Part shown: positions 1 through 64,000 of the stretch, piece by piece | How positions within the stretch are numbered: position 1 is the stretch's first letter | How the letters are laid out: the number at the start of each line of letters is the position of its first letter | Assembly (NCBI GenBank): GCA_965230925.1 | Contig: OZ246403.1 | Location: 266,455-330,454, forward strand | DNA from: an uncultured Candidatus Saccharibacteria bacterium | GTDB lineage: Bacteria; Patescibacteriota; Minisyncoccia; Phycocordibacterales; JACOZG01 | Length of the DNA: 64,000 nucleotides | Reading direction: 5' to 3' | Position numbers and translations under genes: made by a program | The notes under the pieces: generated by a model | What the model was told of the DNA's origin: nothing | The model's input: the letters and a program-made list of their open reading frames with translations, nothing else | Databases searched by the model: none

Positions 1-811
1 CGTCAAGACCCTCACTCTTTTTCTTAGTCAGATCAATGTCGGTAGATCCAACCACCTCAGCCAAAAAGTACTTCACCTGTTTCCGAATTTTCCCCTTCTC
101 GGGGTCAGAAGCAATATACTCGTTTGAGCCAAGCGGTGCAATAACCTTAATCTCGAGCGACATTTCTTCTTTAATCTCCCGACAAGCACCCTCTTCTGCC
201 TTCTCGCTTGCGTCTACGTGACCCTTCGAGAGCGTCCAGTAACCGAAGATATCGTGCACCAGCGCCAATTTAATATCCTTACCAAACTTGGCATACACCA
301 CCGCGCCACAAAGGGTCTCAATGGGCATCTCATCATAGGGCACATCTTTCGGTCGACGCTTCTTGGCGGGCACATCGTCCTTACCTGGTTCACCAATTTC
401 GCGGTAAACAGTGCCAAGCACACCATTCACAAACTTGCCGCTATTCTCGCCGCCGAAAGTCTTCGCCACTTCAATGGCTTCATTAATAGCCACCTTGGCC
501 GGCACCTCGCCACGATCGGCAAACAAGAGTTCATAGAGACCAATCCGGAGCACATTGCGGTCCACAGCCGCAATAAGATCAATCGGCCAGTCCGGAGCGG
601 CCTTCTCAATAATTTCGTCGAGCTGGGGCTTGTGATCAATCACCCCGTCTACGAGACGTTCAATAAAAGATGAATCCTCGAGGCCGGGAGCAAATTCTTC
701 AATATTTGCTTGAATAATCTCCGGCAATTTCTGCCGATTACTTGCATCAGTTACGTCCCATTCAAACAAGGACTGCATTGCAATGCTGCGTGATAAATGT
801 CGATTAGCCAT
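1..811 (-). CDS. nusB: NusB (transcription antitermination factor) fused to a C-terminal NUDIX hydrolase domain; 3' end runs off the window
   Basis: Manual reverse-strand translation from the ATG at 811 gives an open frame of 270 codons with no stop. Residues 1-145 are NusB-like (LRIGLYELLF, AINEAIEVAK). Residues about 180-240 carry a NUDIX box: GHVDASEKAEEGACREIKEEMSL fits Gx5Ex7REUxEExGU. The ORF is absent from the track only because it has no stop inside the window. Confidence 0.7.
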   Translation of the reverse strand, partial: MANRHLSRSIAMQSLFEWDVTDASNRQKLPEIIQANIEEFAPGLEDSSFIERLVDGVIDHKPQLDEIIEKAAPDWPIDLIAAVDRNVLRIGLYELLFADRGEVPAKVAINEAIEVAKTFGGENSGKFVNGVLGTVYREIGEPGKDDVPAKKRRPKDVPYDEMPIETLCGAVVYAKFGKDIKLALVHDIFGYWTLSKGHVDASEKAEEGACREIKEEMSLEIKVIAPLGSNEYIASDPEKGKIRKQVKYFLAEVVGSTDIDLTKKKSEGLD

Positions 812-871
812 CGAGGTGCTGATTCAATTGTAGCAGAAAAAGAAAGGGAACGTTGGGGAAAAACTCTTGCG

Positions 872-1108
872 TTAGCGAGCGGCTGGCTGACTAGCGGCGC
901 TTTTCTTGCGCTTGTCTTCAGCCTTCTTGGCCTTAGCCACCATGTCGAAGACCTGCCGGCCACGATAGAAGCCGCAGGTTAAGCAGGCCCGGTGGCGCAA
1001 GTGAGCCGCGCCACAATTAGCGCATTTCGAAAGGCGCGGCCCAGTGAGCGCGTGGTGCGACCGGCGATTGCCGGTGTGCGCCCGAGTATGTCGCATCCGA
1101 ATTACCAT
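872..1108 (-). CDS. rpmF: 50S ribosomal protein L32
   Basis: 78 aa. RRSHHALT motif plus a C-x2-C ... C-x2-C zinc ribbon (CANCGAAHLRHRACLTCGFYRGRQV) typical of bL32. Confidence 0.85.
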   Translation of the reverse strand: MVIRMRHTRAHTGNRRSHHALTGPRLSKCANCGAAHLRHRACLTCGFYRGRQVFDMVAKAKKAEDKRKKSAASQPAAR

Positions 1109-1135
1109 AGGCCAAAGAGTATATCGAACTCGAGC

Positions 1136-3421
1136 TTATTCGGCAAGCCCCGTCCGAGAGTTATCATGATGGAAGGTCGGCCAGGAGCCAGGACTATTAA
1201 AGTTACCGCCAAAATCAAACACCCTCAATTCAGACCCTTGAACACTGCCATCATAAGACTTAATGTGTAGCAAATCAGACTGGCCGTCGCGCTGAAGATC
1301 AGCGATGGTCGCAGGCATGGACTTAATTCCTTGACGATTCCATTCTGGATGGAGCCCTATTGGCATCCCCGGCAGAAGACTTAAGTCGCTTCTATAAATA
1401 TATATATCGTCACCCGTTGGAATCGTCCCATCATTCTCTCCTTCCACTGCATAAACTAACTCCAAATCACCTCCGGGTTCTATATCATCGATGAGCCAGT
1501 TCCATGGTTCATGAGAGTGAAGGTGTTCCATAATAACTGGAGGATGAGCTACTCCAGAGGACTCATAGATAAAAGTGAGACCGGTACCAGCATTAAAAGA
1601 ACAAATGAAAATAATTTCTGTGGTGCCGTTATGATCCAAGTCTGCTGCCGATGGGCTATGAATCCAATTATCGCCAATGCAATACTCATCATAGTTAGTG
1701 TGAACATAGGGTCTCTGTGGCCAACCCGCAAGATCGGCACTATCTGGCTCTAACACATTAATAACAGCACGGTGAAAATTGAGGCCGAAGGGTGGATCAT
1801 AGTTTTCATGGCCAATAAACATTACATTGAGAGAGCCGTTATTATCGAAATCACCAAGAACCGGTGATTGGCGACTTAATTCTGGTGAAGCATATGCTTT
1901 GGGCCACCCGGGCAACTCTGAAGCATCCTGATAATGAACCGCGTGGAGTCTGGTGGTGGGAAGCTCTGATGTTTCTGGGGGAGCAAAAAACGCTTCGCCC
2001 AAATTAAACACAATTTCTACCTCACCATCACCATCTAGGTCACCGATCGCTGGACTGCCAGCTAAATTATGAGACAAAACACCGTCGGACCCGTCGATTG
2101 CAGCTGATTTTATAATAGGATAGTGGGAATTAAACAACTCACCATTAAGTCGGAAAACGAACAGCTTCGCTTCGTCCACCTGATTGGCATTTCTCCCAAA
2201 CCCTTTAGTAATTAATTCTTTCGTTCCATCATGATCAAGATCATAAGCCAGAACCGCAGGGATTGTCCCTGGTTGACTACCCAAGTCTCGCCCACCATTC
2301 GGCCAAAAACTGGCCAGAGTACCATCATAATTTAAAACCAATAACCGATTACTGAAATCGCTTCCACTCGTAATTTGAATAATGGGCAGAAGTTCTAATA
2401 ATCCATCATTATTAAGATCAGCGATACTCATAGGAGTAACTCTGGTTGACGAAACAATCCCACTACTCCCCCCAGAAACTCCACTTCGTGCTACTAAATC
2501 TACCGGGAAATTAGGTAAATCATTACCACTGGAATCAAGACCATAAAGACGACCGTTAATACCTAAGGCAAAGATCTCTGAGTGACCATTACCATCTACA
2601 TCAGCCACCGTTGGGCCCCAAATACGGACTCCAGGGAATTGTCGAACAAAATCTTCGGAAATTGAAACATTGGTAGGAGTAATGTTAATCGAGGTTGTTT
2701 CCACATCAACACCACCACAATTGTCGGTAACTGTGAGAGTCACATCATAATTGCCTAGAGAAGCATAGGTATGAGTGGCGGTAGCACCAGTGCCCGTGGT
2801 ACCGTCACCAAAATTCCAAGCGTAATTAGTAATATTGCCGTCAGTATCATCTGATTCTGAGGCGTCGAAACGTTGAGGATAATTTACACTACCAGCCGTT
2901 GGTCCAAAGAAATCAGTGGTTGGCAAAACATTGTTTGAACAGGGATCAAGCGCAACCACATTAAGATGAATCTGGAAATTAGCGGCTGCTCCACAATTGT
3001 CGGTCACAGTAAGGGTGATTGTCTTGTTTCCGGTGGTGGTATAGCTGTGCACGGCTGTGGAGCCAGAACCGTTACTACCATCTCCAAAATTCCAAGAATA
3101 GGTGGTGATAGAACCACCCTGATCGGAAGAACCAAGGGCGTTGAAGAGAACGGGGGTATTAACAGTCACCTGTCCCGCTGGCTCAGAGAAAGCCAGTGGC
3201 ACTGGAGGGGTGTTGTTTGCACAGGGTGCAGGGTTGGTGGTCCACTCAAGCAATGGTTCGGTGTTTCTTGGCACCGCCACTGGTGTTCCTTTACCAGGTG
3301 ACACCAGGGCTAGAAAACCGTCTGGTAAAATCGAAGAAGAAAGAAGATAACTGACATAGAAAATCACGATAAAAAACAAAATAAGTTTCAATAACCGAGG
3401 GGGAAATTCTGGTTGGGCCAT
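1136..3421 (-). CDS. Large secreted/cell-surface protein with tandem PKD domains and FG-GAP/VCBS (integrin-alpha-like beta-propeller) repeats
   Basis: 761 aa with an N-terminal TM/signal segment. Two PKD-like units are present (TITLTVTDNCGAAANF, YDVTLTVTDNCGGVD). Seven or more D-x-[DN]-x-[DN]-G repeats follow (DVDGNGHSEIF, ADLNNDGLLELL, YDLDHDGTKELI, GDLDGDGEVEIVF, GDFDNNGSLNVMF, ADLDHNGTTEIIF, ADLQRDGQSDLL). Confidence 0.75.
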   Translation of the reverse strand: MAQPEFPPRLLKLILFFIVIFYVSYLLSSSILPDGFLALVSPGKGTPVAVPRNTEPLLEWTTNPAPCANNTPPVPLAFSEPAGQVTVNTPVLFNALGSSDQGGSITTYSWNFGDGSNGSGSTAVHSYTTTGNKTITLTVTDNCGAAANFQIHLNVVALDPCSNNVLPTTDFFGPTAGSVNYPQRFDASESDDTDGNITNYAWNFGDGTTGTGATATHTYASLGNYDVTLTVTDNCGGVDVETTSINITPTNVSISEDFVRQFPGVRIWGPTVADVDGNGHSEIFALGINGRLYGLDSSGNDLPNFPVDLVARSGVSGGSSGIVSSTRVTPMSIADLNNDGLLELLPIIQITSGSDFSNRLLVLNYDGTLASFWPNGGRDLGSQPGTIPAVLAYDLDHDGTKELITKGFGRNANQVDEAKLFVFRLNGELFNSHYPIIKSAAIDGSDGVLSHNLAGSPAIGDLDGDGEVEIVFNLGEAFFAPPETSELPTTRLHAVHYQDASELPGWPKAYASPELSRQSPVLGDFDNNGSLNVMFIGHENYDPPFGLNFHRAVINVLEPDSADLAGWPQRPYVHTNYDEYCIGDNWIHSPSAADLDHNGTTEIIFICSFNAGTGLTFIYESSGVAHPPVIMEHLHSHEPWNWLIDDIEPGGDLELVYAVEGENDGTIPTGDDIYIYRSDLSLLPGMPIGLHPEWNRQGIKSMPATIADLQRDGQSDLLHIKSYDGSVQGSELRVFDFGGNFNSPGSWPTFHHDNSRTGLAE

Positions 3422-3431
3422 TTTATTAAAA

Positions 3432-6400
3432 TTAATTAAAATTCGGCAAGCTGGTGAGGCGCTGAATCAAGAGGATCAGGAGGTGCACAATAACAAGCAA
3501 CCTTTGACGCATCGTGGCTAAAATACCGGTTTGAGGAATGAGCTCGAAGGGAATGATGACGGTTTTCCCTTGATAGAGCTGATTCAATTTGGCGCGGGTG
3601 CTTGGACCAGCGAGGCCAAAACCCTCGCCGCCAGGACCAGTAATAGAATTTTCCAGTTGGAATCGCTTCACCGCCTCAGCCGTAGCCACATCATACCGAC
3701 GAGTGAAAGCACCGAGATAATATCCATTCACCGAGAGCATGTATTGCAGAATTTCTACCTGATCTCCCTCGCTAATACCGATGGCGAACGGACCAGTGAC
3801 CGCAGGCAAAACATAGCTCTGTCCAGCCGGCATGGTGGCCGCACCAGTATCAAGCGCCACCGTCGGTCGGCCATAAATATCGTACCCTGGGGTACCCTCA
3901 AGATCGCCACCAATACCACCGCGACTTCCTCCCCCACCACCCCCTCCGCCGCCGCCTCCACCAGAAGAACCACCGCCATCATCCTCATCTGCGGGAGTAT
4001 CGTCAGTTGGATCATCGTCTGAAGAGTCGGCTTCAAAGAAGTCTATAAGCGCTCGGTATCTGGGCGCGTCGGCTTCTGTTTGGCCAAGGTGCTCGAGAGC
4101 TCCCCAAGAACCAAATTCATTTGGCGTTCTAACATAAAGATAATGAGAGAAAACGCCACCGGTTATCTCGAACCAAGAATTAAGATAATCAACATAAATA
4201 TCGTACATTCGATCGTCACGATTGGCGGCTAGCAATTTAGCAGTTAAAGTTGAGTTATTGGTATTGCTACCTGTGGCCACCAGAGATTGACCTCCTTCGT
4301 AAGAAATAAGTGGTAAATTGTAAGCATCAGCAACAGTTTTATTGGCCTCCATTCGCGCCACCGCTTGGGGTAAATAAGTGTCTTCTAATTCATCGAGAAT
4401 GGTGTCCGTTGTGGCAGAATTCACTTGATTGTTGGTTACCAAGTCATCGGCAAGACCATTGCCAAAGTAAGGCGCGATCGCCACCGCATCAGCCTCAACT
4501 TCAGCCGAATTAATTCCCGACTCACTAAAGGCCGATAAAATATCGCTCAAAACCTGAGAACTCCCCGCTTGACCAGCAAGAACATTAATCACCCGATTGC
4601 TCTCATTGCCAAACTCAGTTTCAAAAATTTCAAAAATTTCGGCTGATCGCTTGGCATAAAACCTTCTGCGAGCGGCAGTGGCGCTACCGGAAAGCCCTTG
4701 AGCCAAACCTTCGGTCTCGGCATAGTCGTATTGGGTAAATTGCGGATTCCACACTTCATTGGAGTACTCCACATAAACTTCAAGCTGTGGGTCAAGATTA
4801 TCTTTAATCAGGCTCGCTAACTCCTGAACGTAATCATCATCTGCCAAGTGAGGAATGGTAAACCAAGGATCGATGTTAAGTTCATTGGCGAGCATAATGC
4901 TGTATTCGGGAGCGGGACCCTGACTCCGCGCTTGAGTGACATGATTAAGAGTGGTTCGCTCATCCCAGGTAGACATAAGTTGACCATTAGTACGGATCCA
5001 GTTCATCAAACGCAAAGCGGAAAAACCTTCGAGCTTAGTTAAGAAAGGTGGATAAAATGGCTCAGTGGCATAAGTACTCTCATAACCTGGCATAATGACT
5101 CGAATATTACTTACTGGATCCGCCACATCAGAACGCGTGATCGACAAACGAATGCCATTACTCGAAGGACTAGAAACAGTGAATTGATGCGTCCCGGTAC
5201 CGCCAGCTTGATCGAAGGTGCCAGAAGCATCGCGGCCCATTGTAATTTCACCATCACCTTCAAACATAAGAGTATAAGTGCCGCTCGGATACGTGCCAGA
5301 ACTCACATCGAGCATTACCGCCGACACAATTTGCGGTTGAGCAACTCCGTTGTCGTAAGGAATCTCAAGCGGATAGCCGAGACTGTCGGTCGGAACTGTC
5401 ACCCCACTCGAACTAAAGCTTCCAACATTACTTGCCACCCAAGGATTACTCCCACTTGAACCAGCTTGTTTGAACACATCGACGAAAACAATTTGGGTAT
5501 TGGAACTACGAATGGCATCGAGATTAATACCAATGGGACCGCCAGTGGGTACCGGATCGGGATCAACTACTGGCGCGGCACTTACTGTAATAGTTAAAGT
5601 GTCACTCGCGGAAAGAGCTCCATCGCTCACCAAAAGATTTAAAACATAAGTACCGGCCGTTGAGAAAGTGACGGTGGTACTCAAAGCGCTCGCATTGCTA
5701 AAAGTTACAGACGCGGGACCACTTACCGTACTCCAGGTATAGGTGAGAGTGTCGCTTGGAAGATCATCGTCAGTGGCGCTACCGCTTAAGCTCGCCGTGC
5801 TCGGGAGAGTAATGGCCTGATCACTGCCAGCATTCACACTCGGCGCTTGGTTAACCGGATCAGGATCAGCTTCCACATAGGCAAATTCCATTGCCCCGGC
5901 ATCGCAATCGGTACTTGGCCGAAGATTGCCGAACATGTCGCGCGGCACGGAGTCATGACAGACACCAATATCGGTACCGGGAGCCGAGCCACTTGAAAGA
6001 GCAAATTCATCGAGATTGGTGTAGGGCCAAGATCCCGTCCAAGGATTAGTCGATGTTTTTAAATTACACGAACCCGGACCGGTCGAGGAGCCACAGAATG
6101 TCATACCCGGAAAAGTGGTAGGGAATACGCCTGAACCATCGGCGTCATAGTAAAGATTATTATCAACTCTAATATCAGTAGCCTCGGTAACGGCTCCTTG
6201 TGTGCCCCAGAAACCGTGACTAGAACCGGTGTTTGCACCAACCACAAAGCTATTGTTGTAAACCCGCCAATGATCGGGCTCGTGGTAACTCGCATTACCG
6301 CTCTGCTCCGTACTACATTCCTCTATTCCAATTGCCGTGGCACTACTCGAGTTCTGGCCGTAACGCGTGCCGTCAAAAACATTGTTAGAAATTAATAAAC

Positions 6401-9008
6401 CCTGGACTTTGGTGTGAAGCGTCATGCGAACAGTAGAATTGGCCCGGGCCGAAGTGTCTGAAGAAAACACATTGCCTGTCATGCGATCATAGCGATGCCA
6501 CTCTTTAACCTTATCAACACCACAGTCGGTGGCGGTGAAGCCAACCATGGCGGTCTGAGTGTATTTACAAGCTGAAACATAGTTATCGACAAACATCTCA
6601 TCTTGGCTCGGGAAATCGCCAGCCGCATCAATGTTCAAACCATTTCTCATTGAGAGAATTCCCCCACCGCGCGAACCAATAGAAGCGGTACCCGATTCAT
6701 ATTCATGACCACAACCGATAACTTCAGCCGCCACACCAAGCGGATCGGCACCAGGATTCAAGAGTCCCCAATCATTGTGGGCCATGTAACCCTTGTCGGT
6801 ATATTTGAACCGGCCATTGAAACTGCTACCGTAATTACCATTTGTTTGTACGGTCCCAGCTAAGTCATCGCCGCTCATTGAGCCAGCCATGGCAAAGTAC
6901 TTCACCGTAGTGTAAATATTGGCGAGACCAGAGAGATTGGGTTGAGCACCCGGGCCGTATTGCGCCGCACTATCAATGAAGGCAATTTGATTATGGACAT
7001 CACCGGCGTCGAGATCGCAGGACGGGAAATTGTTGCAGTGCATATAGAGCGCCACGTCGAAGCGGTTAATATCGACGCGAAGCCACAAAGCGCGGTTGAT
7101 GACGGTGGTATTACTCGAATTGAAGGCCACCCCCGAACCATTATTTGCCACATCCGTTTTCCCTTGAACCGTCAGGTCGACAAACTGGAAATCGGAAGTG
7201 TTATCGGTGAAATTAATGAAATTGTTGTTTGGCGAAGCAGATGTGTCGAGCCAAATTGGTTTAGCACCCGAACCGTAAGCGCCAAAATATTTAGAACCGC
7301 TCGGGATCGTGATTGCACTCGCTGAAGCATAACTCTCACCACGTTGGAAAAGACAACGCTTGGCACCCGTGCAATGCGTAATAATCGCTTGCGAGAGCGG
7401 GCTGGCGCCGGTGGCCTGAACTACAGTTGCTCCTGCCGGGCAACCAGTGGTCACGCCAGCAACCGGAACAGTTGTAGTGTAAACACAAACCGTATTTGTG
7501 CCCGACCAATTACTATCGGCGCTCGTGACGGTAATTTGCGCCGTCGCCGTGGAGCCGTTCACATCGAGAGTGGCAGTATAAACTCCCGGCGTCTCGTAAA
7601 CGTGGAAGCCAACGACGCCAGTATCCGTGTCGCTATTCTTAGACGGTGCGTCGCCATTGCGATACAAAGCACCGCGCGACCAAGTACCAGCGCCGGTATC
7701 GCCGTAATCGTAGTTGTAATCGAGAAAGAGTCGCTCATCAGTGGTGCCCAAATTACTATCAGTCGTACCCGAAGCATCGAACCAGATGGCGCACGGCGCT
7801 ACGCAAGAGGTGCGAGTAGGCACAAGAGAAGGTGTTACCACTCCACTCACCGGTTCTACTTCAACCGCGCCGCCGGCATCCGGTGTCCAAGAGAAGTCCA
7901 CACCCTCGAGCGCGCCACCGGCGTCAATCGTCGCGCGATAAATCATTGTGCTACCACCCAAGCAGCTTGAAGAACTATCAGTACCGCCATCGCTAAGGTC
8001 ACACCAGGTAGAACCATCATCGGTACTATATTCTAGATCCACGGAACCGCCGGGCGTATCATCCCAACTCGTCGTAATATCAGTGAAAGCCCCTGTTGAA
8101 ATATCAGCGGACTCAAAAGTCCCGCTCGCCGCGCCACTACCGTCAACCACCGCACTGGCGAGCGCCGTAATTTCTCCATCAGAAAGAATTCGATCCCAAA
8201 TCGCCACCTCGTCAATCAAACCATTAAAATTGTGCTCACTCGCATTACTTCTGGCGCCAATGAAAGTCTGCGCCGCGAGAGAAGAACCAGTCGGAGCTGA
8301 AGTGGCCGCATCCGTGCCACACTCTGATCCATTAATGAAAGCGCGCGCCGTGGTACCACTAATGGTATATCCGACCTGAGTCCAAGTGTTGAGCGGCACC
8401 GCGGTTGAACAGGTGATGAGTACGCCATAATCATTTTCTACCCTGAACTGGCCGGTGTCATTGATCTGCAAACGGAGAATCTCGTCGGTCCCACCACTCG
8501 TGATAGAGCCGTGAATAATGCTGTAGCGACTGGCTGCCGCTGGCGTACCAGCGCGATTAATCCAAGCCGAAACCGTAAGCGTAGAAACACTGCTCACGCT
8601 AAGGGTCGGCAGCGTAATAGAGTCCCCAGTACCGTCGAGGGTGCAAGCTTGGCTAAATTGGCCGCCCGAAGAACAAGAAGCATCTCCATTCAGCGTACCA
8701 TTAGCGCTTCCCGCACTATCATTAGCATTGCCATCCATGTGCCACAGCATCACTGGTCCACCCGAGCCGCCACTTGCTTCAATTGCGCTTGAGCTATCCC
8801 AAGCCACATTGCTAAAACTCGCCTGATCAACGTAATCGAGGTCATCAAAATCGTCGAAGAAAGTGTCCACACCGAGATCAGCCGGCGCGGCGAGCTGGCC
8901 GCCCTGCTGACTCAACTGGCTAATCTCAGAAAAACCAGACCACAGCCCAATAATGAGAAAGAGAAAAGTGACAACAGCAATTAACTTCAGATGATGAATC
9001 TTGTCCAC
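3432..9008 (-). CDS. Giant (1858 aa) multidomain surface protein: N-terminal TM anchor, LamG/concanavalin-like lectin domain, parallel beta-helix (pectate-lyase-like) region, Ig/cadherin-like domain, TIM-barrel glycoside-hydrolase-like domain, poly-Gly linker, C-terminal peptidoglycan-binding domain (PG_binding_1-like)
   Basis: Uninterrupted 5.6-kb ORF. The LamG-like segment is TLSAWINRAG...LRLQINDTGQFRV...NGLIDEVAIWDR. NNVFDG-type beta-helix rungs follow. The Ig-like segment is SDTLTYTWSTVSGPASVTF...TYVLNLLVSDGAL. The GH-like segment is EVYVEYSNEVWNPQF. A G16 run is present. The C-terminal GDQVEILQYMLSVNGYY...AVKRFQ matches the PG_binding_1 pattern. Confidence 0.8.
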   Translation of the reverse strand: MDKIHHLKLIAVVTFLFLIIGLWSGFSEISQLSQQGGQLAAPADLGVDTFFDDFDDLDYVDQASFSNVAWDSSSAIEASGGSGGPVMLWHMDGNANDSAGSANGTLNGDASCSSGGQFSQACTLDGTGDSITLPTLSVSSVSTLTVSAWINRAGTPAAASRYSIIHGSITSGGTDEILRLQINDTGQFRVENDYGVLITCSTAVPLNTWTQVGYTISGTTARAFINGSECGTDAATSAPTGSSLAAQTFIGARSNASEHNFNGLIDEVAIWDRILSDGEITALASAVVDGSGAASGTFESADISTGAFTDITTSWDDTPGGSVDLEYSTDDGSTWCDLSDGGTDSSSSCLGGSTMIYRATIDAGGALEGVDFSWTPDAGGAVEVEPVSGVVTPSLVPTRTSCVAPCAIWFDASGTTDSNLGTTDERLFLDYNYDYGDTGAGTWSRGALYRNGDAPSKNSDTDTGVVGFHVYETPGVYTATLDVNGSTATAQITVTSADSNWSGTNTVCVYTTTVPVAGVTTGCPAGATVVQATGASPLSQAIITHCTGAKRCLFQRGESYASASAITIPSGSKYFGAYGSGAKPIWLDTSASPNNNFINFTDNTSDFQFVDLTVQGKTDVANNGSGVAFNSSNTTVINRALWLRVDINRFDVALYMHCNNFPSCDLDAGDVHNQIAFIDSAAQYGPGAQPNLSGLANIYTTVKYFAMAGSMSGDDLAGTVQTNGNYGSSFNGRFKYTDKGYMAHNDWGLLNPGADPLGVAAEVIGCGHEYESGTASIGSRGGGILSMRNGLNIDAAGDFPSQDEMFVDNYVSACKYTQTAMVGFTATDCGVDKVKEWHRYDRMTGNVFSSDTSARANSTVRMTLHTKVQGLLISNNVFDGTRYGQNSSSATAIGIEECSTEQSGNASYHEPDHWRVYNNSFVVGANTGSSHGFWGTQGAVTEATDIRVDNNLYYDADGSGVFPTTFPGMTFCGSSTGPGSCNLKTSTNPWTGSWPYTNLDEFALSSGSAPGTDIGVCHDSVPRDMFGNLRPSTDCDAGAMEFAYVEADPDPVNQAPSVNAGSDQAITLPSTASLSGSATDDDLPSDTLTYTWSTVSGPASVTFSNASALSTTVTFSTAGTYVLNLLVSDGALSASDTLTITVSAAPVVDPDPVPTGGPIGINLDAIRSSNTQIVFVDVFKQAGSSGSNPWVASNVGSFSSSGVTVPTDSLGYPLEIPYDNGVAQPQIVSAVMLDVSSGTYPSGTYTLMFEGDGEITMGRDASGTFDQAGGTGTHQFTVSSPSSNGIRLSITRSDVADPVSNIRVIMPGYESTYATEPFYPPFLTKLEGFSALRLMNWIRTNGQLMSTWDERTTLNHVTQARSQGPAPEYSIMLANELNIDPWFTIPHLADDDYVQELASLIKDNLDPQLEVYVEYSNEVWNPQFTQYDYAETEGLAQGLSGSATAARRRFYAKRSAEIFEIFETEFGNESNRVINVLAGQAGSSQVLSDILSAFSESGINSAEVEADAVAIAPYFGNGLADDLVTNNQVNSATTDTILDELEDTYLPQAVARMEANKTVADAYNLPLISYEGGQSLVATGSNTNNSTLTAKLLAANRDDRMYDIYVDYLNSWFEITGGVFSHYLYVRTPNEFGSWGALEHLGQTEADAPRYRALIDFFEADSSDDDPTDDTPADEDDGGGSSGGGGGGGGGGGGSRGGIGGDLEGTPGYDIYGRPTVALDTGAATMPAGQSYVLPAVTGPFAIGISEGDQVEILQYMLSVNGYYLGAFTRRYDVATAEAVKRFQLENSITGPGGEGFGLAGPSTRAKLNQLYQGKTVIIPFELIPQTGILATMRQRLLVIVHLLILLIQRLTSLPNFN

Positions 9009-9017
9009 GCTTTTTCT

Positions 9018-9659
9018 TTATTGTAGCCCAATAAATGAGCGACAAAAAGTCCGCCGGTGGATAAGGGAAAGGCCGTGGGTCACAATCGCCCGGCGATGCG
9101 CGATGGTACCGTAACCTTTGTGAATTTCAAAACCATAATTGGGATATTTTTTAGCAATTCGAACCATGTGGCGATCGCGCGTAACCTTAGCCACAATCGA
9201 TGCCAGCGCAATAATCGGCTCGCTTTCGTCACCGCGAATAATCGTTTTTTGATTAAGAAATTCTTCTGGCGCTTTTAAACTCCCATCAAGTAGCACCTTG
9301 CATTCACTGGGTTGGACTTTTAATTTAATTAAGCATCGCTCGATCCCAATTTTAATCGCCACACTAATCCCCTTTTTATCAATCACCTGATGGCTCACTA
9401 GACTTACCGCAAAATCGAGCTCTCCGGTCTTTTTTGCCTCTTTAATTTTAGTAAACCAAGCTTCCCTTTGAGTTTCAGTCAATTGCTTAGAATCTTTCAT
9501 CTTGGCCCGTTTTTTAGAGATCCTGGTGACAACCACCCCCACCGCCACCGGTCCAGCCAAGGGTCCCCGCCCAGCTTCATCAATACCAATTAAATACCTA
9601 AATTTCTTTCCTTTGCTATAATCCGATCGATGTTTGTTCATCTGCATAATCACAGCCAT
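9018..9659 (-). CDS. rnhB: Ribonuclease HII
   Basis: GIDEAGRGPLAGPVAVGVVV catalytic motif. The start is ambiguous: Met codons at 9659, 9647 and 9641. The gene is divergent from dnaE and overlaps its start. Confidence 0.85.
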   Translation of the reverse strand: MAVIMQMNKHRSDYSKGKKFRYLIGIDEAGRGPLAGPVAVGVVVTRISKKRAKMKDSKQLTETQREAWFTKIKEAKKTGELDFAVSLVSHQVIDKKGISVAIKIGIERCLIKLKVQPSECKVLLDGSLKAPEEFLNQKTIIRGDESEPIIALASIVAKVTRDRHMVRIAKKYPNYGFEIHKGYGTIAHRRAIVTHGLSLIHRRTFCRSFIGLQ

Positions 9660-12600
9660 TATAGCCTCCTTGACGGCTTGGCCAAGATTGATGATTTGGT
9701 TGATCGGGCTAAAGAGTTGGGGTTGCCTGCCCTAGCTCTCACCGATCACGGCAATTTGTACGGCGCGATTGAGTTTTATAAAAAGTGTTTAAGCGCTGGT
9801 ATTAAACCCATTGTCGGTGTAGAAGCCTATGTCGCGACCCGCTCGCGCTTCGACAAAGAACCTAATATCGACAGCAAACGCTTTCACCTTACTTTGCTCG
9901 CCAAGAATGCCGAGGGTTATAAAAATTTAGTTAAACTCATCACGAAGGCCAACCTCGAGGGTTATTACTACAAACCGCGCATTGATAAAGAGTTAATGCG
10001 AGCACACCACGAGGGGGTTATTTGCCTTTCGGGTTGCATGGCCAGTGAACTGTCTCGCGCTATTCTCGCTAGGAATTATGAGGAAGCGAAAAAGATTGCT
10101 AGTGAGTATCGCGAAATTTTTGGCCCAGAAAATTATTTTATTGAAATTTTTCATCACCCCAAAATTGAACGCTATCCCGAACTTAAAGAACAAGCAATAA
10201 AGTTGGCTCACGAATTAGGAATTCCCCTCGTTGCTACTCAAGATGCCCATTATTTAGCACCAGATGATACGAAAGCTCACGACACGCTTGTGGCGATTGG
10301 TACCAACACCGATGCCGATGATAATAAGCGTTACACCAAAGCTGGTGATGACTTCTCGCTGGTTGATGAAGCGACAATGCGCGAACACTTCCAAGACGCG
10401 CCGGAAGCCGTGGATAATACCTTAAAAATTGCCGAGGCTTGTGATCTCAAACTCGAGCTCGGCAAATGGGTGTTCCCGAAATTTCAGCTCACGCTTGCCG
10501 AGACGCCAGAAGAGGAATTGCGAAAGTTTGCCTACAATCGCTTGCCCGAGTATCTCGAGCGCAATCCCGAGCGCACCGACGAGGCCAAAAAACGTTTAGA
10601 TTATGAACTCGAAGTTATTATTAATAAGGGTTATGCGCCCTATTTTCTGGTGGTGGCCGATATCTTCAACTTCACTCGAGCGAACGGCATCTTTACCAAC
10701 ACTCGAGGCTCGGCGGCGGGTTGCTTCACCTCTCATATTATTGGCATCTCGGCGGTTGATCCGCTCTATTATAATCTCCCCTTCGAGCGCTTCTTGAACC
10801 CCGATCGCCCGAGCCCGCCCGATATCGATATGGACTTTGCCGATCGTCGTCGCGACGAAGTCATTGATTATGTGAAGCGTAAATATGGCGAGGATCATGT
10901 GGCGCAGATTGGTACCTTCGGCTCGATGATGGCGAAAGGCGCGGTGCGTGATGTGGCGCGAGCGCTCGGTCATCCTTATGCCGTTGGAGATAAAATTTCA
11001 AACTTAATCCCGATGGGTTCGCAGGGCTTCCCGATGACGATTGATCATGCGCTCGAAATTACGCCGGAACTTAAAACGCTTTACGATACCGACACTACGA
11101 CGAAAGAAATTATTGATCTGGCTAAAAAAATTGAAGGCAATGCCCGGCACATTTCCGTTCACGCGGCGGGTGTCGTTATTTCTCCCACACCACTCACCGA
11201 TTTCGTTCCCCTTCAATTTGACCCGAAGGGCGGCAAGATTATTACCCAGTACGATATGTACGTGGTCGAGGAAGCCGGGCTTCTCAAATTCGACTTTCTC
11301 GGTATTCGCAACCTCTCGATTATTGAAGGCGCGATTAGAATTATTGAGAAAACCCGCGGCGAGAAAATTGATATTGAGAACATTCCCCTTGATGACAAAA
11401 AAACTTTTGCCATGCTCACCGCTGGCCACACCATCGCCCTCTTCCAACTCAATGGCACGGGTATGACACGGGCCCTGAAAGAACTCAAACCCACGCGCGT
11501 GGAAGATATTAACGTGATGGTGGCCCTCTATCGCCCGGGGCCGATGGATAACATTTATGAGTACATTGCACGCAAGCACGGCAAGAAGCCGACCAAATTT
11601 CTCCATCCGAAGATGAAAAGTTACCTCGCGCCAACCTTCGGCGTGCTGGTTTATCAAGACGATCTCCTGATGACTGCCATCGAGGTGGCCGGTTATACCT
11701 GGGGCGAGGTGGATAAATTCCGTAAGGCCGTGGGTAAAAAAATTCCGGAAGAAATGAAGAAACAACACGTGATGTTCGTGGAGGGTTGCATCAAGCACAC
11801 TGGCTTGACCAAAGAAAAAGCGGAAGAAATTTGGAATCTCTTTGAACCCTTCCAAGGCTACGGCTTCAACAAGGCGCATGCGGCCAGTTATGGTCGCGTG
11901 GCCTATCAAACGGCGTATCTCAAAGCCAATTATCCGGGAGAATATATGACCGCGGCGCTCTCGGCGGAAAGTGGAAATATTGAAACGATTGCCGAAATTA
12001 TTGGCGAGTGCAAAGTGCTCGGGATTCCCGTTTTGCCACCCGATATTAATGAGAGCTTCAGCGACTTCACGGTCATCAAGGGAAAAGACGGTGACATTGA
12101 TCGCATTCGTTTCGGCTTGGTGACCATTAAAAACTTGGGCGCCGAGATTGCTGAGGTGTTGGTGCAAGAGCGGAAAGCGCGAGGACCCTTCAAAAGCTTT
12201 AGTAATTTGCTCGAGCGTGTCACTCATCGGAATTTAAATAAAAAGTCGCTTGAGGCTTTGATAAAAACGGGGGCGATGGATCGCTTCGGCGAGCGCGGGA
12301 CCCTGCTCGCGAACTTAGACGCCGCACTCGAATATAATCGTGAGCGCGGCAAACTGGGCCAGAGTCAAGACTCACTTTTCTCAACCATGAGTGATCAAAC
12401 GAGCGTCCCCGACTTTAAACTTAAACCGGCACCCGACGTTTCGGCCAAAGAAAAGTTGGTGTGGGAAAAAGATTTGCTCGGCCTCTACGTGTCTGGCCAT
12501 CCGCTTGATGAGTTCCGCGAGAAAATTGAAGCGACCGGCCGCTCGATTACTAAAACAAAAACGTTCAAAGATGGCACGGCAACCGTTGTGGCGGGCGTCT

Positions 12601-12824
12601 TAGAAGAAATTAAATTAATTAATACCAAGAAGGGTGACCGGATGTGCTTCGCCAAACTCACCGACTTCAGCGACTCCATTGAGCTCGTGATCTTCTCGCG
12701 CACCTTCGGCGAATGTCGCGAGCTTCTCGAAGCCGAAAAATGCGTCGCCATCAAAGGCAAACTCTCCCTAAGGAACGGCGAACCAAGCTTGGTCGTGGAA
12801 GGAATGAAGGAGTTGACGAGCTAA
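9630..12824 (+). CDS. dnaE: DNA polymerase III alpha subunit (short form, 1064 aa)
   Basis: N-terminal PHP domain (HLHNHSHYSLLDG), polymerase core, and a C-terminal OB fold. Confidence 0.9.
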   Translation: MFVHLHNHSHYSLLDGLAKIDDLVDRAKELGLPALALTDHGNLYGAIEFYKKCLSAGIKPIVGVEAYVATRSRFDKEPNIDSKRFHLTLLAKNAEGYKNLVKLITKANLEGYYYKPRIDKELMRAHHEGVICLSGCMASELSRAILARNYEEAKKIASEYREIFGPENYFIEIFHHPKIERYPELKEQAIKLAHELGIPLVATQDAHYLAPDDTKAHDTLVAIGTNTDADDNKRYTKAGDDFSLVDEATMREHFQDAPEAVDNTLKIAEACDLKLELGKWVFPKFQLTLAETPEEELRKFAYNRLPEYLERNPERTDEAKKRLDYELEVIINKGYAPYFLVVADIFNFTRANGIFTNTRGSAAGCFTSHIIGISAVDPLYYNLPFERFLNPDRPSPPDIDMDFADRRRDEVIDYVKRKYGEDHVAQIGTFGSMMAKGAVRDVARALGHPYAVGDKISNLIPMGSQGFPMTIDHALEITPELKTLYDTDTTTKEIIDLAKKIEGNARHISVHAAGVVISPTPLTDFVPLQFDPKGGKIITQYDMYVVEEAGLLKFDFLGIRNLSIIEGAIRIIEKTRGEKIDIENIPLDDKKTFAMLTAGHTIALFQLNGTGMTRALKELKPTRVEDINVMVALYRPGPMDNIYEYIARKHGKKPTKFLHPKMKSYLAPTFGVLVYQDDLLMTAIEVAGYTWGEVDKFRKAVGKKIPEEMKKQHVMFVEGCIKHTGLTKEKAEEIWNLFEPFQGYGFNKAHAASYGRVAYQTAYLKANYPGEYMTAALSAESGNIETIAEIIGECKVLGIPVLPPDINESFSDFTVIKGKDGDIDRIRFGLVTIKNLGAEIAEVLVQERKARGPFKSFSNLLERVTHRNLNKKSLEALIKTGAMDRFGERGTLLANLDAALEYNRERGKLGQSQDSLFSTMSDQTSVPDFKLKPAPDVSAKEKLVWEKDLLGLYVSGHPLDEFREKIEATGRSITKTKTFKDGTATVVAGVLEEIKLINTKKGDRMCFAKLTDFSDSIELVIFSRTFGECRELLEAEKCVAIKGKLSLRNGEPSLVVEGMKELTS

Positions 12825-12861
12825 ATAGCCAAAAAACTAAATTTTGCTATCATAACCCCAA

Positions 12862-14088
12862 ATGGAAGAACGAGATCACAAGAAATTGGGGCCGGAATTG
12901 GGGCTGTTTTATATTGACCAAACGGTGGGTAAGGGCCTACCAATGTTCTTACCCAAAGGCGCCACCGTGCGCCGGCTCCTCGAGCAATTTATTATTGAAG
13001 AAGAAACCAAGCGCGGCTACCAGCACGTCATGACGCCCGATCTCGCCAAGCTCGAGCTCTATGAGAAGTCGGGACACTATCCGCATTACAAAGACTCGAT
13101 GTACGCGCCGATCGAAGTGGATGATGAGAAATTCATGCTCCGGCCAATGACTTGCCCCCATCACTTCCAAATGTATCTATCTTCTCCGCGCAGTTACCGC
13201 GAGCTCCCGATGCGTATTGCCGAGCTCTCTAAGCTCTATCGCTACGAACAAAGTGGCGAACTGATGGGCCTCCAACGCGTGCGTGCGATGTGCCTCTCTG
13301 ATGCTCACATTATCTGCGCGAGCGAAGAGCAAGCCGTGGCAGAAGCGGGCAAGGCACTCGACTTGATCGAATATTTTGCCGGCATCTTCGGCCTCAAACT
13401 TGGTGAAGATTATCGCTATCGCCTCTCGCTCGGCGACCGGAGTGATCAAGAGAAATATCCGGGCAATGAACCCGCTTGGGATAAGGCGGAAGATCTATTG
13501 CGCAAACTAATGAAAGAGAGGGGTAATGAATTTGAAGAAGCCAAAGGTGAAGCAAGTTTCTACGGCCCCAAGATTGATATTCAGATGAAAAACGTGAATG
13601 GCAAAGAAGACACTGCCTTCACCGTCCAATACGACTTCCGCATGCCCGAGCGATTTGATCTCAATTACACTGGCGAAGATGGGCAGAAACATCGCGCCTT
13701 CGTGATTCATCGTTCTTCGATTGGCACCTTCGAACGCACCATGGCTTTCCTCATTGAAAAATACACTGGCGCTTTCCCCGTCTGGCTCGCGCCCATGCAA
13801 ACTCGGGTGATTCCGATCAGCGAGAAGCATTTGGAATATGCGCAAACGGTTTTTGAAAAATTAAAAGCTGAGAATATCCGGGCCGAGATTGATCTCTCGA
13901 ATGAAACTCTCGGCAAAAAGATCCGCGAAGCCAAAGGCCAAAAAATCCCCTATCTCCTCATCATTGGTGACAAAGAAGTGGAAAGTAATACCGTCACCGT
14001 CGAGGATCGTAGTGGCAACAAGGGCATCAGCACCACCCTAGCTGATTTCCTCACCAAAATTTCGGAAGAAATTAAGAATCGGAAATAA
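12862..14088 (+). CDS. thrS: Threonyl-tRNA synthetase, catalytic core + anticodon-binding domain only (no TGS/editing N-terminus)
   Basis: Starts at RDHKKLGPELGLF...LPMFLPKG..., which is the start of the class II catalytic domain of ThrRS. It is 408 aa, against about 640 aa for canonical bacterial ThrRS. Confidence 0.85.
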   Translation: MEERDHKKLGPELGLFYIDQTVGKGLPMFLPKGATVRRLLEQFIIEEETKRGYQHVMTPDLAKLELYEKSGHYPHYKDSMYAPIEVDDEKFMLRPMTCPHHFQMYLSSPRSYRELPMRIAELSKLYRYEQSGELMGLQRVRAMCLSDAHIICASEEQAVAEAGKALDLIEYFAGIFGLKLGEDYRYRLSLGDRSDQEKYPGNEPAWDKAEDLLRKLMKERGNEFEEAKGEASFYGPKIDIQMKNVNGKEDTAFTVQYDFRMPERFDLNYTGEDGQKHRAFVIHRSSIGTFERTMAFLIEKYTGAFPVWLAPMQTRVIPISEKHLEYAQTVFEKLKAENIRAEIDLSNETLGKKIREAKGQKIPYLLIIGDKEVESNTVTVEDRSGNKGISTTLADFLTKISEEIKNRK

Positions 14089-14139
14089 ACAAGACCCGAA
14101 CTTAATCGGGCCTCTGTTCTCGCCAAGGTTGGAATTACT

Positions 14140-14253
14140 CTAATCCCAGCCTTCATCTTCCTCTTCTCCCATCACCTCCTTGATAAAACCGACGAGTGCA
14201 ACAATAGGAAAACCAACGATAACCACCGTCCAATACTTTATCTTCTCCAACAT
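14140..14253 (-). CDS. Hypothetical 37-aa single-TM micro-protein
   Basis: Manual translation gives MLEKIKYWTVVIVGFPIVALVGFIKEVMGEEEDEGWD. A GGGAG sits 9 nt upstream. The ORF lies just downstream of gyrB and is below the size cut-off of the ORF track. Confidence 0.3.
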   Translation of the reverse strand: MLEKIKYWTVVIVGFPIVALVGFIKEVMGEEEDEGWD

Positions 14254-14268
14254 GGTCACTGCTCCCAA

Positions 14269-14394
14269 TTAAAACTGCTCAACATCCTCCTTCTCCGGGA
14301 AAACTATGGAAAAACAGAGTCCCGGAAACAACACCATTACCGCCAAATACAGAACAAACCCGTCCAGAATCCAAGATTTTGGGACCTTTTCCAT
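14269..14394 (-). CDS. Hypothetical 41-aa single-TM micro-protein
   Basis: Manual translation gives MEKVPKSWILDGFVLYLAVMVLFPGLCFSIVFPEKEDVEQF. A GGAGGTG Shine-Dalgarno sits 5 nt upstream. It is in tandem with the previous micro-ORF. Confidence 0.3.
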   Translation of the reverse strand: MEKVPKSWILDGFVLYLAVMVLFPGLCFSIVFPEKEDVEQF

Positions 14395-14458
14395 GAAGCA
14401 CCTCCAAGAACCGAACTCAAGGGGCGAACAATCTACTAATTAGTGTGGGCCGATTAGA

Positions 14459-16498
<2,040 letters not shown>

Positions 16499-16516
16499 TT
16501 ATACGCCCAGTTTAGC

Positions 16517-16552
16517 AGAAAAAACCCCCGCTGGCGAGTACGCCGGCGGGGG
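16517..16552 (-). terminator. Rho-independent terminator after pheST (minus strand)
   Basis: A 12-bp GC-rich stem (CCCCCGCTGGCG / CGCCGGCGGGGG, one mismatch) is followed on the minus strand by TTTTTTCT. Confidence 0.5.
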
Positions 16553-16773
16553 TTTGGACCATGTTCTTGTTACCCATTCTACAGGCCAGGGTCTGGCAAC
16601 TCAACCCCAGACGCAAGCATCATAAGCAACATGCACATCAACGAACAAAAAACGAGCAGCTCAATAACATTAAAACGCGATTTCATGATCACTCTCCTCT
16701 AAAAAACAGAAGGTTCCCATACCCCAATCGCGTTCTTACCCCGCTATATAAATAGCACAATAGACAAATCTCG

Positions 16774-18693
16774 TCAAGAACGAAGTTGCCAGTCTTTGTT
16801 TTTGGCGAGAGCGGTTGTAACCTTGGTCATTATTTCATTCACTTCATCGTCGGTGAGGGTGCGATCAAAGGCTTGGAAGACGAGGCGGAAAGCGAGCGAC
16901 TTTTTGTCGCCTTTTTCAAAAGTATCAAAAAGAATTGGTCCAGCCGCGAGTAGATCACCAGCGGCGTCTTGCGCGAGATCAAAAATCTTTTTCTCCACCT
17001 TTTCAGCGGAGGTATCGAGCGGCACAAAGAGTGCCACATCGCGAACAATGCGAGGGTAAATTGAATATGACTTGAACTGAACTTTGGGTTTGATAAAACT
17101 TTCGTCGAAAGTCAGTGAAGATTCTTTTGTTAAGGGGGCAATCGCCGACCAATTAAGTTCAACGACGATTGAGGTTTCTTTCTCAGTGAGATCATAATGC
17201 TGAGGCGAAATACCAAGCGCTTGCCACAAGGCAGTCAAAACTTCTTCCCACTCTTTCGTCTTCTGCTTCGCCTTGTGATACGCGAGACCAAGCGCCAAAT
17301 GCGTCGTCTCGCCAGCATGAGTAAACACCGCTCCAATCTCAAACATCCGCACTACATCGGTTTCAAACATCGTATGCTCTCGATTGAAACGCAAGCGTTC
17401 TTCAAGGCTACGACTGAGGTCTGTGCGCAAATAGGGCCGATCCGCCGCAGAAGGATTATCGAGCAAAACATCTCCCTGCGACGCGAAGGCATAACCATAA
17501 TTCTCGGTGAAGCCGTGCGCGGCAAAAAAAGACTTAACAGCAAGAGTGGTCGCAAAAGCCTTATTCTCGATCTTAGCCACACCAAGTGGCAGCAGCTTGC
17601 TCGGCAATCTTTGGTAACCATAAATTCTCACCACTTCTTCGATCAAATCTTCTTTCAAATGAAGGTCGAGACGTTCTGGTGGTGGTGTAACGAGAAAACT
17701 ACCCTCTCCGCCTTCAACCTTAAAGTTGAGCCGTTCAAAAATTTTCTTAATCTCCCCTGCCGAGAGGTTGGTACCTAAGCGACCATTCACATCGCGCGGC
17801 ACCAAGGGAATCACCGGCACGCGCCACGGCTCTGGGTATTGATCCGCGCGCGAGCTCAAACCAATTACATCTTCATTCCCAAAAGAAAAAATGAGAAGCA
17901 CAAGTTCGTCCATCGCTGTTTCAGCTAGAGCCGGTGAGAGGCCTTGAGCAAAACGCTTGGCCGCATCGGTCGCCAGATTCACCCGCTTGGCCGTAGCGCG
18001 AATGGGCGCACCATCAAAGTTGCAAGCGGTTAAGAGAATTCGCTGAGTGTACTCGGTAATTCCTGCGCGCTTCCCACCCTTAATTCCCGCGAGGTCAAGA
18101 GGTCCTTCATCATCGGCAATCACGAGCATTGAATCTTCAAGCACAACCTCGCGCCCATCCAGCATGATAAGTGTTTCTCCGGGAATTGCCCGACGAATTT
18201 TCACTTCTCCTTTAATTTTACTGAGATCAAAGGCGTGAACGGGTTGACCGAGATCAAACATCAAGAAATTCGTCGCATCCACAATATTATTGATCGAGCG
18301 CTGACCAAGTACGGCAAGTCGCTCCACCAGCCAACCGGGAGACGGAGCCACCCGCACATTTGTTATCACTTGAGAAATTGCCCGAAGACAACGCTTTGTG
18401 TCCACAATGTTTAGGGGCACAGGAATAATATCGGAATTTGTTTGCAGGTGTGACTTCTCGGGAAGAAGCAGTGATTCATTAACTAATGCACCGAGTTCAC
18501 GAGCGAGGCCACGATGACCTGAGCAATCATGAGCACGATCCGGCAGCACTTTTACGTCAAGGACAATATCCTTTCCCACCGGTTCAACAGCTTCCACCTC
18601 AGCGAGATGGAAGGTTAGAAGCCGCGCCACTTCCGCGGGCGGCGGCAAAGGTTTGTTGAAATATGATTGCAACCAACGATACGAAAATTTCAT
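16774..18693 (-). CDS. pheT: Phenylalanyl-tRNA synthetase beta subunit, lacking the N-terminal B2 tRNA-binding (EMAP-like) domain
   Basis: Starts MKFSYRWLQSYFN (B1), then runs directly into the B3/B4 region. A C-terminal FDX-ACB domain is present. It is 639 aa, against about 795 aa in E. coli. Confidence 0.9.
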   Translation of the reverse strand: MKFSYRWLQSYFNKPLPPPAEVARLLTFHLAEVEAVEPVGKDIVLDVKVLPDRAHDCSGHRGLARELGALVNESLLLPEKSHLQTNSDIIPVPLNIVDTKRCLRAISQVITNVRVAPSPGWLVERLAVLGQRSINNIVDATNFLMFDLGQPVHAFDLSKIKGEVKIRRAIPGETLIMLDGREVVLEDSMLVIADDEGPLDLAGIKGGKRAGITEYTQRILLTACNFDGAPIRATAKRVNLATDAAKRFAQGLSPALAETAMDELVLLIFSFGNEDVIGLSSRADQYPEPWRVPVIPLVPRDVNGRLGTNLSAGEIKKIFERLNFKVEGGEGSFLVTPPPERLDLHLKEDLIEEVVRIYGYQRLPSKLLPLGVAKIENKAFATTLAVKSFFAAHGFTENYGYAFASQGDVLLDNPSAADRPYLRTDLSRSLEERLRFNREHTMFETDVVRMFEIGAVFTHAGETTHLALGLAYHKAKQKTKEWEEVLTALWQALGISPQHYDLTEKETSIVVELNWSAIAPLTKESSLTFDESFIKPKVQFKSYSIYPRIVRDVALFVPLDTSAEKVEKKIFDLAQDAAGDLLAAGPILFDTFEKGDKKSLAFRLVFQAFDRTLTDDEVNEIMTKVTTALAKNKDWQLRS

Positions 18694-18696
18694 AAA

Positions 18697-19434
18697 TTAA
18701 AATTGCTTCAAAAAGCGTTCGTCACCAGAATAAAAAAGGCGAACATCTGGTATCCCATAATGAATCATCGCCAAGCGATCCACTCCCATTCCGAAAGCAA
18801 ACCCCGACCACACGCTCGGGTCTAAGCGAGAATTCACCAGCACTGAAGGATGCACTAAGCCAGCCCCACCCATCTCGAGCCAGCCAGTACCCTTACACAC
18901 CAAACAAGCCGGGTCTTCCCCCTTACAATTACTACATGAGACATCCACTTCCAAACCAGGTTCGACGAACGGGAAAAAGCTTGGTCGGAAACGCACCCGC
19001 GTTTGGTGACCAAAAAACCGTTTGAAAAATTCTTCGATGAGTCCTTTCAGTTCCGCGATTGTCACTTCTTTATCAACCAAAAGCATTTCCAATTGATAAA
19101 ACTGCGCTTCATGAGTGGCGTCAGTAGCCTCGAAACGGAAAACGCGCCCTGGAGCAATAATCCGCACTGGCGGTGGATTGGCCTCCAAATATCGCACTTG
19201 CACCGGCGAAGTGTGAGTACGCAAGACCTTGCGTTCTCCCCCATCTTGGAGCCAGAAGGTATCCCACATATCGCGCGCCGGATGATCAGCAGGAATATTA
19301 AGGGCGTCAAAGTTGTACCATTCCGTTTCAACTTCTGGGCCTTCAGCCACGGTAAAGCCAAGTTCTCGGAAAATTTTTACCGCGCGGTAAATAACCTGAG
19401 TAATAGGGTGCAAATGGCCTGACGGTTTTTCCAT
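18697..19434 (-). CDS. pheS: Phenylalanyl-tRNA synthetase alpha subunit (catalytic core only)
   Basis: Class II motifs are present (HPARDMWDTF, FRFEATDATHEAQFYQLE). The track start at 19530 would overlap tRNA-Thr, so the start is re-assigned to the Met at 19434 (MEKPSGHLHPITQ). Confidence 0.85.
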   Translation of the reverse strand: MEKPSGHLHPITQVIYRAVKIFRELGFTVAEGPEVETEWYNFDALNIPADHPARDMWDTFWLQDGGERKVLRTHTSPVQVRYLEANPPPVRIIAPGRVFRFEATDATHEAQFYQLEMLLVDKEVTIAELKGLIEEFFKRFFGHQTRVRFRPSFFPFVEPGLEVDVSCSNCKGEDPACLVCKGTGWLEMGGAGLVHPSVLVNSRLDPSVWSGFAFGMGVDRLAMIHYGIPDVRLFYSGDERFLKQF

Positions 19435-19472
19435 CGCACCAACTGTAGCAAAAAGACGGTTAAAGAAAAAGG

Positions 19473-19545
19473 AGCCAGTGGTCGGGCTTGAACCGACGAC
19501 CTGCTGTTTACAAAACAGCTGCTCTACCAACTGAGCTACACTGGC
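19473..19545 (-). tRNA. tRNA-Thr (anticodon TGT)
   Basis: Cloverleaf folded by hand: acceptor GCCAGTG/CACTGGC, D arm GCTC-AGTTGGTA-GAGC, anticodon arm GCTGT-TTTGTAA-ACAGC, T arm GTCGG-TTCAAGC-CCGAC. Confidence 0.85.
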
Positions 19546-19548
19546 AAG

Positions 19549-19956
19549 TTACTGCGACTTAGAATTATGAACGTGCTGCTTAATCTCCTCGAGAAAGAAG
19601 GAGGCGGCACCACGTTTACCGTGCAAAAATTCGGAATTATCGCGGCCATTACCTCGACCTTTCACCAGCTCGATAAGCGAGGAAAACTTCTTTTCTGTTC
19701 GAAACAAAAGATACCGACAAATGGCCAAAAAACTCCGGCCGTAAACCAATACATGGAAGAAACCGAGGCGTCCCAACTGCTTCATCCACCGGGGAAAATA
19801 AACGCTGAAGTAATCAACCGTAAGCCACAAAACTTGGCCGGTGGATAATTCACCAGCAGAAGTTACGAGACCTCGGCGCAAACGCCACCACTGCGAGAGG
19901 ACCAAGCCCATGATAGCGAGCAAGGAAATGACGGCCAGGATAATAAAAAATAACAT
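19549..19956 (-). CDS. Hypothetical membrane protein (135 aa)
   Basis: N-terminal TM helix. The ORF begins 9 nt downstream of tsf and is co-oriented with it. No recognisable family. Confidence 0.35.
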   Translation of the reverse strand: MLFFIILAVISLLAIMGLVLSQWWRLRRGLVTSAGELSTGQVLWLTVDYFSVYFPRWMKQLGRLGFFHVLVYGRSFLAICRYLLFRTEKKFSSLIELVKGRGNGRDNSEFLHGKRGAASFFLEEIKQHVHNSKSQ

Positions 19957-19965
19957 TAGGGTTGT

Positions 19966-20415
19966 TTAGTTAACTGCCAACCGTGAAAACGTCGAGAGTT
20001 CAATTCGTTCACCAAATTTTTGAATACTTGCCTTAATGAGATCAGCAATAGTTTGGTCGGGGTTTTTAATAAATGGTTGAGCCAAAAAATCCTCCGTGCC
20101 TTCAGCCGGGATTGCAGATAATTGCATCGCCATATCATCAGCCAGCGCCTTAAAGGCTGGGTTCTTAGCCACAAAATCGGTTTCAGACCGCAATTCCACC
20201 ATGGCCCCAATCACCCCTTGATGAACATAGGAGCCAATGCAACCGGCACCAAGTTGCCGCCCCGCTTTCTTGGCTGCAATCTTCTCGGTTTCGCCACGAA
20301 GAAATTCTCGCGCCTTGGCTTCATCACCGCCAGCACGCTCAAGAGCTTCTCGACATTGACCAATCGAGACGCCGGTCTCTTCGCGAAGAGCTTTAATTTG
20401 ATTAATGCTAACCAT
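19966..20415 (-). CDS. tsf: Elongation factor Ts (short, 149 aa)
   Basis: N-terminal UBA-like motif (IKALREETGVSIGQCREALERAGGD) followed by the EF-Ts core. Confidence 0.85.
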   Translation of the reverse strand: MVSINQIKALREETGVSIGQCREALERAGGDEAKAREFLRGETEKIAAKKAGRQLGAGCIGSYVHQGVIGAMVELRSETDFVAKNPAFKALADDMAMQLSAIPAEGTEDFLAQPFIKNPDQTIADLIKASIQKFGERIELSTFSRLAVN

Positions 20416-20432
20416 TCGGGGAACGTTACCAA

Positions 20433-21155
20433 TTATACCAAAGCTGCCTTGGGTGACAAACCGGCGCGATAGGCCTCCTTCACACCAGTCAAAAAGTGCT
20501 TGATCGTTGCGATAGTGGCGTCATTTCCTACCACCGGGTAATCCACCTGACTTAAGTCACAATCAGTGCCCGAGAGGCTCACAATCGGAACGCCAACCTT
20601 TCTGCCTTCAATCGCGGCAATTTCTTCTTCTCGAGAATCAATCACCACAATCGCCCCAGGAAATTCTTTGAGTTCAGTAATGGTACCAAAATGTCGTTCG
20701 AGGTCAGAGAGCTCTTTATCGAGACGAGACTGCTCGCGCTTGGTAAATCGAGCAAAGCCACCCTTCGCCTTGTCTTCCTTCAAGTCGGTTAAGCGTTGCA
20801 TCCGCTTCTTAATTTCTGGAAAGTTAGTGAGAGTGCCACCAAGCCAGCGACCGCTCACATAGGGAAGATTGAGTTCAAGGGCAGTAGCTTCCACGGCACC
20901 GCGCGCTTCGGGCTTGGTTCCCACCAAAAGAATTTTCTTGCCACTCGCCGCCACACTCGCAATGAAAGTTTTTGCTTGTTCGAAAAGGTCTGCGCTTTTC
21001 TCAAGATCAATAATTGCCCCACGATTTTTAAAACCAAAGATAAATGGTTGCACCGACGGGTGGAGTCGAGAACGTGAGTAGCCAAAATGCGCCCCCGTTT
21101 TAAAGAGAGAGTCTACCGCTGGTCGTGATTTCACTGTTTTTGTTTCAGAAGACAC
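20433..21155 (-). CDS. rpsB: 30S ribosomal protein S2
   Basis: LFKTGAHFGYSRSRLHP...FIFGFKNRGAIIDLEKS matches bS2. Confidence 0.9.
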   Translation of the reverse strand: MSSETKTVKSRPAVDSLFKTGAHFGYSRSRLHPSVQPFIFGFKNRGAIIDLEKSADLFEQAKTFIASVAASGKKILLVGTKPEARGAVEATALELNLPYVSGRWLGGTLTNFPEIKKRMQRLTDLKEDKAKGGFARFTKREQSRLDKELSDLERHFGTITELKEFPGAIVVIDSREEEIAAIEGRKVGVPIVSLSGTDCDLSQVDYPVVGNDATIATIKHFLTGVKEAYRAGLSPKAALV

Positions 21156-21196
21156 GGGAGAAGACTAGCAAATCAAGTAGAATTTGGCAAATAAGC

Positions 21197-22828
21197 TTAT
21201 TCTGGCTGAACGTCTGGTGGTTGATACCGGAACTGGAGGGTAACTTCATCTGCTCCACCCACTACCCCGAGCTTGACCTCATACGGTGAATATTGTAATA
21301 CCGGCCACAGGAGGTCATCGATAGTGATCGAGAACGGGAAACTATAGAACTCACCTCCATTAGGAGCAGCGAGCGGGGCGTGGAAGTCCCCGGGACTACA
21401 AGGCACATTAAAGCCAGGCCCCTCATCACCAAAGTTGCAATGGAACTGATTAATAGGAAATCCGGAAATGGTATTTATGTCCACACCTGTAGCACTGGTG
21501 GCCAAAGACTTAACTGAAATAAGGTAAACCTGGACACCTACTCCTGTTGATTCATTTCGAATATTCGCCCGTGGAGTAGAAATAGCTGGGATACCATTAC
21601 TTTGTTGGTTAATTCTGATAACCGTTTGATCGGTTTCAATATTCAACGGAGTACCGCCAGTATCAAGAGTAAAGGTCGCAAACACATCTCGGTCCCCAGT
21701 GATATTATCGAGTTCGCAGGTATTACCCACCACATTGTCACAATTACCCCAACTTACCCCATACAAGAAATCATCGAAAGAAGCTGTTAGATCAAGACTA
21801 GAAACACTAATTTCTTCTTCGCACTCTTCAGAACCATTAGCAGAGTGGACACAATCCTCATCAAGCCCGGTGACAATTCCCACTCCTGGTCCAGAAAGGT
21901 GGAGGGTAACCGTATTATCACCTTCATCATTCACGTTGAGAGCACAGAAATCCTGGCCTTCATTGCCGTTAGCGTCAATCACTTTTACATAAGCCTCAAC
22001 ACTACCTGCCGGATACTGGGCATCTGGCGGACTCTGCGTGGTGCTGCTGACAGGAGAAGTGGGTCCATAGTTTACATCACCACCTAAACCGGGGGTACAA
22101 CCAGGCCCCACCCCATTACCACCCCAACAATAAGTGTAATTAGGGGTACCACCAGAAACAGTGGCAGTGAAATGAACGTTTTGTCCCGTGATTGGATTAG
22201 GTGGAGTATAAGTACAATCTACACTTAATTGATCGATAGCAACACAATTACTGTTACTACTTGCCGGTGGGTCTGTTTGGCAAAAACTTAACCACCCCAC
22301 AACATTAGACCCCCACGCAAAGCCCTTTAGGTGACCTCCCTCTACGCTGACATCGTTTGTCCAAGAACCTGACATTTTGATCCACCCATCCCAACCACCG
22401 CGAGAAGAATTGGGTTTAAGACCAGACTGGCTACTGCAATCACCATTAAATACCGAGCAAGCTCGAGCCCAACCAGTAACCGGTCCGTCGGCACCATCTG
22501 CAGGAGCCTTGGCCGCTTCAAAGGGTGCCTCTGGTGGGCAATTTATCCCCGGGCACGAAGCGGAAACGGTGGGATGAAGATCAATCCAACCAATATTTGA
22601 ACTCCAGGCATAGCCATCGAAGAATCCATCAGGAAAAATGGAGACATCGTCGGCATCGAAGCCTACCCAACCGATATTTGAACTCCAGGCGAAACCGGAT
22701 AAATTATGGGCTCCACCATGAGAAGCTTGAGTTGGTTTAGGCGTACTGGCCGAGTAAAATAGTCCTGCAGCGAGGACTAAGAAAAATAAGACAAGCGACG
22801 ACCAATGAAGGTGGTGCTTTTTAATCAC
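21197..22828 (-). CDS. Secreted repeat protein (543 aa) with G[FY]AWSSNIGW repeats and a PKD-like segment
   Basis: Signal/TM at the N-terminus. Three GFAWSSNIGWVGF-type repeats. A PKD-like segment is TATVSGGTPNYTYCW. Confidence 0.7.
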   Translation of the reverse strand: MIKKHHLHWSSLVLFFLVLAAGLFYSASTPKPTQASHGGAHNLSGFAWSSNIGWVGFDADDVSIFPDGFFDGYAWSSNIGWIDLHPTVSASCPGINCPPEAPFEAAKAPADGADGPVTGWARACSVFNGDCSSQSGLKPNSSRGGWDGWIKMSGSWTNDVSVEGGHLKGFAWGSNVVGWLSFCQTDPPASSNSNCVAIDQLSVDCTYTPPNPITGQNVHFTATVSGGTPNYTYCWGGNGVGPGCTPGLGGDVNYGPTSPVSSTTQSPPDAQYPAGSVEAYVKVIDANGNEGQDFCALNVNDEGDNTVTLHLSGPGVGIVTGLDEDCVHSANGSEECEEEISVSSLDLTASFDDFLYGVSWGNCDNVVGNTCELDNITGDRDVFATFTLDTGGTPLNIETDQTVIRINQQSNGIPAISTPRANIRNESTGVGVQVYLISVKSLATSATGVDINTISGFPINQFHCNFGDEGPGFNVPCSPGDFHAPLAAPNGGEFYSFPFSITIDDLLWPVLQYSPYEVKLGVVGGADEVTLQFRYQPPDVQPE

Positions 22829-22845
22829 TCAGAAATTATAGCAAT

Positions 22846-23790
22846 TTAAACCGAAGTTTGACTGTTGATAACTTCGGCCTGGAGTCGTTCAATGATTGGC
22901 TTTAGTTCACCAGCAAAAATTTTTGGTAAATTATGCCAGGATTCTTTAATTCGATGATCAGTCAACCGGTCCTGAACATAGTTGTAGGTGCGGATTTTCT
23001 CGGAGCGATCACCAGTGCCAATTTGGCCTTTGCGCTCAGCTGAAGCCGCGGCTTGATTCTTCTCGGCATCAGCGTTAGCAAGCTTACTAACGAGAAGTGA
23101 GAGGGCTTTCTCTTTGTTCCGCGCCTGACTACGCTCATTTTGCGAGCGAACCACGAGACCCGAAGGCTTATGGAGAATGCGTACTGCCGTTTCTACTTTA
23201 TTTACGTTTTGTCCCCCAGCACCACCCGAGCGCGAAAAGGTTATTTCGAGATCATTCGGATTCACCGCAAAAGCTTTAGCTTCCCGAATGGGGATAATCG
23301 CCACGGTTACCGTGGAAGTATGAATCCTCCCCTGCTTCTCGGTCTCGGGCACGCGCTGCACACGGTGAACACCGGTTTCATGGCGCAAATTGTCATAAGC
23401 ACCCTCACCTTCAATTTCGAAAACCAGATCATCTACTTCAGTAAAGTTCCAACCACAAATCCGGGCATACTTCTCGTACATCTCAGCGAGCGTCCGGGCA
23501 AAGAGAAGCGCTTCATCACCGCCAGCTCCGGCGCGAATTTCCATAATCAAACCGCTCGGACTATCACCGGAACCACCCGTTGTTTTGTTTTTCCCTAAAA
23601 TTTGGGTGGCCTGCTCGAGAAGAGCCTGTTGCTCGATTTGCAAACTCTCAATATCAGCACGAGCCAAGTCCGCCATCGCAGGGTCAGTGGCGGCTAAATC
23701 TTCGGCTTCTTTGATCTTCGTGGTCAGCTCGTCGTATTGAGGTAGGAGAAAAGCGACCCGAGGATCCTGTGTGAGATCCTCGCGGTTCAT
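22846..23790 (-). CDS. prfA: Peptide chain release factor 1
   Basis: GGQ motif ([16 protein letters not shown]) and an RF1-type P-x-T tripeptide context ([17 protein letters not shown]), rather than the SPF of RF2. Confidence 0.85.
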
Positions 23791-24024
23791 TTACTTTTTC
23801 GCCTTGGCGGCGGAAGCTTCTTTGCGTTTCTTAAAGCGTTCTACGCGACCGGCGGTGTCGATAATCTTTTCATTGCCCGAGAAGAAGGGGTGGCATTGGC
23901 TGCAAATTTCAACATTAATTTTTTCCTTGGTTGAACCCACGGTAAAGTGGCTGCCGCAAGAGCAGGTGACCGTTGCTTTATCGTAAAATGTGGGGTGAAT
24001 GCCGTCTTTCATGCGGGGTATCAT
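23791..24024 (-). CDS. rpmE: 50S ribosomal protein L31
   Basis: [10 protein letters not shown]...CSCG...[10 protein letters not shown]. Confidence 0.85.
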
Positions 24025-24069
24025 AAACGTAAACTATTATTTTGGCAAGCCCCTAAGAGGGCGATGGGT

Positions 24070-25377
24070 TTATTTCCCTTCTAGAGTATCGATCAAGTCT
24101 TGATAGTTCGCGGCGATTTTCATGACTGAATCACCATAGAAGGCATTAGCCGGCTTGGCCCAGTTACCTCCAGCATAATATCTAAGGGCCGCGGTCCGCT
24201 CAGCGGTAAAACCACCTGCCCCCGCACCAAGATCAGCCACATAAATACCCGTGGCCGCAAAAGCATCTTGAGCCACCCAAGGATTTGGTGGCCGATTACC
24301 TGTCGCGGCACCAATCCGTTCTTTGTACATTTTCCACGTCGAAGGAATGAATTGCGATGGCCCCATTGCTCCTCCCCAGCCGCCCGCCATTGGGCAAGAG
24401 AGTGGTAAACCTTCCGGAGCCAAACCAAGCTCTTTGGTAATCTCCAGAAATGGCGCTTGATCACGCTCGGGTTTCATAATTGCTTTCCACTGCTTTCCTA
24501 GTGGATCGCCCGGGCGATTACAAGTCCCCACATTTTGACCCAAATTAGATTCTTGGGTCAGAATCGCCATGATGAAAGCCGGCCGCACGCCAGTTTTCTT
24601 TGAGACGAGAGTGGCGTGCTCAAGCGCTTCCCCGAAAGAAATGGCGGTTGAACCACGCAAACGGAACAAGGCGCTTTTAATCTCAATCTTCCGCCGCTCC
24701 CGTTGAGCCAAAACTTGTTTATAAGCCGCCTGTTGATTCTTATTAACGCCCAAAAGGCCCTTTTTCTCGGCCTCATTACGCTCAACCCGGCGCTTCTCCG
24801 TTTCAATCACCTGCTGTGCATCAATCTCGGCCGCCTGCTTCTTCTCTAGAGAAAGCTTCTCACTCTCCGTCTCTGATTTGTCTTCTCGAAGCGCATTAAA
24901 TGCTCGATGCAAAGAATCTTGAACTGAGGTAAAAGAATCCACATTGGCAAACACTCCCGAGACGGTGGAGTCATCGAGCACGATCTCAACCAAGGAAGAG
25001 TTTTCCATATCGCGGACCTGGCGCAACAGCTCAGCAAGTGATTCCTGCTGCTTGGTAATCTTGGTCGAAAGAGTCACAATTCTATCCTTTTTCTTTACAA
25101 TATCCCCCCCTAGCTGCTCAATTTCTAGTTTCTTGGCTTTAATTTTAAGCTTTGACTGATCAAGCTGATGTTGGAGAACATCAATATCTTTTTGCAAAGA
25201 ATTCCCCTGGCTCTGAGCCGAGCGCAATAAAGCTGATTGAACTAGAATCTCAGCCTCTACCTTAGCCAGTTCAGCCTCAAGCGCTTTACGCCGAGCCTCC
25301 ACATCTCCATTGGTCTGGGCGAGCGCCCACCAGGGCAAGAGGCCAAAAACCAAAAAAATCGCCAGGATTTTCTTCAT
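24070..25377 (-). CDS. Secreted coiled-coil protein with C-terminal lytic murein transglycosylase (MltB/SLT_2-like) domain
   Basis: Signal peptide, then about 230 aa of coiled coil, then TQESNLGQ...GAMGPSQFIPSTW...ANYQD. Confidence 0.7.
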   Translation of the reverse strand: MKKILAIFLVFGLLPWWALAQTNGDVEARRKALEAELAKVEAEILVQSALLRSAQSQGNSLQKDIDVLQHQLDQSKLKIKAKKLEIEQLGGDIVKKKDRIVTLSTKITKQQESLAELLRQVRDMENSSLVEIVLDDSTVSGVFANVDSFTSVQDSLHRAFNALREDKSETESEKLSLEKKQAAEIDAQQVIETEKRRVERNEAEKKGLLGVNKNQQAAYKQVLAQRERRKIEIKSALFRLRGSTAISFGEALEHATLVSKKTGVRPAFIMAILTQESNLGQNVGTCNRPGDPLGKQWKAIMKPERDQAPFLEITKELGLAPEGLPLSCPMAGGWGGAMGPSQFIPSTWKMYKERIGAATGNRPPNPWVAQDAFAATGIYVADLGAGAGGFTAERTAALRYYAGGNWAKPANAFYGDSVMKIAANYQDLIDTLEGK

Positions 25378-25403
25378 CCTGCCGATTATAACATGAGTTT
25401 GGG

Positions 25404-26066
25404 CTATTTCTTCTCTTCTGCAGCAGCTGCTTCTGCTCCCTCAGCACCTTCTTCATCCTTCTTTCCCTTCTTCTCAACTTCAATTGCCGAGAGATCAACT
25501 GGCGTCTCTTCTTTCTCCTCTTGCGCCACGGTAATAGAAGCCACCACGTCTTCTGGCTTAGCGAGAGCCTTCACTCCAGCGGGCAACTTGAGATCCTGGA
25601 CCAACACCTGACTCTCAAGTGTGGCGAGAGCCGAGATATCAACCGTAATTCCATGAGGCAAATCCTTGGGCAAAGCCTCAATTTCGAGCTCGTGGACCAC
25701 CTTCACCAGAATTCCACCAAGCGACTTCACGGCTTCCGAAACACCGGCAAACTCAAGCGGCACCTTCACTTGGAGCACCTTACCCTTCTCGATCACATAG
25801 AAATCGGCGTGAACCGGCTCGCCACTCACCGGGTGTACTACCACCTCGTGAATAAGTACATCCTTATCGCCTCCCGCCACCTCGAGAGTAATCACGGTCG
25901 ATTCACCAGCCTTCTTGAAGACTTTTTGGAAATCAACACTGTTTACAAAGAGCGGCGTGGCCACATCCTTGTGTCCATAGGCGACCACGGGTAACTTACC
26001 CCCCTCGCGAGCGGTTTTAAGCTTCTTACCAAATATATTTCGCGGTTCAGCCGCCAATTTCACCAT
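25404..26066 (-). CDS. rplY: 50S ribosomal protein L25 / general stress protein Ctc
   Basis: REGGKLPVVAYGHK N-terminal domain, with an acidic, Ala/Glu-rich tail. Confidence 0.8.
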   Translation of the reverse strand: MVKLAAEPRNIFGKKLKTAREGGKLPVVAYGHKDVATPLFVNSVDFQKVFKKAGESTVITLEVAGGDKDVLIHEVVVHPVSGEPVHADFYVIEKGKVLQVKVPLEFAGVSEAVKSLGGILVKVVHELEIEALPKDLPHGITVDISALATLESQVLVQDLKLPAGVKALAKPEDVVASITVAQEEKEETPVDLSAIEVEKKGKKDEEGAEGAEAAAAEEKK

Positions 26067-26075
26067 TGGGGGCTA

Positions 26076-26942
26076 TTATACGGAAGAATTGAAAACTTTC
26101 AACTTTTTCGTCACCACCTCCTCCACGGCACCCACTACGTTCTTCATAATCTTATAGGGTGTAACCTCGTCTGGCTCATTTTGCAAAGTGAGTTTAAGTG
26201 CATCGCGATAGGCTACCCGGAGCTCGGTGTTCACATGGACAATGCTGACTCCCGCCGCAATTGCCGCTTTAATTTCTTCATCTTGATTGCCCGAAGCGCC
26301 GTGGAGCACGAGGGACACGCCGGTGGCTTCAGAAATCTCTTTTACACGCTCAATATTGAGTGCCGGATCATGTTGACCCTTCAACATGCCGTGGATATTA
26401 CCCACGGCTGGAGCAAGGAGATCAACTCCGGTTTCTGCCACAAACTTGGCTGCCATTTCTGGCTTGGTAAGATTATCCCCCGTCGCCACGCCTTCTGGGA
26501 GTTCGTCGAGAAGCTTAGACGACGTGCCAATATAGCCGAGCTCGCCTTCCACAATAATTTCTGGATTCTTGGCCCTCGCATAGGCCACGCAATCTTTAGC
26601 AATCGCCACATTTTCTTCATACGAGAGTTGCGCGCCGTCGAAAATAACGGCGTCGAAGTGAGCATCAATTGCTTCCTTCACCCGCTCGGCCGAGTAGGTG
26701 TGGTCGGCATTGAGAAAAATGGGGTAATCGAATTCCTCTCGCAAGCTCCGCACCAGAGCCGCGACCTGTCGCACGCCAATAAAATCCCGCTCGCCTTCCG
26801 AAACGCCGATAATTACCGGCACCCCGAGCTTCCTCGCCGCATTAAAAATCGCCCACAAGGTCTCAACATTAGAAATATTAAAATGTCCAATTGCCACTTT
26901 CTTCTCCTTCGCCTCGGCCAAGCATTCACGCAGGGTTTTCAT
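26076..26942 (-). CDS. fba: Class II fructose/tagatose-bisphosphate aldolase
   Basis: TIM-barrel class II aldolase pattern (GHFNISNVE, LNADHTYS, HGASGN). Start assigned to MKTLRE. Confidence 0.8.
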   Translation of the reverse strand: MKTLRECLAEAKEKKVAIGHFNISNVETLWAIFNAARKLGVPVIIGVSEGERDFIGVRQVAALVRSLREEFDYPIFLNADHTYSAERVKEAIDAHFDAVIFDGAQLSYEENVAIAKDCVAYARAKNPEIIVEGELGYIGTSSKLLDELPEGVATGDNLTKPEMAAKFVAETGVDLLAPAVGNIHGMLKGQHDPALNIERVKEISEATGVSLVLHGASGNQDEEIKAAIAAGVSIVHVNTELRVAYRDALKLTLQNEPDEVTPYKIMKNVVGAVEEVVTKKLKVFNSSV

Positions 26943-26981
26943 CGTTGGATTATAGCACACCGCTTTTGCTATACTTCCCCC

Positions 26982-27977
26982 ATGGCTAAAAATTTCGACT
27001 TTGTGGCAATTGGCGATACGACGATTGATGCGTTTATTCGGCTTAAAGAAGCCAGTGTGAATTGCGATATTGATCGCGAGAATTGCAAAATTTCCATGAA
27101 CTTTGCGGATAAAATCCCCTATGAATCAGTAACCGTGGTGCCAGCCGTGGGCAATAGCCCCAATGCTGCAGTCGCCGCTGCCCGGCTTGGTCTCGCAAGT
27201 GCTCTCGTTTGTGATGTTGGCGCGGATCGGGAGGGTGAAGACGTGAAAACAGCGCTCGCGGCTGAAAATGTCTCAACTGATTTTGTCCGAACCCATTCTG
27301 ACGTGAAAACCAATTATCACTACGTGCTCTGGTATGAAGATGACCGTACTATTTTGATCAAACACGAGACTTACGATTACAAACTCCCCGACCTTGGCTC
27401 GCCTAAATGGATTTATTTGAGCTCAATTGGTGAAAATGCTGAAAGTTATCATCGAGAAATTGAAGAATACTTGAAAGCGAATCCCGAGGTCAAACTCGCC
27501 TTCCAGCCTGGCACCTTCCAGATGAAAGCCGGAACCGAGAAGCTCGCCGGTATCTATGCTCGGACAGAAATCTTTTTCTGTAATACCGAGGAAGCGAAGC
27601 GGATTTTAAAAACTGAAGAGTCAGAAATTAAAAATTTGCTCGCAGCTATTCAGAATTTAGGCCCCAAAATCGTCGTCATTACTGATGGACCAAAAGGTGC
27701 CCATGCCCTAGCTGACGATATCATCCACTTTGTGCCACCCTACCCTGACCCCAAGCCGCCCTTAGAGCGCACTGGCGCCGGCGACGCCTTCTCTTCCACC
27801 GTCACCGCGGCCCTGGCTCTTGGCGAAAGCTTAGAAACCGCGCTCCGTTGGGGGCCAATAAACTCGATGAGCGTGGTGCAAGAAATTGGCGCTCAGCGCG
27901 GCCTCCTCACTCGCGCCAAGCTCGAAGAATATTTAAAAAACGCCCCAGCGAACTACCTACCTCAACAAATTTCTTAG
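26982..27977 (+). CDS. PfkB-family carbohydrate kinase (ribokinase-like)
   Basis: MAKNFDFVAIGDTTID N-terminus and a C-terminal TGAGDAF motif. The upstream part of track ORF 26181..27977 is an antisense shadow of fba. Confidence 0.8.
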   Translation: MAKNFDFVAIGDTTIDAFIRLKEASVNCDIDRENCKISMNFADKIPYESVTVVPAVGNSPNAAVAAARLGLASALVCDVGADREGEDVKTALAAENVSTDFVRTHSDVKTNYHYVLWYEDDRTILIKHETYDYKLPDLGSPKWIYLSSIGENAESYHREIEEYLKANPEVKLAFQPGTFQMKAGTEKLAGIYARTEIFFCNTEEAKRILKTEESEIKNLLAAIQNLGPKIVVITDGPKGAHALADDIIHFVPPYPDPKPPLERTGAGDAFSSTVTAALALGESLETALRWGPINSMSVVQEIGAQRGLLTRAKLEEYLKNAPANYLPQQIS

Positions 27978-27982
27978 CTAAC

Positions 27983-28010
27983 TTGACCGGCTCCAATTAA
28001 GTTCTAAAAT
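27983..28010 (+). promoter_or_regulatory. Putative sigma70-type promoter of htrA (TTGACC-16-TAAAAT)
   Basis: Hexamers at 27983-27988 and 28005-28010, 10 nt upstream of the ATG. Confidence 0.35.
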
Positions 28011-28019
28011 TTAGAGCCT

Positions 28020-29267
28020 ATGAATAAAAAAGAGTTAAGTTTAATCTTGGTCTCTAGCGCTGTTTCTTTCGTCGTCCTCGTTTTAGTAAGCTTGGGACTT
28101 GTCGCAATTTACCGGGACCAAATTTTCCATTATTTTGCTTCACATTACCTAACTCAAGAATTGGGACGAGTTCTCGATGGTTCAAAGGGTGAAACTTCGA
28201 CGAGTGCTGGCCCGCTCTTTACTCAAGAAGCTCAAGTTATTGCCGCTGTGGACAAAGCGAGCCCTGCGGTCATCTCGATCGTTATCACCAAAGATGTGCC
28301 GATTTTTGAGAACATCAATCCTTTTGAAGATTTCTTTGGTGGAAATGGCCCGTTCAACCTCTTTTTCCCGGGAACTCGCCAAAATGGCACCGAGCGGCGT
28401 GAAGTGGGCGGTGGTTCAGGCTTTATTGTCTCCGCTGATGGCTTCGCCGTGAGTAATCGTCATGTGGTTGACGATTCAAAGGCGGAATATACCGCCATTA
28501 CTGCTGATGGGAAAAAGTATGGAGTTACTGTCCTCGCGAAAGACCCCGTTCTTGATATTGCCATCCTCAAACTTAAAGACGCTAAAGATCTCCCCTACCT
28601 CACCTTTGATGATTCCGACTCCGTTAAGGTGGGTCAAACCGCCATTGCAATTGGAAATGCTTTGGGTGAATTTGACAACACGGTCTCGGTGGGCATTGTG
28701 TCGGGTCTTTATCGCTCCATCACCGCCTCCGACGGCCTAGGCCAAGCAGAAACCCTAGACGAGGTAATTCAAACCGATGCCGCTATCAATCCCGGCAATT
28801 CAGGTGGACCGCTCTTAGATCTGCGAGGAAAAGTGATCGGGGTAAATGTAGCGGTGGCTCGCGGTTCAGAAAATATTGGCTTCGCTCTCCCCGCCAACCT
28901 AGTGAAAGGGGTGGTGGAATCAGTAAAAACTCATAATAAAATTGTCCGGCCATATCTCGGTGTTCGCTACACTGAGGTCACACCAACATTGAAAGAGAAA
29001 AACAAACTGACCGTTGATTATGGCGTCTTAGTGGTCCGTGGCGAGACAAGAGAGGATCTCGCCGTCATTCCTGGCTCCCCTGCCGACAAAGCTGGGATTG
29101 TAGAAAATGACATTATCTTAGAAATTGATGGGTTAAAACTTGATGGTGAGCGTGGTTTGGCCTCGGTAATTCGGGGAAAAACGGTTGGCCAAACAATAAA
29201 TTTGAAAGTTTGGCACAAAGGAACGACGAAAACAGTGGCGGTAAAGCTTGAACAGGCTCCGGAATAA
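28020..29267 (+). CDS. htrA: HtrA/DegP-family serine protease with PDZ domain
   Basis: TM anchor, trypsin-like core (GNSGGPLLDLRGKVIGVN), and a C-terminal PDZ. Confidence 0.85.
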   Translation: MNKKELSLILVSSAVSFVVLVLVSLGLVAIYRDQIFHYFASHYLTQELGRVLDGSKGETSTSAGPLFTQEAQVIAAVDKASPAVISIVITKDVPIFENINPFEDFFGGNGPFNLFFPGTRQNGTERREVGGGSGFIVSADGFAVSNRHVVDDSKAEYTAITADGKKYGVTVLAKDPVLDIAILKLKDAKDLPYLTFDDSDSVKVGQTAIAIGNALGEFDNTVSVGIVSGLYRSITASDGLGQAETLDEVIQTDAAINPGNSGGPLLDLRGKVIGVNVAVARGSENIGFALPANLVKGVVESVKTHNKIVRPYLGVRYTEVTPTLKEKNKLTVDYGVLVVRGETREDLAVIPGSPADKAGIVENDIILEIDGLKLDGERGLASVIRGKTVGQTINLKVWHKGTTKTVAVKLEQAPE

Positions 29268-29280
29268 CCACCACTCACAC

Positions 29281-29319
29281 AAAAACCCCGTCCGCCAATT
29301 GGCGGACGGGGTTTTTGTT
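29281..29319. terminator. Bidirectional Rho-independent terminator between htrA and the RRM gene
   Basis: AAAAA-CCCCGTCCGCC-AATT-GGCGGACGGGG-TTTTTGTT: a perfect 11-bp stem flanked by an A tract and a T tract. Confidence 0.7.
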
Positions 29320-29332
29320 ACGGTAAAATTAA

Positions 29333-29650
29333 TTACCAAGTATTGCGACGAGGACGGTCAGAACCGAAGTTCCCACCACCACCCGTGCGCGGTGCGCGCG
29401 GTTCCATTGGTCGAGCCTCGTTGACGGTAAGCTTGCGACCATCAAGTTCAACACCGTTTAAGGTGCTGATTGCCTTGTCGGCCTCTTCATCTGTACCCAT
29501 TTCAACGAAACCAAAGCCTTTGGATCGGCCAGTCATCTTGTCCATGATGATCGAAGCTGATGCCACGGTACCCGCCTGGGAGAAAAACTCCCGGAGTCCA
29601 GCATCGTTCGTCCCATAGGAGATGCCACCGACATAAATTCTCTTTGCCAT
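29333..29650 (-). CDS. RRM-type RNA-binding protein (glycine-rich C-terminus)
   Basis: RNP1-like GFGFVEM and RNP2-like IYVGGI. Start re-assigned to MAKRIYVGG, with an AGGAAGA Shine-Dalgarno upstream. Confidence 0.8.
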   Translation of the reverse strand: MAKRIYVGGISYGTNDAGLREFFSQAGTVASASIIMDKMTGRSKGFGFVEMGTDEEADKAISTLNGVELDGRKLTVNEARPMEPRAPRTGGGGNFGSDRPRRNTW

Positions 29651-29726
29651 TCTTCCTAATTGATTTGCTTTAAACCTAATAAACGACCGCTTTCGCCCGC
29701 GCTCTTTACAAACACGACGAAAAACT

Positions 29727-29755
29727 ATGCCGGTCAATATATACCTCTTCCCTCT
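29727..29755 (-). promoter_or_regulatory. Consensus sigma70 promoter for the RRM gene (TTGACA-17-TATATT), giving a 5' UTR of about 70 nt
   Basis: Read on the minus strand: TTGACAaatagagggaagaggtaTATATT. Confidence 0.5.
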
Positions 29756-29780
29756 ATTTGTCAACTAGGCGGTGTGAACA

Positions 29781-29819
29781 AAGAAAAACCCCGGTTTTGC
29801 CGGGGAATTTCTTTATTTA
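29781..29819. terminator. Hairpin terminator downstream of pilA (works on both strands)
   Basis: AAAGAAAAA-CCCCGG-TTTTG-CCGGGG-AATTTCTTTATTT. Confidence 0.6.
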
Positions 29820-29849
29820 GGGAGGTTAAACCTTGCCGGAGGGCTTTAT

Positions 29850-30341
29850 TTAACAGTTGTAACCATCATTAGCAGTCAGGTTGGTTGAGGTCGCCTTCGA
29901 AGCTCCGTTAGAATCAACACACCAGTAAGTACCTCCACTCCCGCTTCCTCGAAGTTCTGCTTTCATAATCCAATTCTGGGTTACAGGAGCACCATCGCTT
30001 TCACCGTCAGTTCGGCACTGGGAAGCAGAATAAGCAGTAGCATTAACGCTAGTAACCATATTAGAAATGGTAGAGGTAGCAAATAAACTATTAGCAGCAG
30101 AGGAAGCACAGGCGGTTAGAGCACCGGCAGTCGCAGCAATACCAATACCATAGTTATTAAGTCCATCGTAAACAATTGCAGCCTGAGAGCGAATATTACT
30201 CAAAGTTGCTTTAGTGGAAGCATCTTGACCTTTCTGTCGAGCGCTATTAAGCGACGCCAACACAATACCCGAAAGAATACCGATGATGGCAATAACCACC
30301 AAGAGTTCAATGAGCGTAAAACCTCGTTTCAAACTATTCAT
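29850..30341 (-). CDS. pilA: Type IV major pilin (PilA-like)
   Basis: A class III signal with G/FTLIELLVVIAIIGIL and Glu at +5. 163 aa. Confidence 0.85.
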   Translation of the reverse strand: MNSLKRGFTLIELLVVIAIIGILSGIVLASLNSARQKGQDASTKATLSNIRSQAAIVYDGLNNYGIGIAATAGALTACASSAANSLFATSTISNMVTSVNATAYSASQCRTDGESDGAPVTQNWIMKAELRGSGSGGTYWCVDSNGASKATSTNLTANDGYNC

Positions 30342-30456
30342 AAAATTAACTTAAATAATAAACTTTTTCGACTTCTGATAATTACTAATGATGGCTAACA
30401 GTATAAAGCTAAGCTGGCAAAGCGCAATCCGCCAACGAGCGAAAAGTGTGGATAAA

Positions 30457-31662
30457 CTAGATTCCGGAAGCCAAATTGTAGATAGGCATTAACACTGAGA
30501 CCAAAAGAACGCCCACCATCAAACCCAAAACTACGATCATTGCGGGCTCAATGAGATCGACGAGAGTTCGCACCTCATTATCCACTTCTCGGCGATAAAA
30601 TCGGGCCAAAGTTTGGAGAATAAAGCTCAATTTCCCCGACTCCTCACCCACTTTTACCATTTGGATCATGATATTAGGAATCTCAGGGTACTTGAAGAAA
30701 ACGGCAGAAACCTGTTCACCCGCCTTAATACCCACGCTAGCCTCGGTGAGAATCTCGCGAAAAACCCTATTGTCCACCACTTCGGCGGTAATCTCGAGAG
30801 CCCGTACCATCGAGATTCCCGAGGCCAACATGGTGGCCAGATTATCTGCCATACGAGAAAGATAAATTTTGCGGTATAAACGCCCAACATAGGGCACAGA
30901 AAGCTTAAAGTGAGATAGACTAATTTGCCCTTGCAAGGTTTTTAGATAATGTCGCAAAAAGAGAATGAGCAAAACCAAAAGAATGAACAAATAAGCACCA
31001 TAACTGACAAAAAATTCACTAACACCAATCACAATCTTGGTATAAATCGGCAGTTCTTGGCCTGTCTCTTTAAGAATATCGCTCAACTTGGGGATAACTA
31101 AAGTAATCATCAAAATCATTACCACAATGAAAGAAAGGACGATAAAAGCTGGGTAAATAAGGGCGTTTTTTGCCTTTGAGGTGAGTTCATAGGAACGTTC
31201 AAGGTAATCTGCCAAATAGTTGAAGTTGTCCGACATTTTTCCCGACTCTTCACCCGCCTTAACCATGTTGACGTAAAAATCAGGAAAAACCTTGGGATGC
31301 TTCTCCAAAGCGCCGGAAATAGAGACTCCTGACTTGATGTCGTCGGTAACTTGAGTCAATGTTTCGCGCAAAAAGGGATTATCGGTCTCACTAGCCAACA
31401 AACGGAAAGCGGATAAAGCCGAGACCTTAGCTTCAAACAAGGTCGCAATTTGCCGCGAGATAATAACAACATCTTTAGTCTTAACCTTATGACCAAGAAC
31501 GATGTAACTACCGAGACCGCGGCCCTCACCCACCTGCTTAATATCAACAATGATTAATCCTCGGCGCTGAAGACCGCTAATGGCGAGATTAACATTGGGC
31601 GCGTCGATGGTTCCATCTTCGACTTGACCGTCCTTCGTTGTGGCTTGGTAATTAAAAATCAT
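30457..31662 (-). CDS. pilC: Type IV pilus platform protein PilC (GspF family)
   Basis: 401 aa with three TM segments and two GspF repeats. Confidence 0.9.
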   Translation of the reverse strand: MIFNYQATTKDGQVEDGTIDAPNVNLAISGLQRRGLIIVDIKQVGEGRGLGSYIVLGHKVKTKDVVIISRQIATLFEAKVSALSAFRLLASETDNPFLRETLTQVTDDIKSGVSISGALEKHPKVFPDFYVNMVKAGEESGKMSDNFNYLADYLERSYELTSKAKNALIYPAFIVLSFIVVMILMITLVIPKLSDILKETGQELPIYTKIVIGVSEFFVSYGAYLFILLVLLILFLRHYLKTLQGQISLSHFKLSVPYVGRLYRKIYLSRMADNLATMLASGISMVRALEITAEVVDNRVFREILTEASVGIKAGEQVSAVFFKYPEIPNIMIQMVKVGEESGKLSFILQTLARFYRREVDNEVRTLVDLIEPAMIVVLGLMVGVLLVSVLMPIYNLASGI

Positions 31663-31668
31663 AATGCC

Positions 31669-32733
31669 TTAGATCAAGCGATCGAGCGCCTTAGGATTAA
31701 TTGAGTAACGATAAGCATTCTCGGCCGAAATTTCGCCCTGGCGCACCAGTTCAGCCAAAGAATGGTTGAGGTCGATCATCCCCTGATCAGACCCCGTCTC
31801 GATGACCACATCAATCTCGGCAGTGCGACCCTCACGAATCAGGTTTGCCACAGCATTATTATTAATTAAGAGTTCATAGGCTGGCACCAGACCTCCCGCC
31901 GAACGCGGAACCAGGCGCTGAGAAAAAATCCCGAGAAGAGAACTGGCAAGCTGGACCCGAATCTGCCGCTGTTGATTGGGTGGAAAAGAATCGAGGATAC
32001 GATCCACCGTTTGGGAAGCACTGTTGGTATGAAGGGTTGAGAAAATGAGATGACCCGTCTCTGCCGCTGTTACCGCCGTGGCAATAGTTTCTGGTTCGCG
32101 CATTTCTCCCACCATCGCCACGTTTACATCCTGACGGAACATCGAACGCAAAGCGGTCCTAAAAGAATGGGTATCAAAGCGCACTTCGCGCTGATCAATA
32201 ATGGAACGATCATTCTGGAAAATGTACTCAATCGGATCTTCGATGGTAATAATATGCTCAGACCGCTCTTGATTTATGAGCTGAATAAGAGCAGCTAGGG
32301 TCGTCGATTTCCCCTGCCCAACCGGTCCAACAATGAGAAAAAAGCCCTGCTCCCGCCGAGCAAAATCGGCCAAGCGATCGGGTAAATTGAGCTCGGAAAG
32401 CGGCTTGATTTTATTAGGAATTAAGCGAAAAGCGGCGCCCACCACCCCCTTCTGATAAAAAGCGTTACCGCGGAACCGAATCCCGCCCGGGACACTGTAA
32501 GAAAAGTCTATTTCTTTACTCTCGAGGAACAGAGCGCGATTTTTCTCACTCAAAGCCTCCATCACCATCCCAAGCGTATCGTCTGGCGTGAGTTCTGGTT
32601 TTTTAACAATCGGAATGAGATCCCCCGAAACACGGATGGACGGGTGCCGCCCCGCGGTTAAGTGAAGATCACTCGCCCCTTCGCGAGTCACGATCACAAT
32701 TAAATCTTCGAGCTCTTTTTTATAGTCGGTCAT
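31669..32733 (-). CDS. pilT: Twitching-motility retraction ATPase PilT
   Basis: Walker A (GPVGQGKST), Asp box, Walker B, and an AIRNLIRE-like motif (AVANLIREGR). Confidence 0.9.
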   Translation of the reverse strand: MTDYKKELEDLIVIVTREGASDLHLTAGRHPSIRVSGDLIPIVKKPELTPDDTLGMVMEALSEKNRALFLESKEIDFSYSVPGGIRFRGNAFYQKGVVGAAFRLIPNKIKPLSELNLPDRLADFARREQGFFLIVGPVGQGKSTTLAALIQLINQERSEHIITIEDPIEYIFQNDRSIIDQREVRFDTHSFRTALRSMFRQDVNVAMVGEMREPETIATAVTAAETGHLIFSTLHTNSASQTVDRILDSFPPNQQRQIRVQLASSLLGIFSQRLVPRSAGGLVPAYELLINNNAVANLIREGRTAEIDVVIETGSDQGMIDLNHSLAELVRQGEISAENAYRYSINPKALDRLI

Positions 32734-33140
32734 GGTGTTGCGACTGGTTTTTTACGATTCTTAGTAATTTCCTGCACCCGGGCCACCACTTCCGATGGTG
32801 TTGCGCTTGCCTTCACAATATAACCATCTACCCCGAGAGAAAGAGCGCGTTCGATATCATCTTTCTGGCCAAGATTGGAAAGTACCACCATTACCGCCTC
32901 ACGCTTCCATCCCTTATCAACAATTTCTCGAATCAATTGAAAACCATCCATACCCGGCATGATAATATCGACAAGATAAATATCTGGAACAAAACCACCC
33001 TTTAATTTTTCAATCGCTTCCGTAGCGGAAAAAGCCGGCTCAATCTGAAAACCAGATTCGCCAAACTTGATGAGATACATGTCGATAATAAACTTGTCAT
33101 CATCAACCAGGAGAATTTTTGTTTTATTAGAATCAGCCAT
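32730..33140 (-). CDS. Stand-alone CheY-like response-regulator receiver protein
   Basis: ILLVDDD...D(55)IIMPGMDG...K pattern. 136 aa with no output domain. It is embedded between pilB and pilT. Confidence 0.8.
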   Translation of the reverse strand: MADSNKTKILLVDDDKFIIDMYLIKFGESGFQIEPAFSATEAIEKLKGGFVPDIYLVDIIMPGMDGFQLIREIVDKGWKREAVMVVLSNLGQKDDIERALSLGVDGYIVKASATPSEVVARVQEITKNRKKPVATP

Positions 33141-33152
33141 GGTTTAAGTATA

Positions 33153-34727
33153 CTAAAGCTTGCCCACTTCCTCAAAGGGAATCTTCCCCTCAAAGGCTTT
33201 CAACAACGCATCTTCGCGCATGGTGAGAAAGCCGTTCTTCCGTGCTACCTTATAAATCTCCTCTTCGGTCGGACTCTTAAGCATAATCGCTTCCACTTCA
33301 CGATTAATCTCAAGCACCTCAAAGGCCGCTACTCGACCGCGTGTCCCTGAAGGGCAAGCCGCTGAGCGTGAGGCACGGTAGACCTTATCTGGAACAACAA
33401 TCTTCTTTCTGGTAACCGGATCAACATCCTCAAGGAAAGTATCCACCATCACCTTAATGGCACCGTCGACAAGAATTTCTTCTCGCGAATCCTCACAAAG
33501 AAGGGGTGCCAATCTTTGGCCAATAGCAAGAATCAAAGTGGCGGCGATAAGATACGGCTCAAGACCCATATCTACAAGACGCGGAATGACACCAGCCGCA
33601 TTGTTGGTATGGAGCGTGGCGAGCACCAAGTGACCGGTGAGCGAGGCTTGCACTGCAAGACGAGCCGTTTCTTCGTCGCGAATTTCTCCAACCATGATAA
33701 TGTCCGGGTCCTGGCGCAAAATACTGCGCAAACCATTGGCGAAGGTGTAATCAATTTCCGGCTTCACTTGGGATTGATTCACTCCAGCAATATTGTATTC
33801 AATTGGGTCCTCAAGACTGACAGCATTATTCTTCTCGCGATCAAGCTCGCGAAGCATGGAGTACAAAGTGGTTGTTTTACCCGAACCGGTCGGACCAGTA
33901 ACCAAAATAAGGCCGTAAGGACGCTTCAGCGCTTTCTCTACCACAACGAGCTTGTCACCGTCCAAGCCAAGCGCCGGTAAATTAAGAATAGTCCGCTCGG
34001 GATCAAGAATACGAATTACCACCTTCTCACCAAAGTAAGTGGGCAAGGTGGAAACACGGAAGTCGATCTTGCGACTATCAACGCGCGCAGAAAAGCGTCC
34101 GTCTTGCGGTTTACGCTTCTCATCAAGCTTCATATTGGTCAGGATTTTAATCCGAGCCACCACCGCATCATGAACCGTAACCGGAAGAAAAAGACTAGTG
34201 TAAAGCACGCCGTCGACACGGAAGCGCACTTTCACATTGGTGTCTGACGGCTCAATGTGAATATCGGAAGCTCCACCACCTGTAGCGTGTTGAATGATCA
34301 CCGCCACGATCTTAGTCACCGGAGCATCTTCGATCATCTTTGCCCCTTCTTCCTTAATTGAAGCGGCACCACGCTCCTCTTTTATCTCCGCTTGTTCAGA
34401 CTTAATCTCGGCATCAAGATCGCCTAATGCTTTAGAAACTTGAGTCGAGAGACCTTCATACCCTTTTACCAAATTATCAAAGTCAGCCTGAGAAATCTGG
34501 AAAATCTTAAACGGCATCCCGAGGCGCGAGGTAATAAACTGCAAGGCGTCGCGCGCCTCAAGATTAGTGGGATCAATCATCCCCACCTCAAGCACCCCAT
34601 CGGTTAAACCAACTGGGACAAAGTTGTAGTAATTGGCCGAGTTGAGCGGTATTTGCTTAAGAATCTCCGGTGAGACCTTCTCGCCTTCGGCGAATGTTTT
34701 AACCGGAATAACGAGGTCCTTATCCAT
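33153..34727 (-). CDS. pilB: Type IV pilus assembly ATPase PilB (GspE family)
   Basis: N-terminal GspII-type domain, Walker A (GPTGSGKTTT), and conserved His/Asp boxes. Confidence 0.9.
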   Translation of the reverse strand: MDKDLVIPVKTFAEGEKVSPEILKQIPLNSANYYNFVPVGLTDGVLEVGMIDPTNLEARDALQFITSRLGMPFKIFQISQADFDNLVKGYEGLSTQVSKALGDLDAEIKSEQAEIKEERGAASIKEEGAKMIEDAPVTKIVAVIIQHATGGGASDIHIEPSDTNVKVRFRVDGVLYTSLFLPVTVHDAVVARIKILTNMKLDEKRKPQDGRFSARVDSRKIDFRVSTLPTYFGEKVVIRILDPERTILNLPALGLDGDKLVVVEKALKRPYGLILVTGPTGSGKTTTLYSMLRELDREKNNAVSLEDPIEYNIAGVNQSQVKPEIDYTFANGLRSILRQDPDIIMVGEIRDEETARLAVQASLTGHLVLATLHTNNAAGVIPRLVDMGLEPYLIAATLILAIGQRLAPLLCEDSREEILVDGAIKVMVDTFLEDVDPVTRKKIVVPDKVYRASRSAACPSGTRGRVAAFEVLEINREVEAIMLKSPTEEEIYKVARKNGFLTMREDALLKAFEGKIPFEEVGKL

Positions 34728-34732
34728 GAGGC

Positions 34733-35065
34733 TTAGAGCGGCGCAAAGGGATTCGGTCGGCCGGGATCTTCTGGTTCGAGTTCAAAACTGGAATCGGTTA
34801 AACGTTTGTTGAAAACATCATTGGAAAAAATGTCACTCTTGAGTTCAATTCCTTCAAGACTCTTCAATTGTTGCAAAAATTCATCATTTGACTGGGCAAG
34901 GGCTTCTAGTTCTCCACTCTTATCGCTCGCAGAAGAAAACCCGGATGGTGTGAGCCCTGGATCTACTTCTGGTTCCGGACGGAGAAAGAAGTAATAAACA
35001 CCAAAAGCCAAAACCGCAACGAGAACGAAGGTGATGAGACCAAAGCGAGTTTTAGAACCAGTCAT
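34733..35065 (-). CDS. Small pilus-assembly membrane protein (PilP/PilO-like, uncertain)
   Basis: 110 aa with a single TM. It sits inside the pilus operon and ends in RPNPFAPL. Confidence 0.5.
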   Translation of the reverse strand: MTGSKTRFGLITFVLVAVLAFGVYYFFLRPEPEVDPGLTPSGFSSASDKSGELEALAQSNDEFLQQLKSLEGIELKSDIFSNDVFNKRLTDSSFELEPEDPGRPNPFAPL

Positions 35066-35066
35066 A

Positions 35067-35615
35067 TTATTTATTTAACCAATAGGTTCGTAATTGGACC
35101 GTATAGCTGTAGAAATCTTGAGCCGTGGCCGAAAGAGAAAATCCGGTCACATCAAGGATTCGTAAATTGTCTGAAAGGTTTGCCATAAAAGACTTAAACA
35201 ATTGGTAAGAGCCAGAAACGTTAAAACTAATGTCGACCTGATTCAAACTGTTTTCCTCCGCCGTCGCTTCGGGATTGCTTCTTTCTTCGCTATCACCACC
35301 CACATCTACCACCAGACCAGAAAGCGGCATGCCAGCGCGAACACCAACCCGCAACATTTCAATAATCAATCGCACATTATCCACATGATCAGGGATAAGC
35401 TTATTGAGTCGGTCGAGCTGTTCTTCGGTAATGGCATTTTTCTTATGCCTTAATTCCTCCTGGCGATTAGCAAGCTTGCCAGCGTTTTCAAGACCAAGAT
35501 TTAATTCTTGTTTTGTGGCCTTGAGCTCCTCGATCTGACTCAAGACCGGATCAGTGAAGTAGAAAAAGATGACGGCCGCGAGAGCAAGGAAAATGATTGG
35601 GAGAAATGCGCGCAT
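35067..35615 (-). CDS. PilO-like pilus assembly protein
   Basis: TM, coiled coil, and C-terminal domain architecture, in the operon position of PilO. Confidence 0.55.
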   Translation of the reverse strand: MRAFLPIIFLALAAVIFFYFTDPVLSQIEELKATKQELNLGLENAGKLANRQEELRHKKNAITEEQLDRLNKLIPDHVDNVRLIIEMLRVGVRAGMPLSGLVVDVGGDSEERSNPEATAEENSLNQVDISFNVSGSYQLFKSFMANLSDNLRILDVTGFSLSATAQDFYSYTVQLRTYWLNK

Positions 35616-35616
35616 A

Positions 35617-36249
35617 TTATGAACTTAAACTCTCAATATAAGCTTTATAAGAGGTAATCCCGGGCTTGATGGTGAGGGAAAGACTAAAACTTACTGACCC
35701 AAAGGCATCCGGGGAAAGACCAGAAAAAAGAAAAGTCTCTACGTCCTTACTCGCCGCAAACACATCAGACTGGAGAGCAATACTCTCATAACCCTTAGCT
35801 CGACCAGAAAGAGTAATTTGATTATCACTATAACTGGCACCCGAATATTGAACTGAGGGTAAAGTTAAATCTTCTAACAACTTAAAGACGGGAACAATGG
35901 TGTTGTGATTGTCTAAAACACTCTCAGCGGCCTTAATTTTAGCATCCTTACGGCGGAAATCTTCAATAAGTTCTCGCTGGAAACCGGCTCGAATCCGTTC
36001 AAGACGCGCCCGGAGACCACAGCCATCAGTAGAAGTAATCACATTATCTTGGCAATCCGCCTCAATTTGATTACGCAAAAACTTCGCATAGGCATAACTA
36101 CCACCCAGAAAGACAATCGCAATGAGTAAAACAAGAACAGAAACGAGCATGAACAGGCCGATCATCGGCACTTCACGGCGAGTGCTCTTAGCAAGCGACT
36201 CTTTAGGAATAAATGATTGAGGGATATTTGATTCCATAAATTTAACCAA
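35617..36249 (-). CDS. PilN-like pilus assembly protein
   Basis: Short cytoplasmic N-terminus, TM, and periplasmic domain. Located directly downstream of pilM. Confidence 0.55.
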   Translation of the reverse strand: MVKFMESNIPQSFIPKESLAKSTRREVPMIGLFMLVSVLVLLIAIVFLGGSYAYAKFLRNQIEADCQDNVITSTDGCGLRARLERIRAGFQRELIEDFRRKDAKIKAAESVLDNHNTIVPVFKLLEDLTLPSVQYSGASYSDNQITLSGRAKGYESIALQSDVFAASKDVETFLFSGLSPDAFGSVSFSLSLTIKPGITSYKAYIESLSS

Positions 36250-37357
36250 TTTCTTCTAGGTGGCGCAGAGCGAGCCCCACGGCCACCGAGAAGCCGGGAC
36301 CGGTTTCCTTCAGCACTTTGTCGAGAAAAGCAGGGTACTCAACCTTATCAAAAGCTTGGCCAATCTCGACCGGAATCTCGAAACTAGTCTTGGCCACATC
36401 AAGGAGACCGTGGAGCAAACTACCGCCACCAATGAGCACAATCTTGGTCACCGCGCGCTTTTCCCGCTCCTGATACGAGGTAATGACCTTGTTTACCTCA
36501 GTAAAAATGTACTCGACAATAGTGCTCACCGTACCCGAAACATTCTCGGCGCCAGGCTGTTCCACCAGACCAACACGGCGCTTAATCTCCTCAGCCTTGG
36601 CGAAATCGACTCCCAAGGAACGCGAGATGGCAACAGTAATGTCTTGCGAGCCCTTCCCGATCGTATGCGAGAGTCTCACAATGCCGTAATCAACGATTGC
36701 CATCTTGGCTGTGGCGGCACCGATGTCGAGAATCGCCACCGCGTTCATCTCGCCAGCAAACACCGCTCGGATAGCGCTGAAGGTCTCGATCTCGAGAAAA
36801 GCTGGCGGAAGTTCCGCGATTCGCCCAATCTCTTGGTATTGCTTAATGGTGTCTTTATGAATCGCTACAATCAAGACCTCGATTGTTTTCCCTGCTTCAT
36901 CGCCAGCCGTTTTCAAAATTCTTTTCGGGATAATCCACCAATCGAGCTCCACTTCAGAAATTGGAACCGGGATATACTTTCGCGCTTCAATCGGAACCAT
37001 CTTCGTCAGCTTACTCTCGCCGAGATCGGGCAAAGCCACCATGGTAAGCAAACTCGACCGGAGCGGGATCGCCATCGCCACAGCCTGCGTGGTAATATTG
37101 GCCTCGGTAAACAAATCTTTCAAAAGCGGTGCCATCTTCTCGGGCGACAAATTAGTGACTTGCCCCACTGCAAGATTGCCATACGGACCAAGGGCAATCT
37201 CACCATATGTCTCGAGAATGACGCGACCTTTCTCCTTCCGCAATTGCACTGCCTTCACCGACGAAGTGCCAATATCAACACCAACAACCTGATTCCCCTG
37301 CTTGTGCCAAAGACCATTCTTGCCGAAAGAAAGAAACTTCGAAAAAGGGTTGGACAT
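36242..37357 (-). CDS. pilM: PilM (actin-like ATPase of the type IV pilus alignment complex)
   Basis: VVGVDIGTSSVKAVQL N-terminus and an FtsA/actin fold. Confidence 0.85.
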   Translation of the reverse strand: MSNPFSKFLSFGKNGLWHKQGNQVVGVDIGTSSVKAVQLRKEKGRVILETYGEIALGPYGNLAVGQVTNLSPEKMAPLLKDLFTEANITTQAVAMAIPLRSSLLTMVALPDLGESKLTKMVPIEARKYIPVPISEVELDWWIIPKRILKTAGDEAGKTIEVLIVAIHKDTIKQYQEIGRIAELPPAFLEIETFSAIRAVFAGEMNAVAILDIGAATAKMAIVDYGIVRLSHTIGKGSQDITVAISRSLGVDFAKAEEIKRRVGLVEQPGAENVSGTVSTIVEYIFTEVNKVITSYQEREKRAVTKIVLIGGGSLLHGLLDVAKTSFEIPVEIGQAFDKVEYPAFLDKVLKETGPGFSVAVGLALRHLEEIG

Positions 37358-37398
37358 AAAAATTTGCGCTCACGGCAAGCTGTCGCATTATATCATCA

Positions 37399-38052
37399 AT
37401 GTTTGAAAACTTTATCCACACAATCCTTGATTTCGTCCTCCCGCCTCGTTGTTTGGGTTGCAAACGGCCAGCCCAATACTTATGCACCACTTGCATCAGA
37501 GAGATTCCGCGCGCCGACACCATTGATCTCGAGCATAGTTACGCGCTTTTCACCTATCATGATCCTCGGGTAAAAAAGCTTATTTGGAAACTCAAGTATC
37601 ACGGTCTCACTGCCGTCGCTCCGCGCATCGCAAGCCTTCTTCATGACTTAATTCTCCCTGATCTCGCCGAAATTTCTTTGTTTGAAGCGGGAAAAGTACT
37701 CCTCGTCCCCATTCCGATTACCTCAAAACGCCAAAAAGAGCGGGGTTTTAACCAAGCCGCAGTACTTGCCAAGCATCTAGCCAGGAAAAATCCTGAATCA
37801 CTCATTTACGCACCCAATATTTTGCAAAAAACTAAAGATACTCCAACTCAAGTCTCGATCAAAAACCGCGCCGAGAGGCTAAAGAATCTCGCGGGCGCCT
37901 TCGCCGTCACCGATCCAGATAAAGTGAAAAATCAAACCATTCTCATTCTCGATGACGTTATCACCACCGGCACCACCGTCCGCGAAGCCCGCCGCGTCCT
38001 TCTCCAATCCAACGCCAAAAAAGTTCTCACACTTGCAGTAGCGCATGGGTAA
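37399..38052 (+). CDS. comFC: ComF family protein (ComFC-like: double zinc ribbon + phosphoribosyltransferase domain)
   Basis: C-x2-C...C-x2-C N-terminus (PPRCLGCKRP...LCTTCIRE) and a PRTase motif (ILILDDVITTGTT). Confidence 0.8.
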   Translation: MFENFIHTILDFVLPPRCLGCKRPAQYLCTTCIREIPRADTIDLEHSYALFTYHDPRVKKLIWKLKYHGLTAVAPRIASLLHDLILPDLAEISLFEAGKVLLVPIPITSKRQKERGFNQAAVLAKHLARKNPESLIYAPNILQKTKDTPTQVSIKNRAERLKNLAGAFAVTDPDKVKNQTILILDDVITTGTTVREARRVLLQSNAKKVLTLAVAHG

Positions 38053-38061
38053 AAAGAAAAA

Positions 38062-38148
38062 CGGAGGAGGTGGGATTCGAACCCACGGGCCCCATTTCTA
38101 GGGCCACGGTTTAGCAAACCGTTCCGTTAACCGCTCCGGCACTCCTCC
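38062..38148 (-). tRNA. tRNA-Ser (anticodon GCT)
   Basis: 87 nt with a long variable arm. Anticodon arm ACGGT-TTGCTAA-ACCGT. T loop GGTTCGAATCC. Confidence 0.85.
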
Positions 38149-38223
38149 AATTCATCGACCACAAACTAACACATTTCTTTATCACTGACCATTCTGGTCA
38201 CATGATATACTTGAGTTGTAATT

Positions 38224-40254
38224 ATGGGACAATTCAAGAATCATCCCCACCTATTAACCCTGCTTCTCGTCGGAACATTTCTCATTCTAATAACCATCTA
38301 TTATCAAGACCGTTTACCGACTATTTTTACCTTCGCGCCCCAACAAACCTCCAAAACACCCGGCGGCTTGTTGGAGAAAGCGGTGATCAACGAATTAACC
38401 GAGTTAACACCAGTCAATCAAGAGAGTGAACCCGGTGGCTCCGGCACCGATCTTCTTTCTGAAGTCGACACCAATTCCGATGATTCGCAAGATGAGGATG
38501 ACGAGACAGAACCGCCACGAGAACCAGCGCCACCACCAGACAATGCCACCTGCATAGACTACGGCTCAACAAATGGTCTTCTGACCGTAGAAGGCCAACC
38601 TTATTTCCCCATCGGCCTCTGGGGCATGGGTGGATTAGTGCCGTGGTCGCAGTTTGACGACAGTTTCAATGCCATTGTTGACGCGCCCTGGCCAGCTCTA
38701 CCCGACACCTTGCTTGGCGAACACGGGACCAAATTGTTTTCGCAAGTCCAAAACTCGGTGGCCGCCATCAATCAACAAGAAGATTATCAAAACATTATCG
38801 GTTGGGAATTACCCCATGAAGGTTATCACGAAGGTTACGGTTACAGTGACGAGGAGTTAATCGCTCTCGCCAATGACTTTCGCCAAGCGGACAATTGCCA
38901 TCGCCCCGTTTTTCTCTCCCTTTCTCTGGGCCAAAGTGATCGTTTGGCAGGTTTAAGCGGTGGGCTAGACATGACTTTTGTACAGGCGGGTTATGGACTG
39001 CAAGTGCTACCAATCAAAACCGTCGGCCCTATTATCAAAGACGTAGTTCAAAACATGGCCGGCAAACCTGTCATTGCGGTCAATGAAATTAGTAGTTATC
39101 AACCAGATCGTTACCGTCTCGTGCGCCGACCGCTCAATTTCGGCGAATTACGCGCCGTGTCTTATAGCGAGATTGTAAACGGCGCGAGGGGTGTTTTCTT
39201 CTGGAGTTACCGCCACGGCATGGAAGATACGGGTGATTACGGCTTCGAGGAACAAGAAATTTCCGAGTTTGCTCTTCATGATTCTCCGGATTACAACCAA
39301 GCAGTTTTCGATCTGGGACGGGAATTGAAAACACGAACTAACCTCTTTCTAAAAAATTCCCCCAATATCACGGCGCAAAGTAGCAATCCCGGGGTGGAAT
39401 GTGCCGTCTTTGAGAAAAATCATGCCGGGGCAACTAAACCTTACATTGTCTGCGTAAACGTATCACAAATGGTGAACAATTATCTCGATTATGGCGGTGG
39501 GGCAACTGTGCACCGCCTCTTTGCCCAAGCTGAAGCCACCACCGGTGAATTCTATCCCGCTCAATTCTCCACTTATTTTCCTTTCGAAACGGTAGATTTA
39601 ACCATAGACAGTGTCAGTCAGGCTCCGGGAAAGATCTTGTTCCAAAATATTTACACTGGCATCACCAACACCCCGCGCACCTTAGACAAAGTAAAGATTT
39701 TCTTCGACAACGGTTCGACCCCCGGAACCCAATTCCAATACGCGATTTATAAAGATGACACGAGGGATGAGGTGCCAGACGCTAGACTGTGGCTGTCTGA
39801 CCCCGTTCCCGTTCCCACCACTGCTGGTTATTATGAATTCCCACTACCCAATATCACCGTCGAGCCAATCAAACACCATTTCCTCGCTATTAAGCCTGCC
39901 CCCGGCTCAAATGGCTCCATCTACGTTCGCCGGCAAGATGTGCGTGGCGGAGCACGAGTAAAAGACAATAATCCAGCGCCAGACTATCAGCCAAGGTGGG
40001 GGGATGTACCCCTTAACGAGAATTTTGGACCACTTTTTTCCGACAACCCTGTTTTTGGCGCACAAATTACCGTGAGCGGCGGCAATTTCAACACTTATTG
40101 TTCTAATATTTCCGCGAATACGCTTGATCCTGACACTTGCACCTCGGGTACGCTAAATAATAATAAAATTGTAACAGAACTTGTGCCCGGGTATTCTGGA
40201 CCGTATGTCAACTTCGACCCCTACGCCGTTCATATCTATCGCTTAGATAATTAA
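38224..40254 (+). CDS. Membrane-anchored extracellular hypothetical protein (676 aa), possibly a TIM-barrel glycoside-hydrolase-like fold
   Basis: N-terminal TM, then an acidic Ser/Asp/Glu-rich linker, then a large globular region. No confident family assignment. Confidence 0.7.
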   Translation: MGQFKNHPHLLTLLLVGTFLILITIYYQDRLPTIFTFAPQQTSKTPGGLLEKAVINELTELTPVNQESEPGGSGTDLLSEVDTNSDDSQDEDDETEPPREPAPPPDNATCIDYGSTNGLLTVEGQPYFPIGLWGMGGLVPWSQFDDSFNAIVDAPWPALPDTLLGEHGTKLFSQVQNSVAAINQQEDYQNIIGWELPHEGYHEGYGYSDEELIALANDFRQADNCHRPVFLSLSLGQSDRLAGLSGGLDMTFVQAGYGLQVLPIKTVGPIIKDVVQNMAGKPVIAVNEISSYQPDRYRLVRRPLNFGELRAVSYSEIVNGARGVFFWSYRHGMEDTGDYGFEEQEISEFALHDSPDYNQAVFDLGRELKTRTNLFLKNSPNITAQSSNPGVECAVFEKNHAGATKPYIVCVNVSQMVNNYLDYGGGATVHRLFAQAEATTGEFYPAQFSTYFPFETVDLTIDSVSQAPGKILFQNIYTGITNTPRTLDKVKIFFDNGSTPGTQFQYAIYKDDTRDEVPDARLWLSDPVPVPTTAGYYEFPLPNITVEPIKHHFLAIKPAPGSNGSIYVRRQDVRGGARVKDNNPAPDYQPRWGDVPLNENFGPLFSDNPVFGAQITVSGGNFNTYCSNISANTLDPDTCTSGTLNNNKIVTELVPGYSGPYVNFDPYAVHIYRLDN

Positions 40255-40578
40255 TTACTTCACCTCGCTCCCTGGAGCAACTTCGCGCTCGGGGTGAAGG
40301 ACAATTGGTCCAGTTTCGCCACTCGCGGCGAGAACCATGCCTTGGCTTTCGAGGCCGCGGATCGTGCGCGGCTCGAGATTGGTGAGCACGGGCAAAAGTT
40401 TGCCAACCAAAACCGTGGGGTCGGGATATGACATGGCAATACCGGAAATAATTTGCCGCTGTTCGCCACCAAAGTCGATCATCAGACGCAAAAGTTTATC
40501 GGCCTCGGGCACTTTCTCAGCCGAGACCACTTTACCAATTTTAATCTCGAGTTTCTTGAAGTCGTCGATGGTGATCAC
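40255..40578 (-). CDS. Stand-alone tRNA-binding domain protein (Trbp111/CsaA/EMAP-II-like OB fold, PF01588-like)
   Basis: DFKKLEIKIGKVVSAEKVPEADKLLRLMIDFGGEQRQIISGIA...LPVLTNLEPRTIRGLESQGMVLAA fits the tRNA_bind OB-fold pattern. GTG start at 40578. Confidence 0.8.
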   Translation of the reverse strand: MITIDDFKKLEIKIGKVVSAEKVPEADKLLRLMIDFGGEQRQIISGIAMSYPDPTVLVGKLLPVLTNLEPRTIRGLESQGMVLAASGETGPIVLHPEREVAPGSEVK

Positions 40579-40739
40579 AAACTATTTCTTCTTGGGTTTC
40601 TTTTTCTCTTTGCGTTGAGACGCATTACCTTTGGCCATAAAATTAAATTTAACTGCTAATCCTAAAATTGTAGCACAAAAAAGAACCGCCTCAAGTTTAC
40701 CTGTCGGCAAACTCGAGAGCGATTCTTTTTCGGCGTTAT

Positions 40740-40937
40740 TTAGACGCGAGTAACGTTGGTGGCAGCTGGTCCCTTCTCGCCGTCAACGACGTCGAAGGAC
40801 AAAGTATCACCCTCCTTGAGCTCCTCGTAGGTCACACCCTTCAACTCCTTGGAGTGGAAGAAGAGGTCCTTGGCCTCGCCCTCACGAGCAATGAAGCCGA
40901 ATCCTTTCGGGGTCAGAGTTTTGATTGTTCCTGTCAT
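40740..40937 (-). CDS. csp: Cold-shock protein (CspA family)
   Basis: GTIKTLTPKGFGFIAREGEAKDLFFHSKEL: RNP1/RNP2 motifs of the cold-shock domain. Confidence 0.9.
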   Translation of the reverse strand: MTGTIKTLTPKGFGFIAREGEAKDLFFHSKELKGVTYEELKEGDTLSFDVVDGEKGPAATNVTRV

Positions 40938-41037
40938 GTAATTTGTTTGTTTTTTAATTGCTATACCCTAGAAACTCGACTCGGCTTCTGTGCTCTTTGC
41001 ACCCCTAGACTATAGGCTAAAAGCAAGATTTTGGCAA

Positions 41038-42690
41038 TTAATCCAATATCCGCGCCAGACGGATGAGGTCGTAGGGATATTCACCTTTGAAGTGCTCGAA
41101 AATGGGTTTGAGGGCCTGTTTGCCAAGTTTGCGGAAGGCGCGGTGGATCTCGGCGATTAAGTCTTCTTGACCGAGCGCGAGGTGGGCTAAATCGCTCGCC
41201 TTCAACTTCTTTTGCATCCGCAAATCTTCTAAGTGTTTGATGATCGTCCCCCTCGTGAGCTTACTCGCTTTGGCAATTTCGGCAATTTGCTTCCCCTCTT
41301 TCGCCAAGCGCAAAGTTTCTTCAATCCCACCTTTCTTGGTTTCTTTCTTTTTCTTCTCGGCGGTAATACTCCCACCTGAAGCGATAATAAAATTCTGATG
41401 CAAGCTTTTCAGCCGCTCACTATCTAGAGCATCAAATGCCGCCCTCACCTCGCCCGACTGCGCGCGGAATTCACCATCGCGCCCGAGCACCTCCGGATGG
41501 ACCTCCAGCGCTCGCTCATTGAAGCCGAGCAAGTGCAACCCCGAGAGGCTACGCAAACGCGAGAGCGCCACGTAACCCTGACCGTATTCGAAGGCTTGCT
41601 TAAGATCAACTAGCGCCCCGTCGAGCGACATCCCCTGGCTCTTGTGGACCGTAATCGCCCAAGCGAGCCGCAATGGTACTTGGGTCACGCGCGCCAAGAC
41701 CTTCTCACCCACTTGCACGCTCCACTCAAGAGGCTCGGCGACAATCGTTTTCCCTTGCCGCGTCTTCACAACCGGATAATTACTCATCTGTTCGAAGCCA
41801 GTCACTTCGCCCGTTGTCCCGTTCACAAACTTCCGCTCCATGCTATTTTTCGTAAACATCACCTTGGCGCCAACCTTAAGCGACAAGGTTTCTGGCGAGA
41901 GACAGTTGCGCTTCAGGCTCTCCACCATCCCGGGCGCACCACTACCCTTCATCTGGAAGTGACGCGGCGAGGCGCTAATCTTCTCGAGCTCGGCTTCATT
42001 AATCCGATCAACGTCGGCATTGTGGGGAAATAATTTTGTGAGATTCTGATGATCCGCACTCTCGGCCGCCACCACGCGCGTGGTCAGCGCCACGCGATGC
42101 GCCACCGCCAAGCGACCAGCGCGGAGACCGGTGAGCACCGCGAGGAAAGCCGGATCTTCCTGCCGATGTTGCTCGGAGAGATAACACACCATAAACTTCG
42201 CCACCGGCCACACCCTCGCCTCATAAGCAAATTGCGCCCGCTCGCCACCCTTAACCACCGGCGGGAGTTGGAAGAAATCGCCAACGAGAATAACTTGCAA
42301 GTCACCAAAGGGTTCCGTCGAGCCGCGCAATTCTTTACACAAGCGGTCTACTAAGTCGAGCATCCGCGCCGAGAGCATCGAGACTTCGTCGATCACCAAG
42401 ACCTTGGTTTTCCTCACCCTCTTCACCAAGCGCTCATCTTGCGCCAAGCGATCTAGATCATAATCGCTCAATTCTTGCTTTACCCCGAGGCCGCTCCAAG
42501 AGTGAATCGTCATCCCGCCTAAATGGGTCGCGGCAATCCCCGTCGAGGCCGTCACCGCCACTTCTACCCCGCGCTCGCGAAGGTAATTGAGATACTGATT
42601 AATTGTATGCGTTTTCCCACTCCCCGGCTCTCCGGTCAAAAAAACATTCGCTCCCGTTTTGAGAATATTAAGCGCCTCGAGTTGAGTCAT
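41038..42690 (-). CDS. Pif1/RecD-like superfamily 1 DNA helicase with a C-terminal helix-turn-helix domain
   Basis: Walker A (LTGEPGSGKTHT), Walker B (VLVIDEVSM), and VLVGDFFQLPPV. The C-terminal HTH is IAEIAKASKLTRGTIIKHL. Start re-assigned to MTQLEALNIL. Confidence 0.8.
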   Translation of the reverse strand: MTQLEALNILKTGANVFLTGEPGSGKTHTINQYLNYLRERGVEVAVTASTGIAATHLGGMTIHSWSGLGVKQELSDYDLDRLAQDERLVKRVRKTKVLVIDEVSMLSARMLDLVDRLCKELRGSTEPFGDLQVILVGDFFQLPPVVKGGERAQFAYEARVWPVAKFMVCYLSEQHRQEDPAFLAVLTGLRAGRLAVAHRVALTTRVVAAESADHQNLTKLFPHNADVDRINEAELEKISASPRHFQMKGSGAPGMVESLKRNCLSPETLSLKVGAKVMFTKNSMERKFVNGTTGEVTGFEQMSNYPVVKTRQGKTIVAEPLEWSVQVGEKVLARVTQVPLRLAWAITVHKSQGMSLDGALVDLKQAFEYGQGYVALSRLRSLSGLHLLGFNERALEVHPEVLGRDGEFRAQSGEVRAAFDALDSERLKSLHQNFIIASGGSITAEKKKKETKKGGIEETLRLAKEGKQIAEIAKASKLTRGTIIKHLEDLRMQKKLKASDLAHLALGQEDLIAEIHRAFRKLGKQALKPIFEHFKGEYPYDLIRLARILD

Positions 42691-42730
42691 GCGGTTATGG
42701 TAAACTGATCCGAGAAATAAACCAAGATTA

Positions 42731-42958
42731 ATGAAAAAGCGATTCTCACACTGGCTTGCCCGATATTGGGAAGTGGAACAATACAACTTTAAACATCCCT
42801 TTGATCGAAAGTATCCTAAAGGATACGGGCGCCATTTTCTTGCCGGATTACTAATGAGACCGCTTTATCTGATGGTAATCTTTGTTTTTAGTCTAGCCTT
42901 CTTTTTAATCTTCAAACTTCTAACAAAGTTCCTTGTCTGGGTAGATAAGGTGGTTTGA
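42731..42958 (+). CDS. Hypothetical small membrane protein (75 aa)
   Basis: One C-terminal TM helix. The ORF lies at the left edge of the low-GC islet. Confidence 0.3.
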   Translation: MKKRFSHWLARYWEVEQYNFKHPFDRKYPKGYGRHFLAGLLMRPLYLMVIFVFSLAFFLIFKLLTKFLVWVDKVV

Positions 42959-43018
42959 GGTGTCAAAATCCAAACCGATTAGTGGTAAAGTGGTAGTTGA
43001 TTACTCAGTCTGATCCTA

Positions 43019-44044
43019 TTATTCCGCATTGAACAATGTATAATCTCCAAACTCGCTAATAGTGATGTCTCGAGATTTTCTGTGATTTTTATAATCAAAT
43101 CCCTTTATGAGCTTATCTAGTTGAGGTTTGTCTTTCGCCACAAAACACTCATAGCTATGGATAAGTATCAATGAGTTTATATCCCGTACTTGTTTTTTAT
43201 CTAGCTTCATAAAATGTTCCGTCTGGGATTTCATACTCGGTTTTATACAAATGCAAATATCAGGTCTTAGAGGGAAAAATACTGTTGAGTGTGGTGATAA
43301 CAGCCCATTCATTATCTTCGAATGTGATACGGTAAAGCATGGATTATCGGATGTCGCGAAAGAAGTGTCTTTTGGAGCTACGAGAAATAGCCATTGCATT
43401 TCGAAGATCTTCTTTGCCTGGCGTGGTACCTTGAAAACACCTTTCGAGTGACCGGTTTTTGTGAGGCCCACTTTTACATCATCACCGTGTATGGCTTCAA
43501 AAAGCTGTGCGTTTATTTCTTCCTGTGACATGGTACTAATCTTTTCCAATGCCTCCTTTTCATATTTATTATTTGGTGCGTGTTTGAGAATATCCTCTTT
43601 AGACATCTTTACCTTATCCGGAGACGACAGGTCTTTTCTCATGGAATACTTCGTTTTGGAATCAATCAGCTTATTCATCTCCTCTCGATGTTTAGGCGTT
43701 CTTATGTATTGCAAAGCTACATAAAAAGCGATGCAACTACGGTCCATTCCAGATAGTTGTTCTTGTTTAGTAAAGTCAACTTTTCTAATGGCTTCAATGC
43801 CCTTTTTATCAATAGTAGCTGTTACCTCTTCCGGTAGATAGGACTTTTCATTCTCGTCCTCAAGCACATTGAAATCTTTGCACCAAAATAAGGGCGACTT
43901 TGTGTTCGCAGTATCGCACTTACCTTGAGGGATTATAAAAACATTTAGATGGTTTTTAGTTCCAGGTATGTGCCATTGTTCCAGATATTTATCTTGAACA
44001 GTGTGATGTTTTTGCCATGACACATTATTATTGAGTTTTGACAA
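43019..44044 (-). CDS. DUF4238-family protein (candidate anti-phage effector; cf. the Rst_DUF4238 defence family)
   Basis: 341 aa. N-terminal KHHTVQDKYLEQW resembles the HY[VI]PQFYLxxF motif of DUF4238. WLFLVAPKDTSFATSDNPCFTV resembles the conserved [FI]TSDNPV motif. Family membership recalled from memory, not searched. GC of the ORF is about 35%, against about 50% for its neighbours. Confidence 0.65.
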   Translation of the reverse strand: MSKLNNNVSWQKHHTVQDKYLEQWHIPGTKNHLNVFIIPQGKCDTANTKSPLFWCKDFNVLEDENEKSYLPEEVTATIDKKGIEAIRKVDFTKQEQLSGMDRSCIAFYVALQYIRTPKHREEMNKLIDSKTKYSMRKDLSSPDKVKMSKEDILKHAPNNKYEKEALEKISTMSQEEINAQLFEAIHGDDVKVGLTKTGHSKGVFKVPRQAKKIFEMQWLFLVAPKDTSFATSDNPCFTVSHSKIMNGLLSPHSTVFFPLRPDICICIKPSMKSQTEHFMKLDKKQVRDINSLILIHSYECFVAKDKPQLDKLIKGFDYKNHRKSRDITISEFGDYTLFNAE

Positions 44045-44324
44045 TTTTCTTTACTACCGAATCTACAAAAATCCTAAAAGCCAGTCTTTTCTCCTTTTTA
44101 TAAACAATTTTAATTCCTAAAAGATGCCCCCTGGGACAAATAAGCTCTTTACTGGAAACTGAAACTTTAGGTTCAATGATACGATCAATATACATCCGGC
44201 GGAGGTTGCCGGGACCGTCTTTCTGATACAGACAGATCAGAGAGCTACACTTCTCACAATTTATTTTCAGTAAACGTGAATAGACACCTCGATCTTTCCT
44301 AAACTTGTCATTTTTTAATTTCAT
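44028..44324 (-). CDS. Small Cys-rich (zinc-ribbon-like) protein translationally coupled to the DUF4238 gene
   Basis: 99 aa after re-assigning the start to the ATG at 44324. It carries NCEKC...ICLY...ELICPRGH. The 3' end overlaps the DUF4238 start by 17 nt. AT-rich. Confidence 0.45.
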
Positions 44325-44375
44325 AAAACCACAAACACAATATATAAACCTGAACCCCGCCTTCGCGGACCGAAG

Positions 44376-44394
44376 ACGGAGAGGGAGGGATTCG
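44376..44394. repeat. 19-bp direct repeat of the 3' end of tRNA-Ser(GGA): att-like integration scar
   Basis: ACGGAGAGGGAGGGATTCG at 44376-44394 is identical to 44519-44537, which is the acceptor/T-arm 3' side of the tRNA. Confidence 0.6.
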
Positions 44395-44519
44395 GTCACG
44401 CGTAATTTTCTGCTGAAAATTCGCTCGACCCCGCCTCGCGCCGTCGCGCTGCGGCTTTCGAATCCGCCACTCACAATGCCAAATTTCACTGCAACTGAAC
44501 ACAGTAAAATTTGTCATTA

Positions 44520-44606
44520 CGGAGAGGGAGGGATTCGAACCCTCGGTACCGTTGCCGATACACAGACTTTCCAGGTCTGCCCATTCGACCGCTCTGGCAC
44601 CTCTCC
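44520..44606 (-). tRNA. tRNA-Ser (anticodon GGA)
   Basis: 87 nt with a long variable arm. Anticodon arm CAGAC-CTGGAAA-GTCTG. T arm GAGGG-TTCGAAT-CCCTC. Confidence 0.85.
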
Positions 44607-44614
44607 AAGTGAAT

Positions 44615-45175
44615 CTAAATTGAACGGTAAACGACCAGGCTAATGATACCGAAGGCAAGCGCTAAGTAAAGAACCCACTGAGCCAAGACCAAAATCAAGG
44701 CCAAGGGTTGAAGCAAATAGGCAATAAGCAAAATGACTCCCACGCACTGGAAAAGCATTTTTATTTTCCCAGACCAATTGGCTTTGATCTCCACCCCTTT
44801 TTTGTTTAACCGAAAGTAAGCCACGAAGATAAGCAGAAGTTCAATTGCTACCATCGCGGCGGCCAACCACCAAGAGAGAAGACGCGAAGCAAGAACAAGC
44901 ACCGTTGAACCAATGAGTAATTTATCGGCGAGTGGATCAAAAAGTTTTCCCCAAGTGGTGATCTGCCGTCTCGTTCTCGCCAAGGCACCATCAAGAACAT
45001 CAGAAAATGCTGCTATGGAAAAAACAACAAGCCCCCAGGAATATTCTCCTTTCCAAAGAAAATAAAACACCACCGGGATCATGAGAAAGCGAAAAGCGGT
45101 TACGAGATTAGGCGTAATGAAACGAGGAAAAAGGCGCAACAAACTTTTATCGAGCAGCCAGTCAACGGCGCGCAT
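44615..45175 (-). CDS. pgsA: CDP-alcohol phosphatidyltransferase (PgsA-like)
   Basis: DVLDGALAR...[10 protein letters not shown] (D-G-x2-A-R...G-x3-D-x3-D motif) and multiple TM helices. Confidence 0.8.
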
Positions 45176-45184
45176 CTTTTTATT

Positions 45185-46105
45185 CTATCGCAATTGGCGC
45201 AAAAGTTTAATCCGTTCTTCGATGGGTGGATGGGTAAGGAAGAGGTGATGGAGACCACGCGCGGCGCGGGAGCCGAAGGGGTTCGAGATATAGAGATGGG
45301 CGGTGGCATCAGAGGCGCGAGCGAGCGGGGCGGAGTGCGCGCCAATTTTCTCGAGGGCGGAAGCGAGGCCCTCTGGGTAACGCGTAAGAAGCGCGCCAGA
45401 AGCGTCGGCGAGGTACTCCCGCCGACGCGAGATCGCGAGGCGAATTAAGGTAGAGAAAATTGGCGCGAGGATAATGAGCGCGAGGCCAATAATCGCCAGG
45501 ATTCCCCCGCCTTGACTCGGCGAGGCAGGCCCACCACTGCGATTATTATCACTCCGGCCACGACCGCCGAAAAGGTGTGAACGTAAGAAAATGTCGGAAA
45601 GAATGGCCACGAAGCCCGCGAGAATTACCGCCACGGTTGAAATCAAAATGTCGCGATTGCCGATATGCGCCAGTTCATGCGCGAGCACACCCTCGAGCTC
45701 CGTGCGATTGAGCTGCTCAAGTAGGCCGGTGGTCACGGCCACGGCCGCATGATCCTTGTTGCGCCCCGTGGCGAAAGCATTCGGCGCGGCGTCATTGATA
45801 ACGTAAATCCGCGGCTTGGGTAAGCCCGCTGTAATCGCCAAGTTCTCCACGAGATTATGAAGATCAGGATAGAGTTCATCCGGCGCCGGCTTGGCTCCCG
45901 ACATCGCGAGGGCCACTTTGTCGGAGAACCAATAACCGACCACATTCATCACTAAGCTAATGATCACCGCAACAATAAGGATATCCGCGCTCTGATAGTA
46001 GTAACTCAAGAACCACCCAATCCCCGCGATAAGCGCAAAAAACACGACCATGAGAAGCCATGTTTTCCTCACATTACTCGCCGCTTGAGTGTATAGAGTT
46101 GCCAT
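45185..46105 (-). CDS. htpX: Zinc metalloprotease HtpX (M48)
   Basis: HELAHIGNRD (HExxH) and a TM topology typical of HtpX. Confidence 0.85.
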   Translation of the reverse strand: MATLYTQAASNVRKTWLLMVVFFALIAGIGWFLSYYYQSADILIVAVIISLVMNVVGYWFSDKVALAMSGAKPAPDELYPDLHNLVENLAITAGLPKPRIYVINDAAPNAFATGRNKDHAAVAVTTGLLEQLNRTELEGVLAHELAHIGNRDILISTVAVILAGFVAILSDIFLRSHLFGGRGRSDNNRSGGPASPSQGGGILAIIGLALIILAPIFSTLIRLAISRRREYLADASGALLTRYPEGLASALEKIGAHSAPLARASDATAHLYISNPFGSRAARGLHHLFLTHPPIEERIKLLRQLR

Positions 46106-46115
46106 ATATAGTATG

Positions 46116-46631
46116 CTACTTCACAATACTAAAACTTGAATCACTATCATCGAAATCATATCCGCCAGCTCCCGGACCAGGATACTCAGACGAAATCCTA
46201 ATTTGATAGTTTTCTCCAACAGGAAAATCTTCTGGTATCTCCCATGTGAATGTTCCCTGACTTGGAGGAACCTTATCCTCTTTTGTAACAATACTTCGAG
46301 AAAAATTAACTACCCGACCCGAAAGAGCAACAACAAAAATATCAACATCCCAAGTAGGCCAATTTCCCACATTCCATTTAATTTCGTGGGTTTCTCCAAT
46401 CCTCCATTTTTCTCCGCCATTAGGAGATATGATCTTCAAAGACTCTGGATGAGAATCGGCAGGAGAAACAGTTCCAACTGCTGAGTTAGTTACTTCAGAG
46501 ACATTGTTTGTGTTTGGAGAAATATCTGGTAAACGAGATTGTTTAGACCAAAAGTAGTACCCCAACACAACAAGGACAACGATGATCAATAAAACTACCG
46601 GTCGAGAAAAACCAGATTTTTTATTTTTCAT
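46116..46631 (-). CDS. Hypothetical secreted/TM-anchored protein (171 aa)
   Basis: N-terminal TM with a beta-rich C-terminal domain. GC is lower than in the surrounding genes. Confidence 0.6.
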   Translation of the reverse strand: MKNKKSGFSRPVVLLIIVVLVVLGYYFWSKQSRLPDISPNTNNVSEVTNSAVGTVSPADSHPESLKIISPNGGEKWRIGETHEIKWNVGNWPTWDVDIFVVALSGRVVNFSRSIVTKEDKVPPSQGTFTWEIPEDFPVGENYQIRISSEYPGPGAGGYDFDDSDSSFSIVK

Positions 46632-46640
46632 GTTTTACAA

Positions 46641-47270
46641 TCAGAACTTCACTTCTACCGGATTCTGGGCGGGAGAATTGTCGTCGAGATCAAAGTATTC
46701 CATGGGTTTGAAGCCGAAGGTCCGGCCGACGATATTAGATGGAAAAGATTCGAGCGAGATGGTGAGATCGCGGACATTACCATTGTAGAAACGCCGCGCG
46801 GCCTGAATTTTGTTCTCCGTGTCCGCGAGTTCACGTTGGAGTTCGAGGAAGTTCGTATTGGCCTTGAGATCTGGATACGCTTCCGAAACCGCAAAGAGCG
46901 ACTTAAGCGCACCGGTAAGCATATTCTCCGCTTGAGCATGCGCGGCCGGAGTCGTCGCACCCATGGCGGCACTTCTCGCTTGCGTGACCTTCTCGAAGGC
47001 ACCACTCTCGTGAGCGGCGTAACCCTTCACGGTATTAATCAAATTGGGAATTAAGTCGTATCGGCGCTTGAGCTGGACCTCAATATCCGCCCACGCCTCC
47101 TTGGCACGATTGGCGAGCTGGACAAAACTGTTGTACATCGAGACAAACCAAACCACCAGAACAACAATCAGAATTGGAATGTTTAAACTCCAATTGATCC
47201 AATCGAAAAGACCACTAACCAGAAGCAAGACAATAACGGCCCCAAGAATCAAATTCCAAAAATTAGACAT
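46641..47270 (-). CDS. lemA: LemA family protein
   Basis: N-terminal TM and YPDLKANTNFLELQRELADTENKIQAARRFYN, which fits the LemA pattern. Confidence 0.85.
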   Translation of the reverse strand: MSNFWNLILGAVIVLLLVSGLFDWINWSLNIPILIVVLVVWFVSMYNSFVQLANRAKEAWADIEVQLKRRYDLIPNLINTVKGYAAHESGAFEKVTQARSAAMGATTPAAHAQAENMLTGALKSLFAVSEAYPDLKANTNFLELQRELADTENKIQAARRFYNGNVRDLTISLESFPSNIVGRTFGFKPMEYFDLDDNSPAQNPVEVKF

Positions 47271-47346
47271 AGTTAAAAGTTAATTAACAATATGGTCCTA
47301 GCACTTTCACTATACCACCCACCCCACCAAAAAACCACTTGAAACC

Positions 47347-47748
47347 TTAGTGGCCGCCCAGATTGCTAAACATCCAACCAAAAGTGTAGACATAAAAAGC
47401 GATACTCAAAACCGGCAAAGCAATAGCGAAGAGCCAAAATGACCACCGCGGGGACAGCGAGGGTGACATCCCCGATGCTTTAATAAACCATCGAGAAAAA
47501 ATTCTAAACAAGAGATAAACAGCCAAAGGAATGAATAGGTTGTAGCCGTTGATAACCCGGGTCTGGATATTGAAAAATAATATCACCACAAGAAAAACAA
47601 GATAGGCCGTGGCCACTAAACCAGGGTAAACCTTGACCCCACGGTCTCGCAATCGCCTCGAATCGCGATAAACCCAAATCGCGAGAAGCGGAAAAACCAT
47701 AAACACCGGCAACATCATTTGCTCCAAGTATAAAGCTTGTGACACCAA
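47347..47748 (-). CDS. Hypothetical integral membrane protein (133 aa, 4 TM)
   Basis: Hydrophobicity pattern only. Confidence 0.5.
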   Translation of the reverse strand: MVSQALYLEQMMLPVFMVFPLLAIWVYRDSRRLRDRGVKVYPGLVATAYLVFLVVILFFNIQTRVINGYNLFIPLAVYLLFRIFSRWFIKASGMSPSLSPRWSFWLFAIALPVLSIAFYVYTFGWMFSNLGGH

Positions 47749-47782
47749 AAAACCATCCCGCCGCGGCGGGATGGTTTTTCTT
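47745..47782. terminator. Bidirectional terminator downstream of groEL
   Basis: AAAAAA-CCATCCCGCC-GC-GGCGGGATGG-TTTTT: a perfect palindromic hairpin flanked by A and T tracts. Confidence 0.7.
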
Positions 47783-47787
47783 GAGTC

Positions 47788-49446
47788 TTAGTAGTCCATT
47801 CCCCCGCCCATTCCTCCGGGCATCCCACCAGGCATCGGTTTGTCTTCTTTTGGCTCTTCCGCAATTGCCACTTCGGTCGTGAGAAGAATCGCAGCAGCAG
47901 AAGCAGCGCGCTCGAGGCCGGTGCGAGTCACCTTGACAGGATCAATAATTCCGGCGGCGAACATGTCATCCATGAGTTTATCAGCATTGGCATCGTAACC
48001 CATATTGCCCTTGCCTCGCTTCACTTGATCCACAATCACCGCGCCGTCGTCCTTACCAGCATTCTTGGCAATCTGACCAAGCGGCGCCTCAAGCGCCTTG
48101 AGGAGAATTTTCACCCCGGTTTCAAATTCATCTTTAATATCTTCCGAGTCGGGCGTGATCTTCTTATTGGCCACCTTAGCACCCGCGCGCACGAGCGCCG
48201 CGCCGCCACCAATCACAATTCCCTCCTCGATCGCGGCCTTGGTCGCCTCCACCGCGTCTTCAATCTTTAACTTTTTATACTTCATCTCGCTCTCGGTCGC
48301 GGCACCCACTTTAATCACCGCTACGCCGCCCGAGAGTTTACCCAAGCGCTCGCGCAACTTCTCTTTGTCATAAGAAAAATCAGCAAGTTCAATCTGCTTC
48401 TTAATCTGCGCGACGCGAGCGTCGAGATCCGCTTTCTTCCCCTTCCCGCCCACAATGGTCGTTGCTTCTTTGGTGGCCACAATCTTCCGGGCGCGACCAA
48501 GCATCGGGATATCCACGCCATCCAACTTAAGACCCACTTCTTCTGAAATCACTTTCCCGCCCGTGAGAATCGCAATATCCTCGAGCATCTCTTTCTTCCG
48601 GTCGCCATAACCCGGCGCTTTAATCGCGAGCGTGTGGAAAATTCCGCGGAGCTTATTCACGACTAAAGTCGCCATCGCCTCGCCGTCCACATCTTCAGCA
48701 ATAATCACCAGTTCCTTCTTCCCGCTCTGCGCCAGCTTCTCAAGCACCGGTAAAATATCTTTGATCGACGAAATCTTTTTATCAGTAAGTAAAATAAATG
48801 GATCAGAATATTCGGCTTCCATCCGATCAGCATCCGTAATCATATAGGGCGACACATAACCCTTATCAAATTGCATTCCTTCTACCAGTTCACTCTCGAC
48901 TGTAAATGACTGCGACTCCTCCACCGTCACCACGCCGTCTTTACCCACTTTATCAATTGCATCCGCAATAATCTCACCAAATTCTTCACTCTCCGCTGAG
49001 ATTGTAGCCACCTGCTTGGTCTCTTGTTTATTCTTCACGGGCTTGGCCATCGCCTTAAGTTCGCGCACCACCTCGGCCGCCGCGGCCTCAATGCCGAGTC
49101 GCACACCCATGGCGTTCACCCCGAGCGCGGTCTTCTTAAGCCCTTCTTCCATCAAGGCTTGCGTGAGCACCACGGCGGTGGTCGTGCCATCGCCCGCGAT
49201 ATCATTCGTCTTCGACGCCACATCCTTAATCATCTCGGCGCCCATGTTCTCAATTTTATCCTTAAGACTAATTTCCTTCGCAATCGTCACACCGTCATTG
49301 GTAATCGTCGGCGCGCCGTAACCCTTATCAATCACCACATTGCGCCCCTTCGGACCAATGGTAATCTTCACGGCATTGGCCGCGTGATCGATACCGGCCT
49401 TCAACTTCGCCCGCGCTTCTCCACCAAAAATAATTTGTTTACTCAT
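47788..49446 (-). CDS. groL: Chaperonin GroEL
   Basis: 552 aa with a GGM-repeat C-terminus (GGMPGGMGGGMDY). Confidence 0.95.
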   Translation of the reverse strand: MSKQIIFGGEARAKLKAGIDHAANAVKITIGPKGRNVVIDKGYGAPTITNDGVTIAKEISLKDKIENMGAEMIKDVASKTNDIAGDGTTTAVVLTQALMEEGLKKTALGVNAMGVRLGIEAAAAEVVRELKAMAKPVKNKQETKQVATISAESEEFGEIIADAIDKVGKDGVVTVEESQSFTVESELVEGMQFDKGYVSPYMITDADRMEAEYSDPFILLTDKKISSIKDILPVLEKLAQSGKKELVIIAEDVDGEAMATLVVNKLRGIFHTLAIKAPGYGDRKKEMLEDIAILTGGKVISEEVGLKLDGVDIPMLGRARKIVATKEATTIVGGKGKKADLDARVAQIKKQIELADFSYDKEKLRERLGKLSGGVAVIKVGAATESEMKYKKLKIEDAVEATKAAIEEGIVIGGGAALVRAGAKVANKKITPDSEDIKDEFETGVKILLKALEAPLGQIAKNAGKDDGAVIVDQVKRGKGNMGYDANADKLMDDMFAAGIIDPVKVTRTGLERAASAAAILLTTEVAIAEEPKEDKPMPGGMPGGMGGGMDY

Positions 49447-49452
49447 AGTTGC

Positions 49453-49761
49453 TTAATCAATTATTGCCAAAATATTACTCTCACCGACGATAAAATATTC
49501 TTTATCGCCAATTTTCACCTCATCCTTACTGTATTTTGAAAAAATCACTTTCTGCCCTTTCTTCACCGAGAGCGGAATGAGTTTGCCATCATCATTGCGC
49601 TTGCCGTCGCCCACCGCCACAATCGTCCCCTGCTCACTCCGCTCGCGATCGACGGTGTCGGGAATAATAATCCCGCTCTTGGTCTTGGTACCGGCGTTTT
49701 TCTCATCGCTCGGTTCCACCAGCACCCGATCACCCAATGGTTTGATGTTTATTTTACTCAT
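49453..49761 (-). CDS. groS: Co-chaperonin GroES
   Basis: MSKINIKPLGDRVLVEP... Confidence 0.9.
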   Translation of the reverse strand: MSKINIKPLGDRVLVEPSDEKNAGTKTKSGIIIPDTVDRERSEQGTIVAVGDGKRNDDGKLIPLSVKKGQKVIFSKYSKDEVKIGDKEYFIVGESNILAIID

Positions 49762-49771
49762 AGTGCCACGG

Positions 49772-49799
49772 ATTATAGAGATATATGGAAGAGAGTCAA
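49772..49799 (-). promoter_or_regulatory. Consensus sigma70 promoter of groESL (TTGACT-16-TATAAT), only 10 nt from the ATG
   Basis: Minus-strand reading: cTTGACTctcttccatatatctcTATAATccgtggcactATG. Confidence 0.5.
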
Positions 49800-50069
49800 G
49801 CCATTGACAGAACTAATTTATTTTGTAGGATCAAAGGCGGATCTGTTGGTCCGGAAAGGAAGGCTGTCTTGGAAAACCTTGGCGCATTAGCGGTAGTGAT
49901 TGTTATTGTCTTGGTCTGCACGTACTTTCACCTCACTCCTTACTGCACACACTGCCGGTCTAGAACAAGAGAAATCAAGGGCAGGGTTGGAAGCCTTGGA
50001 GCAATTTATTGCCATAGATGCAAAAGGCATAAAAGGAACCTGGTTTCCAATGATGAGTGGTTTTGGTAG
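49785..50069 (+). CDS. Possible small TM + zinc-ribbon protein (94 aa) in the groES-divergent transcription unit
   Basis: ORF with one TM helix (ALAVVIVIVLVCTYF) and CTHC-x18-CHRC. It ends 14 nt before a plus-strand hairpin terminator. Weak support. Confidence 0.25.
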   Translation: MEESQAIDRTNLFCRIKGGSVGPERKAVLENLGALAVVIVIVLVCTYFHLTPYCTHCRSRTREIKGRVGSLGAIYCHRCKRHKRNLVSNDEWFW

Positions 50070-50087
50070 TGACAACAAAGACAGAAA

Positions 50088-50128
50088 CCGGGGTGCGACA
50101 ATACAACGTCGCACGCTCCGGTTTTTTT
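50088..50128 (+). terminator. Rho-independent terminator (plus strand)
   Basis: CCGGGGTGCGAC-AATACAA-CGTCGCACGCTCCGG followed by T7. Confidence 0.5.
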
Positions 50129-50223
50129 GTATCTAATAACACAACTTGACAAAATAAAATTGGTGTGTATAATACTGGGCAGTCGTTTTGTGTATAAACC
50201 CCGGTCTTTGAAAGGAATCTATC

Positions 50224-50946
50224 GTGAAGAAAGTAAGAATTATTCTTGCTGCGGCATTAGTCGTCGTACTAACAATCCTCATTGTAGCTGTGGTCATCCA
50301 CAAGCAACCAGTAACCCAAGCTGTTCATCGGCCAACCTATACCCAAAAACAAGGGGAGGAGTTTCTAGAATCAACCATCACACCGTTAATTAAACAGCTT
50401 CGCAACGGAAGCTACCCCACCCCAGAATTGCAAAACCGCTACAAAGATAGGGAGAAGGTGATAGTAGAAAGGTACCAAAAAATAGTAACGGTGTACGTGG
50501 TCGGTGACGAGCTAATCAAGAATGAATTAGCTACAACCATCGCCGCACCCGCAATTGTAGACGGTGTGCCCAATCTGCAAATATTCGTAAAGGCTCTTTG
50601 GAACACGTGGGAGGAGTTCAAGACAACAAACACATATAGAAGACCCGACGCTCAACAGATCTTCAACGATTATTTCGTCGCTTGCCTGCTCCATGAAATC
50701 GAGCATTTTAGCGGCGAAACGAGCATGCTTGACCGGTCACCCGAGAATTCATTGCGTGGCGAGCTGGAAGCTTGGGGAAAAACCTGCGAATTTGCCCTAG
50801 CCCCATTGGTGGAAAAATACAATCGCCCAATCCACCCATCTTTTCTCACGTTTTATAACGCCTGGGTAAAAGGCGGTCGCCAGCAACAAAGCGTAGAGCT
50901 GGAAGCCCTCATTAGGCGGGTGTACAGCCACATAAAAGTTAAATGA
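50224..50946 (+). CDS. Membrane-anchored protein with an HExxH motif (putative metallopeptidase-like), GTG start
   Basis: N-terminal TM, LLHEIEH motif, and an AAGGAA Shine-Dalgarno 10 nt upstream of the GTG. Confidence 0.6.
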   Translation: MKKVRIILAAALVVVLTILIVAVVIHKQPVTQAVHRPTYTQKQGEEFLESTITPLIKQLRNGSYPTPELQNRYKDREKVIVERYQKIVTVYVVGDELIKNELATTIAAPAIVDGVPNLQIFVKALWNTWEEFKTTNTYRRPDAQQIFNDYFVACLLHEIEHFSGETSMLDRSPENSLRGELEAWGKTCEFALAPLVEKYNRPIHPSFLTFYNAWVKGGRQQQSVELEALIRRVYSHIKVK

Positions 50947-50958
50947 CCGCCCAGACAA

Positions 50959-50992
50959 CCGGAGCGCGACAAACGTCGCCGCTCCGGTTTTT
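50959..50992 (+). terminator. Rho-independent terminator related in sequence to the 50088 hairpin
   Basis: CCGGAGCGCGAC-AAAC-GTCGCCGCTCCGG followed by TTTTT. Confidence 0.6.
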
Positions 50993-51381
50993 CATTTTAA
51001 ATAATTTCGATACGAGAAAGAAAGAAGATATGCAAGAGCGAAACCAGCGAAAATATCAGTGGTGTAATGGAGACCAAGGTACACGCGCCAGAGGCCGATG
51101 ATGAGTGCGGTGAGAAAAAAGAAAATTGAAATAAGTAAACCCCTCGACTTTGCTCGGGGCAAGTAATAGGCAAGGAAAGCCAGCGTGAGAAAAAAGGTGG
51201 CGTGACCGGATGGAAAGGCGTCGAAGGTCAGGCCCGAAGGTCGCGGTAAATGAAATAATCCCTTGAGCGCCAAGTTAATAATCGAGACACCAATTGGCAC
51301 CAAGTAAGCCAACACCGGCGCGCGGCGATAAATGAGAAAAACAAGAAACAGCGCTGCGATAAGATAATCAAAGCCCCACAT
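50992..51381 (-). CDS. PAP2-family phosphatase (undecaprenyl-diphosphatase/lipid phosphatase-like)
   Basis: KGLFHLPRP (Kx6RP), PSGH, and RVYLGLHYTTD (SRx5Hx3D-like). Confidence 0.8.
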   Translation of the reverse strand: MWGFDYLIAALFLVFLIYRRAPVLAYLVPIGVSIINLALKGLFHLPRPSGLTFDAFPSGHATFFLTLAFLAYYLPRAKSRGLLISIFFFLTALIIGLWRVYLGLHYTTDIFAGFALAYLLSFSYRNYLK

Positions 51382-52234
51382 CGGCGAGTAATTCTTTTAT
51401 CCCCTCTTCTAATTTAACTTGTGGCTCCCAACCAAGCAATTCTCGGGCAAGCGAGTTATCAGCCAAAGTATGTTTGGGCTCGAGCCGCGCCGGTAAATAT
51501 TCTTTCTCTCCACCAATCAACTCGGCAATTTTATTGACCGAGAAATTCCTCCCCGCACCGATATTTAACACCTCACCCTTCCCCACTTTGCTACTCTCCG
51601 CCGCAAGAATATTGGCCCGCACCACATCGCGCACATGGGTAAAATCCCGTGTTTGCTCGCCGTCCCCCGTAATCGTGAGCGGCTTCCCCTCTTTCTTTAA
51701 TTTTATAAATTTCCCAATCACCAAAGCATAGGCACCGTCCGGATTCTGTCGCGGGCCGTAAACATTGAAGTATCGCAGTGAGACGGTGGGTAAATCATAA
51801 ACTTCGCTAAATACACGCGCATACAATTCGCCAATATATTTTTGTAAGCCATACGGGCTCTTGGGCTTCGCTGACAAAGTTTCAACGAGCGGCATCACGT
51901 CAGAATCACCATAAGCTGAGCTTGAAGCCGAGTAAACCACTTTCTCCACACCTGCCTCTTTGGCGGCAAGAAAAACATTCAAAGTACCGATGACATTGGT
52001 TTCATTAGTCTCAACCGGATACTCAATCGAGTACTGCACGCGCGGCAAAGCCGCCAAATGAAAAACATATTTCGCTCCAGCAAATAATGGTTTAATCTGA
52101 TCTAATTTCCGGATATCACTCCCCACCAAAAGATCAATATTTTGAACTTCGTAATCCCGTGAAATTAGTTCATCCACCAAGTTCGAACCAATGAACCCCG
52201 ACCCGCCCGTCACTACCACTTTTGTTTTTTCCAT
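51368..52234 (-). CDS. NAD-dependent nucleotide-sugar epimerase/dehydratase (UDP-glucose 4-epimerase-like)
   Basis: VVVTGGSGFIGSNL Rossmann motif and a YxxxK active site. Confidence 0.85.
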   Translation of the reverse strand: MEKTKVVVTGGSGFIGSNLVDELISRDYEVQNIDLLVGSDIRKLDQIKPLFAGAKYVFHLAALPRVQYSIEYPVETNETNVIGTLNVFLAAKEAGVEKVVYSASSSAYGDSDVMPLVETLSAKPKSPYGLQKYIGELYARVFSEVYDLPTVSLRYFNVYGPRQNPDGAYALVIGKFIKLKKEGKPLTITGDGEQTRDFTHVRDVVRANILAAESSKVGKGEVLNIGAGRNFSVNKIAELIGGEKEYLPARLEPKHTLADNSLARELLGWEPQVKLEEGIKELLADVGL

Positions 52235-52241
52235 TCCTCAA

Positions 52242-53537
52242 TTATATCCCAGTTCGCGAGAGTAAAGCACGAATTGTTTTGAGCGCGATTTCGAGGTCAA
52301 GCCAGATGCTACGGTTCTTGATGTAATAAAGATCATAAGCGAGCTTGTCTTTAGTGTCGTCAACTCTCGGTCGGAAGTGTGGATGCGCTTCATGATAAAT
52401 CTGCGCCCAACCAGAGAGACCGGGTGAAATAAGGTGACGGGAATCGTAATACGGAATCTTCTCACGATAAATCGCCACGTATTCCAACTTCTCCGGCCGC
52501 GGGCCAACGAGCGATTGATCACCACGAATCACGCCAATAAGCTGAGGGACCTCATCGAGACGGGTCCGACGCAACCATTTACCCAACCGCGTTACGGTAC
52601 GATCTGACAAGTCTGGTTCGAGCGACATGCTGCGGAACTTAGCAAGACGAATAATCTTTCCGCCACGACCAACCCGCTCATCGAAGTAGAAAAGAGGCCC
52701 ACCCCCCTCGAGCTGCATAAAGAGCCAAACGATTGGGTAAGCAGGCAAAGTAACAATGACAATAATTGTCGCCACAACAATGTCCATCAGGCGCTTCAAA
52801 ATGTCGTAGGTAATCTGGCGACGGTTGGAAATATTTTCGAGGAACCAACGCTCATTGATAATTGAAACTGGAATCCGACCAAACATCTCTTCCGACAAGC
52901 GATGCAGGGGCAAGAAGCGCACACCAGCAAACAAGGAACGATAAAAGTCTGGTAACAAAAGGTGGAAATTGCGATCATAAATATTCACCACGATCGCCCC
53001 GGGCTTAAGCTTCTTTGCTTCAATTAGATTACTCGCCTGCTTCACCTCAAGATTGTAGTGCGGATTGCCTTCAAGCTCAGGAATTAACTCATCAGCTTCT
53101 GCTTCTTCACCAAGGAAAACGAGTCGCTCGCGCCGACCGCGATAGACGAGCGGCCAGATACCGAGTCGCCAGACCAAAAGAAAAACGGTGGCAATGCCAA
53201 CATAGATAAACAAATTTGCCTTCGGCGAAAGCGCGAAGTATGGAAGGAAATAAAAAAGGGCGGTAGCAATGAGGCCATTTATAATTTGGGCGCGGATAAT
53301 AATTTGCGGCAGGCGCCGACGGACCACGGCACGCGGCCGGGTGTAGAGATCGGAAATAAAGAAAACGAGAAGCCAAAGTGGGATAATCCAAGCAAAATCG
53401 CGAAGGTGCGACTGGAGAAGCATTGCCTCCGGCCAAGCCAAATAACGCACCAAAAGCGTAAGCCAAAGTGAAATGAGAAAAAAAACGAGGTCGCCCACCA
53501 GTAAGGCAAGGATCTCCTTGCGGCCTTGTAATTTCAT
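52242..53537 (-). CDS. Polyprenyl-phosphate sugar-1-phosphate transferase (WbaP/bacterial sugar transferase family)
   Basis: Several TM helices and a C-terminal domain with DLYYIKNRSIWLD...RLDEVPQLIGVIRGDQSLVGPRP. Confidence 0.85.
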   Translation of the reverse strand: MKLQGRKEILALLVGDLVFFLISLWLTLLVRYLAWPEAMLLQSHLRDFAWIIPLWLLVFFISDLYTRPRAVVRRRLPQIIIRAQIINGLIATALFYFLPYFALSPKANLFIYVGIATVFLLVWRLGIWPLVYRGRRERLVFLGEEAEADELIPELEGNPHYNLEVKQASNLIEAKKLKPGAIVVNIYDRNFHLLLPDFYRSLFAGVRFLPLHRLSEEMFGRIPVSIINERWFLENISNRRQITYDILKRLMDIVVATIIVIVTLPAYPIVWLFMQLEGGGPLFYFDERVGRGGKIIRLAKFRSMSLEPDLSDRTVTRLGKWLRRTRLDEVPQLIGVIRGDQSLVGPRPEKLEYVAIYREKIPYYDSRHLISPGLSGWAQIYHEAHPHFRPRVDDTKDKLAYDLYYIKNRSIWLDLEIALKTIRALLSRTGI

Positions 53538-53576
53538 AGATTTTTGTTAGGATACAACAAATTCGTTATTGTGTCT

Positions 53577-54629
53577 ATGGCCAAAAAGCAAAAAGTCTTG
53601 TATCTCATAACCAAGTCTAACTGGGGCGGCGCGCAACGGTATGTCTTTGACTTGGCGACTCAGATGCCTTTTGACGCAGCAGTGGCGCTCGGTGGTGAAG
53701 GTGAACTGAAACAGAAGCTCGATCAAGCTGGCGTTAAAACAATTTCTATTCCCCGCCTTGGACGGGATATTAAAATTTGGGATGAAATTCTCGTGTTTTG
53801 GGAAATTTTTAAAATTATTCGGCGAGAAAATCCCGATATTGTTCACTTAAATAGCCCCAAAGCTGGTGGCTTGGGCGCCTTAACTGCCCGCCTAGCAGGG
53901 ATACCAAATATTATTTACACCGCGCACGGTTGGTCCTTTGCCGAAGATCGCCCCGCTTGGCAACGGCTCGCGATCAAATTTTTCTCTTGGCTCACAATTC
54001 TCTTTTGCCATCAGGTAATCGTGATTTCTCAAAGCGAATATAAAAAAGTAGAAAATTGGCCTTTTGCGCGATCTAAACTTCACTTAATTTATAATGGCGC
54101 GAGTGAACCAACTTTCCTCCCCCGCGGCGAGGCGCGCGCCGCGCTTGGCTTGGACCAAAATGAATTCATCGTGGGCACCATCGCCGAGCTTCACAAGAAT
54201 AAAGGTTTAAATTACTTAACTGAGAAGGTGGTGGTGATTGGCGAGGGAGAAGAAAGGAAGAGTCTTGAGGGTGGAGCGCTTATCTTGCTCGGCCGGCGCG
54301 AGAATGCCGCGCAGTATCTCAAAGCGTTTGATGTGTTTATTCTCCCTTCAATTAAAGAAGGTCTGCCATACGTGATCCTAGAAGCCGGCCTCGCCTGTTT
54401 ACCTGTGATCGCCACCAAAGTTGGCGGTATTCCGGAAATCATTGATCACGAAAAAACGGGAATTCTCGTGGAACCAAAAAACTCCCCTGCTCTCACCACG
54501 GCCATTCAAGATTTAAAAAATGACCCAGAAAAACGAGCAACGCTCGGTCAGAATCTCCGCACCACCATCCAAAAAAGATTTTCCCCAGCCGCGATGCTCA
54601 ATCAAACCCTTTTGCTCTATAATAAGTAA
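53577..54629 (+). CDS. GT4-type glycosyltransferase
   Basis: GGAQRYVFDLAT N-terminus and a C-terminal E-x7-E region (LPSIKEGLPYVILEAGLACLPVIATKVGGIPEII). The track start at 53544 is TTG, so the ATG at 53577 is used. Confidence 0.85.
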   Translation: MAKKQKVLYLITKSNWGGAQRYVFDLATQMPFDAAVALGGEGELKQKLDQAGVKTISIPRLGRDIKIWDEILVFWEIFKIIRRENPDIVHLNSPKAGGLGALTARLAGIPNIIYTAHGWSFAEDRPAWQRLAIKFFSWLTILFCHQVIVISQSEYKKVENWPFARSKLHLIYNGASEPTFLPRGEARAALGLDQNEFIVGTIAELHKNKGLNYLTEKVVVIGEGEERKSLEGGALILLGRRENAAQYLKAFDVFILPSIKEGLPYVILEAGLACLPVIATKVGGIPEIIDHEKTGILVEPKNSPALTTAIQDLKNDPEKRATLGQNLRTTIQKRFSPAAMLNQTLLLYNK

Positions 54630-54632
54630 CTT

Positions 54633-55196
54633 ATGAAAAAGGGTTTCACCCTCATTGAGCTTTTGGTCGTCATTGCCATTATCAGCCTGCTCTCGAGTAT
54701 TATCTTTGGCTCACTTCAACAAGCCCGGGCAAAAGCCCGAGACAAAAAACGGATCCAAGACCTGGTGCAACTTAGGAATGCTTTGGAGTTATATCGCGAG
54801 GCCAACGGAAAATATCCTAGTGACCCAAACTTAACATTTTTAGGATCACCAGACACCCGCGCAATCAGTTGTTGGACTTGTGGCACGCCGGGTTATTTAG
54901 ACAACACTCGTTTGACTGCATTAACCCCTTTTCTTAACACCCGACCCAGTGATCCGTCTGAGCCTTTCTCGGGAGCAACAAACAATGGATACTGGTATAA
55001 AGTAAACAATTCTTGTGAAGATTATAAAGTCGCCATTGAAAACACGGTTGAGGATATAAATAATATACCAACAATAATGAGGGATAGCACAAATTGGAAT
55101 GCGGCTGCTCCGAATACTGCTGTAATTTTTTCCTCGGAAGTCTCGAGAACCTGGTCAAGGAGCGGTACCACTTTTGCTGGATCAAGTTCTTGTTAA
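54633..55196 (+). CDS. GspG-like pseudopilin / type IV pilin-like protein 1
   Basis: MKKG/FTLIELLVVIAIISLL prepilin signal with Glu+5, and RIQDLVQLRNALELYR (GspG-like). Confidence 0.8.
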   Translation: MKKGFTLIELLVVIAIISLLSSIIFGSLQQARAKARDKKRIQDLVQLRNALELYREANGKYPSDPNLTFLGSPDTRAISCWTCGTPGYLDNTRLTALTPFLNTRPSDPSEPFSGATNNGYWYKVNNSCEDYKVAIENTVEDINNIPTIMRDSTNWNAAAPNTAVIFSSEVSRTWSRSGTTFAGSSSC

Positions 55197-55199
55197 ATA

Positions 55200-55874
55200 A
55201 TGTCTAAAAAATTTGGTTTTACCCTCATCGAACTTCTCGTGGTCATCGCCATTTTCAGCGTCCTGGCAAGCATTGTTTTCGGATCGCTAAATCAAGCTCG
55301 CGGCAAGTCACGCGACAGCAAGCGGGTTCAAGATCTTGTCCAGCTGCGTAACGCCCTAGAGCTTTACAAAGCGGAACACGGCCGATATCCGGATGATAAA
55401 GATGCTCTCCCAGTAATAGGTGACCAGCCTGCGGGTATTGATTGTTGGGAGTGTGATATCAATTCCGGAGACACCTGTGACTCCTTCGACAACGGCTGTA
55501 CCACGTTACACCCACTGTACTCAGGAAGAAAGCTAGCCACAGATTTGCTTCCCTATATTAACCCTCTACCATCTGACCCAAGTGTTCCGTCAACCGGCTG
55601 GTTCAATGACACCTGTGCCGGAGTCAATACCGACCGACGGGGTTATTGGTATAAAGCAAATGCAAACGGATCTGATTACAAAGTGGTGATTTTTGGAACA
55701 ATTGAAGATATAAACGTTATTCCTCCGCCGATGAGAGCGGATGGTATAAATACTCCAATTTGGAGAGCCTCATTGTGTAGCTCTCCTGGCGCCACAGCCA
55801 CAATTTATTCATCTGAGATATCAAGGAACTGGACTGAGTCACTAGCGGGTGGCCCCAACACTAATTTACCTTAA
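55200..55874 (+). CDS. GspG-like pseudopilin / type IV pilin-like protein 2
   Basis: KFG/FTLIELLVVIAIFSVL and RVQDLVQLRNALELYK. Confidence 0.8.
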   Translation: MSKKFGFTLIELLVVIAIFSVLASIVFGSLNQARGKSRDSKRVQDLVQLRNALELYKAEHGRYPDDKDALPVIGDQPAGIDCWECDINSGDTCDSFDNGCTTLHPLYSGRKLATDLLPYINPLPSDPSVPSTGWFNDTCAGVNTDRRGYWYKANANGSDYKVVIFGTIEDINVIPPPMRADGINTPIWRASLCSSPGATATIYSSEISRNWTESLAGGPNTNLP

Positions 55875-55878
55875 GTTG

Positions 55879-56499
55879 ATGAAAAAAGGTTTTACCATCA
55901 TCGAACTATTGGTCGTGATTGCGATTATGAGTTTACTATCAAGTATTATCTTTGGCTCACTGCAGGAAGCAAGGGCAAAATCTAGAAATAGTCAGCGCGT
56001 GCAAAGTCTTGTCCAACTTCGGAATGCCATAGAGCTTTATCGGTTGAACAATGGACGCTACCCTGTTCCGTCGGATAATCCCCCACCAAATCTCAATAAC
56101 CACGGCGCAAGTTGCTGGAACTGCATTGGAGATATTTACTCTATTCCGAATGCTTCTCTTTTTGACCCCGAACACCTCTCAGAAATTGCACCGTATATGC
56201 CTAGTCGCCCAGAAGACCCTCGACTTAACCCGGATGCTGTAATTTCTTTGAAGGGGTACTGGTATCAAGTTGACCCGGCAGGCAATGATTACAAACTCCT
56301 TTTAGCCGGAACGGTTGAGGGCGGAAGTGGGAGTATAGCAACAGGAAATTACTCTTACCCGGCTGGGATTCCCGTTCCCATGCGCGACCCAAACTTCTGG
56401 CCAACAGCCGCTGATTTAGCCTCTCTTTCCGTGTACTCTGCCGGTGCTCGATGTTGGGATTGGCAAAACACTACCCCACCCATGGGACCCGCTTGTTAA
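55879..56499 (+). CDS. GspG-like pseudopilin / type IV pilin-like protein 3
   Basis: MKKG/FTIIELLVVIAIMSLL and RVQSLVQLRNAIELYR. Start re-assigned to the ATG at 55879. Confidence 0.8.
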   Translation: MKKGFTIIELLVVIAIMSLLSSIIFGSLQEARAKSRNSQRVQSLVQLRNAIELYRLNNGRYPVPSDNPPPNLNNHGASCWNCIGDIYSIPNASLFDPEHLSEIAPYMPSRPEDPRLNPDAVISLKGYWYQVDPAGNDYKLLLAGTVEGGSGSIATGNYSYPAGIPVPMRDPNFWPTAADLASLSVYSAGARCWDWQNTTPPMGPAC

Positions 56500-57641
56500 A
56501 TCCCCAGAAATTCGTTTTTTAAGTCTTCGCGATGGAAAGCGCGGGAAGAGCGGCGCATCGACATTAGAATACCGAGGCTAGTGAAGGTCGCGAGAAGATG
56601 CGATCCACCATAACTCACAAATGGCAGCGTGAGACCAGTGACCGGCAATAAGCCAATATTCATTCCCACATTGATGGTGAAGTGGCTAAGAAGCATGATC
56701 GCAATCCCTACGCCAAACAAAGTTTCAAAATTAGTTTCACCCAAGAGCGCCGTTTTCAAAATCCGCCAGATGACAATATTGTAGAGAATAAATAGACCCA
56801 CCACCCCAACAAAACCCCACTCTTCAGCGAAGGCGGCGAAGATAAAATCAGTTTCGTACTCCGGGAGAAAGCGCAAGCGCGATTGCGTACCGTAGCCAAT
56901 CCCCTTGCCAAAAACTTGACCCGAGCCAACCGCGATCATTGATTGGAAGGCATTGTAACCGGTGCCGCGAATATCAGCCAAGGGATGAATAAAAGTCATA
57001 ATCCGCGCCTTCTGATATGGCGCGAAGAGAAAAAACCAAGCCACGACGAAAGAAACTAGAGCTACGCCAAACACGCCTAAAAGATGCTTCTTCGACACCC
57101 CCGAGACAAGAATCATCCCAAGCCAAATGAGAAAAAGAATCACCGCCGAACCAAAGTCAGGTTGCCAAAGAATGAGTCCAAACGGTACGAGAGCGTAGAG
57201 ACCGGAAATAAAAATGTGGCGGAAGTTGGCAATCTCAGTGTGGCGCCGAGAAAAATATTTGGCCAAAATAAGAATCAAACCAAGCTTCATAAAGTCAGCG
57301 GGCTGGAAGGCGAAGGGCCCAAGGTCAAACCAACTGCGCGCGCCCTTAGTCTCCGGCGCCACAAGCGGCAAAATGATGAGCAAAACAATGAGGGTAAAGT
57401 AAATGGCCGCCACGGCTCCGGATCGGCGAAGGAAGCGGAAATCAAAAAAGCTGAGACCAAAAAACACAGCAAACGAGAGCAATATCCATAAAACCTGGCG
57501 ACCGAAGAAATAACTCTCAGCGGTAAAAGAGTTCATAGTCACGAGTCCGGCCGTCAAAAGGAGTAAAGTGGCAACAACAAGCAACCAATCAACCCCCGCG
57601 GTGAGGCGGGAAATGGTGTCACTCAATTTTTGATAAATCAA
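56496..57641 (-). CDS. SEDS-family peptidoglycan glycosyltransferase (RodA/FtsW)
   Basis: 10 TM helices with conserved FtsW/RodA loops (PDFGSAVILFLIW, LPVTGLTLPFVSYGGSHLL). Confidence 0.85.
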   Translation of the reverse strand: MIYQKLSDTISRLTAGVDWLLVVATLLLLTAGLVTMNSFTAESYFFGRQVLWILLSFAVFFGLSFFDFRFLRRSGAVAAIYFTLIVLLIILPLVAPETKGARSWFDLGPFAFQPADFMKLGLILILAKYFSRRHTEIANFRHIFISGLYALVPFGLILWQPDFGSAVILFLIWLGMILVSGVSKKHLLGVFGVALVSFVVAWFFLFAPYQKARIMTFIHPLADIRGTGYNAFQSMIAVGSGQVFGKGIGYGTQSRLRFLPEYETDFIFAAFAEEWGFVGVVGLFILYNIVIWRILKTALLGETNFETLFGVGIAIMLLSHFTINVGMNIGLLPVTGLTLPFVSYGGSHLLATFTSLGILMSMRRSSRAFHREDLKNEFLGI

Positions 57642-58392
57642 AATGGGGGTAAAGAATTTTGAGCGTTGGCTCCTTAATAAACGGCTCCGGCCAAGTAAAG
57701 ACGATGTCGCGCGAGGCGCCGCGACTCAGAGTATCTACCACCGTGGCACTTCCGGCAAGCGTATTCTCATTTTCATCAAAAAGGACGGCTTTTATTTCAA
57801 TATTTGAAAGATCTTTCAGTGAACGGTTAATCACCGTGGCGCGGAAAATTGGTTTGGGTAAATTGGTAAACACCTCACTCGCGAAGTCGAGGTCGGGCTT
57901 CTCTACCGCTAAGCGCCGCCAGGGCAAGGTCTCCCCAAGGAACTTAAAAGTGGCCCGCACCGGCACCTGCTCACCCACATCAGCTTTAAACAATCGTTCA
58001 AAAACTATAAAACTCTCTCGCGGGTTGGCGAAGGTGTCCCCACGCTTGGTGGTAATGAGAAGATTGTCTTTATCGACAAAATCAATGGAATAAGGCAACT
58101 TATCAACACTCAAATTGAGGTTGGGGTTCTCAACGAGAGTGATCGAGTCGTATGAATCAGCTCCCACCTTCATCACCCGGCTCCACAGAACGCGAAGCGG
58201 CAGAATCTCGTTCCGACACACGGCTTCGCAAGCACCACCGCAGTCAATCCCTATTTCATCTTGATTACGCTTACCATCAGAGCATGATGGATCCGGGCGC
58301 GTGAGCACAAAAAGCGCTGCGCCAACACCGGCGAAAAAAATAAGCACGAGAAGAAAATAACTAATTTGCCGCTGTACGCTCCACACTGACAT
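57619..58392 (-). CDS. Hypothetical membrane-anchored protein (257 aa)
   Basis: N-terminal TM and a Cys-rich segment (CSDGKRNQDEIGIDCGGACEAVC). Confidence 0.55.
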   Translation of the reverse strand: MSVWSVQRQISYFLLVLIFFAGVGAALFVLTRPDPSCSDGKRNQDEIGIDCGGACEAVCRNEILPLRVLWSRVMKVGADSYDSITLVENPNLNLSVDKLPYSIDFVDKDNLLITTKRGDTFANPRESFIVFERLFKADVGEQVPVRATFKFLGETLPWRRLAVEKPDLDFASEVFTNLPKPIFRATVINRSLKDLSNIEIKAVLFDENENTLAGSATVVDTLSRGASRDIVFTWPEPFIKEPTLKILYPHFDLSKIE

Positions 58393-58424
58393 AGCGCAAA
58401 TTATATCATGAGAAAAATTTAAAT

Positions 58425-58546
58425 CCTCTGTTCCGGCGGCTAGCTACTCTCCCCCTGATGGAGTACCATCGCCACGACGGTGCTTAACGGCTCTGTTCGG
58501 AATGGTAAGAGGTGTGACCACCGCGTCGAACCACCGAAACACAAGA
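58425..58546 (-). rRNA. rrf: 5S ribosomal RNA
   Basis: Reverse complement contains CCGAACAGAGCCGTTAAGCACCGTCGTGGCGATGGTACTCCATCAGGGGGAGAGTAGC. Length is about 120 nt. Confidence 0.85.
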
Positions 58547-58604
58547 TTCAAATACTAATTCTCACGAATAGAAACGAACACTAACAAACAATCAAAAAGT
58601 GCTT

Positions 58605-61610
<3,006 letters not shown>

Positions 61611-61726
61611 GAAATCTAAAAACCACTTTGTTTGATTGCTTTACCTACCTGTCTCCAACTCTTGAAAGACCCACAATAAAGTGGAAGTTGGGACAGCTTT
61701 TAGTTTTCAAATTTCGATCCTCTCTG

Positions 61727-61752
61727 AAAGAAAAACCGCCCTTCGGGGCGGC
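61727..61752 (-). terminator. Hairpin + U-tract (terminator-like or rRNA-leader boxB-like element) upstream of 23S
   Basis: Minus strand: GCCGCCC-CGAA-GGGCGG followed by TTTTTCTTTC. Confidence 0.4.
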
Positions 61753-61825
61753 TTAGATACCCAAAAAAATGGCTATCTAGGCCGCTCTTTTAGTTGGTTT
61801 TTGGTATTCATATCCGATGGGCAAC

Positions 61826-61853
61826 AGTATATAGGAACCAAAAAAGCCGTCAA
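61826..61853 (-). promoter_or_regulatory. Putative promoter (TTGACG-16-TATACT) upstream of the hairpin and the 23S gene
   Basis: Minus-strand reading: cTTGACGgcttttttggttcctaTATACTg. Confidence 0.35.
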
Positions 61854-61881
61854 GCAGGGTGGGGAAAGCCAAGATTCCGAC

Positions 61882-62199
61882 TCAAGACAAAAGCTTAAAA
61901 AGGGCAATTAAGGTCAAAACCACGGTCAGAATCTGGCGAGGTAAATTGAAAATAATATCGTGAGATACCAGCTCAAAATCTACCCAACCTAAATAATGAA
62001 GAATCTGACCAAAGAGATAGAGTAAAACAATCATCAGTAATACCAGGCGAATGGTGAAAAAGACCACCGCATCCGGACTAGTGAGAATCTCTGGAATCGA
62101 TTGGATAAGCCAACGAATCTCGGTAACGGAGAAAACTAAAGATAGAGCAAAGAGAAAAGCCTGTTTGAAGGTCATCACCATGACTATATTGTAACGCAA
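61882..62199 (-). CDS. Hypothetical small membrane protein (105 aa, 3 TM)
   Basis: Hydrophobicity pattern only. Confidence 0.5.
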   Translation of the reverse strand: MRYNIVMVMTFKQAFLFALSLVFSVTEIRWLIQSIPEILTSPDAVVFFTIRLVLLMIVLLYLFGQILHYLGWVDFELVSHDIIFNLPRQILTVVLTLIALFKLLS

Positions 62200-62246
62200 A
62201 AATCGTTCGCCGTGGCGAACGATTTTTACTTCAGAAACTGAAAAGT

Positions 62247-62939
62247 CTAATGATGGTTATTGATATCTTGGCGAAGCTTCTCGATATAACGAGCGGCCGC
62301 ATCCCGACCACCAAGGCCGAAGGCTAGACCACCAGCAATTGCGAGCATGGCCACCACACCAGTAAAGAGATTGTTCAGGAGCTGACCACCAATACCGAGC
62401 TGGTTAAGGGCTACAAGAATTGCAGAAACCCAGATTGCCCACTTGGCCACACCACCGAAGAGTTGGGCCGAGTGTGACCCCACCGCCTTGGCTGAGCCAG
62501 CAATAATCTTGTGGGCCGCATCGGCTACCACCGCAGCAAGGAGCAAAATGAGCGAAGCTGCAATTACCCGAGGCAAGTACGAGAGCACTACCTGGCGCAA
62601 GAATTCATTGACTTGCGTGAGCCCAAGCAAATTGAGCGAAGCGATCAAGAAAACAACGATAATAAACCAACGCACCAAACCACCAATGAAGGCGCCAGCA
62701 TCGAGCTTGAAACCAGCCCGCGAAAGCACTTCCTCAGTCCCAACACTCTTCAAAGCCTTATCGACTTGGAGAGCGCTGATAATTTGCGCCACCCATTTCC
62801 CCAAAATCACTGCCACCAACCAACCAAGAATGAAGATCAGGACGGCAATAATCACCTTAGGCAAGATGGTCACAAAGATCACTTGCCACACCTCCTGAAA
62901 CCTCATCGTTAGCTCACCACTCAAAGTGTCTAAATTCAT
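62247..62939 (-). CDS. Membrane protein with repeated 'conserved TM helix' units (mechanosensitive-channel-associated type)
   Basis: Repeated LxxxGxxxGxxhhhhhhhhhhhLNxLG units (for example AAFIGGLVRWFIIVVFLIASLNLLG). Confidence 0.55.
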   Translation of the reverse strand: MNLDTLSGELTMRFQEVWQVIFVTILPKVIIAVLIFILGWLVAVILGKWVAQIISALQVDKALKSVGTEEVLSRAGFKLDAGAFIGGLVRWFIIVVFLIASLNLLGLTQVNEFLRQVVLSYLPRVIAASLILLLAAVVADAAHKIIAGSAKAVGSHSAQLFGGVAKWAIWVSAILVALNQLGIGGQLLNNLFTGVVAMLAIAGGLAFGLGGRDAAARYIEKLRQDINNHH

Positions 62940-62971
62940 AGATAATAAAATTAGCTAATAGCTTAATAATA

Positions 62972-63604
62972 CTAAACTCCGAGTTTATCAATCAAGCGCT
63001 CGTGGGGATAATCGAGAATGTCACGAATGAACTTATCACAAGCATGAAAACGGTAGTTAAAATCGGCGGTTTCCATAACAGAATAGTTGAGCTCCCGCCC
63101 CACCTCCGCCTCCACCATATTGATTGCCCGCTCTATTTTGGCTCGCTTTAAGTGATCTCCGACCAAAAGAAGATCAGCTCGACTCTCGGGTTGATCAATA
63201 AAAATGCCCGAAATAACCAAAAACTTGATATTCCCGGTATGAGCAAAGCGTGAAGCAATTTCTCGCCGTCGACCCACCACATCATTACGCAAGAGGTTAC
63301 GAAGCGGATTAAGAAAAGGAAAAGACTGGTTGAGTTGCCAGCCTTTTACCTTCTTAATTTTCAGTTTTTTAGCCTTACGGCCAGTAACAATCTTCGGCGC
63401 AGGAGCCGGAGTTAGGGTAATCGTTTTTACCTGGGCGAAACCAACTCTTTTTAGGAGTTCAAGCTCTTTGCGGAGCCCTTTACTGGTAACTTTGGCTCTT
63501 GCTCCTACTTCATCCCCCGGCAAAACCACCGTTGGATTAAGCACAAAAAGCCGCATGAGCTTCACCCGGTCGGAACTCCCAAACAGCTTACCCAGGATTT
63601 CCAT
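62972..63604 (-). CDS. Hypothetical protein (210 aa) immediately downstream of rplL
   Basis: Intact ORF. Possible N-terminal winged-helix-like segment (DRVKLMRLFVLNP). No confident family. Confidence 0.55.
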   Translation of the reverse strand: MEILGKLFGSSDRVKLMRLFVLNPTVVLPGDEVGARAKVTSKGLRKELELLKRVGFAQVKTITLTPAPAPKIVTGRKAKKLKIKKVKGWQLNQSFPFLNPLRNLLRNDVVGRRREIASRFAHTGNIKFLVISGIFIDQPESRADLLLVGDHLKRAKIERAINMVEAEVGRELNYSVMETADFNYRFHACDKFIRDILDYPHERLIDKLGV

Positions 63605-63631
63605 CGCCCCTATCTTCCCCTATTTTCGCCT

Positions 63632-63979
63632 TTATTTCAACTCCACCTTACCGCCCGCCGCCTCGATCTCTTTCTTGATCTTCTCGGCGTCCTCCTTCTT
63701 TACGCCTTCTTTAAGCATAGCTGGGGCCGCATCTACCAAATCCTTAGCCTCCTTGAGACCAAGACCGAGAAGCTCCTTCACCACTTTAATAACCGCGATC
63801 TTCTGATCACCAGAGGCCTTAAGCTCCACATTGAAGCTGTCCTTCTCCTCAGCCGCCGGAGCCGCACCCGCACCTGGAGCCGCCATGGCGACTGCCTGGG
63901 CCGAGACACCAAACCGAGTTTCCAAGAACTTCACAAGCTCATGGAGATCGAGTACCGACATCTTCTCAATCGTTTCCAC
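63632..63979 (-). CDS. rplL: 50S ribosomal protein L7/L12
   Basis: [19 protein letters not shown]... N-terminal domain, Ala/Pro hinge, and C-terminal [19 protein letters not shown]. Confidence 0.9.
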
Positions 63980-64000
63980 GACTGACTTGAACTTCTCAGG

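What the first reader, a model, noticed from the sequence alone, without database searches (positions are those of the whole stretch)
1..811. NusB fused in-frame to a NUDIX hydrolase
The ORF that begins at 811 on the minus strand encodes a complete NusB fold followed without a stop by a domain with a canonical NUDIX box (GHVDASEKAEEGACREIKEEM). I am not aware of NusB-Nudix as a common architecture. A NUDIX domain (RppH-like RNA 5'-pyrophosphohydrolase or nucleotide sanitiser) tethered to the antitermination/rRNA transcription factor would couple 5'-end processing or nucleotide hydrolysis to the transcription elongation complex. The 3' end is cut by the window edge.
Basis: seen in the sequence. 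Interest (0 to 1): 0.55.

Follow-up and report, generated by a model that had tools for sequence, protein, structure and literature searches.

The report
NusB fused to a Nudix domain
This is a real gene in which the rRNA-transcription factor NusB carries a built-in Ap4A-hydrolase-type Nudix domain; it is the standard, unstudied form of NusB in a large group of ultra-small (CPR/Paceibacteria) bacteria, and many relatives have lost the enzyme's catalytic residue while keeping the domain.

Summary
Window 1-811 (minus strand) holds the first 270 of 302 codons of one gene. It has a NusB domain that passes the curated NusB cut-off, a 24-residue linker, and a Nudix domain with an intact Nudix box. 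It is not a frameshift artefact: all 80 species-level genomes retrieved carry the same single ORF. In nearly all of them the gene order is rpmF, nusB::nudix, rnc (RNase III), smc. They are Patescibacteria/Paceibacteria.

So the architecture is common in that lineage and visible in databases, where it is named only "NusB". I found no paper describing it.

The Nudix domain is closest to diadenosine-polyphosphate hydrolases (Aquifex Ap4A hydrolase, Thermus Ndx1, Chlamydia CT771, human NUDT2). It is not RppH, whose curated cut-off it fails.

One result was unexpected. The window's clade keeps all catalytic residues, but 49 of 81 species have a degenerate Nudix box. The most frequent change is loss of the Glu equivalent to NUDT2 E58. 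The rest of the domain stays strongly conserved in those species.

Best reading: a NusB-tethered polyphosphate-ligand module, probably catalytic here, possibly acting on the 5' end of nascent pre-rRNA. The substrate is inferred, not shown. Interest is moderate.

The parts
1..811 (-). Partial CDS of nusB::nudix, codons 1-270 of 302. The start is the ATG at 811. The last 32 codons lie beyond the window edge.
   Evidence: Open frame. 100% identical to the 302-aa P0001. Pfam NusB plus NUDIX.
395..811 (-). NusB domain, residues 1-139, all-helical
   Evidence: PF01029 at 125 bits. TIGR01951 nusB equivalog at 129 bits against a cut-off of 88.35. PDB NusB chains match at E 1e-20 to 1e-15. The AlphaFold model has seven helices with pLDDT mostly above 90.
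323..394 (-). Linker, residues 140-163 (GEPGKDDVPAKKRRPKDVPYDEMP). It contains a GEPGK motif and a central Lys/Arg run.
   Evidence: pLDDT is below 50 at residues 144-148. G140, E141, P142 and K144 are at least 95% conserved across 81 species. Linker length varies from 13 to 35 residues.
2..322 (-). Nudix domain, residues 164-270 of 164-302, truncated by the window edge
   Evidence: PF00293. Best PDB sequence matches are Ap6A/Ap4A hydrolases. Foldseek match to 3i7u has target-normalised TM 0.90 and rmsd 1.7 A.
155..223 (-). Nudix box, residues 197-219 (GHVDASEKAEEGACREIKEEMSL). G197, E203, R211, E212, E215 and E216 are all present. The E212 codon is nt 176-178.
   Evidence: Read directly from the sequence. 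It is the only Nudix-box match among the window's ORFs. These residues are 92-100% conserved in the 120 closest relatives.
872..1108 (-). rpmF (ribosomal protein L32), immediately upstream in the same orientation; first gene of the conserved rpmF-nusB::nudix-rnc-smc cluster
   Evidence: PF01783 at 64.4 bits. An L32 homologue lies upstream of the fusion in 81 of the 83 loci compared: the 80 genome loci plus three contigs carrying this same gene.

Best explanation
The ORF is the Paceibacterial (CPR) form of the transcription antitermination factor NusB. A canonical NusB domain is joined by a short flexible linker to an Ap(n)A-hydrolase-type Nudix domain. The gene is expressed from a conserved rpmF-nusB::nudix-rnc-smc cluster.

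Proposed mechanism.
(1) Inferred from family membership: the NusB part pairs with S10 and binds boxA on the leader of nascent rRNA, anchoring that leader to RNA polymerase as in the E. coli rRNA antitermination complex.
(2) Inferred: the tethered Nudix domain is thereby held next to the 5' end of the same transcript. It binds that end's polyphosphate group, either a 5'-triphosphate or an Np4 cap.
(3) Inferred from the intact box: in lineages such as this window's, it hydrolyses that group to a 5'-monophosphate. This would prepare the leader for removal together with RNase III, which is encoded by the next gene.
(4) Shown by comparison: in most other species the key catalytic Glu has been replaced while the rest of the domain is conserved. 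The shared, selected property of the domain is therefore ligand or partner binding, with hydrolysis an extra kept in some clades.

The fusion being real and conserved is near certain (about 0.97). The RNA 5'-end substrate is the weakest step, and the confidence given for this explanation (0.42) refers to the mechanism as a whole.
For: Real and conserved:
- A 100%-identical 302-aa protein exists, and the 120 best clusters all carry both Pfam domains.
- 80 of 80 species-representative genomes have both domains in one ORF.
- rpmF lies upstream and rnc downstream wherever the contig extends far enough, with one exception (L081). In this genome rnc starts 6 nt after the stop codon.

Bona fide NusB: TIGR01951 scores 129 bits against a cut-off of 88.

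Nudix subtype:
- Best PDB sequence matches are Thermus Ndx1 Ap6A hydrolase (8e-10), CT771 (1.4e-9), C. elegans Ap4A hydrolase (7e-7), Aquifex Ap4A hydrolase (2e-6) and NUDT2 (2.5e-4).
- Foldseek's top hits are the same proteins plus M. tuberculosis Rv2985.
- NUDT2, a member of that subtype, converts PPP-RNA to P-RNA. Its E58A mutant is inactive (PMC8616924).
- Np4 caps exist on bacterial RNA and are removed by a Nudix enzyme (PMC8833179 and PMC7044304).

Catalytic residues are kept in this clade: G197 100%, E203 97%, R211 97%, E212 97%, E215 92.5%, E216 100% of 120 sequences.

Binding side is conserved everywhere: K196 in 81 of 81 species, and W192, T193, Y232, P237, G240, K241 and K244 at 95% or more even in box-degenerate members.

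The boxA-NusB anchoring model and RNase III cleavage of leader-trailer helices come from PMC10250234.
Against: - No substrate or activity was tested.
- The Nudix domain fails every curated equivalog cut-off, including RppH (26 against 118 bits).
- The domain is acidic (mean pI 5.2, net charge about -7), which does not suggest an extended RNA-binding surface.
- 49 of 81 species have a degenerate box, and E212 is kept in only 40 of 81. 5'-end hydrolysis therefore cannot be the conserved function of the family.
- The AlphaFold model gives no confident inter-domain geometry (pTM 0.53 against pLDDT 92).
- The rnc-smc adjacency is common in bacteria (from memory), so part of the synteny may carry little information.
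- Whether these genomes have another NusB, RppH or ApaH elsewhere could not be checked.
Confidence: 0.42

Rival explanations
1. Non-catalytic accessory or sensor subunit. The Nudix domain is mainly a binding module that became a fixed part of the antitermination complex. It could be a structural subunit, as the inositol monophosphatase SuhB is in E. coli. It could instead be a nucleotide effector domain that tunes NusB activity, as the Nudix domain of NrtR tunes a DNA-binding domain. In this view, hydrolysis in the window's clade is residual or serves only to turn over the bound signal (Ap4A, other NpnN or ppGpp).
For: - E212, the Glu whose NUDT2 equivalent gives a dead enzyme when mutated, is replaced in 41 of 81 species. 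This needs at least about 15 independent changes on a neighbour-joining tree.
- Only 8 of 46 divergent fusion representatives keep the full box, against 75 of 100 Nudix-only relatives.
- The domain nevertheless stays conserved in degenerate members: 54% mean pairwise identity against 60% in intact ones, and the same invariant non-catalytic positions.
- Precedents: the NrtR Nudix-like effector domain (PMC2330246) and SuhB as an rrnTAC subunit (PMC6614801).
- Foldseek also hits the NrtR Nudix domain 3gz8.
Against: - The window's own clade keeps every catalytic residue at 92-100% over 120 sequences, which points to selection for catalysis there.
- No ligand or partner has been identified.
- That SuhB's enzyme activity is dispensable is recalled from memory and was not verified here (one search found no statement on it).
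Confidence: 0.27
2. Housekeeping free-nucleotide hydrolase fused for convenience. The domain is an ordinary Ap4A/Ap(n)A (or oxidised-NTP) pyrophosphatase that cleans the nucleotide pool. It was fused to nusB by loss of a stop codon between neighbouring genes in a streamlined genome. The only gain is co-expression, with no action on RNA or on the transcription complex.
For: - All the nearest characterised relatives are dinucleoside-polyphosphate hydrolases.
- The same Nudix subtype is fused promiscuously to unrelated domains: GNAT, DnaA_C/sigma70_r4, DUF4298 and tandem Nudix.
- Free-standing relatives of 140-150 aa and about 40% identity exist in unrelated gene contexts.
- The domain is acidic.
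Against: - A pool-cleaning enzyme should not tolerate repeated loss of its catalytic Glu while the domain stays under purifying selection.
- The fusion and its synteny with rnc are maintained in 80 of 80 species.
- The apparently split close homologues all turned out to be broken copies, not separate genes.
- No unfused nusB followed by a separate Nudix gene was found as an intermediate stage.
Confidence: 0.24
3. Artefact: a sequencing frameshift, lost stop codon or chimeric assembly joined two separate genes.
For: Some database entries do show the two halves as separate genes.
Against: - Those split entries are themselves the errors or pseudogenes. One has an in-frame TAA at the Tyr136 codon, and three have frameshifts inside otherwise conserved sequence. 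One of those assemblies also has a fragmented smc gene.
- 80 independent species genomes and at least 120 protein clusters have the uninterrupted roughly 300-aa ORF.
Confidence: 0.01

Closest known systems
NusB (transcription antitermination factor; TIGR01951 / PF01029)
   Same: The N-terminal 139 residues form a full-length NusB domain that passes the curated equivalog cut-off. They share the VAINEAIELAK-FGGENSGKFVNGVL core with E. coli, Thermotoga and Aquifex NusB. NCBI and JGI already name these proteins NusB.
   Different: It carries a C-terminal Nudix domain of about 140 residues that no characterised NusB has. Binding to S10 and boxA was not tested.
Nudix dinucleoside-polyphosphate hydrolases: Aquifex Ap4A hydrolase (3i7u), Thermus Ndx1 Ap6A hydrolase (1vc8), Chlamydia CT771 (4mpo), C. 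elegans Ap4A hydrolase (1ktg), human NUDT2 (3u53), M. tuberculosis Rv2985/MutT1
   Same: These are the best sequence and fold matches: E 8e-10 to 2.5e-4, target-normalised TM up to 0.90, rmsd 1.7 A. They share the W-T-x-x-K-G-H motif before the box, the K-G-K...K-x-V-x-Y-[FW]-L-A motif after it, and the C-terminal helix. NUDT2 also dephosphorylates PPP-RNA.
   Different: Identity is only 24-28%. Here the domain is fused to NusB, and in most orthologues the box is degenerate. Activity is unknown.
RppH (bacterial RNA 5'-pyrophosphohydrolase)
   Same: Same superfamily. RppH also removes Np4 caps (PMC8833179).
   Different: It fails the RppH equivalog models (26.4 and 22.1 bits against cut-offs of 118 and 116). 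PDB matches to B. subtilis RppH (E 0.003) and E. coli RppH (E 0.3) are much weaker than matches to Ap(n)A hydrolases.
RsmB/Sun 16S rRNA m5C methyltransferase
   Same: The only well-known architecture in which a NusB-like N-terminal domain is fused to an enzyme that acts on rRNA. It is a precedent for a NusB fold serving as the RNA-targeting module.
   Different: The catalytic domain is different (a methyltransferase). Here the RsmB models score far below their cut-offs (65.8 against 319 bits), while the true NusB model passes.
NrtR (Nudix-related transcriptional regulators) and SuhB in the rRNA antitermination complex
   Same: Both are enzyme folds recruited to transcription control as effector-binding or structural parts. 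NrtR carries a Nudix-like effector domain (PMC2330246). SuhB is a phosphatase-fold subunit of the NusB/E-boxA complex (PMC6614801). Recurrent loss of E212 in the fusion family fits this pattern.
   Different: There is no winged-helix DNA-binding domain and no homology to SuhB. The window's protein keeps a complete catalytic box. This is an analogy only.
Dcp2 (eukaryotic mRNA decapping enzyme)
   Same: Its architecture is a helical N-terminal regulatory domain followed by a Nudix catalytic domain acting on RNA 5' ends. Foldseek aligns more than 250 columns.
   Different: At rmsd 13-17 A, only the domain order and the Nudix fold match. The helical domains are unrelated.

Membership tests
NusB | Full-length match to the curated NusB models above their cut-offs | tested here: met
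   TIGR01951 scores 129.2 bits against a cut-off of 88.35. PF01029 scores 125 bits against 23.1 and covers profile positions 3-133 of 133.
NusB | All-helical NusB fold | tested here: met
   The AlphaFold model has seven helices over residues 2-139 with pLDDT mostly above 90. PDB NusB chains match at E 1e-20 to 1e-15.
NusB | Heterodimer with S10 (NusE) and binding of boxA RNA | not testable with these tools
   This needs biochemistry or a complex model. Only candidate boxA-like sequences were seen in the 23S leader.
NusB | It is the genome's only NusB, i.e. the housekeeping copy rather than a paralogue | tested here: inconclusive
   There is no second NusB in the 64-kb window. The rest of the roughly 716-kb contig could not be read.
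Nudix hydrolase superfamily | PF00293 above its cut-off, plus the Nudix box GX5EX7REUXEEXGU | tested here: met
   50.9 bits against a cut-off of 21.1 on the full-length protein. The box GHVDASEKAEEGACREIKEEMSL has all six key residues.
Nudix hydrolase superfamily | Catalytic box conserved across orthologues | tested here: not met
   The box is intact in the window's clade. Only 32 of 81 species keep all six residues, and E212 is kept in 40 of 81.
Ap4A/Ap(n)A hydrolase subgroup (NUDT2-like) | Closest sequence and structural similarity is to characterised Ap(n)A hydrolases | tested here: met
   The top phmmer and Foldseek hits are Ndx1, CT771, Aquifex and C. elegans Ap4A hydrolases, and NUDT2.
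Ap4A/Ap(n)A hydrolase subgroup (NUDT2-like) | Hydrolysis of dinucleoside polyphosphates | not testable with these tools
   This requires an enzyme assay.
RppH | Match to the curated RppH equivalog models above their cut-offs | tested here: not met
   NF001936 scores 26.4 against 118, NF001938 scores 22.1 against 116, and NF001934 scores 18.9 against 241.
RppH | Conversion of 5'-ppp or 5'-pp RNA to 5'-p RNA | not testable with these tools
   This requires an enzyme assay. The related enzyme NUDT2 has this activity (PMC8616924).
RsmB | NusB-like N-terminal domain plus a C-terminal m5C methyltransferase domain | tested here: not met
   RsmB models match only the NusB part and score far below their cut-offs (65.8 against 319 bits). 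No methyltransferase domain is present.
NrtR | Nudix-like domain plus a C-terminal winged-helix DNA-binding domain | tested here: not met
   Pfam finds only the NusB and NUDIX domains. The resemblance is functional analogy only.

The most novel reading that the evidence does not exclude
In Paceibacteria the rRNA antitermination complex carries a built-in 5'-end module. The NusB-tethered Nudix domain would capture the triphosphate or Np4-capped 5' end of the nascent pre-rRNA that NusB already holds through boxA. In some lineages it decaps that end co-transcriptionally. In others it has repeatedly become a pseudoenzyme that only holds or senses the end. This would be the first antitermination factor with an intrinsic RNA 5'-end enzyme or reader, and a natural series of active and inactive forms in which to study it.
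Probability: 0.25. Interest if true: 0.72.

Novelty: new variant of a known kind. Interest (0 to 1): 0.5.

Why it matters
NusB is a core, near-universal factor for rRNA transcription, and the CPR/Patescibacteria are a large, poorly understood part of bacterial diversity with reduced genomes. In one of their major classes, every NusB recovered in the 80 species genomes retrieved carries an Ap4A-hydrolase-type Nudix domain. The gene sits immediately before RNase III. This suggests that these organisms link rRNA transcription to 5'-end chemistry or to nucleotide-alarmone signalling in a way not seen in model bacteria.

The mix of intact and degenerate catalytic boxes among otherwise conserved orthologues gives a ready-made comparison of catalytic and non-catalytic roles. 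The protein is small and soluble-looking, so it can be tested in vitro without culturing the organism.

If the domain turns out to be only a pool-cleaning enzyme, the finding reduces to an annotation fix: these proteins should be named bifunctional rather than just NusB.

Tried and rejected
(1) Frameshift or assembly artefact. Rejected: 80 of 80 species genomes have one ORF.

(2) Naturally split nusB and nudix genes as evidence of fission or of a pre-fusion stage. Four apparent cases were read base by base (L088, L091, L092, L093). They are an in-frame TAA at the Tyr136 codon and three frameshifts within conserved sequence. One assembly also has a fragmented smc. Another case, P0133, is a contig-edge fragment.

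(3) Met162 as a retained internal start codon. It aligns with Met1 of free-standing relatives and is 98% Met in close relatives. Across 81 species it is Met in only 43 and Leu in 30. Dropped.

(4) "The linker is the most conserved part". This holds for the 120 close relatives (72% identity) but not across species (about 50% identity, length 13-35). Only GEPGK and a Lys run persist.

(5) Free-standing relatives lying next to nusB. The P0187 and P0182 contexts are unrelated to nusB.

(6) Basic surface as a hint of RNA binding. The domain is acidic, so this gives no support.

(7) Cluster names for divergent fusions, to widen the taxonomy. Almost none carry a name.

(8) A second database search with the Nudix part alone, to size the family. 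It returned only 335 candidates, mostly fragments, and missed the full-length proteins, so it gives no usable count.

(9) Literature searches for NusB plus Nudix, Patescibacteria or CPR. Nothing relevant was found.

(10) A statement that SuhB's enzyme activity is dispensable. It was not found in PMC6614801 and is kept only as memory.

Full report
**Observation**

On the minus strand an ORF starts at the ATG at 811 (MANRHLSRS...) and stays open for 270 codons to the window edge.
- Pfam finds NusB at residues 7-137 (125 bits, cut-off 23.1) and NUDIX at residues 189-255 (37.4 bits, cut-off 21.1).
- NCBIfam's NusB equivalog model TIGR01951 is passed (129 bits against 88.35). The RsmB models hit only the NusB part and fall far below their cut-offs.
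With the next two residues it forms a Nudix box with all six key residues: G197, E203, R211, E212, E215 and E216.

**Full length and reality of the fusion**

A 100%-identical protein of 302 aa (P0001) is in public data on a 716-kb contig, so the window lacks only 32 codons. On the full protein NUDIX scores 50.9 bits.

The 120 best database clusters are all about 300 aa with both Pfam domains. Where they are named, they are called "transcription antitermination factor NusB", from Patescibacteria, Paceibacterota, Nomurabacteria or Vogelbacteria.

A scan of one genome per GTDB species returned its maximum of 80 loci.
- Each locus matches essentially the whole query: residues 1-296 or more, except one locus cut short by a contig end.
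- In each, both domains lie in one uninterrupted ORF.
- Record titles name Kaiser-, Vogel-, Nomura-, Lloyd-, Niyogi- and Zambryskibacteria and Parcubacteria/Paceibacterota.
I treat that label as doubtful.

The architecture is common in this lineage, not rare.

**Context**

- Upstream lies rpmF (L32; PF01783).
- Beyond the window edge, the next gene is RNase III (rnc). It starts 6 nt after the stop codon and is followed by smc.
- tblastn shows rpmF upstream and rnc downstream of the fusion in essentially every locus whose contig extends far enough. smc usually follows.
- The one exception is L081, which has about 1.7 kb downstream without an rnc match.

**What kind of Nudix domain**

By sequence, the best solved relatives are all dinucleoside-polyphosphate hydrolases:

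| Solved structure | E-value |
|---|---|
| Thermus Ndx1 (Ap6A hydrolase) | 8e-10 |
| Chlamydia CT771 | 1.4e-9 |
| C. elegans Ap4A hydrolase | 7e-7 |
| Aquifex Ap4A hydrolase | 2e-6 |
| Human NUDT2 | 2.5e-4 |
| B. subtilis RppH | 0.003 |
| E. coli RppH | 0.3 |

An AlphaFold model built on 120 homologues has mean pLDDT 92 and pTM 0.53, with the linker below 50 at residues 144-148. This describes two well-folded domains with no confident mutual orientation.

Foldseek against the PDB again puts Aquifex Ap4A hydrolase first (target-normalised TM 0.90, rmsd 1.7 A). Next come CT771, Ndx1, M. tuberculosis Rv2985/MutT1, C. elegans Ap4A hydrolase and NUDT2. The Dcp2 hits span both domains but at rmsd 13-17 A, so only the domain order is similar.

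The Nudix part alone fails every NCBIfam equivalog cut-off, including RppH (26 against 118 bits). It is an Ap(n)A-hydrolase-type domain and not a member of the RppH family.

Enzymes of this subtype can still act on RNA. NUDT2 trims PPP-RNA to P-RNA, and its E58A mutant is inactive (PMC8616924). Dinucleoside polyphosphates also become Np4 caps on bacterial RNA, which Nudix enzymes remove (PMC8833179 and PMC7044304).

**The unexpected result**

In the window's close relatives the catalytic residues are 92-100% conserved. Across the 80 species genomes plus the window the picture differs.

| Residue | Kept in (of 81 species) |
|---|---|
| K196 | 81 |
| G197 | 79 |
| E203 | 64 |
| R211 | 66 |
| E212 | 40 |
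| E215 | 67 |
| E216 | 78 |

- Only 32 of 81 species keep all six box residues (K196 sits just before the box).
- E212 is the first Glu of REUXEE. By box arithmetic on the NUDT2 sequence, recalled from memory, it is the equivalent of NUDT2 E58. It is replaced by K, A, V, I, S or G.
- Among more divergent representatives (50%-identity clusters) only 8 of 46 fusions keep the full box, against 75 of 100 Nudix-only relatives.
- On a rough neighbour-joining tree the ancestral state is intact, and at least about 15 changes at E212 are needed.
- The degenerate members still conserve the domain: mean pairwise identity 54% against 60% for intact ones.
- They keep the same non-catalytic positions at 95% or more: V185, H186, D187, F189, G190, W192, T193, L194, K196, G197, N230, Y232, P237, G240, K241, K244, V246, G268, L269, D270, W274, F275, Y286, D288 and P291.

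From memory of the C. elegans Ap4A hydrolase structure, the K before the box and the K-G-K..K cluster contact the polyphosphate chain. I could not verify this here.

My reading is that selection across the family maintains the fold and a binding surface. Catalysis is kept only in some clades, including the window's.

**Checks on apparent exceptions**

Close Nudix-only homologues of about 140 aa looked like split genes. Read base by base, they sit in the same rpmF-nusB-nudix-rnc context and are broken copies.
- L088 has an in-frame TAA at the Tyr136 codon and also a degenerate box.
- L091, L092 and L093 have frameshifts inside conserved sequence. The L093 shift lies in the A-rich lysine run of the linker, and the L091 assembly also has a fragmented smc.

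True free-standing relatives have about 40% identity and sit in unrelated contexts. The same Nudix subtype is also fused to GNAT, DnaA_C/sigma70_r4, DUF4298 and a second Nudix domain.

**Mechanism**

*Shown here:*
- The fusion is real and conserved.
- The NusB part is a bona fide NusB.
- The Nudix part is of the Ap(n)A-hydrolase type.
- The box is intact in this clade.
- The box has been lost repeatedly elsewhere while the domain is retained.
- The operon with rnc is conserved.

*Inferred:* NusB with S10 binds boxA on nascent rRNA and anchors the leader to RNA polymerase. RNase III later cleaves the leader-trailer helix (PMC10250234). A Nudix domain on a linker of 13-35 residues would then sit close to the 5' end of that leader. 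It could bind the polyphosphate group there, and where the box is intact, hydrolyse it.

*Rival readings:*
- The domain senses a free nucleotide or acts as a structural subunit. The analogies are the NrtR effector domain (PMC2330246) and SuhB in the rrnTAC (PMC6614801).
- It is merely a co-expressed Ap4A hydrolase.

The acidic character of the domain (pI about 5.2) and the widespread loss of E212 weigh against a universal RNA-decapping role. The strict retention of the catalytic residues in the window's clade weighs against a purely structural role there.

**Novelty and verdict**

Both domains are known families, and the architecture is visible in databases, but annotation calls it only NusB. 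Three full-text searches found no paper describing it. I class it as a new variant of a known kind, with interest about 0.5.

Its interpretation is partly supported:
- the fusion is real;
- it is not rare;
- the domain is not RppH;
- catalysis is not universal across orthologues.

Noticed in passing
window 58431-61611 (minus strand), leader 61612-61860: A 23S rRNA gene (58612-61611) and a 5S gene (58431-58538) have no 16S gene in the 2.4 kb upstream within the window; protein-sized ORFs lie there instead. The 23S leader has a promoter-like TTGACG-16-TATACT at 61853-61826. It also has a GC-rich hairpin with a T-run at 61754-61733, followed by TTTCTTTCAGAG, and further on TTTGAAAACTAAAAG. Either sequence could be a boxB/boxA-like NusB target. 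Similarity to boxA was judged by eye from memory and not tested.
   Followed up: partly
window 3432-9008 (minus strand): An ORF of 1858 aa has no Pfam family on record (gene table of L001). It has an N-terminal membrane-anchor-like segment and a run of about 20 Gly/Ser residues near the C-terminus. It is probably a giant surface protein typical of CPR bacteria.
   Followed up: no
window 1136-3421 (minus strand): A 761-aa protein with PKD and faint FG-GAP repeats lies directly upstream of rpmF. It is probably another surface protein.
   Followed up: no
L093 about 2990-3010; L091 and L092 near the NusB C-terminus; L088 about 940: Several public assemblies break this gene by a frameshift or an in-frame stop. 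In L093 the shift lies in the A-rich run encoding the lysines of the linker. Sequencing error is the simplest reading. Slippage at the A-run was not examined.
   Followed up: partly
L004-L083 record titles: Roughly half of the 80 genomes carrying this Paceibacteria-type gene are MAGs titled "uncultured Candidatus Saccharibacteria bacterium" (isolate names such as SRPxxxx_co and binchicken). Their gene content and synteny match Parcubacteria/Paceibacteria records, so the label looks generic or wrong.
   Followed up: no
P0153, P0237, P0246, P0221, P0259: The same Nudix subtype occurs in other fusions: tandem Nudix-Nudix, GNAT acetyltransferase-Nudix, sigma70_r4 plus DnaA_C helix-turn-helix-Nudix, and DUF4298-Nudix. 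The helix-turn-helix fusion resembles an NrtR-like regulator with the domain order reversed.
   Followed up: no
L087 6001-6453: A free-standing 150-aa relative of the Nudix domain sits among phage-like genes: integrase, DNA methylase and a faint Phage_rep_O match. This subtype is therefore also carried by a mobile element or prophage.
   Followed up: no
window 9018-9659 (minus strand) and 9630-12824 (plus strand): RNase HII (PF01351) and a roughly 1064-aa ORF that corresponds to the DNA polymerase III alpha gene in L001 are divergently oriented. Their predicted 5' ends overlap by 30 nt, so one of the two start codons is probably mis-assigned by the mechanical ORF listing.
   Followed up: no

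What the first reader, a model, noticed from the sequence alone, without database searches (positions are those of the whole stretch)
3432..9008. 1858-aa giant surface protein combining lectin, beta-helix, Ig-like, GH-like and peptidoglycan-binding domains
This single ORF strings together a LamG/ConA-like lectin, a pectate-lyase-like parallel beta-helix, an Ig/cadherin-like domain, a TIM-barrel hydrolase-like core (EYSNEVWNP), a 16-residue poly-Gly linker and a C-terminal PG_binding_1-type module. It sits directly upstream of a 761-aa PKD/FG-GAP beta-propeller protein on the same strand. Such a domain mix, with carbohydrate recognition, polysaccharide cleavage and murein binding on one polypeptide, is what would be expected of an adhesin or host-envelope-remodelling factor in an episymbiotic or predatory bacterium. 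It is uncommon in free-living genomes.
Basis: partly seen in the sequence, partly recalled or inferred. Interest (0 to 1): 0.6.

Follow-up and report, generated by a model that had tools for sequence, protein, structure and literature searches.

The report
Envelope-tethered two-module polysaccharide-degrading surface protein
This is a real 1858-residue exported protein of a small-genome, probably host-dependent bacterium. It joins sugar-binding modules, a tailspike-like beta-helix and an unannotated hydrolase barrel to a cell-wall-binding tail, so it is a plausible but fairly ordinary sugar-degrading surface protein.

Summary

- **Database hits:** Pfam finds Laminin_G_3 (aa 125-280), PKD (1053-1142) and PG_binding_1 (1748-1789).
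- **Hydrolase module:** Residues 1150-1668 have no Pfam, NCBIfam or PDB sequence match. They model with confidence (pLDDT 94) as a clan GH-A (beta/alpha)8 barrel and carry the full conserved residue set: R1333, H1387, N1417-E1418, Y1514, E1571, W1635. The module belongs to a large unannotated family of at least 2,690 proteins. In 22 of 33 genome loci its members lie among exopolysaccharide-synthesis genes.
- **Beta-helix:** Residues about 505-1045 model (pLDDT 89.5) as a right-handed beta-helix resembling tailspike depolymerases and polysaccharide lyases. Four family-conserved polar residues are replaced in this subclade.
- **Conservation:** An ortholog from 0.1-µm-filtered groundwater (2258 aa, 57% identical) keeps the same core order. 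The beta-helix plus GH fusion is otherwise rare.

My best reading is an exported, envelope-tethered polysaccharide depolymerase and lectin. Host-envelope attack is plausible but unproven. The individual modules are common in free-living bacteria. I rate it a new member of a known kind, of modest interest.

The parts
3432..9008 (-). Whole gene, 1858 aa, GTG start, TAA stop
   Evidence: identical gene call in public assemblies
8922..8990 (-). N-terminal hydrophobic segment, aa 7-29 (Sec signal or signal-anchor)
   Evidence: Kyte-Doolittle 19-residue mean up to 2.28; the ortholog P0126 has the same feature
8169..8636 (-). LamG / concanavalin-A-like lectin domain, aa 125-280
   Evidence: Pfam PF13385, E=5e-25; PDB 4qvs, E=3e-9
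7824..8141 (-). Unassigned region, aa about 290-395, probably a beta-sandwich; conserved in the ortholog
   Evidence: No Pfam hit. It lies in the N-terminal segment that BLASTP aligns to P0126 (query from aa 9; 50% identity over 375 columns, display cut). The fold was not modelled.
7509..7823 (-). PKD-like beta-sandwich, aa about 396-500, which always precedes the beta-helix in this family
   Evidence: The first ~105 residues of the AF2 model are all-beta. Foldseek matches PKD domains 1b4r and 1l0q. Relatives hit Pfam PKD at this position.
5874..7496 (-). Right-handed parallel beta-helix, aa about 505-1045
   Evidence: AF2 pLDDT 89.5, pTM 0.93. Foldseek matches GH136, tailspikes, AlgE4, RbmB and PL6 and phage beta-helix proteins. 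Relative P0128 hits Pfam Beta_helix.
5583..5852 (-). PKD (K319L-like) Ig-like spacer, aa 1053-1142
   Evidence: Pfam PF22352 E=1.7e-15; PF18911 E=5e-8
4005..5561 (-). Clan GH-A-type (beta/alpha)8 module with an inserted beta-sandwich, aa 1150-1668. Putative acid/base E1418 (after N1417) and nucleophile E1571.
   Evidence: AF2 pLDDT 94. Foldseek matches GH10, GH53, GH79, GH51, GH50, GH5 and GH1. Invariant residues. No Pfam, NCBIfam or PDB sequence match.
3903..4031 (-). Acidic stretch followed by a Gly-rich linker, aa 1660-1702 (12 consecutive Gly at 1683-1694)
3573..3773 (-). PG_binding_1 peptidoglycan-binding module, aa about 1746-1812
   Evidence: Pfam PF01471, E=1.5e-7, above the gathering score. 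NCBIfam SleB N-terminal region E=8e-5. PDB 5tv7, weak, E=0.06.
3441..3539 (-). C-terminal tail: IPQTG (aa 1824-1828) followed by a Leu-rich hydrophobic segment (1828-1856)
   Evidence: No homologs were found for the last 164 aa.
1136..3421 (-). Downstream gene in the same operon-like string: 761 aa with an N-terminal TM helix, 2 PKD domains and an FG-GAP beta-propeller
   Evidence: Pfam; 10-nt intergenic gap. P0168 fuses FG-GAP, PKD and this beta-helix family in one chain.

Best explanation
This is an exported, envelope-tethered, multi-modular carbohydrate-active protein of a small-genome (probably Patescibacteria/CPR-type) bacterium.

**Proposed mechanism**
- The N-terminal hydrophobic segment directs Sec export (inferred).
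- The C-terminal PG_binding_1 module and the hydrophobic tail hold one end in the cell's own wall or membrane (module shown, role inferred).
- The acidic and poly-Gly stretch acts as a flexible tether (inferred).
- The LamG, beta-sandwich and PKD modules bind or space a glycan target (folds shown, ligand unknown).
- The GH-A barrel hydrolyses a polysaccharide by the retaining double-displacement mechanism, with E1418 as acid/base and E1571 as nucleophile. The residues and fold are shown; activity is inferred.
- The beta-helix binds, and possibly cleaves, a polysaccharide chain along its groove, as tailspike depolymerases and EPS lyases do. The fold is shown; catalysis is uncertain.

**Likely substrate and role.** Relatives of the GH module lie inside exopolysaccharide-synthesis clusters. 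The most likely substrate is therefore a bacterial extracellular polysaccharide such as capsule, EPS or biofilm matrix. The enzyme would degrade it either to reach a partner cell's surface or to release sugars.
For: **Real gene with verified domains**
- Gene and Pfam domains.

**GH-A module**
- Confident model with GH-A structural matches.
- The clan GH-A residue set is conserved in 44 of 44 family members for R1333, N1417, E1418, Y1514 and E1571, in 43 of 44 for H1387 and in 36 of 44 for W1635.
- These residues sit after strands 2, 3, 4, 6, 7 and 8 of the modelled barrel.
- Twenty-two of 33 genomic homolog loci carry GT2, GT4, sulfotransferase, Wzx or RmlD genes.

**Beta-helix**
- The model matches GH136, CBA120 and Det7 tailspikes, the RbmB VPS lyase, PL6 and AlgE4.
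- It also matches phage beta-helix and EPS-depolymerase proteins.

**Conservation**
- Ortholog P0126 (57% identity) keeps the order TM, LamG, PKD, beta-helix, Ig-like, GH, poly-Gly.
- The partial protein P0001 shows beta-helix end, PKD, then GH module.

**Extracellular location**
- All 22 Cys residues lie in the N-terminal 1035 aa, which suits an exported protein.

**Literature**
- CPR genomes commonly encode giant membrane or surface proteins with PKD, integrin and fibronectin domains, thought to mediate host attachment (PMC8080830).
- They also encode ConA-like lectins (PMC12911398).
Against: - No activity, substrate or localisation data exist.
- The GH module matches no characterised family by sequence, so the bond cleaved is unknown.
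- In Bacteroidota and some other genomes its homologs are stand-alone genes with uninformative neighbours.
- The beta-helix subclade has replaced four polar residues conserved in more than 85% of the family: R608 to Q, H730 to F, E844 to T and R874 to S. It may be non-catalytic.
- The neighbouring genes are housekeeping (RNase HII, DnaE, NusB/NUDIX) and give no functional hint.
- The ortholog lacks PG_binding_1, and its C-terminal helix is not hydrophobic enough to span a membrane. The anchoring mode is therefore not conserved.
- CPR identity of the organism is inferred, not demonstrated.
Confidence: 0.62

Rival explanations
1. It is mainly an adhesin. The lectin, Ig-like and beta-helix modules bind a partner cell's glycans. 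The GH-like barrel serves as a further carbohydrate-binding module or has only a minor trimming role. The protein then works together with the downstream PKD/FG-GAP (integrin-like) protein and the type IV pili to attach to a host.
For: - LamG, two PKD-type domains and the FG-GAP neighbour are typical adhesion modules.
- The beta-helix has lost four family-conserved polar residues.
- Giant CPR surface proteins are generally interpreted as attachment factors (PMC8080830, PMC12911398).
- Type IV pilus genes lie in the same window.
- P0168 fuses FG-GAP with this beta-helix family.
Against: The GH-A catalytic constellation is fully intact in this copy and invariant across 44 relatives. That is not expected for a purely binding module.
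Confidence: 0.2
2. It is a self-directed envelope or EPS-processing enzyme. Like hydrolases encoded in EPS-synthesis clusters, it would trim or release the organism's own surface polysaccharide while held in the wall by PG_binding_1.
For: - Homologs of the GH module lie in EPS biosynthesis clusters in 22 of 33 genome loci.
- There is a precedent for a clan GH-A hydrolase (GH26 WpsE) in a sulfotransferase-containing EPS cluster (PMC13390465).
- The PG-binding tail places the protein in the producer's own wall.
Against: - No glycosyltransferase, flippase or sugar-nucleotide genes lie next to this gene.
- The EPS-cluster homologs are single-module proteins. They lack the LamG and beta-helix modules, which look like target-recognition equipment.
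Confidence: 0.13
3. It is a sortase substrate. The C-terminal IPQTG followed by a hydrophobic stretch would be a cell-wall sorting signal, and the mature protein would be linked covalently to peptidoglycan.
For: - IPQTG (aa 1824-1828) lies directly before the only C-terminal hydrophobic segment.
- IPQTG is a known sortase motif of pneumococcal pilin RrgB (my own knowledge).
- No other ORF in the window has such a tail.
Against: - The hydrophobic stretch is interrupted by RQR five residues after the motif and lacks a clear basic end.
- NCBIfam reported no LPXTG-anchor match at E<=1.
- The ortholog P0126 has no such motif.
- No sortase-type TLxTC motif occurs in any ORF of the 64-kb window.
- No homologs of the tail exist with which to test conservation.
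Confidence: 0.12

Closest known systems
Clan GH-A retaining glycoside hydrolases (4/7 superfamily: GH5, GH10, GH53, GH79, GH51, GH50)
   Same: - It has a (beta/alpha)8 barrel.
- Asn-Glu follows strand 4 and Glu lies on strand 7.
- The accompanying Arg (strand 2), His (strand 3), Tyr (strand 6) and Trp (strand 8) are present.
   Different: - Identity to any solved member is only 8-16%, with TM-scores of about 0.3-0.55.
- There is no hit to any Pfam GH model even at E<=5 for 44 members, and no PDB sequence hit with a profile.
- A beta-sandwich of about 120 residues appears to be inserted between barrel strand 1 and helix 1. This is inferred from the DSSP order.
Right-handed beta-helix polysaccharide depolymerases (phage tailspikes CBA120 TSP3 and Det7, V. 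cholerae RbmB VPS lyase, PL6 alginate lyases, GH136 lacto-N-biosidase, AlgE4 epimerase)
   Same: It shares the fold and overall size, and relatives are associated with carbohydrate substrates.
   Different: - Structural E-values are weak (1e-5 to 1e-2 against PDB).
- It is not detectably trimeric or part of a virion.
- Four polar residues conserved in its own sequence family are replaced here, so catalysis is doubtful.
Giant membrane or surface proteins of CPR/Patescibacteria (for example the 1392-4163-aa proteins of Vampirococcus lugosii, PMC8080830)
   Same: It is very long, is predicted to be membrane- or surface-located, is built from PKD, integrin-like and lectin-type modules, and is encoded in a reduced genome that also has type IV pili.
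   Different: It carries two enzyme-type modules and a PG-binding domain rather than adhesion modules alone. The taxonomic assignment of this genome was not proven here.
Wall-anchored multi-modular glycosidases of monoderm bacteria (SLH-, LysM- or LPXTG-anchored enzymes; my own knowledge)
   Same: The order is the same: signal, binding modules, catalytic module or modules, linker, then a wall-binding C-terminus.
   Different: The anchor is PG_binding_1 plus a hydrophobic tail. The catalytic module belongs to an unannotated family.

Membership tests
Laminin_G_3 / concanavalin-A-like lectin-glucanase superfamily | Sequence match to the family profile above the curated threshold | tested here: met
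   PF13385, 88.8 bits against a cut-off of 27.6, full-length match 1-150 of 151; PDB 4qvs, E=3e-9
PKD domain | Profile match above threshold | tested here: met
   PF22352 57.2 bits, PF18911 33.4 bits and PF00801 24.2 bits, all above their cut-offs
PG_binding_1 | Profile match above threshold | tested here: met
   PF01471, 31.9 bits against a cut-off of 23, profile positions 2-43 of 57. A weak PDB 5tv7 alignment shows the same helix pattern.
PG_binding_1 | Actual binding to peptidoglycan | not testable with these tools
   Needs a pull-down with purified sacculi
Clan GH-A glycoside hydrolases | (beta/alpha)8 barrel fold | tested here: met
   AF2 pLDDT 94, pTM 0.92. Most of the 50 listed Foldseek PDB matches, and 77 matches with E<=0.001 overall, are GH-A enzymes of GH10, GH53, GH79, GH51, GH5, GH1 and GH2.
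Clan GH-A glycoside hydrolases | Asn-Glu (acid/base) at the end of strand 4 and Glu (nucleophile) at the end of strand 7 | tested here: met
   N1417 and E1418 directly follow model strand 262-266. E1571 lies in strand 418-425. Both are invariant in 44 of 44 members. Strand numbering is inferred from the DSSP order; the coordinates were not inspected.
Clan GH-A glycoside hydrolases | Glycosidase activity | not testable with these tools
   Needs an enzyme assay
Any named GH family (Pfam models; CAZy) | Sequence match to a family model | tested here: not met
   No Pfam GH model hit for the target or for 43 relatives at E<=5. No NCBIfam hit. No PDB sequence hit. CAZy and dbCAN HMMs are not available here, so CAZy membership remains untested.
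Right-handed parallel beta-helix (pectate-lyase-like) enzymes | Beta-helix fold | tested here: met
   AF2 pLDDT 89.5, pTM 0.93, with regular short strands. Relative P0128 hits PF13229, but the target itself does not.
Right-handed parallel beta-helix (pectate-lyase-like) enzymes | Intact catalytic residues | tested here: inconclusive
   The catalytic residues of this sequence family are unknown. D606, D611, R644, R733, D808 and E836 are kept. R608, H730, E844 and R874 are replaced in the subclade.
Sortase (LPXTG) substrates | LPXTG-type motif, then an uninterrupted hydrophobic segment and a basic tail at the C-terminus | tested here: inconclusive
   IPQTG is present. The hydrophobic segment is interrupted by RQR, and the tail ends QRLTSLPNFN. 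There is no NCBIfam LPXTG hit, and the motif is absent from the ortholog.
Sortase (LPXTG) substrates | Sortase encoded in the genome | tested here: inconclusive
   No TLxTC-type motif in any ORF of the 64-kb window. The rest of the genome could not be searched.
CPR/Patescibacteria giant surface proteins | Encoded by a CPR genome | tested here: inconclusive
   The evidence is indirect. The longest contig holding the same proteins is 716 kb. The ortholog comes from a 0.1-µm groundwater fraction. The 23S and 5S rRNA genes are present without a 16S gene, the window is rich in housekeeping genes, and type IV pilus genes are present. No phylogenetic placement was possible. The genome was not found among the GTDB representatives scanned.

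The most novel reading that the evidence does not exclude
The 520-residue barrel may define an uncatalogued clan GH-A family specialised on bacterial exopolysaccharides, possibly sulfated ones. This ultra-small bacterium would then have joined it to a tailspike-like beta-helix and lectin modules to build a cell-anchored counterpart of a phage depolymerase. The cell would use it to cut through a host's capsule or EPS before pilus-mediated attachment.
Probability: 0.2. Interest if true: 0.6.

Novelty: new member of a known kind. Interest (0 to 1): 0.35.

Why it matters
If the reading is right, the protein gives a concrete, testable candidate for how a genome-reduced, probably host-dependent bacterium deals with the polysaccharide layers of other cells.

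The more useful by-product concerns the hydrolase module. It flags a large family of at least 2,690 sequence clusters across many phyla that no Pfam, NCBIfam or PDB entry covers. The family has an intact clan GH-A active-site signature and is repeatedly embedded in exopolysaccharide or sulfated-polysaccharide gene clusters. Characterising one member would annotate thousands of 'hypothetical' or 'T9SS target' proteins.

The whole-protein architecture itself is in line with what is already expected of CPR surface proteins.

Tried and rejected
- **Sequence searches of the two central regions against PDB** and a family profile against PDB found nothing relevant. The only hits were to T9SS tails of relatives.
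- **Pfam at E<=5 on 44 members of the GH-like family** found no GH model.
- **A homology search with the last 164 aa** (PG-binding module plus tail) gave no hits. Conservation of the tail and of the IPQTG motif could therefore not be tested.
- **A genome-collection scan with the full protein** did not find the source genome or any full-length relative. It found only GH-module homologs.
- **An exact-sequence cluster look-up** gave no organism names, and a literature search for the run accession found nothing. Taxonomy is therefore inferred.
- **The synechan (xss) cluster paper** (PMC8205485) describes no homologous hydrolase, so no direct link to synechan was made.
- **Contexts of Bacteroidota and other stand-alone homologs** were uninformative.
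- **Misassembly at the G-rich tract** was considered and rejected. Two assemblies stop there, but two others and the gene call on the long contig read through to the same 1858-aa product.
- **A murein hydrolase role** was considered and rejected. No lysozyme, amidase or transglycosylase module is present in this protein.
Full report
**1. Observation**

It begins 9 nt after the stop codon of an RNase HII gene (9018-9659). It ends 10 nt before the ATG of a 761-aa gene (1136-3421) on the same strand. Public gene calls on independent assemblies give the identical 1858-aa product. Two other short-read assemblies stop at the G-rich DNA that encodes the poly-Gly tract. That is a sequencing and assembly effect, not evidence of a chimera, because the read-through versions agree with each other.

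**2. Domain anatomy**

Residue numbers below refer to the full-length protein.

- **aa 7-29: hydrophobic segment.** Kyte-Doolittle mean up to 2.28.
- **aa 125-280: Laminin_G_3.** Pfam E=5e-25. PDB 4qvs matches at E=3e-9.
- **aa about 290-395: unassigned region.** It is probably a beta-sandwich and lies in the N-terminal segment that aligns to the ortholog. It was not modelled.
- **aa about 396-500: PKD-like domain**.
- **aa about 505-1045: right-handed beta-helix** (see section 4).
- **aa 1053-1142: K319L-like PKD domain.** E=1.7e-15.
- **aa 1150-1668: GH-like module** (see section 3).
- **aa 1660-1702: acidic stretch followed by a Gly-rich linker.** It contains 12 consecutive Gly.
- **aa 1748-1789: PG_binding_1.** E=1.5e-7, above the gathering score.
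- **C-terminal tail.** IPQTG (aa 1824-1828) is followed by a Leu-rich hydrophobic segment at 1828-1856.

All 22 cysteines lie in the first 1035 residues.

**3. The GH-like module**

*No sequence-level annotation.* Pfam, NCBIfam and PDB sequence searches gave no match for this module. This held for the single sequence, for a 44-member profile, and for all 44 members at E<=5.

*A large family.* The module nevertheless has at least 2,690 relatives at E<=0.001. Most are proteins of about 600 aa. Many carry Bacteroidota T9SS tails, and others come from Planctomycetota, Spirochaetes and further phyla.

*The fold.*
- An AlphaFold2 model built on a 44-sequence alignment is very confident, with pLDDT 94.4 and pTM 0.92.
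- Foldseek against the PDB returns almost only clan GH-A enzymes. These are GH10 Xyn10C (1.4e-7), GH53 galactanase, GH79 heparanase, GH51 arabinofuranosidase, GH50 agarase, GH5, GH1 and GH2.
- All of these matches have 8-16% identity and TM-scores of about 0.3-0.55.

*The active-site signature.* The residues that define the 4/7 superfamily are conserved across the family:

| Residue | Conservation in 44 members |
|---|---|
| R1333 | 44 of 44 |
| H1387 | 43 of 44 |
| N1417-E1418 | 44 of 44 |
| Y1514 | 44 of 44 |
| E1571 | 44 of 44 |
| W1635 | 36 of 44 |

In the model's strand order the residues fall after strands 2, 3, 4, 6, 7 and 8. That numbering holds if the short N-terminal strand 'GINL' is strand 1 and the beta-sandwich of about 120 residues is an insertion after it (this numbering is my inference).

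The fold and active-site signature of a retaining clan GH-A glycosidase are therefore met. Membership of any named family is not.

**4. The beta-helix**

- The word-indexed search found only two relatives. A full HMMER scan with a three-sequence profile found 1,529 relatives, typically proteins of about 600 aa with the order signal, PKD, beta-helix.
- Relative P0128 hits Pfam Beta_helix.
- A 49-sequence alignment gave an AF2 model with pLDDT 89.5 and pTM 0.93, made of regular short strands.
- The model matches:
  - GH136 lacto-N-biosidase (1.3e-5);
  - rhombotarget A;
  - the CBA120 and Det7 tailspikes;
  - AlgE4;
  - the V. cholerae VPS lyase RbmB;
  - PL6 lyases (all);
  - phage right-handed beta-helix, tailspike and EPS-depolymerase proteins, best 1.9e-8.
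- **Caveat.** The subclade containing this protein (with P0121, P0126 and P0127) has replaced four polar positions conserved in 86-90% of the family: R608, H730, E844 and R874. It keeps D606, D611, R644, R733, D808 and E836. Catalytic competence of this module is therefore open.

**5. Relatives with the same architecture**

- **P0126** (2258 aa) comes from a Hainich groundwater 0.1-µm fraction and is 57% identical over 1310 aligned residues.
  - It keeps the order TM, LamG, beta-sandwich, PKD, beta-helix, Ig-like (BACON instead of PKD), GH module and Gly-rich linker.
  - It then ends in fn3-type domains and an amphipathic Leu-rich helix, with no PG_binding_1.
- **P0001**, a partial protein, shows a beta-helix end, then PKD, then the GH module.
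- Among the 120 best GH-family hits and the 150 best beta-helix hits, only P0126 contains both modules. The fusion is rare, but the parts are common.
- **P0127**, a relative in the beta-helix subclade, sits next to PqiA and MlaD genes. The subclade is therefore not restricted to one lineage.

**6. Clues to the substrate**

- A scan of one genome per species found 33 loci encoding the GH module. They come from Planctomycetota, many cyanobacteria, Rhodobacteraceae, Porticoccaceae and other groups.
- I clustered the neighbouring ORFs and scanned representatives against Pfam. Twenty-two of the 33 loci carry GT2 or GT4 glycosyltransferases, sulfotransferases, Wzx flippases, RmlD or sugar nucleotidyltransferases.
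- Hydrolases of clan GH-A inside EPS clusters have precedent. One example is GH26 WpsE in a sulfotransferase-containing cluster (PMC13390465).
- This points to bacterial extracellular polysaccharide as the substrate class.
- Stand-alone homologs in Bacteroidota and other genomes have uninformative neighbours.

**7. Organism and context**

- The window is dense with housekeeping genes: DnaE, a class II aminoacyl-tRNA synthetase, GyrB, PheST, ribosomal protein S2, a release factor and GroEL.
- It also encodes an SLT lytic transglycosylase, HtrA and a type IV pilus gene set (PilM, PilB, PilT, PilC).
- The 23S and 5S rRNA genes are present with no 16S gene within 2.4 kb.
- The same proteins occur on a contig of 715,934 bp.
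- Together with the 0.1-µm origin of the ortholog, this suggests a Patescibacteria/CPR-type organism. No phylogenetic placement could be made.
- Published work describes giant PKD-, integrin- and fibronectin-containing membrane proteins and ConA-like lectins as common in such genomes, with a presumed role in host attachment (PMC8080830, PMC12911398).

**8. Mechanism**

*Shown.* The folds, the conserved GH-A residues, the PG_binding_1 module, the hydrophobic termini and the conservation of the core architecture.

*Inferred.*
- The protein is exported by the Sec pathway.
- It is tethered to the producer's wall or membrane by its C-terminal end, with the Gly-rich stretch as a flexible stalk.
- The LamG and PKD modules recognise a glycan.
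- The GH module hydrolyses an EPS-type polysaccharide by a retaining mechanism.
- The beta-helix binds a chain, with or without cleavage.

*Open questions.* I could not decide whether the N-terminal segment is cleaved. I also could not decide whether the C-terminal tail is a membrane anchor or a non-canonical sortase signal. The IPQTG motif is suggestive, but it is absent from the ortholog and its hydrophobic stretch is interrupted.

**9. Verdict**

- **Holds:** the domain mix is real, and a role as a surface carbohydrate-active protein or adhesin is reasonable.
- **Does not hold:**
  - 'host-envelope remodelling' and 'murein' action are not indicated;
  - the claim that such modules are uncommon in free-living bacteria is wrong;
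  - the symbiont context is inferred rather than demonstrated.

I rate it a new member of a known kind, namely the multi-modular surface proteins of reduced-genome bacteria and clan GH-A enzymes. The side result worth recording is that its catalytic module belongs to a large, unannotated, EPS-cluster-associated family.

Noticed in passing
window 30457-37357 (minus strand): A type IV pilus gene set is present: PilC (30457-31662), PilT (31669-32733), PilB (33153-34727) and PilM (36242-37357). This is typical of surface-attaching, reduced-genome bacteria.
   Followed up: partly
window 58431-61611 (minus strand): The 23S rRNA (58612-61611) and 5S rRNA (58431-58538) are present, but no 16S gene lies within the 2.4 kb upstream. 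Two protein ORFs lie there instead, so the rRNA genes appear to be unlinked.
   Followed up: no
window about 3915-3975; L037:1-60; L039:1-60: Two independent short-read assemblies end exactly in or just after the G-rich DNA that encodes the poly-Gly tract. Two other assemblies read through with an identical product. This is a likely coverage drop at G-rich sequence rather than a structural variant.
   Followed up: yes
window 5874-7496 (aa 608, 730, 844, 874): The beta-helix subclade (this protein, P0121, P0126 and P0127) has jointly replaced four polar residues that are conserved in 86-90% of the family of about 1,500 members: R to Q or H, H to F, E to T, and R to S. The function of this module may be changed or lost.
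   Followed up: partly
loci L003, L006, L014, L016-L018, L028 and L031 (sulfotransferases); 22 of L002-L034 overall: Homologs of the GH-like module in cyanobacteria, Rhodobacteraceae and Porticoccaceae sit in gene clusters with sulfotransferases, GT2/GT4 glycosyltransferases, Wzx and RmlD. These look like exopolysaccharide clusters, possibly for sulfated products. The hydrolase-like gene has no Pfam or NCBIfam annotation.
   Followed up: partly
P0168 (992 aa): One protein fuses FG-GAP repeats, a PKD domain and this beta-helix family in a single chain. This is a Rosetta-stone-type hint that the giant protein and its 761-aa PKD/FG-GAP neighbour (window 1136-3421) work together.
   Followed up: no
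window 9009-9020: The TAA stop of the RNase HII gene (9018-9020) is in frame with the giant ORF, whose GTG start follows after three codons. There is no obvious Shine-Dalgarno sequence in the 9-nt spacer.
   Followed up: no
window 21197-22828 (-) and 38224-40254 (+): Two sizeable ORFs (543 aa and 676 aa) lie among housekeeping genes and had no database family hit. The 543-aa ORF had none in Pfam or NCBIfam, and the 676-aa ORF had none in NCBIfam.
   Followed up: no
window 24070-25377 (-): A 435-aa protein carries an SLT_2 lytic transglycosylase domain. It is the only murein-cleaving candidate seen near the finding, and it is separate from the giant protein.
   Followed up: no
window 18697-19545: The mechanically listed PheS ORF (TTG start at 19530) overlaps tRNA-Thr (19471-19545). 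The true start is probably further downstream.
   Followed up: no

Follow-up and report, generated by a model that had tools for sequence, protein, structure and literature searches.

The window analysed here is a 64-kb stretch of DNA from a member of the Patescibacteria (CPR), in which the interval between a Pif1-like helicase gene and a tRNA-Ser gene stands apart in its base composition. GC content is 0.36–0.40 over approximately 42650-44375, compared with 0.485 for the whole window, and averages about 0.38 across the islet as we delimit it (42692..44375); the 1,645 nt between 42731 and 44375 have, at 0.38, the lowest GC in the 64 kb (z = -5.3 relative to same-length windows elsewhere, among which the minimum is 0.427). 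The low-GC islet described in the first-pass annotation is therefore real, and its composition does not match the window average. On the reverse strand it contains a DUF4238 coding sequence (43019..44023, 334 aa when read from an in-frame GTG at 44023) and, upstream, a gene encoding a 98-aa cysteine-rich protein (44028..44324). On the forward strand, an antisense open reading frame of 75 aa (42731..42958) includes one hydrophobic segment (Kyte-Doolittle maximum 2.56); it has no Pfam, NCBIfam or PHROG match and no homologue among the 126 loci fetched, and might be either a real small membrane protein or AT-rich spacer. The helicase (41038..42690, reverse strand; Pfam PIF1 E = 1.7e-34) is a core flanking gene outside the islet, with a C-terminal HTH_40 domain, a GC content of 0.548 and approximately 8,000 homologues across Patescibacteria. 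On the other side, a resident tRNA-Ser(GGA) gene is present beside the islet, as first reported, at 44519..44607 (reverse strand; ARAGORN; Rfam tRNA 56 bits, E = 7e-11), and a repeat search located a perfect 19-nt copy of its 3' end at 44376..44394 on the same strand. This was the only tRNA found between 42600 and 44700, where Rfam and, for tRNA, ARAGORN detected neither a second tRNA nor any other RNA. Within the islet, promoter-like and terminator-like sites were no more numerous than chance would give, and a Pfam search found no integrase or recombinase domain in any of the three islet reading frames. There is no integrase and no further defence gene near the DUF4238 gene, its neighbours in the window being housekeeping genes with PADLOC matches to generic domains only.

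The assignment to DUF4238, initially made from two sequence motifs, is borne out. The mechanical reading frame (43019..44044, reverse strand), which opens at TTG 44044 and encodes 341 aa, matches Pfam PF14022 at full length (E = 4.3e-28), scoring 99 bits where the cut-off is 27 and spanning positions 1-280 of the 281 in the profile, and both motifs, HHTVQDKYLEQW and TSDNPC, are present. The protein also matches phrog_29785 (E = 6.8e-9) and the PADLOC model DUF4238-Pers (PDLC03000; E = 3.3e-10, 37.9 bits), the latter covering only profile positions 5-236 of 309. Residues H13, H14, Q17, Y20, L21, Q23, W24, T231, D233, P235 and C236 are invariant in 35 sequences including the window protein, and conservation of this kind at HH...Q..YL, GHSK and T-x-D-x-PC suggests an enzymatic or ligand-binding pocket. 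An AF2 model of the protein has a pLDDT of 88.8, with residues 1-11 below 50, and its fold is shared by a protein of the P2-like phage Smp131; a tblastn search of 50,697 phage records with the window protein gave no match. Judged by its retention of every family-invariant residue and a dN/dS of 0.057 relative to a homologue from Paceibacteria (L081, GCA_040879605.1), the gene appears to have been functional until recently.

The DUF4238 gene is of foreign origin and was acquired horizontally. A segment of approximately 1.07 kb (42950..44019, reverse strand), comprising the gene and some 70 nt of 3' flank, aligns by blastn with positions 2799-3872 of L081 at 81.6% identity across the gene, while the flanks are unrelated, and homology to all DUF4238 loci reaches only some 5 nt beyond the ancestral start codon on its upstream side. 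In 13 of 15 loci the DUF4238 gene is richer in AT than its host, and the family is patchily distributed, forming 106 clusters compared with the roughly 8,000 homologues of the flanking helicase. No empty site was found, the two closest relatives of the helicase (79% and 62% identity) being non-syntenic. L081 (87% amino acid identity) and L083 (GCA_030650355.1; 70%) are Paceibacteria members of the same clade, and share the length of the window copy (332 aa) once its frameshift is repaired; unlike it, they have kept their ATG intact and, upstream, share a conserved block with TTATCCACA. In both, the gene lies head-to-head with a gene of LexA_DNA_bind, Peptidase_S24 and N6_N4_Mtase domains, beside a Tsp45I or TaqI type II endonuclease. 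This LexA/S24-methyltransferase is the commonest neighbour in the clade (about 11 of 32 loci), and neither it nor the type II endonuclease occurs in the 64-kb window. No gene is common to all loci of the clade, so DUF4238 has no obligate partner and is a stand-alone gene.

The start of the window copy is damaged. DUF4238 homologues are approximately 332 aa long and begin M-A-K-H-H; an alignment of the DNA with nine homologous loci places the ancestral ATG at 44018-44016 and, after it, a run of five A at 44013-44009 (together 44009..44018, reverse strand), one A more than in every homologue. Because of this extra A the ancestral ATG is out of frame and yields only MAKTSHCSR before a stop codon, whereas removal of one A produces a 332-aa reading frame beginning MAKHHTVQ. 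The insertion is reproducible, being present in an independent Logan assembly found in five samples, and the frame is kept open only by in-frame TTG and GTG codons upstream. The ancestral ATG lies 9 nt past the stop codon of the small gene, GTG 44023 lies 4 nt past it and TTG 44044 lies 17 nt before it; the last of these, on which a 17-nt overlap between the genes depends, is used by no homologue. That overlap, and the tight translational coupling that had been read from it, are by-products of the frameshifted start, and native coupled frames were not found. The public annotation shortens the DUF4238 product to 282 aa, omitting the invariant HH motif, and the copy may only lately have become a pseudogene.

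The small gene has a different history. It had been described as a 99-aa cysteine-rich zinc ribbon; the cysteine-rich frame is genuine (98 aa), but the structural model departs from a classic zinc ribbon and fits instead a beta-tent fold like that of Yippee/Mis18, MsrB, CULT and RIG-I-CTD proteins, with a predicted zinc site of two ligand pairs. The family differs from these named beta-tent families in having His as the fourth ligand. Neither Pfam nor NCBIfam gave a match at E<=1 (Yippee-Mis18, SelR/MsrB, CULT and RIG-I_C-RD were tested), no significant sequence match was found in the PDB and none in PADLOC, and sub-threshold RIG-I_C-RD matches occurred in two distant family members only. The family comprises at least 144 species and 494 clusters (at 50% identity), all Patescibacteria as far as sampled. 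Across 78 genomes its GC content averages 0.049 below its flanks, and is often 0.10 to 0.18 below them in hosts of intermediate GC; hence, part of the dip is intrinsic to this family, and the islet is a composite of the foreign DUF4238 segment, an intrinsically AT-rich small gene and an unassigned 260-nt spacer. The gene is resident, and natively follows tRNA-Ser: its closest relatives, L001 and L002, have the same tRNA-Ser(GGA) in front of it, in the same order, and share nothing with the window beyond these two genes. Elsewhere its context varies; tRNA genes are often adjacent and one MAG contains two copies. These features led us to consider a role as mobile-element or defence cargo, which we rejected given that its neighbours are housekeeping genes without an integrase or a defence theme, the commonest neighbour family occurring at 6 of 80 loci. 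The neighbours are too varied to point to a function for the protein. Fusions are few and of mixed kinds, and may have arisen from errors in gene calling.

Searches of both families' neighbourhoods show that the two genes are neighbours by chance and do not constitute a new two-gene defence system. Within 4 kb on either side of the small gene, none of 80 species loci has DUF4238, even with the threshold relaxed to E<=10 (positive control E = 7e-173), and the conserved small CxxC partner that had been envisaged for DUF4238 was missing throughout, no relative of the small gene occurring at any of 42 DUF4238 loci (positive control E = 3e-54). The coupled zinc-ribbon and DUF4238 module of the first-pass annotation thus has no recurrent counterpart. 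We consider it very probable that a lone foreign DUF4238 gene was inserted after an unrelated, resident beta-tent gene, the two becoming neighbours by accident and the copy being orphaned. The insertion would have comprised approximately 1.07 kb of AT-rich foreign DNA with DUF4238 as its sole gene, entering 7-9 nt past the stop codon of a small gene that would natively have stood behind tRNA-Ser(GGA) and a relic of a second tRNA-Ser. Orphaning would have occurred in two ways: through loss of the native upstream region, together with the usual divergent LexA/S24-methyltransferase neighbour of a type II restriction-modification (R-M) system, and through the +1 A insertion that put the canonical ATG out of frame. 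Any expression of DUF4238 would then depend on read-through transcription from the promoter of the small gene or the tRNA, with translation starting at GTG 44023 or TTG 44044.

Other readings can be weighed against this account. A translationally coupled, two-gene anti-phage cassette, acquired jointly next to tRNA-Ser, would explain why the genes are directly adjacent and share a strand, why both are AT-rich and why a tRNA and a repeat of its 3' end lie nearby; moreover, with the canonical ATG disabled, the starts left for a full-length DUF4238 protein lie close to the stop codon of the small gene, within 4 nt after it or 17 nt before it. We find this scarcely credible, since, besides the lack of co-occurrence at 80 and 42 loci, DNA homology to other DUF4238 loci excludes the small gene, the order of tRNA-Ser and small gene exists without DUF4238 in L001 and L002, the overlap is due to the frameshift and the small gene has no PADLOC match. 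The two genes may still have arrived together from an unsampled donor, as the AT-richness of this small gene (0.13 below the window) is equalled in only 3 of 78 other loci. An integrative island targeted to tRNA-Ser, with the 19-nt repeats as attL and attR and the islet as cargo, would account for the atypical composition expected of such an element (GC 0.38 against 0.485), and a perfect 19-nt duplicate of a tRNA 3' end resembles the classic att core region; furthermore, tRNA-Ser genes recur upstream of the DUF4238 islands in L083, L086, L092 and L103. The repeat mentioned in the first-pass annotation exists and is exact (44376-44394 equals 44519-44537, without mismatch, where none is expected by chance), but its geometry disagrees with the att role proposed for it there. 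The two copies, 143 nt apart, are both found on the tRNA side, upstream of both genes, so the islet is not bracketed by them, and no third copy exists with up to three mismatches. The islet contains no integrase, and neither duplicated tRNA ends nor att sites were found at the other tRNA-adjacent DUF4238 loci. Instead, 44376-44394 aligns with the 3' end of a second tRNA-Ser(gct) that is intact in L002, as well as with a copy that is disrupted in L001, and the spacing to the ATG of the small gene is similar in window and relative (51 and 57 nt). The second copy is most likely a relic of a tandem tRNA-Ser, and we regard a tRNA-targeted island as very improbable.

A stronger competitor, if still rather unlikely in our judgement, is that DUF4238 is decaying here as a pseudogene, an inert leftover of an old R-M/DUF4238 island that has lost its other parts through deletion. 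The reproducible frameshift of its canonical start, the disappearance of its partner genes and of the regulatory block native to its upstream side, the 282-aa product reported by gene callers without the HH motif, and promoter-like sites at no more than chance level are all consistent with decay. Against this, the other 332 codons are unbroken and keep all family-invariant residues, dN/dS is low (0.057) and in-frame GTG and TTG codons close upstream preserve the entire domain, so that decay, if there is any, can only have begun very lately. In the opposite fate, which we think a long shot, the accident would have become functional in this one lineage: deprived of its own ATG and promoter, DUF4238 would rely on the beta-tent gene for transcription and on termination-reinitiation at GTG 44023 for translation. 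An operon would then have just come into being, with expression of a defence gene tied to a conserved zinc-binding (and possibly nucleic-acid- or ligand-sensing) protein.

Returning to the favoured account of a solitary insertion, a precedent for defence by one such protein stands as originally cited: a single DUF4238 protein from a P2-like prophage hotspot of E. coli is experimentally validated as anti-phage and blocks T7 (Rousset et al. 2022, PMC9122126). The window protein belongs to the same PF14022 family as Rst_DUF4238 and PADLOC DUF4238, and matches the PHROG model and, over part of the profile, the PADLOC model, both derived from phage-borne members (E of approximately 1e-9 to 1e-10). 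Like Rst_DUF4238, its gene is single, lacks a conserved partner, is horizontally mobile and is an AT-rich accessory. It differs in being remote in sequence (12-22% identity), in its Patescibacteria host, in its frameshifted start and in lying outside any prophage, satellite or defence island, although relatives elsewhere do adjoin R-M systems. By analogy with the family, the protein, if expressed, would act as a single-protein anti-phage factor; its candidacy is an extrapolation because of that low identity to the validated type, the lack of a tblastn match among phages and the partial coverage of the PADLOC profile. The locus is an orphaned, start-damaged and solitary insertion of a family that is already known, and provides one data point for how sparsely defended, streamlined Patescibacteria gain and lose single-gene defence candidates. 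It also offers a caution, in that adjacency, common low GC, a nearby tRNA and a seeming overlap mimicked a compact defence operon.

Two by-products of the comparison are possibly more useful than the main finding. The small gene belongs to a large, unannotated and Patescibacteria-specific family of beta-tent zinc proteins. In addition, the DUF4238 clade of the window may serve type II R-M systems as a regulated accessory, under the control of a self-cleaving LexA/S24-methyltransferase acting through the intergenic block with TTATCCACA, and this recurrent link could help to crack the mechanism of DUF4238. Close to the ends of the insertion there is also a 13-nt inverted repeat (42961-42973 and 44031-44043; 85% complementary), which we take to be a chance occurrence; it is AT-rich, and one arm falls inside the small gene, in its conserved coding end.

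The low-GC islet between the Pif1-like helicase and tRNA-Ser(gga) contains a solitary, horizontally acquired DUF4238 gene, placed by chance behind a resident, conserved gene for a beta-tent zinc protein. In minus-strand order, tRNA-Ser(gga) (44607-44519) is followed by a 124-nt spacer, a perfect 19-nt copy of the tRNA 3' end (44394-44376), the small gene encoding a 98-aa protein (44324-44028), the DUF4238 ORF (ending at 43019) and the helicase (41038-42690, with its ATG at 42690), which carries a C-terminal HTH_40 domain; a 75-aa ORF (42731-42958) runs on the plus strand, opposite to its neighbours. GC content ranges from 0.36 to 0.40 across ~42650-44375, and as one block the islet has a GC of 0.38, against 0.485 for the whole window. 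No other stretch of the same length in the 64 kb falls as low (z = -5.3 against them, their minimum being 0.427), and the islet noticed in the first-pass annotation is therefore physically real. Its low GC is only partly foreign, however, a share coming from the small gene's family, which is intrinsically AT-rich (mean -0.049 GC relative to its own flanks, and frequently -0.10 to -0.18 where the host GC exceeds 46%). Between the DUF4238 insertion and the helicase lie 260 nt of AT-rich DNA, which include the 75-aa antisense ORF and matched nothing in anything searched. That ORF contains a single strongly hydrophobic segment (LMVIFVFSLAFFLIFKLLT), and neither the libraries nor the fetched loci gave a homologue of it. 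The helicase is near-universal in Patescibacteria (~8,000 relatives in the database at E<=1e-60), and its PADLOC matches (PDC-S68, RecD-like) reflect common helicase domains, not a defence role.

The larger gene was correctly assigned at first pass: it encodes a full-length member of DUF4238 (PF14022, 99 bits at a cut-off of 27), also matched by phrog_29785 (E = 6.8e-9) and, over part of the profile (positions 5-236 of 309), by the PADLOC model DUF4238-Pers (E = 3.3e-10). Close relatives in a database search formed 106 clusters, every one from Patescibacteria metagenomes; these relatives are nearly all 330-332 aa long, with the N-terminus M-[AQ]-K-H-H. Experimental evidence for the family comes from one study, Rousset et al. 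2022 (PMC9122126), in which a single DUF4238 protein of the P2 prophage hotspot conferred strong T7 resistance, with a molecular function that the study called unknown; a literature search found no later mechanistic work on DUF4238.

At some 11 of the 32 distinct loci, the DUF4238 gene stands head-to-head with a gene fusing LexA_DNA_bind, Peptidase_S24 and an N6_N4 DNA methyltransferase (L081 962-3798, L083 3502-5999 and L103 404-3969; also L085, L092, L093, L096, L112, L113 and L119), a neighbour possessed by all of the window copy's closest relatives. Next to the fusion gene are type II endonucleases that differ between loci: Tsp45I in L081, and TaqI together with an HTH controller in L103. 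Directly before the DUF4238 ATG in these loci lies a conserved intergenic block with TTATCCACA (~2775-2799 in L081, and at the same position in L083, L085, L092, L093, L096, L113 and L119), a possible operator of the LexA-like fusion protein; TTATCCACA(AG) is identical to the DnaA-box consensus, and the block also holds a TATAGA-AAATAAATAGAAAGTATACAA stretch. A self-cleaving repressor/methylase fusion linked to DUF4238 could form a regulated R-M-plus-DUF4238 module. The R-M surroundings speak for a defence-related role of the clade. From analogy and the R-M association only, we give about an even chance to intact members conferring phage defence. Unlike relatives such as L081 and L103, the window copy has none of this R-M context: it is without the conserved intergenic block, the methyltransferase-fusion HMM found no match in the 64-kb window, and other PADLOC matches there are generic domain matches only, the region being housekeeping.

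Compared with L081 (87% amino acid identity), the window shows 81.6% DNA identity over 44019..42950 and none outside this span; the transferred piece thus comprises ~1.07 kb, the gene plus 70 nt. Homology with every DUF4238 locus ends ~5 nt before the ancestral ATG, the left junction falls 7-9 nt past the small gene's stop codon, and in 13 of 15 loci the DUF4238 gene is AT-rich relative to its host. Such a foreign piece would have been inserted just behind the small gene without the regulatory region and partner genes native to it, and its canonical start frameshifted, a scenario that we consider likely as a whole. Neither an integrase or flanking repeat for the insertion nor an empty-site genome was found. 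Of the mobile defence cassette originally proposed, the horizontal acquisition of DUF4238 stands, whereas the gene is solitary, lacks an integrase and neighbours the small gene by chance.

The att-like repeat offered in support of that cassette does exist as a perfect copy of the tRNA 3' end, but both 19-mers lie upstream of the small gene and DUF4238, 143 nt apart, so that the genes are not bracketed; no third copy exists. The two closest small-gene relatives (L001, L002) likewise follow tRNA-Ser(gga). L002 has a second, intact tRNA-Ser(gct) before the small gene, with a 3' end identical to the window's second 19-mer and at a similar distance to the ATG, and L001 has a disrupted second tRNA-Ser copy at the same place. 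The repeat would most simply be what is left of a tandem tRNA-Ser that has decayed, and would be ancestral to the site; that it is instead the att scar of some older event retains a small probability. Whichever its origin, it does not delimit the DUF4238 insertion. A tRNA-Ser gene (gct, tga or gga) precedes the DUF4238 or R-M island at four of seven other tRNA-bearing loci, as it does in the window (loci concerned: L083, L086-L088, L092, L103 and window 44519-44607). No duplicated tRNA 3' ends were found at tRNA-adjacent DUF4238 loci, and tRNA-Ser possibly marks a hotspot that lacks classical att sites. In L086, a LAGLIDADG/HTH protein (2324-3331) is encoded between two tRNA-Ser genes directly upstream of the DUF4238 locus, and the gap from the second tRNA to DUF4238 is tightly filled by the gene for a 168-aa protein of unknown function.

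The first-pass annotation had further read the small gene and DUF4238 as a coupled, overlapping pair. This arrangement recurs in none of 80 small-gene and none of 42 DUF4238 loci. A DUF4238-clade HMM, scoring 7e-173 on the window as positive control, found no match, even at E<=10, in the +/-4 kb around the small gene at 80 species loci, and the small-protein HMM (3e-54 on the window) found none in the 42 DUF4238 loci (32 distinct). Small-gene homologues number at least 430 at ~70-80% identity and occur in at least 144 species of a one-genome-per-species collection, in hosts labelled Paceibacteria, Kaiserbacteria, Uhrbacteria, Moranbacteria, Saccharibacteria, CPR3 and others; an exhaustive profile search gave 494 family representatives at 50% identity, almost all stand-alone proteins of 100-130 aa. 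No neighbour of the gene is conserved (the largest family of neighbours is present in 6 of 80 loci), and its surroundings are housekeeping (tRNA synthetases, gyrase, Pol III delta', Pth, Maf, TatD, NUDIX, deformylase). We are nearly certain that there is no two-gene module here.

Nor is the overlap native. On alignment of the DUF4238 start with nine homologous loci, all nine read ATGGC-AAAACATCA and the window ATGGCAAAAACATCA, where the run 44013-44009 is one A longer. Translation from the ancestral ATG (44018-44016) gives MAKTSHCSR*; removal of one A restores a 332-aa ORF beginning MAKHHTVQ..., the exact family length. The 341-aa ORF and its 17-nt overlap exist only because in-frame TTG (44044) and GTG (44023) codons happen to lie upstream. 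Public annotation starts the product (P0122) at V60, giving 282 aa, and consequently omits the invariant HH motif. The identical A5 run stands in a Logan assembly made independently from the same population, on a contig present in 5 samples, and the lesion is therefore reproducible. Past the start the gene is intact and keeps every family-invariant residue, and, at a dN/dS of 0.057 against the closest relative, selection on it was strong until recently. To continued expression as a functional protein we give slightly less than an even chance; the window copy adds one more, possibly dying, member to a known candidate-defence family and does not amount to a new two-gene system.

The family to which the 98-aa protein belongs is large and unannotated, as yet apparently restricted to Patescibacteria, and has a predicted beta-tent (Yippee/MsrB/CULT/RIG-I-CTD-like) zinc fold and invariant CxxC...CxxxH ligands plus a 16-residue core. 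One Zambryskiibacteriota MAG (PATE-6) carries two copies on different contigs (L019 and L020), at 71% and 66% identity to the window protein. In 13 of 80 species a tRNA gene lies <600 nt upstream (L002, L008, L021, L023, L042, L047, L060, L065, L080 and others, with the small gene at ~4001), within 64 nt in nine and on the same strand in 12; the tRNAs are of several kinds (Ser, Gln, Tyr, Thr, Lys, Pro, Val). Their frequency well exceeds what tRNA density would roughly predict, a hint that the small gene is co-transcribed with tRNAs or has a role connected with them.
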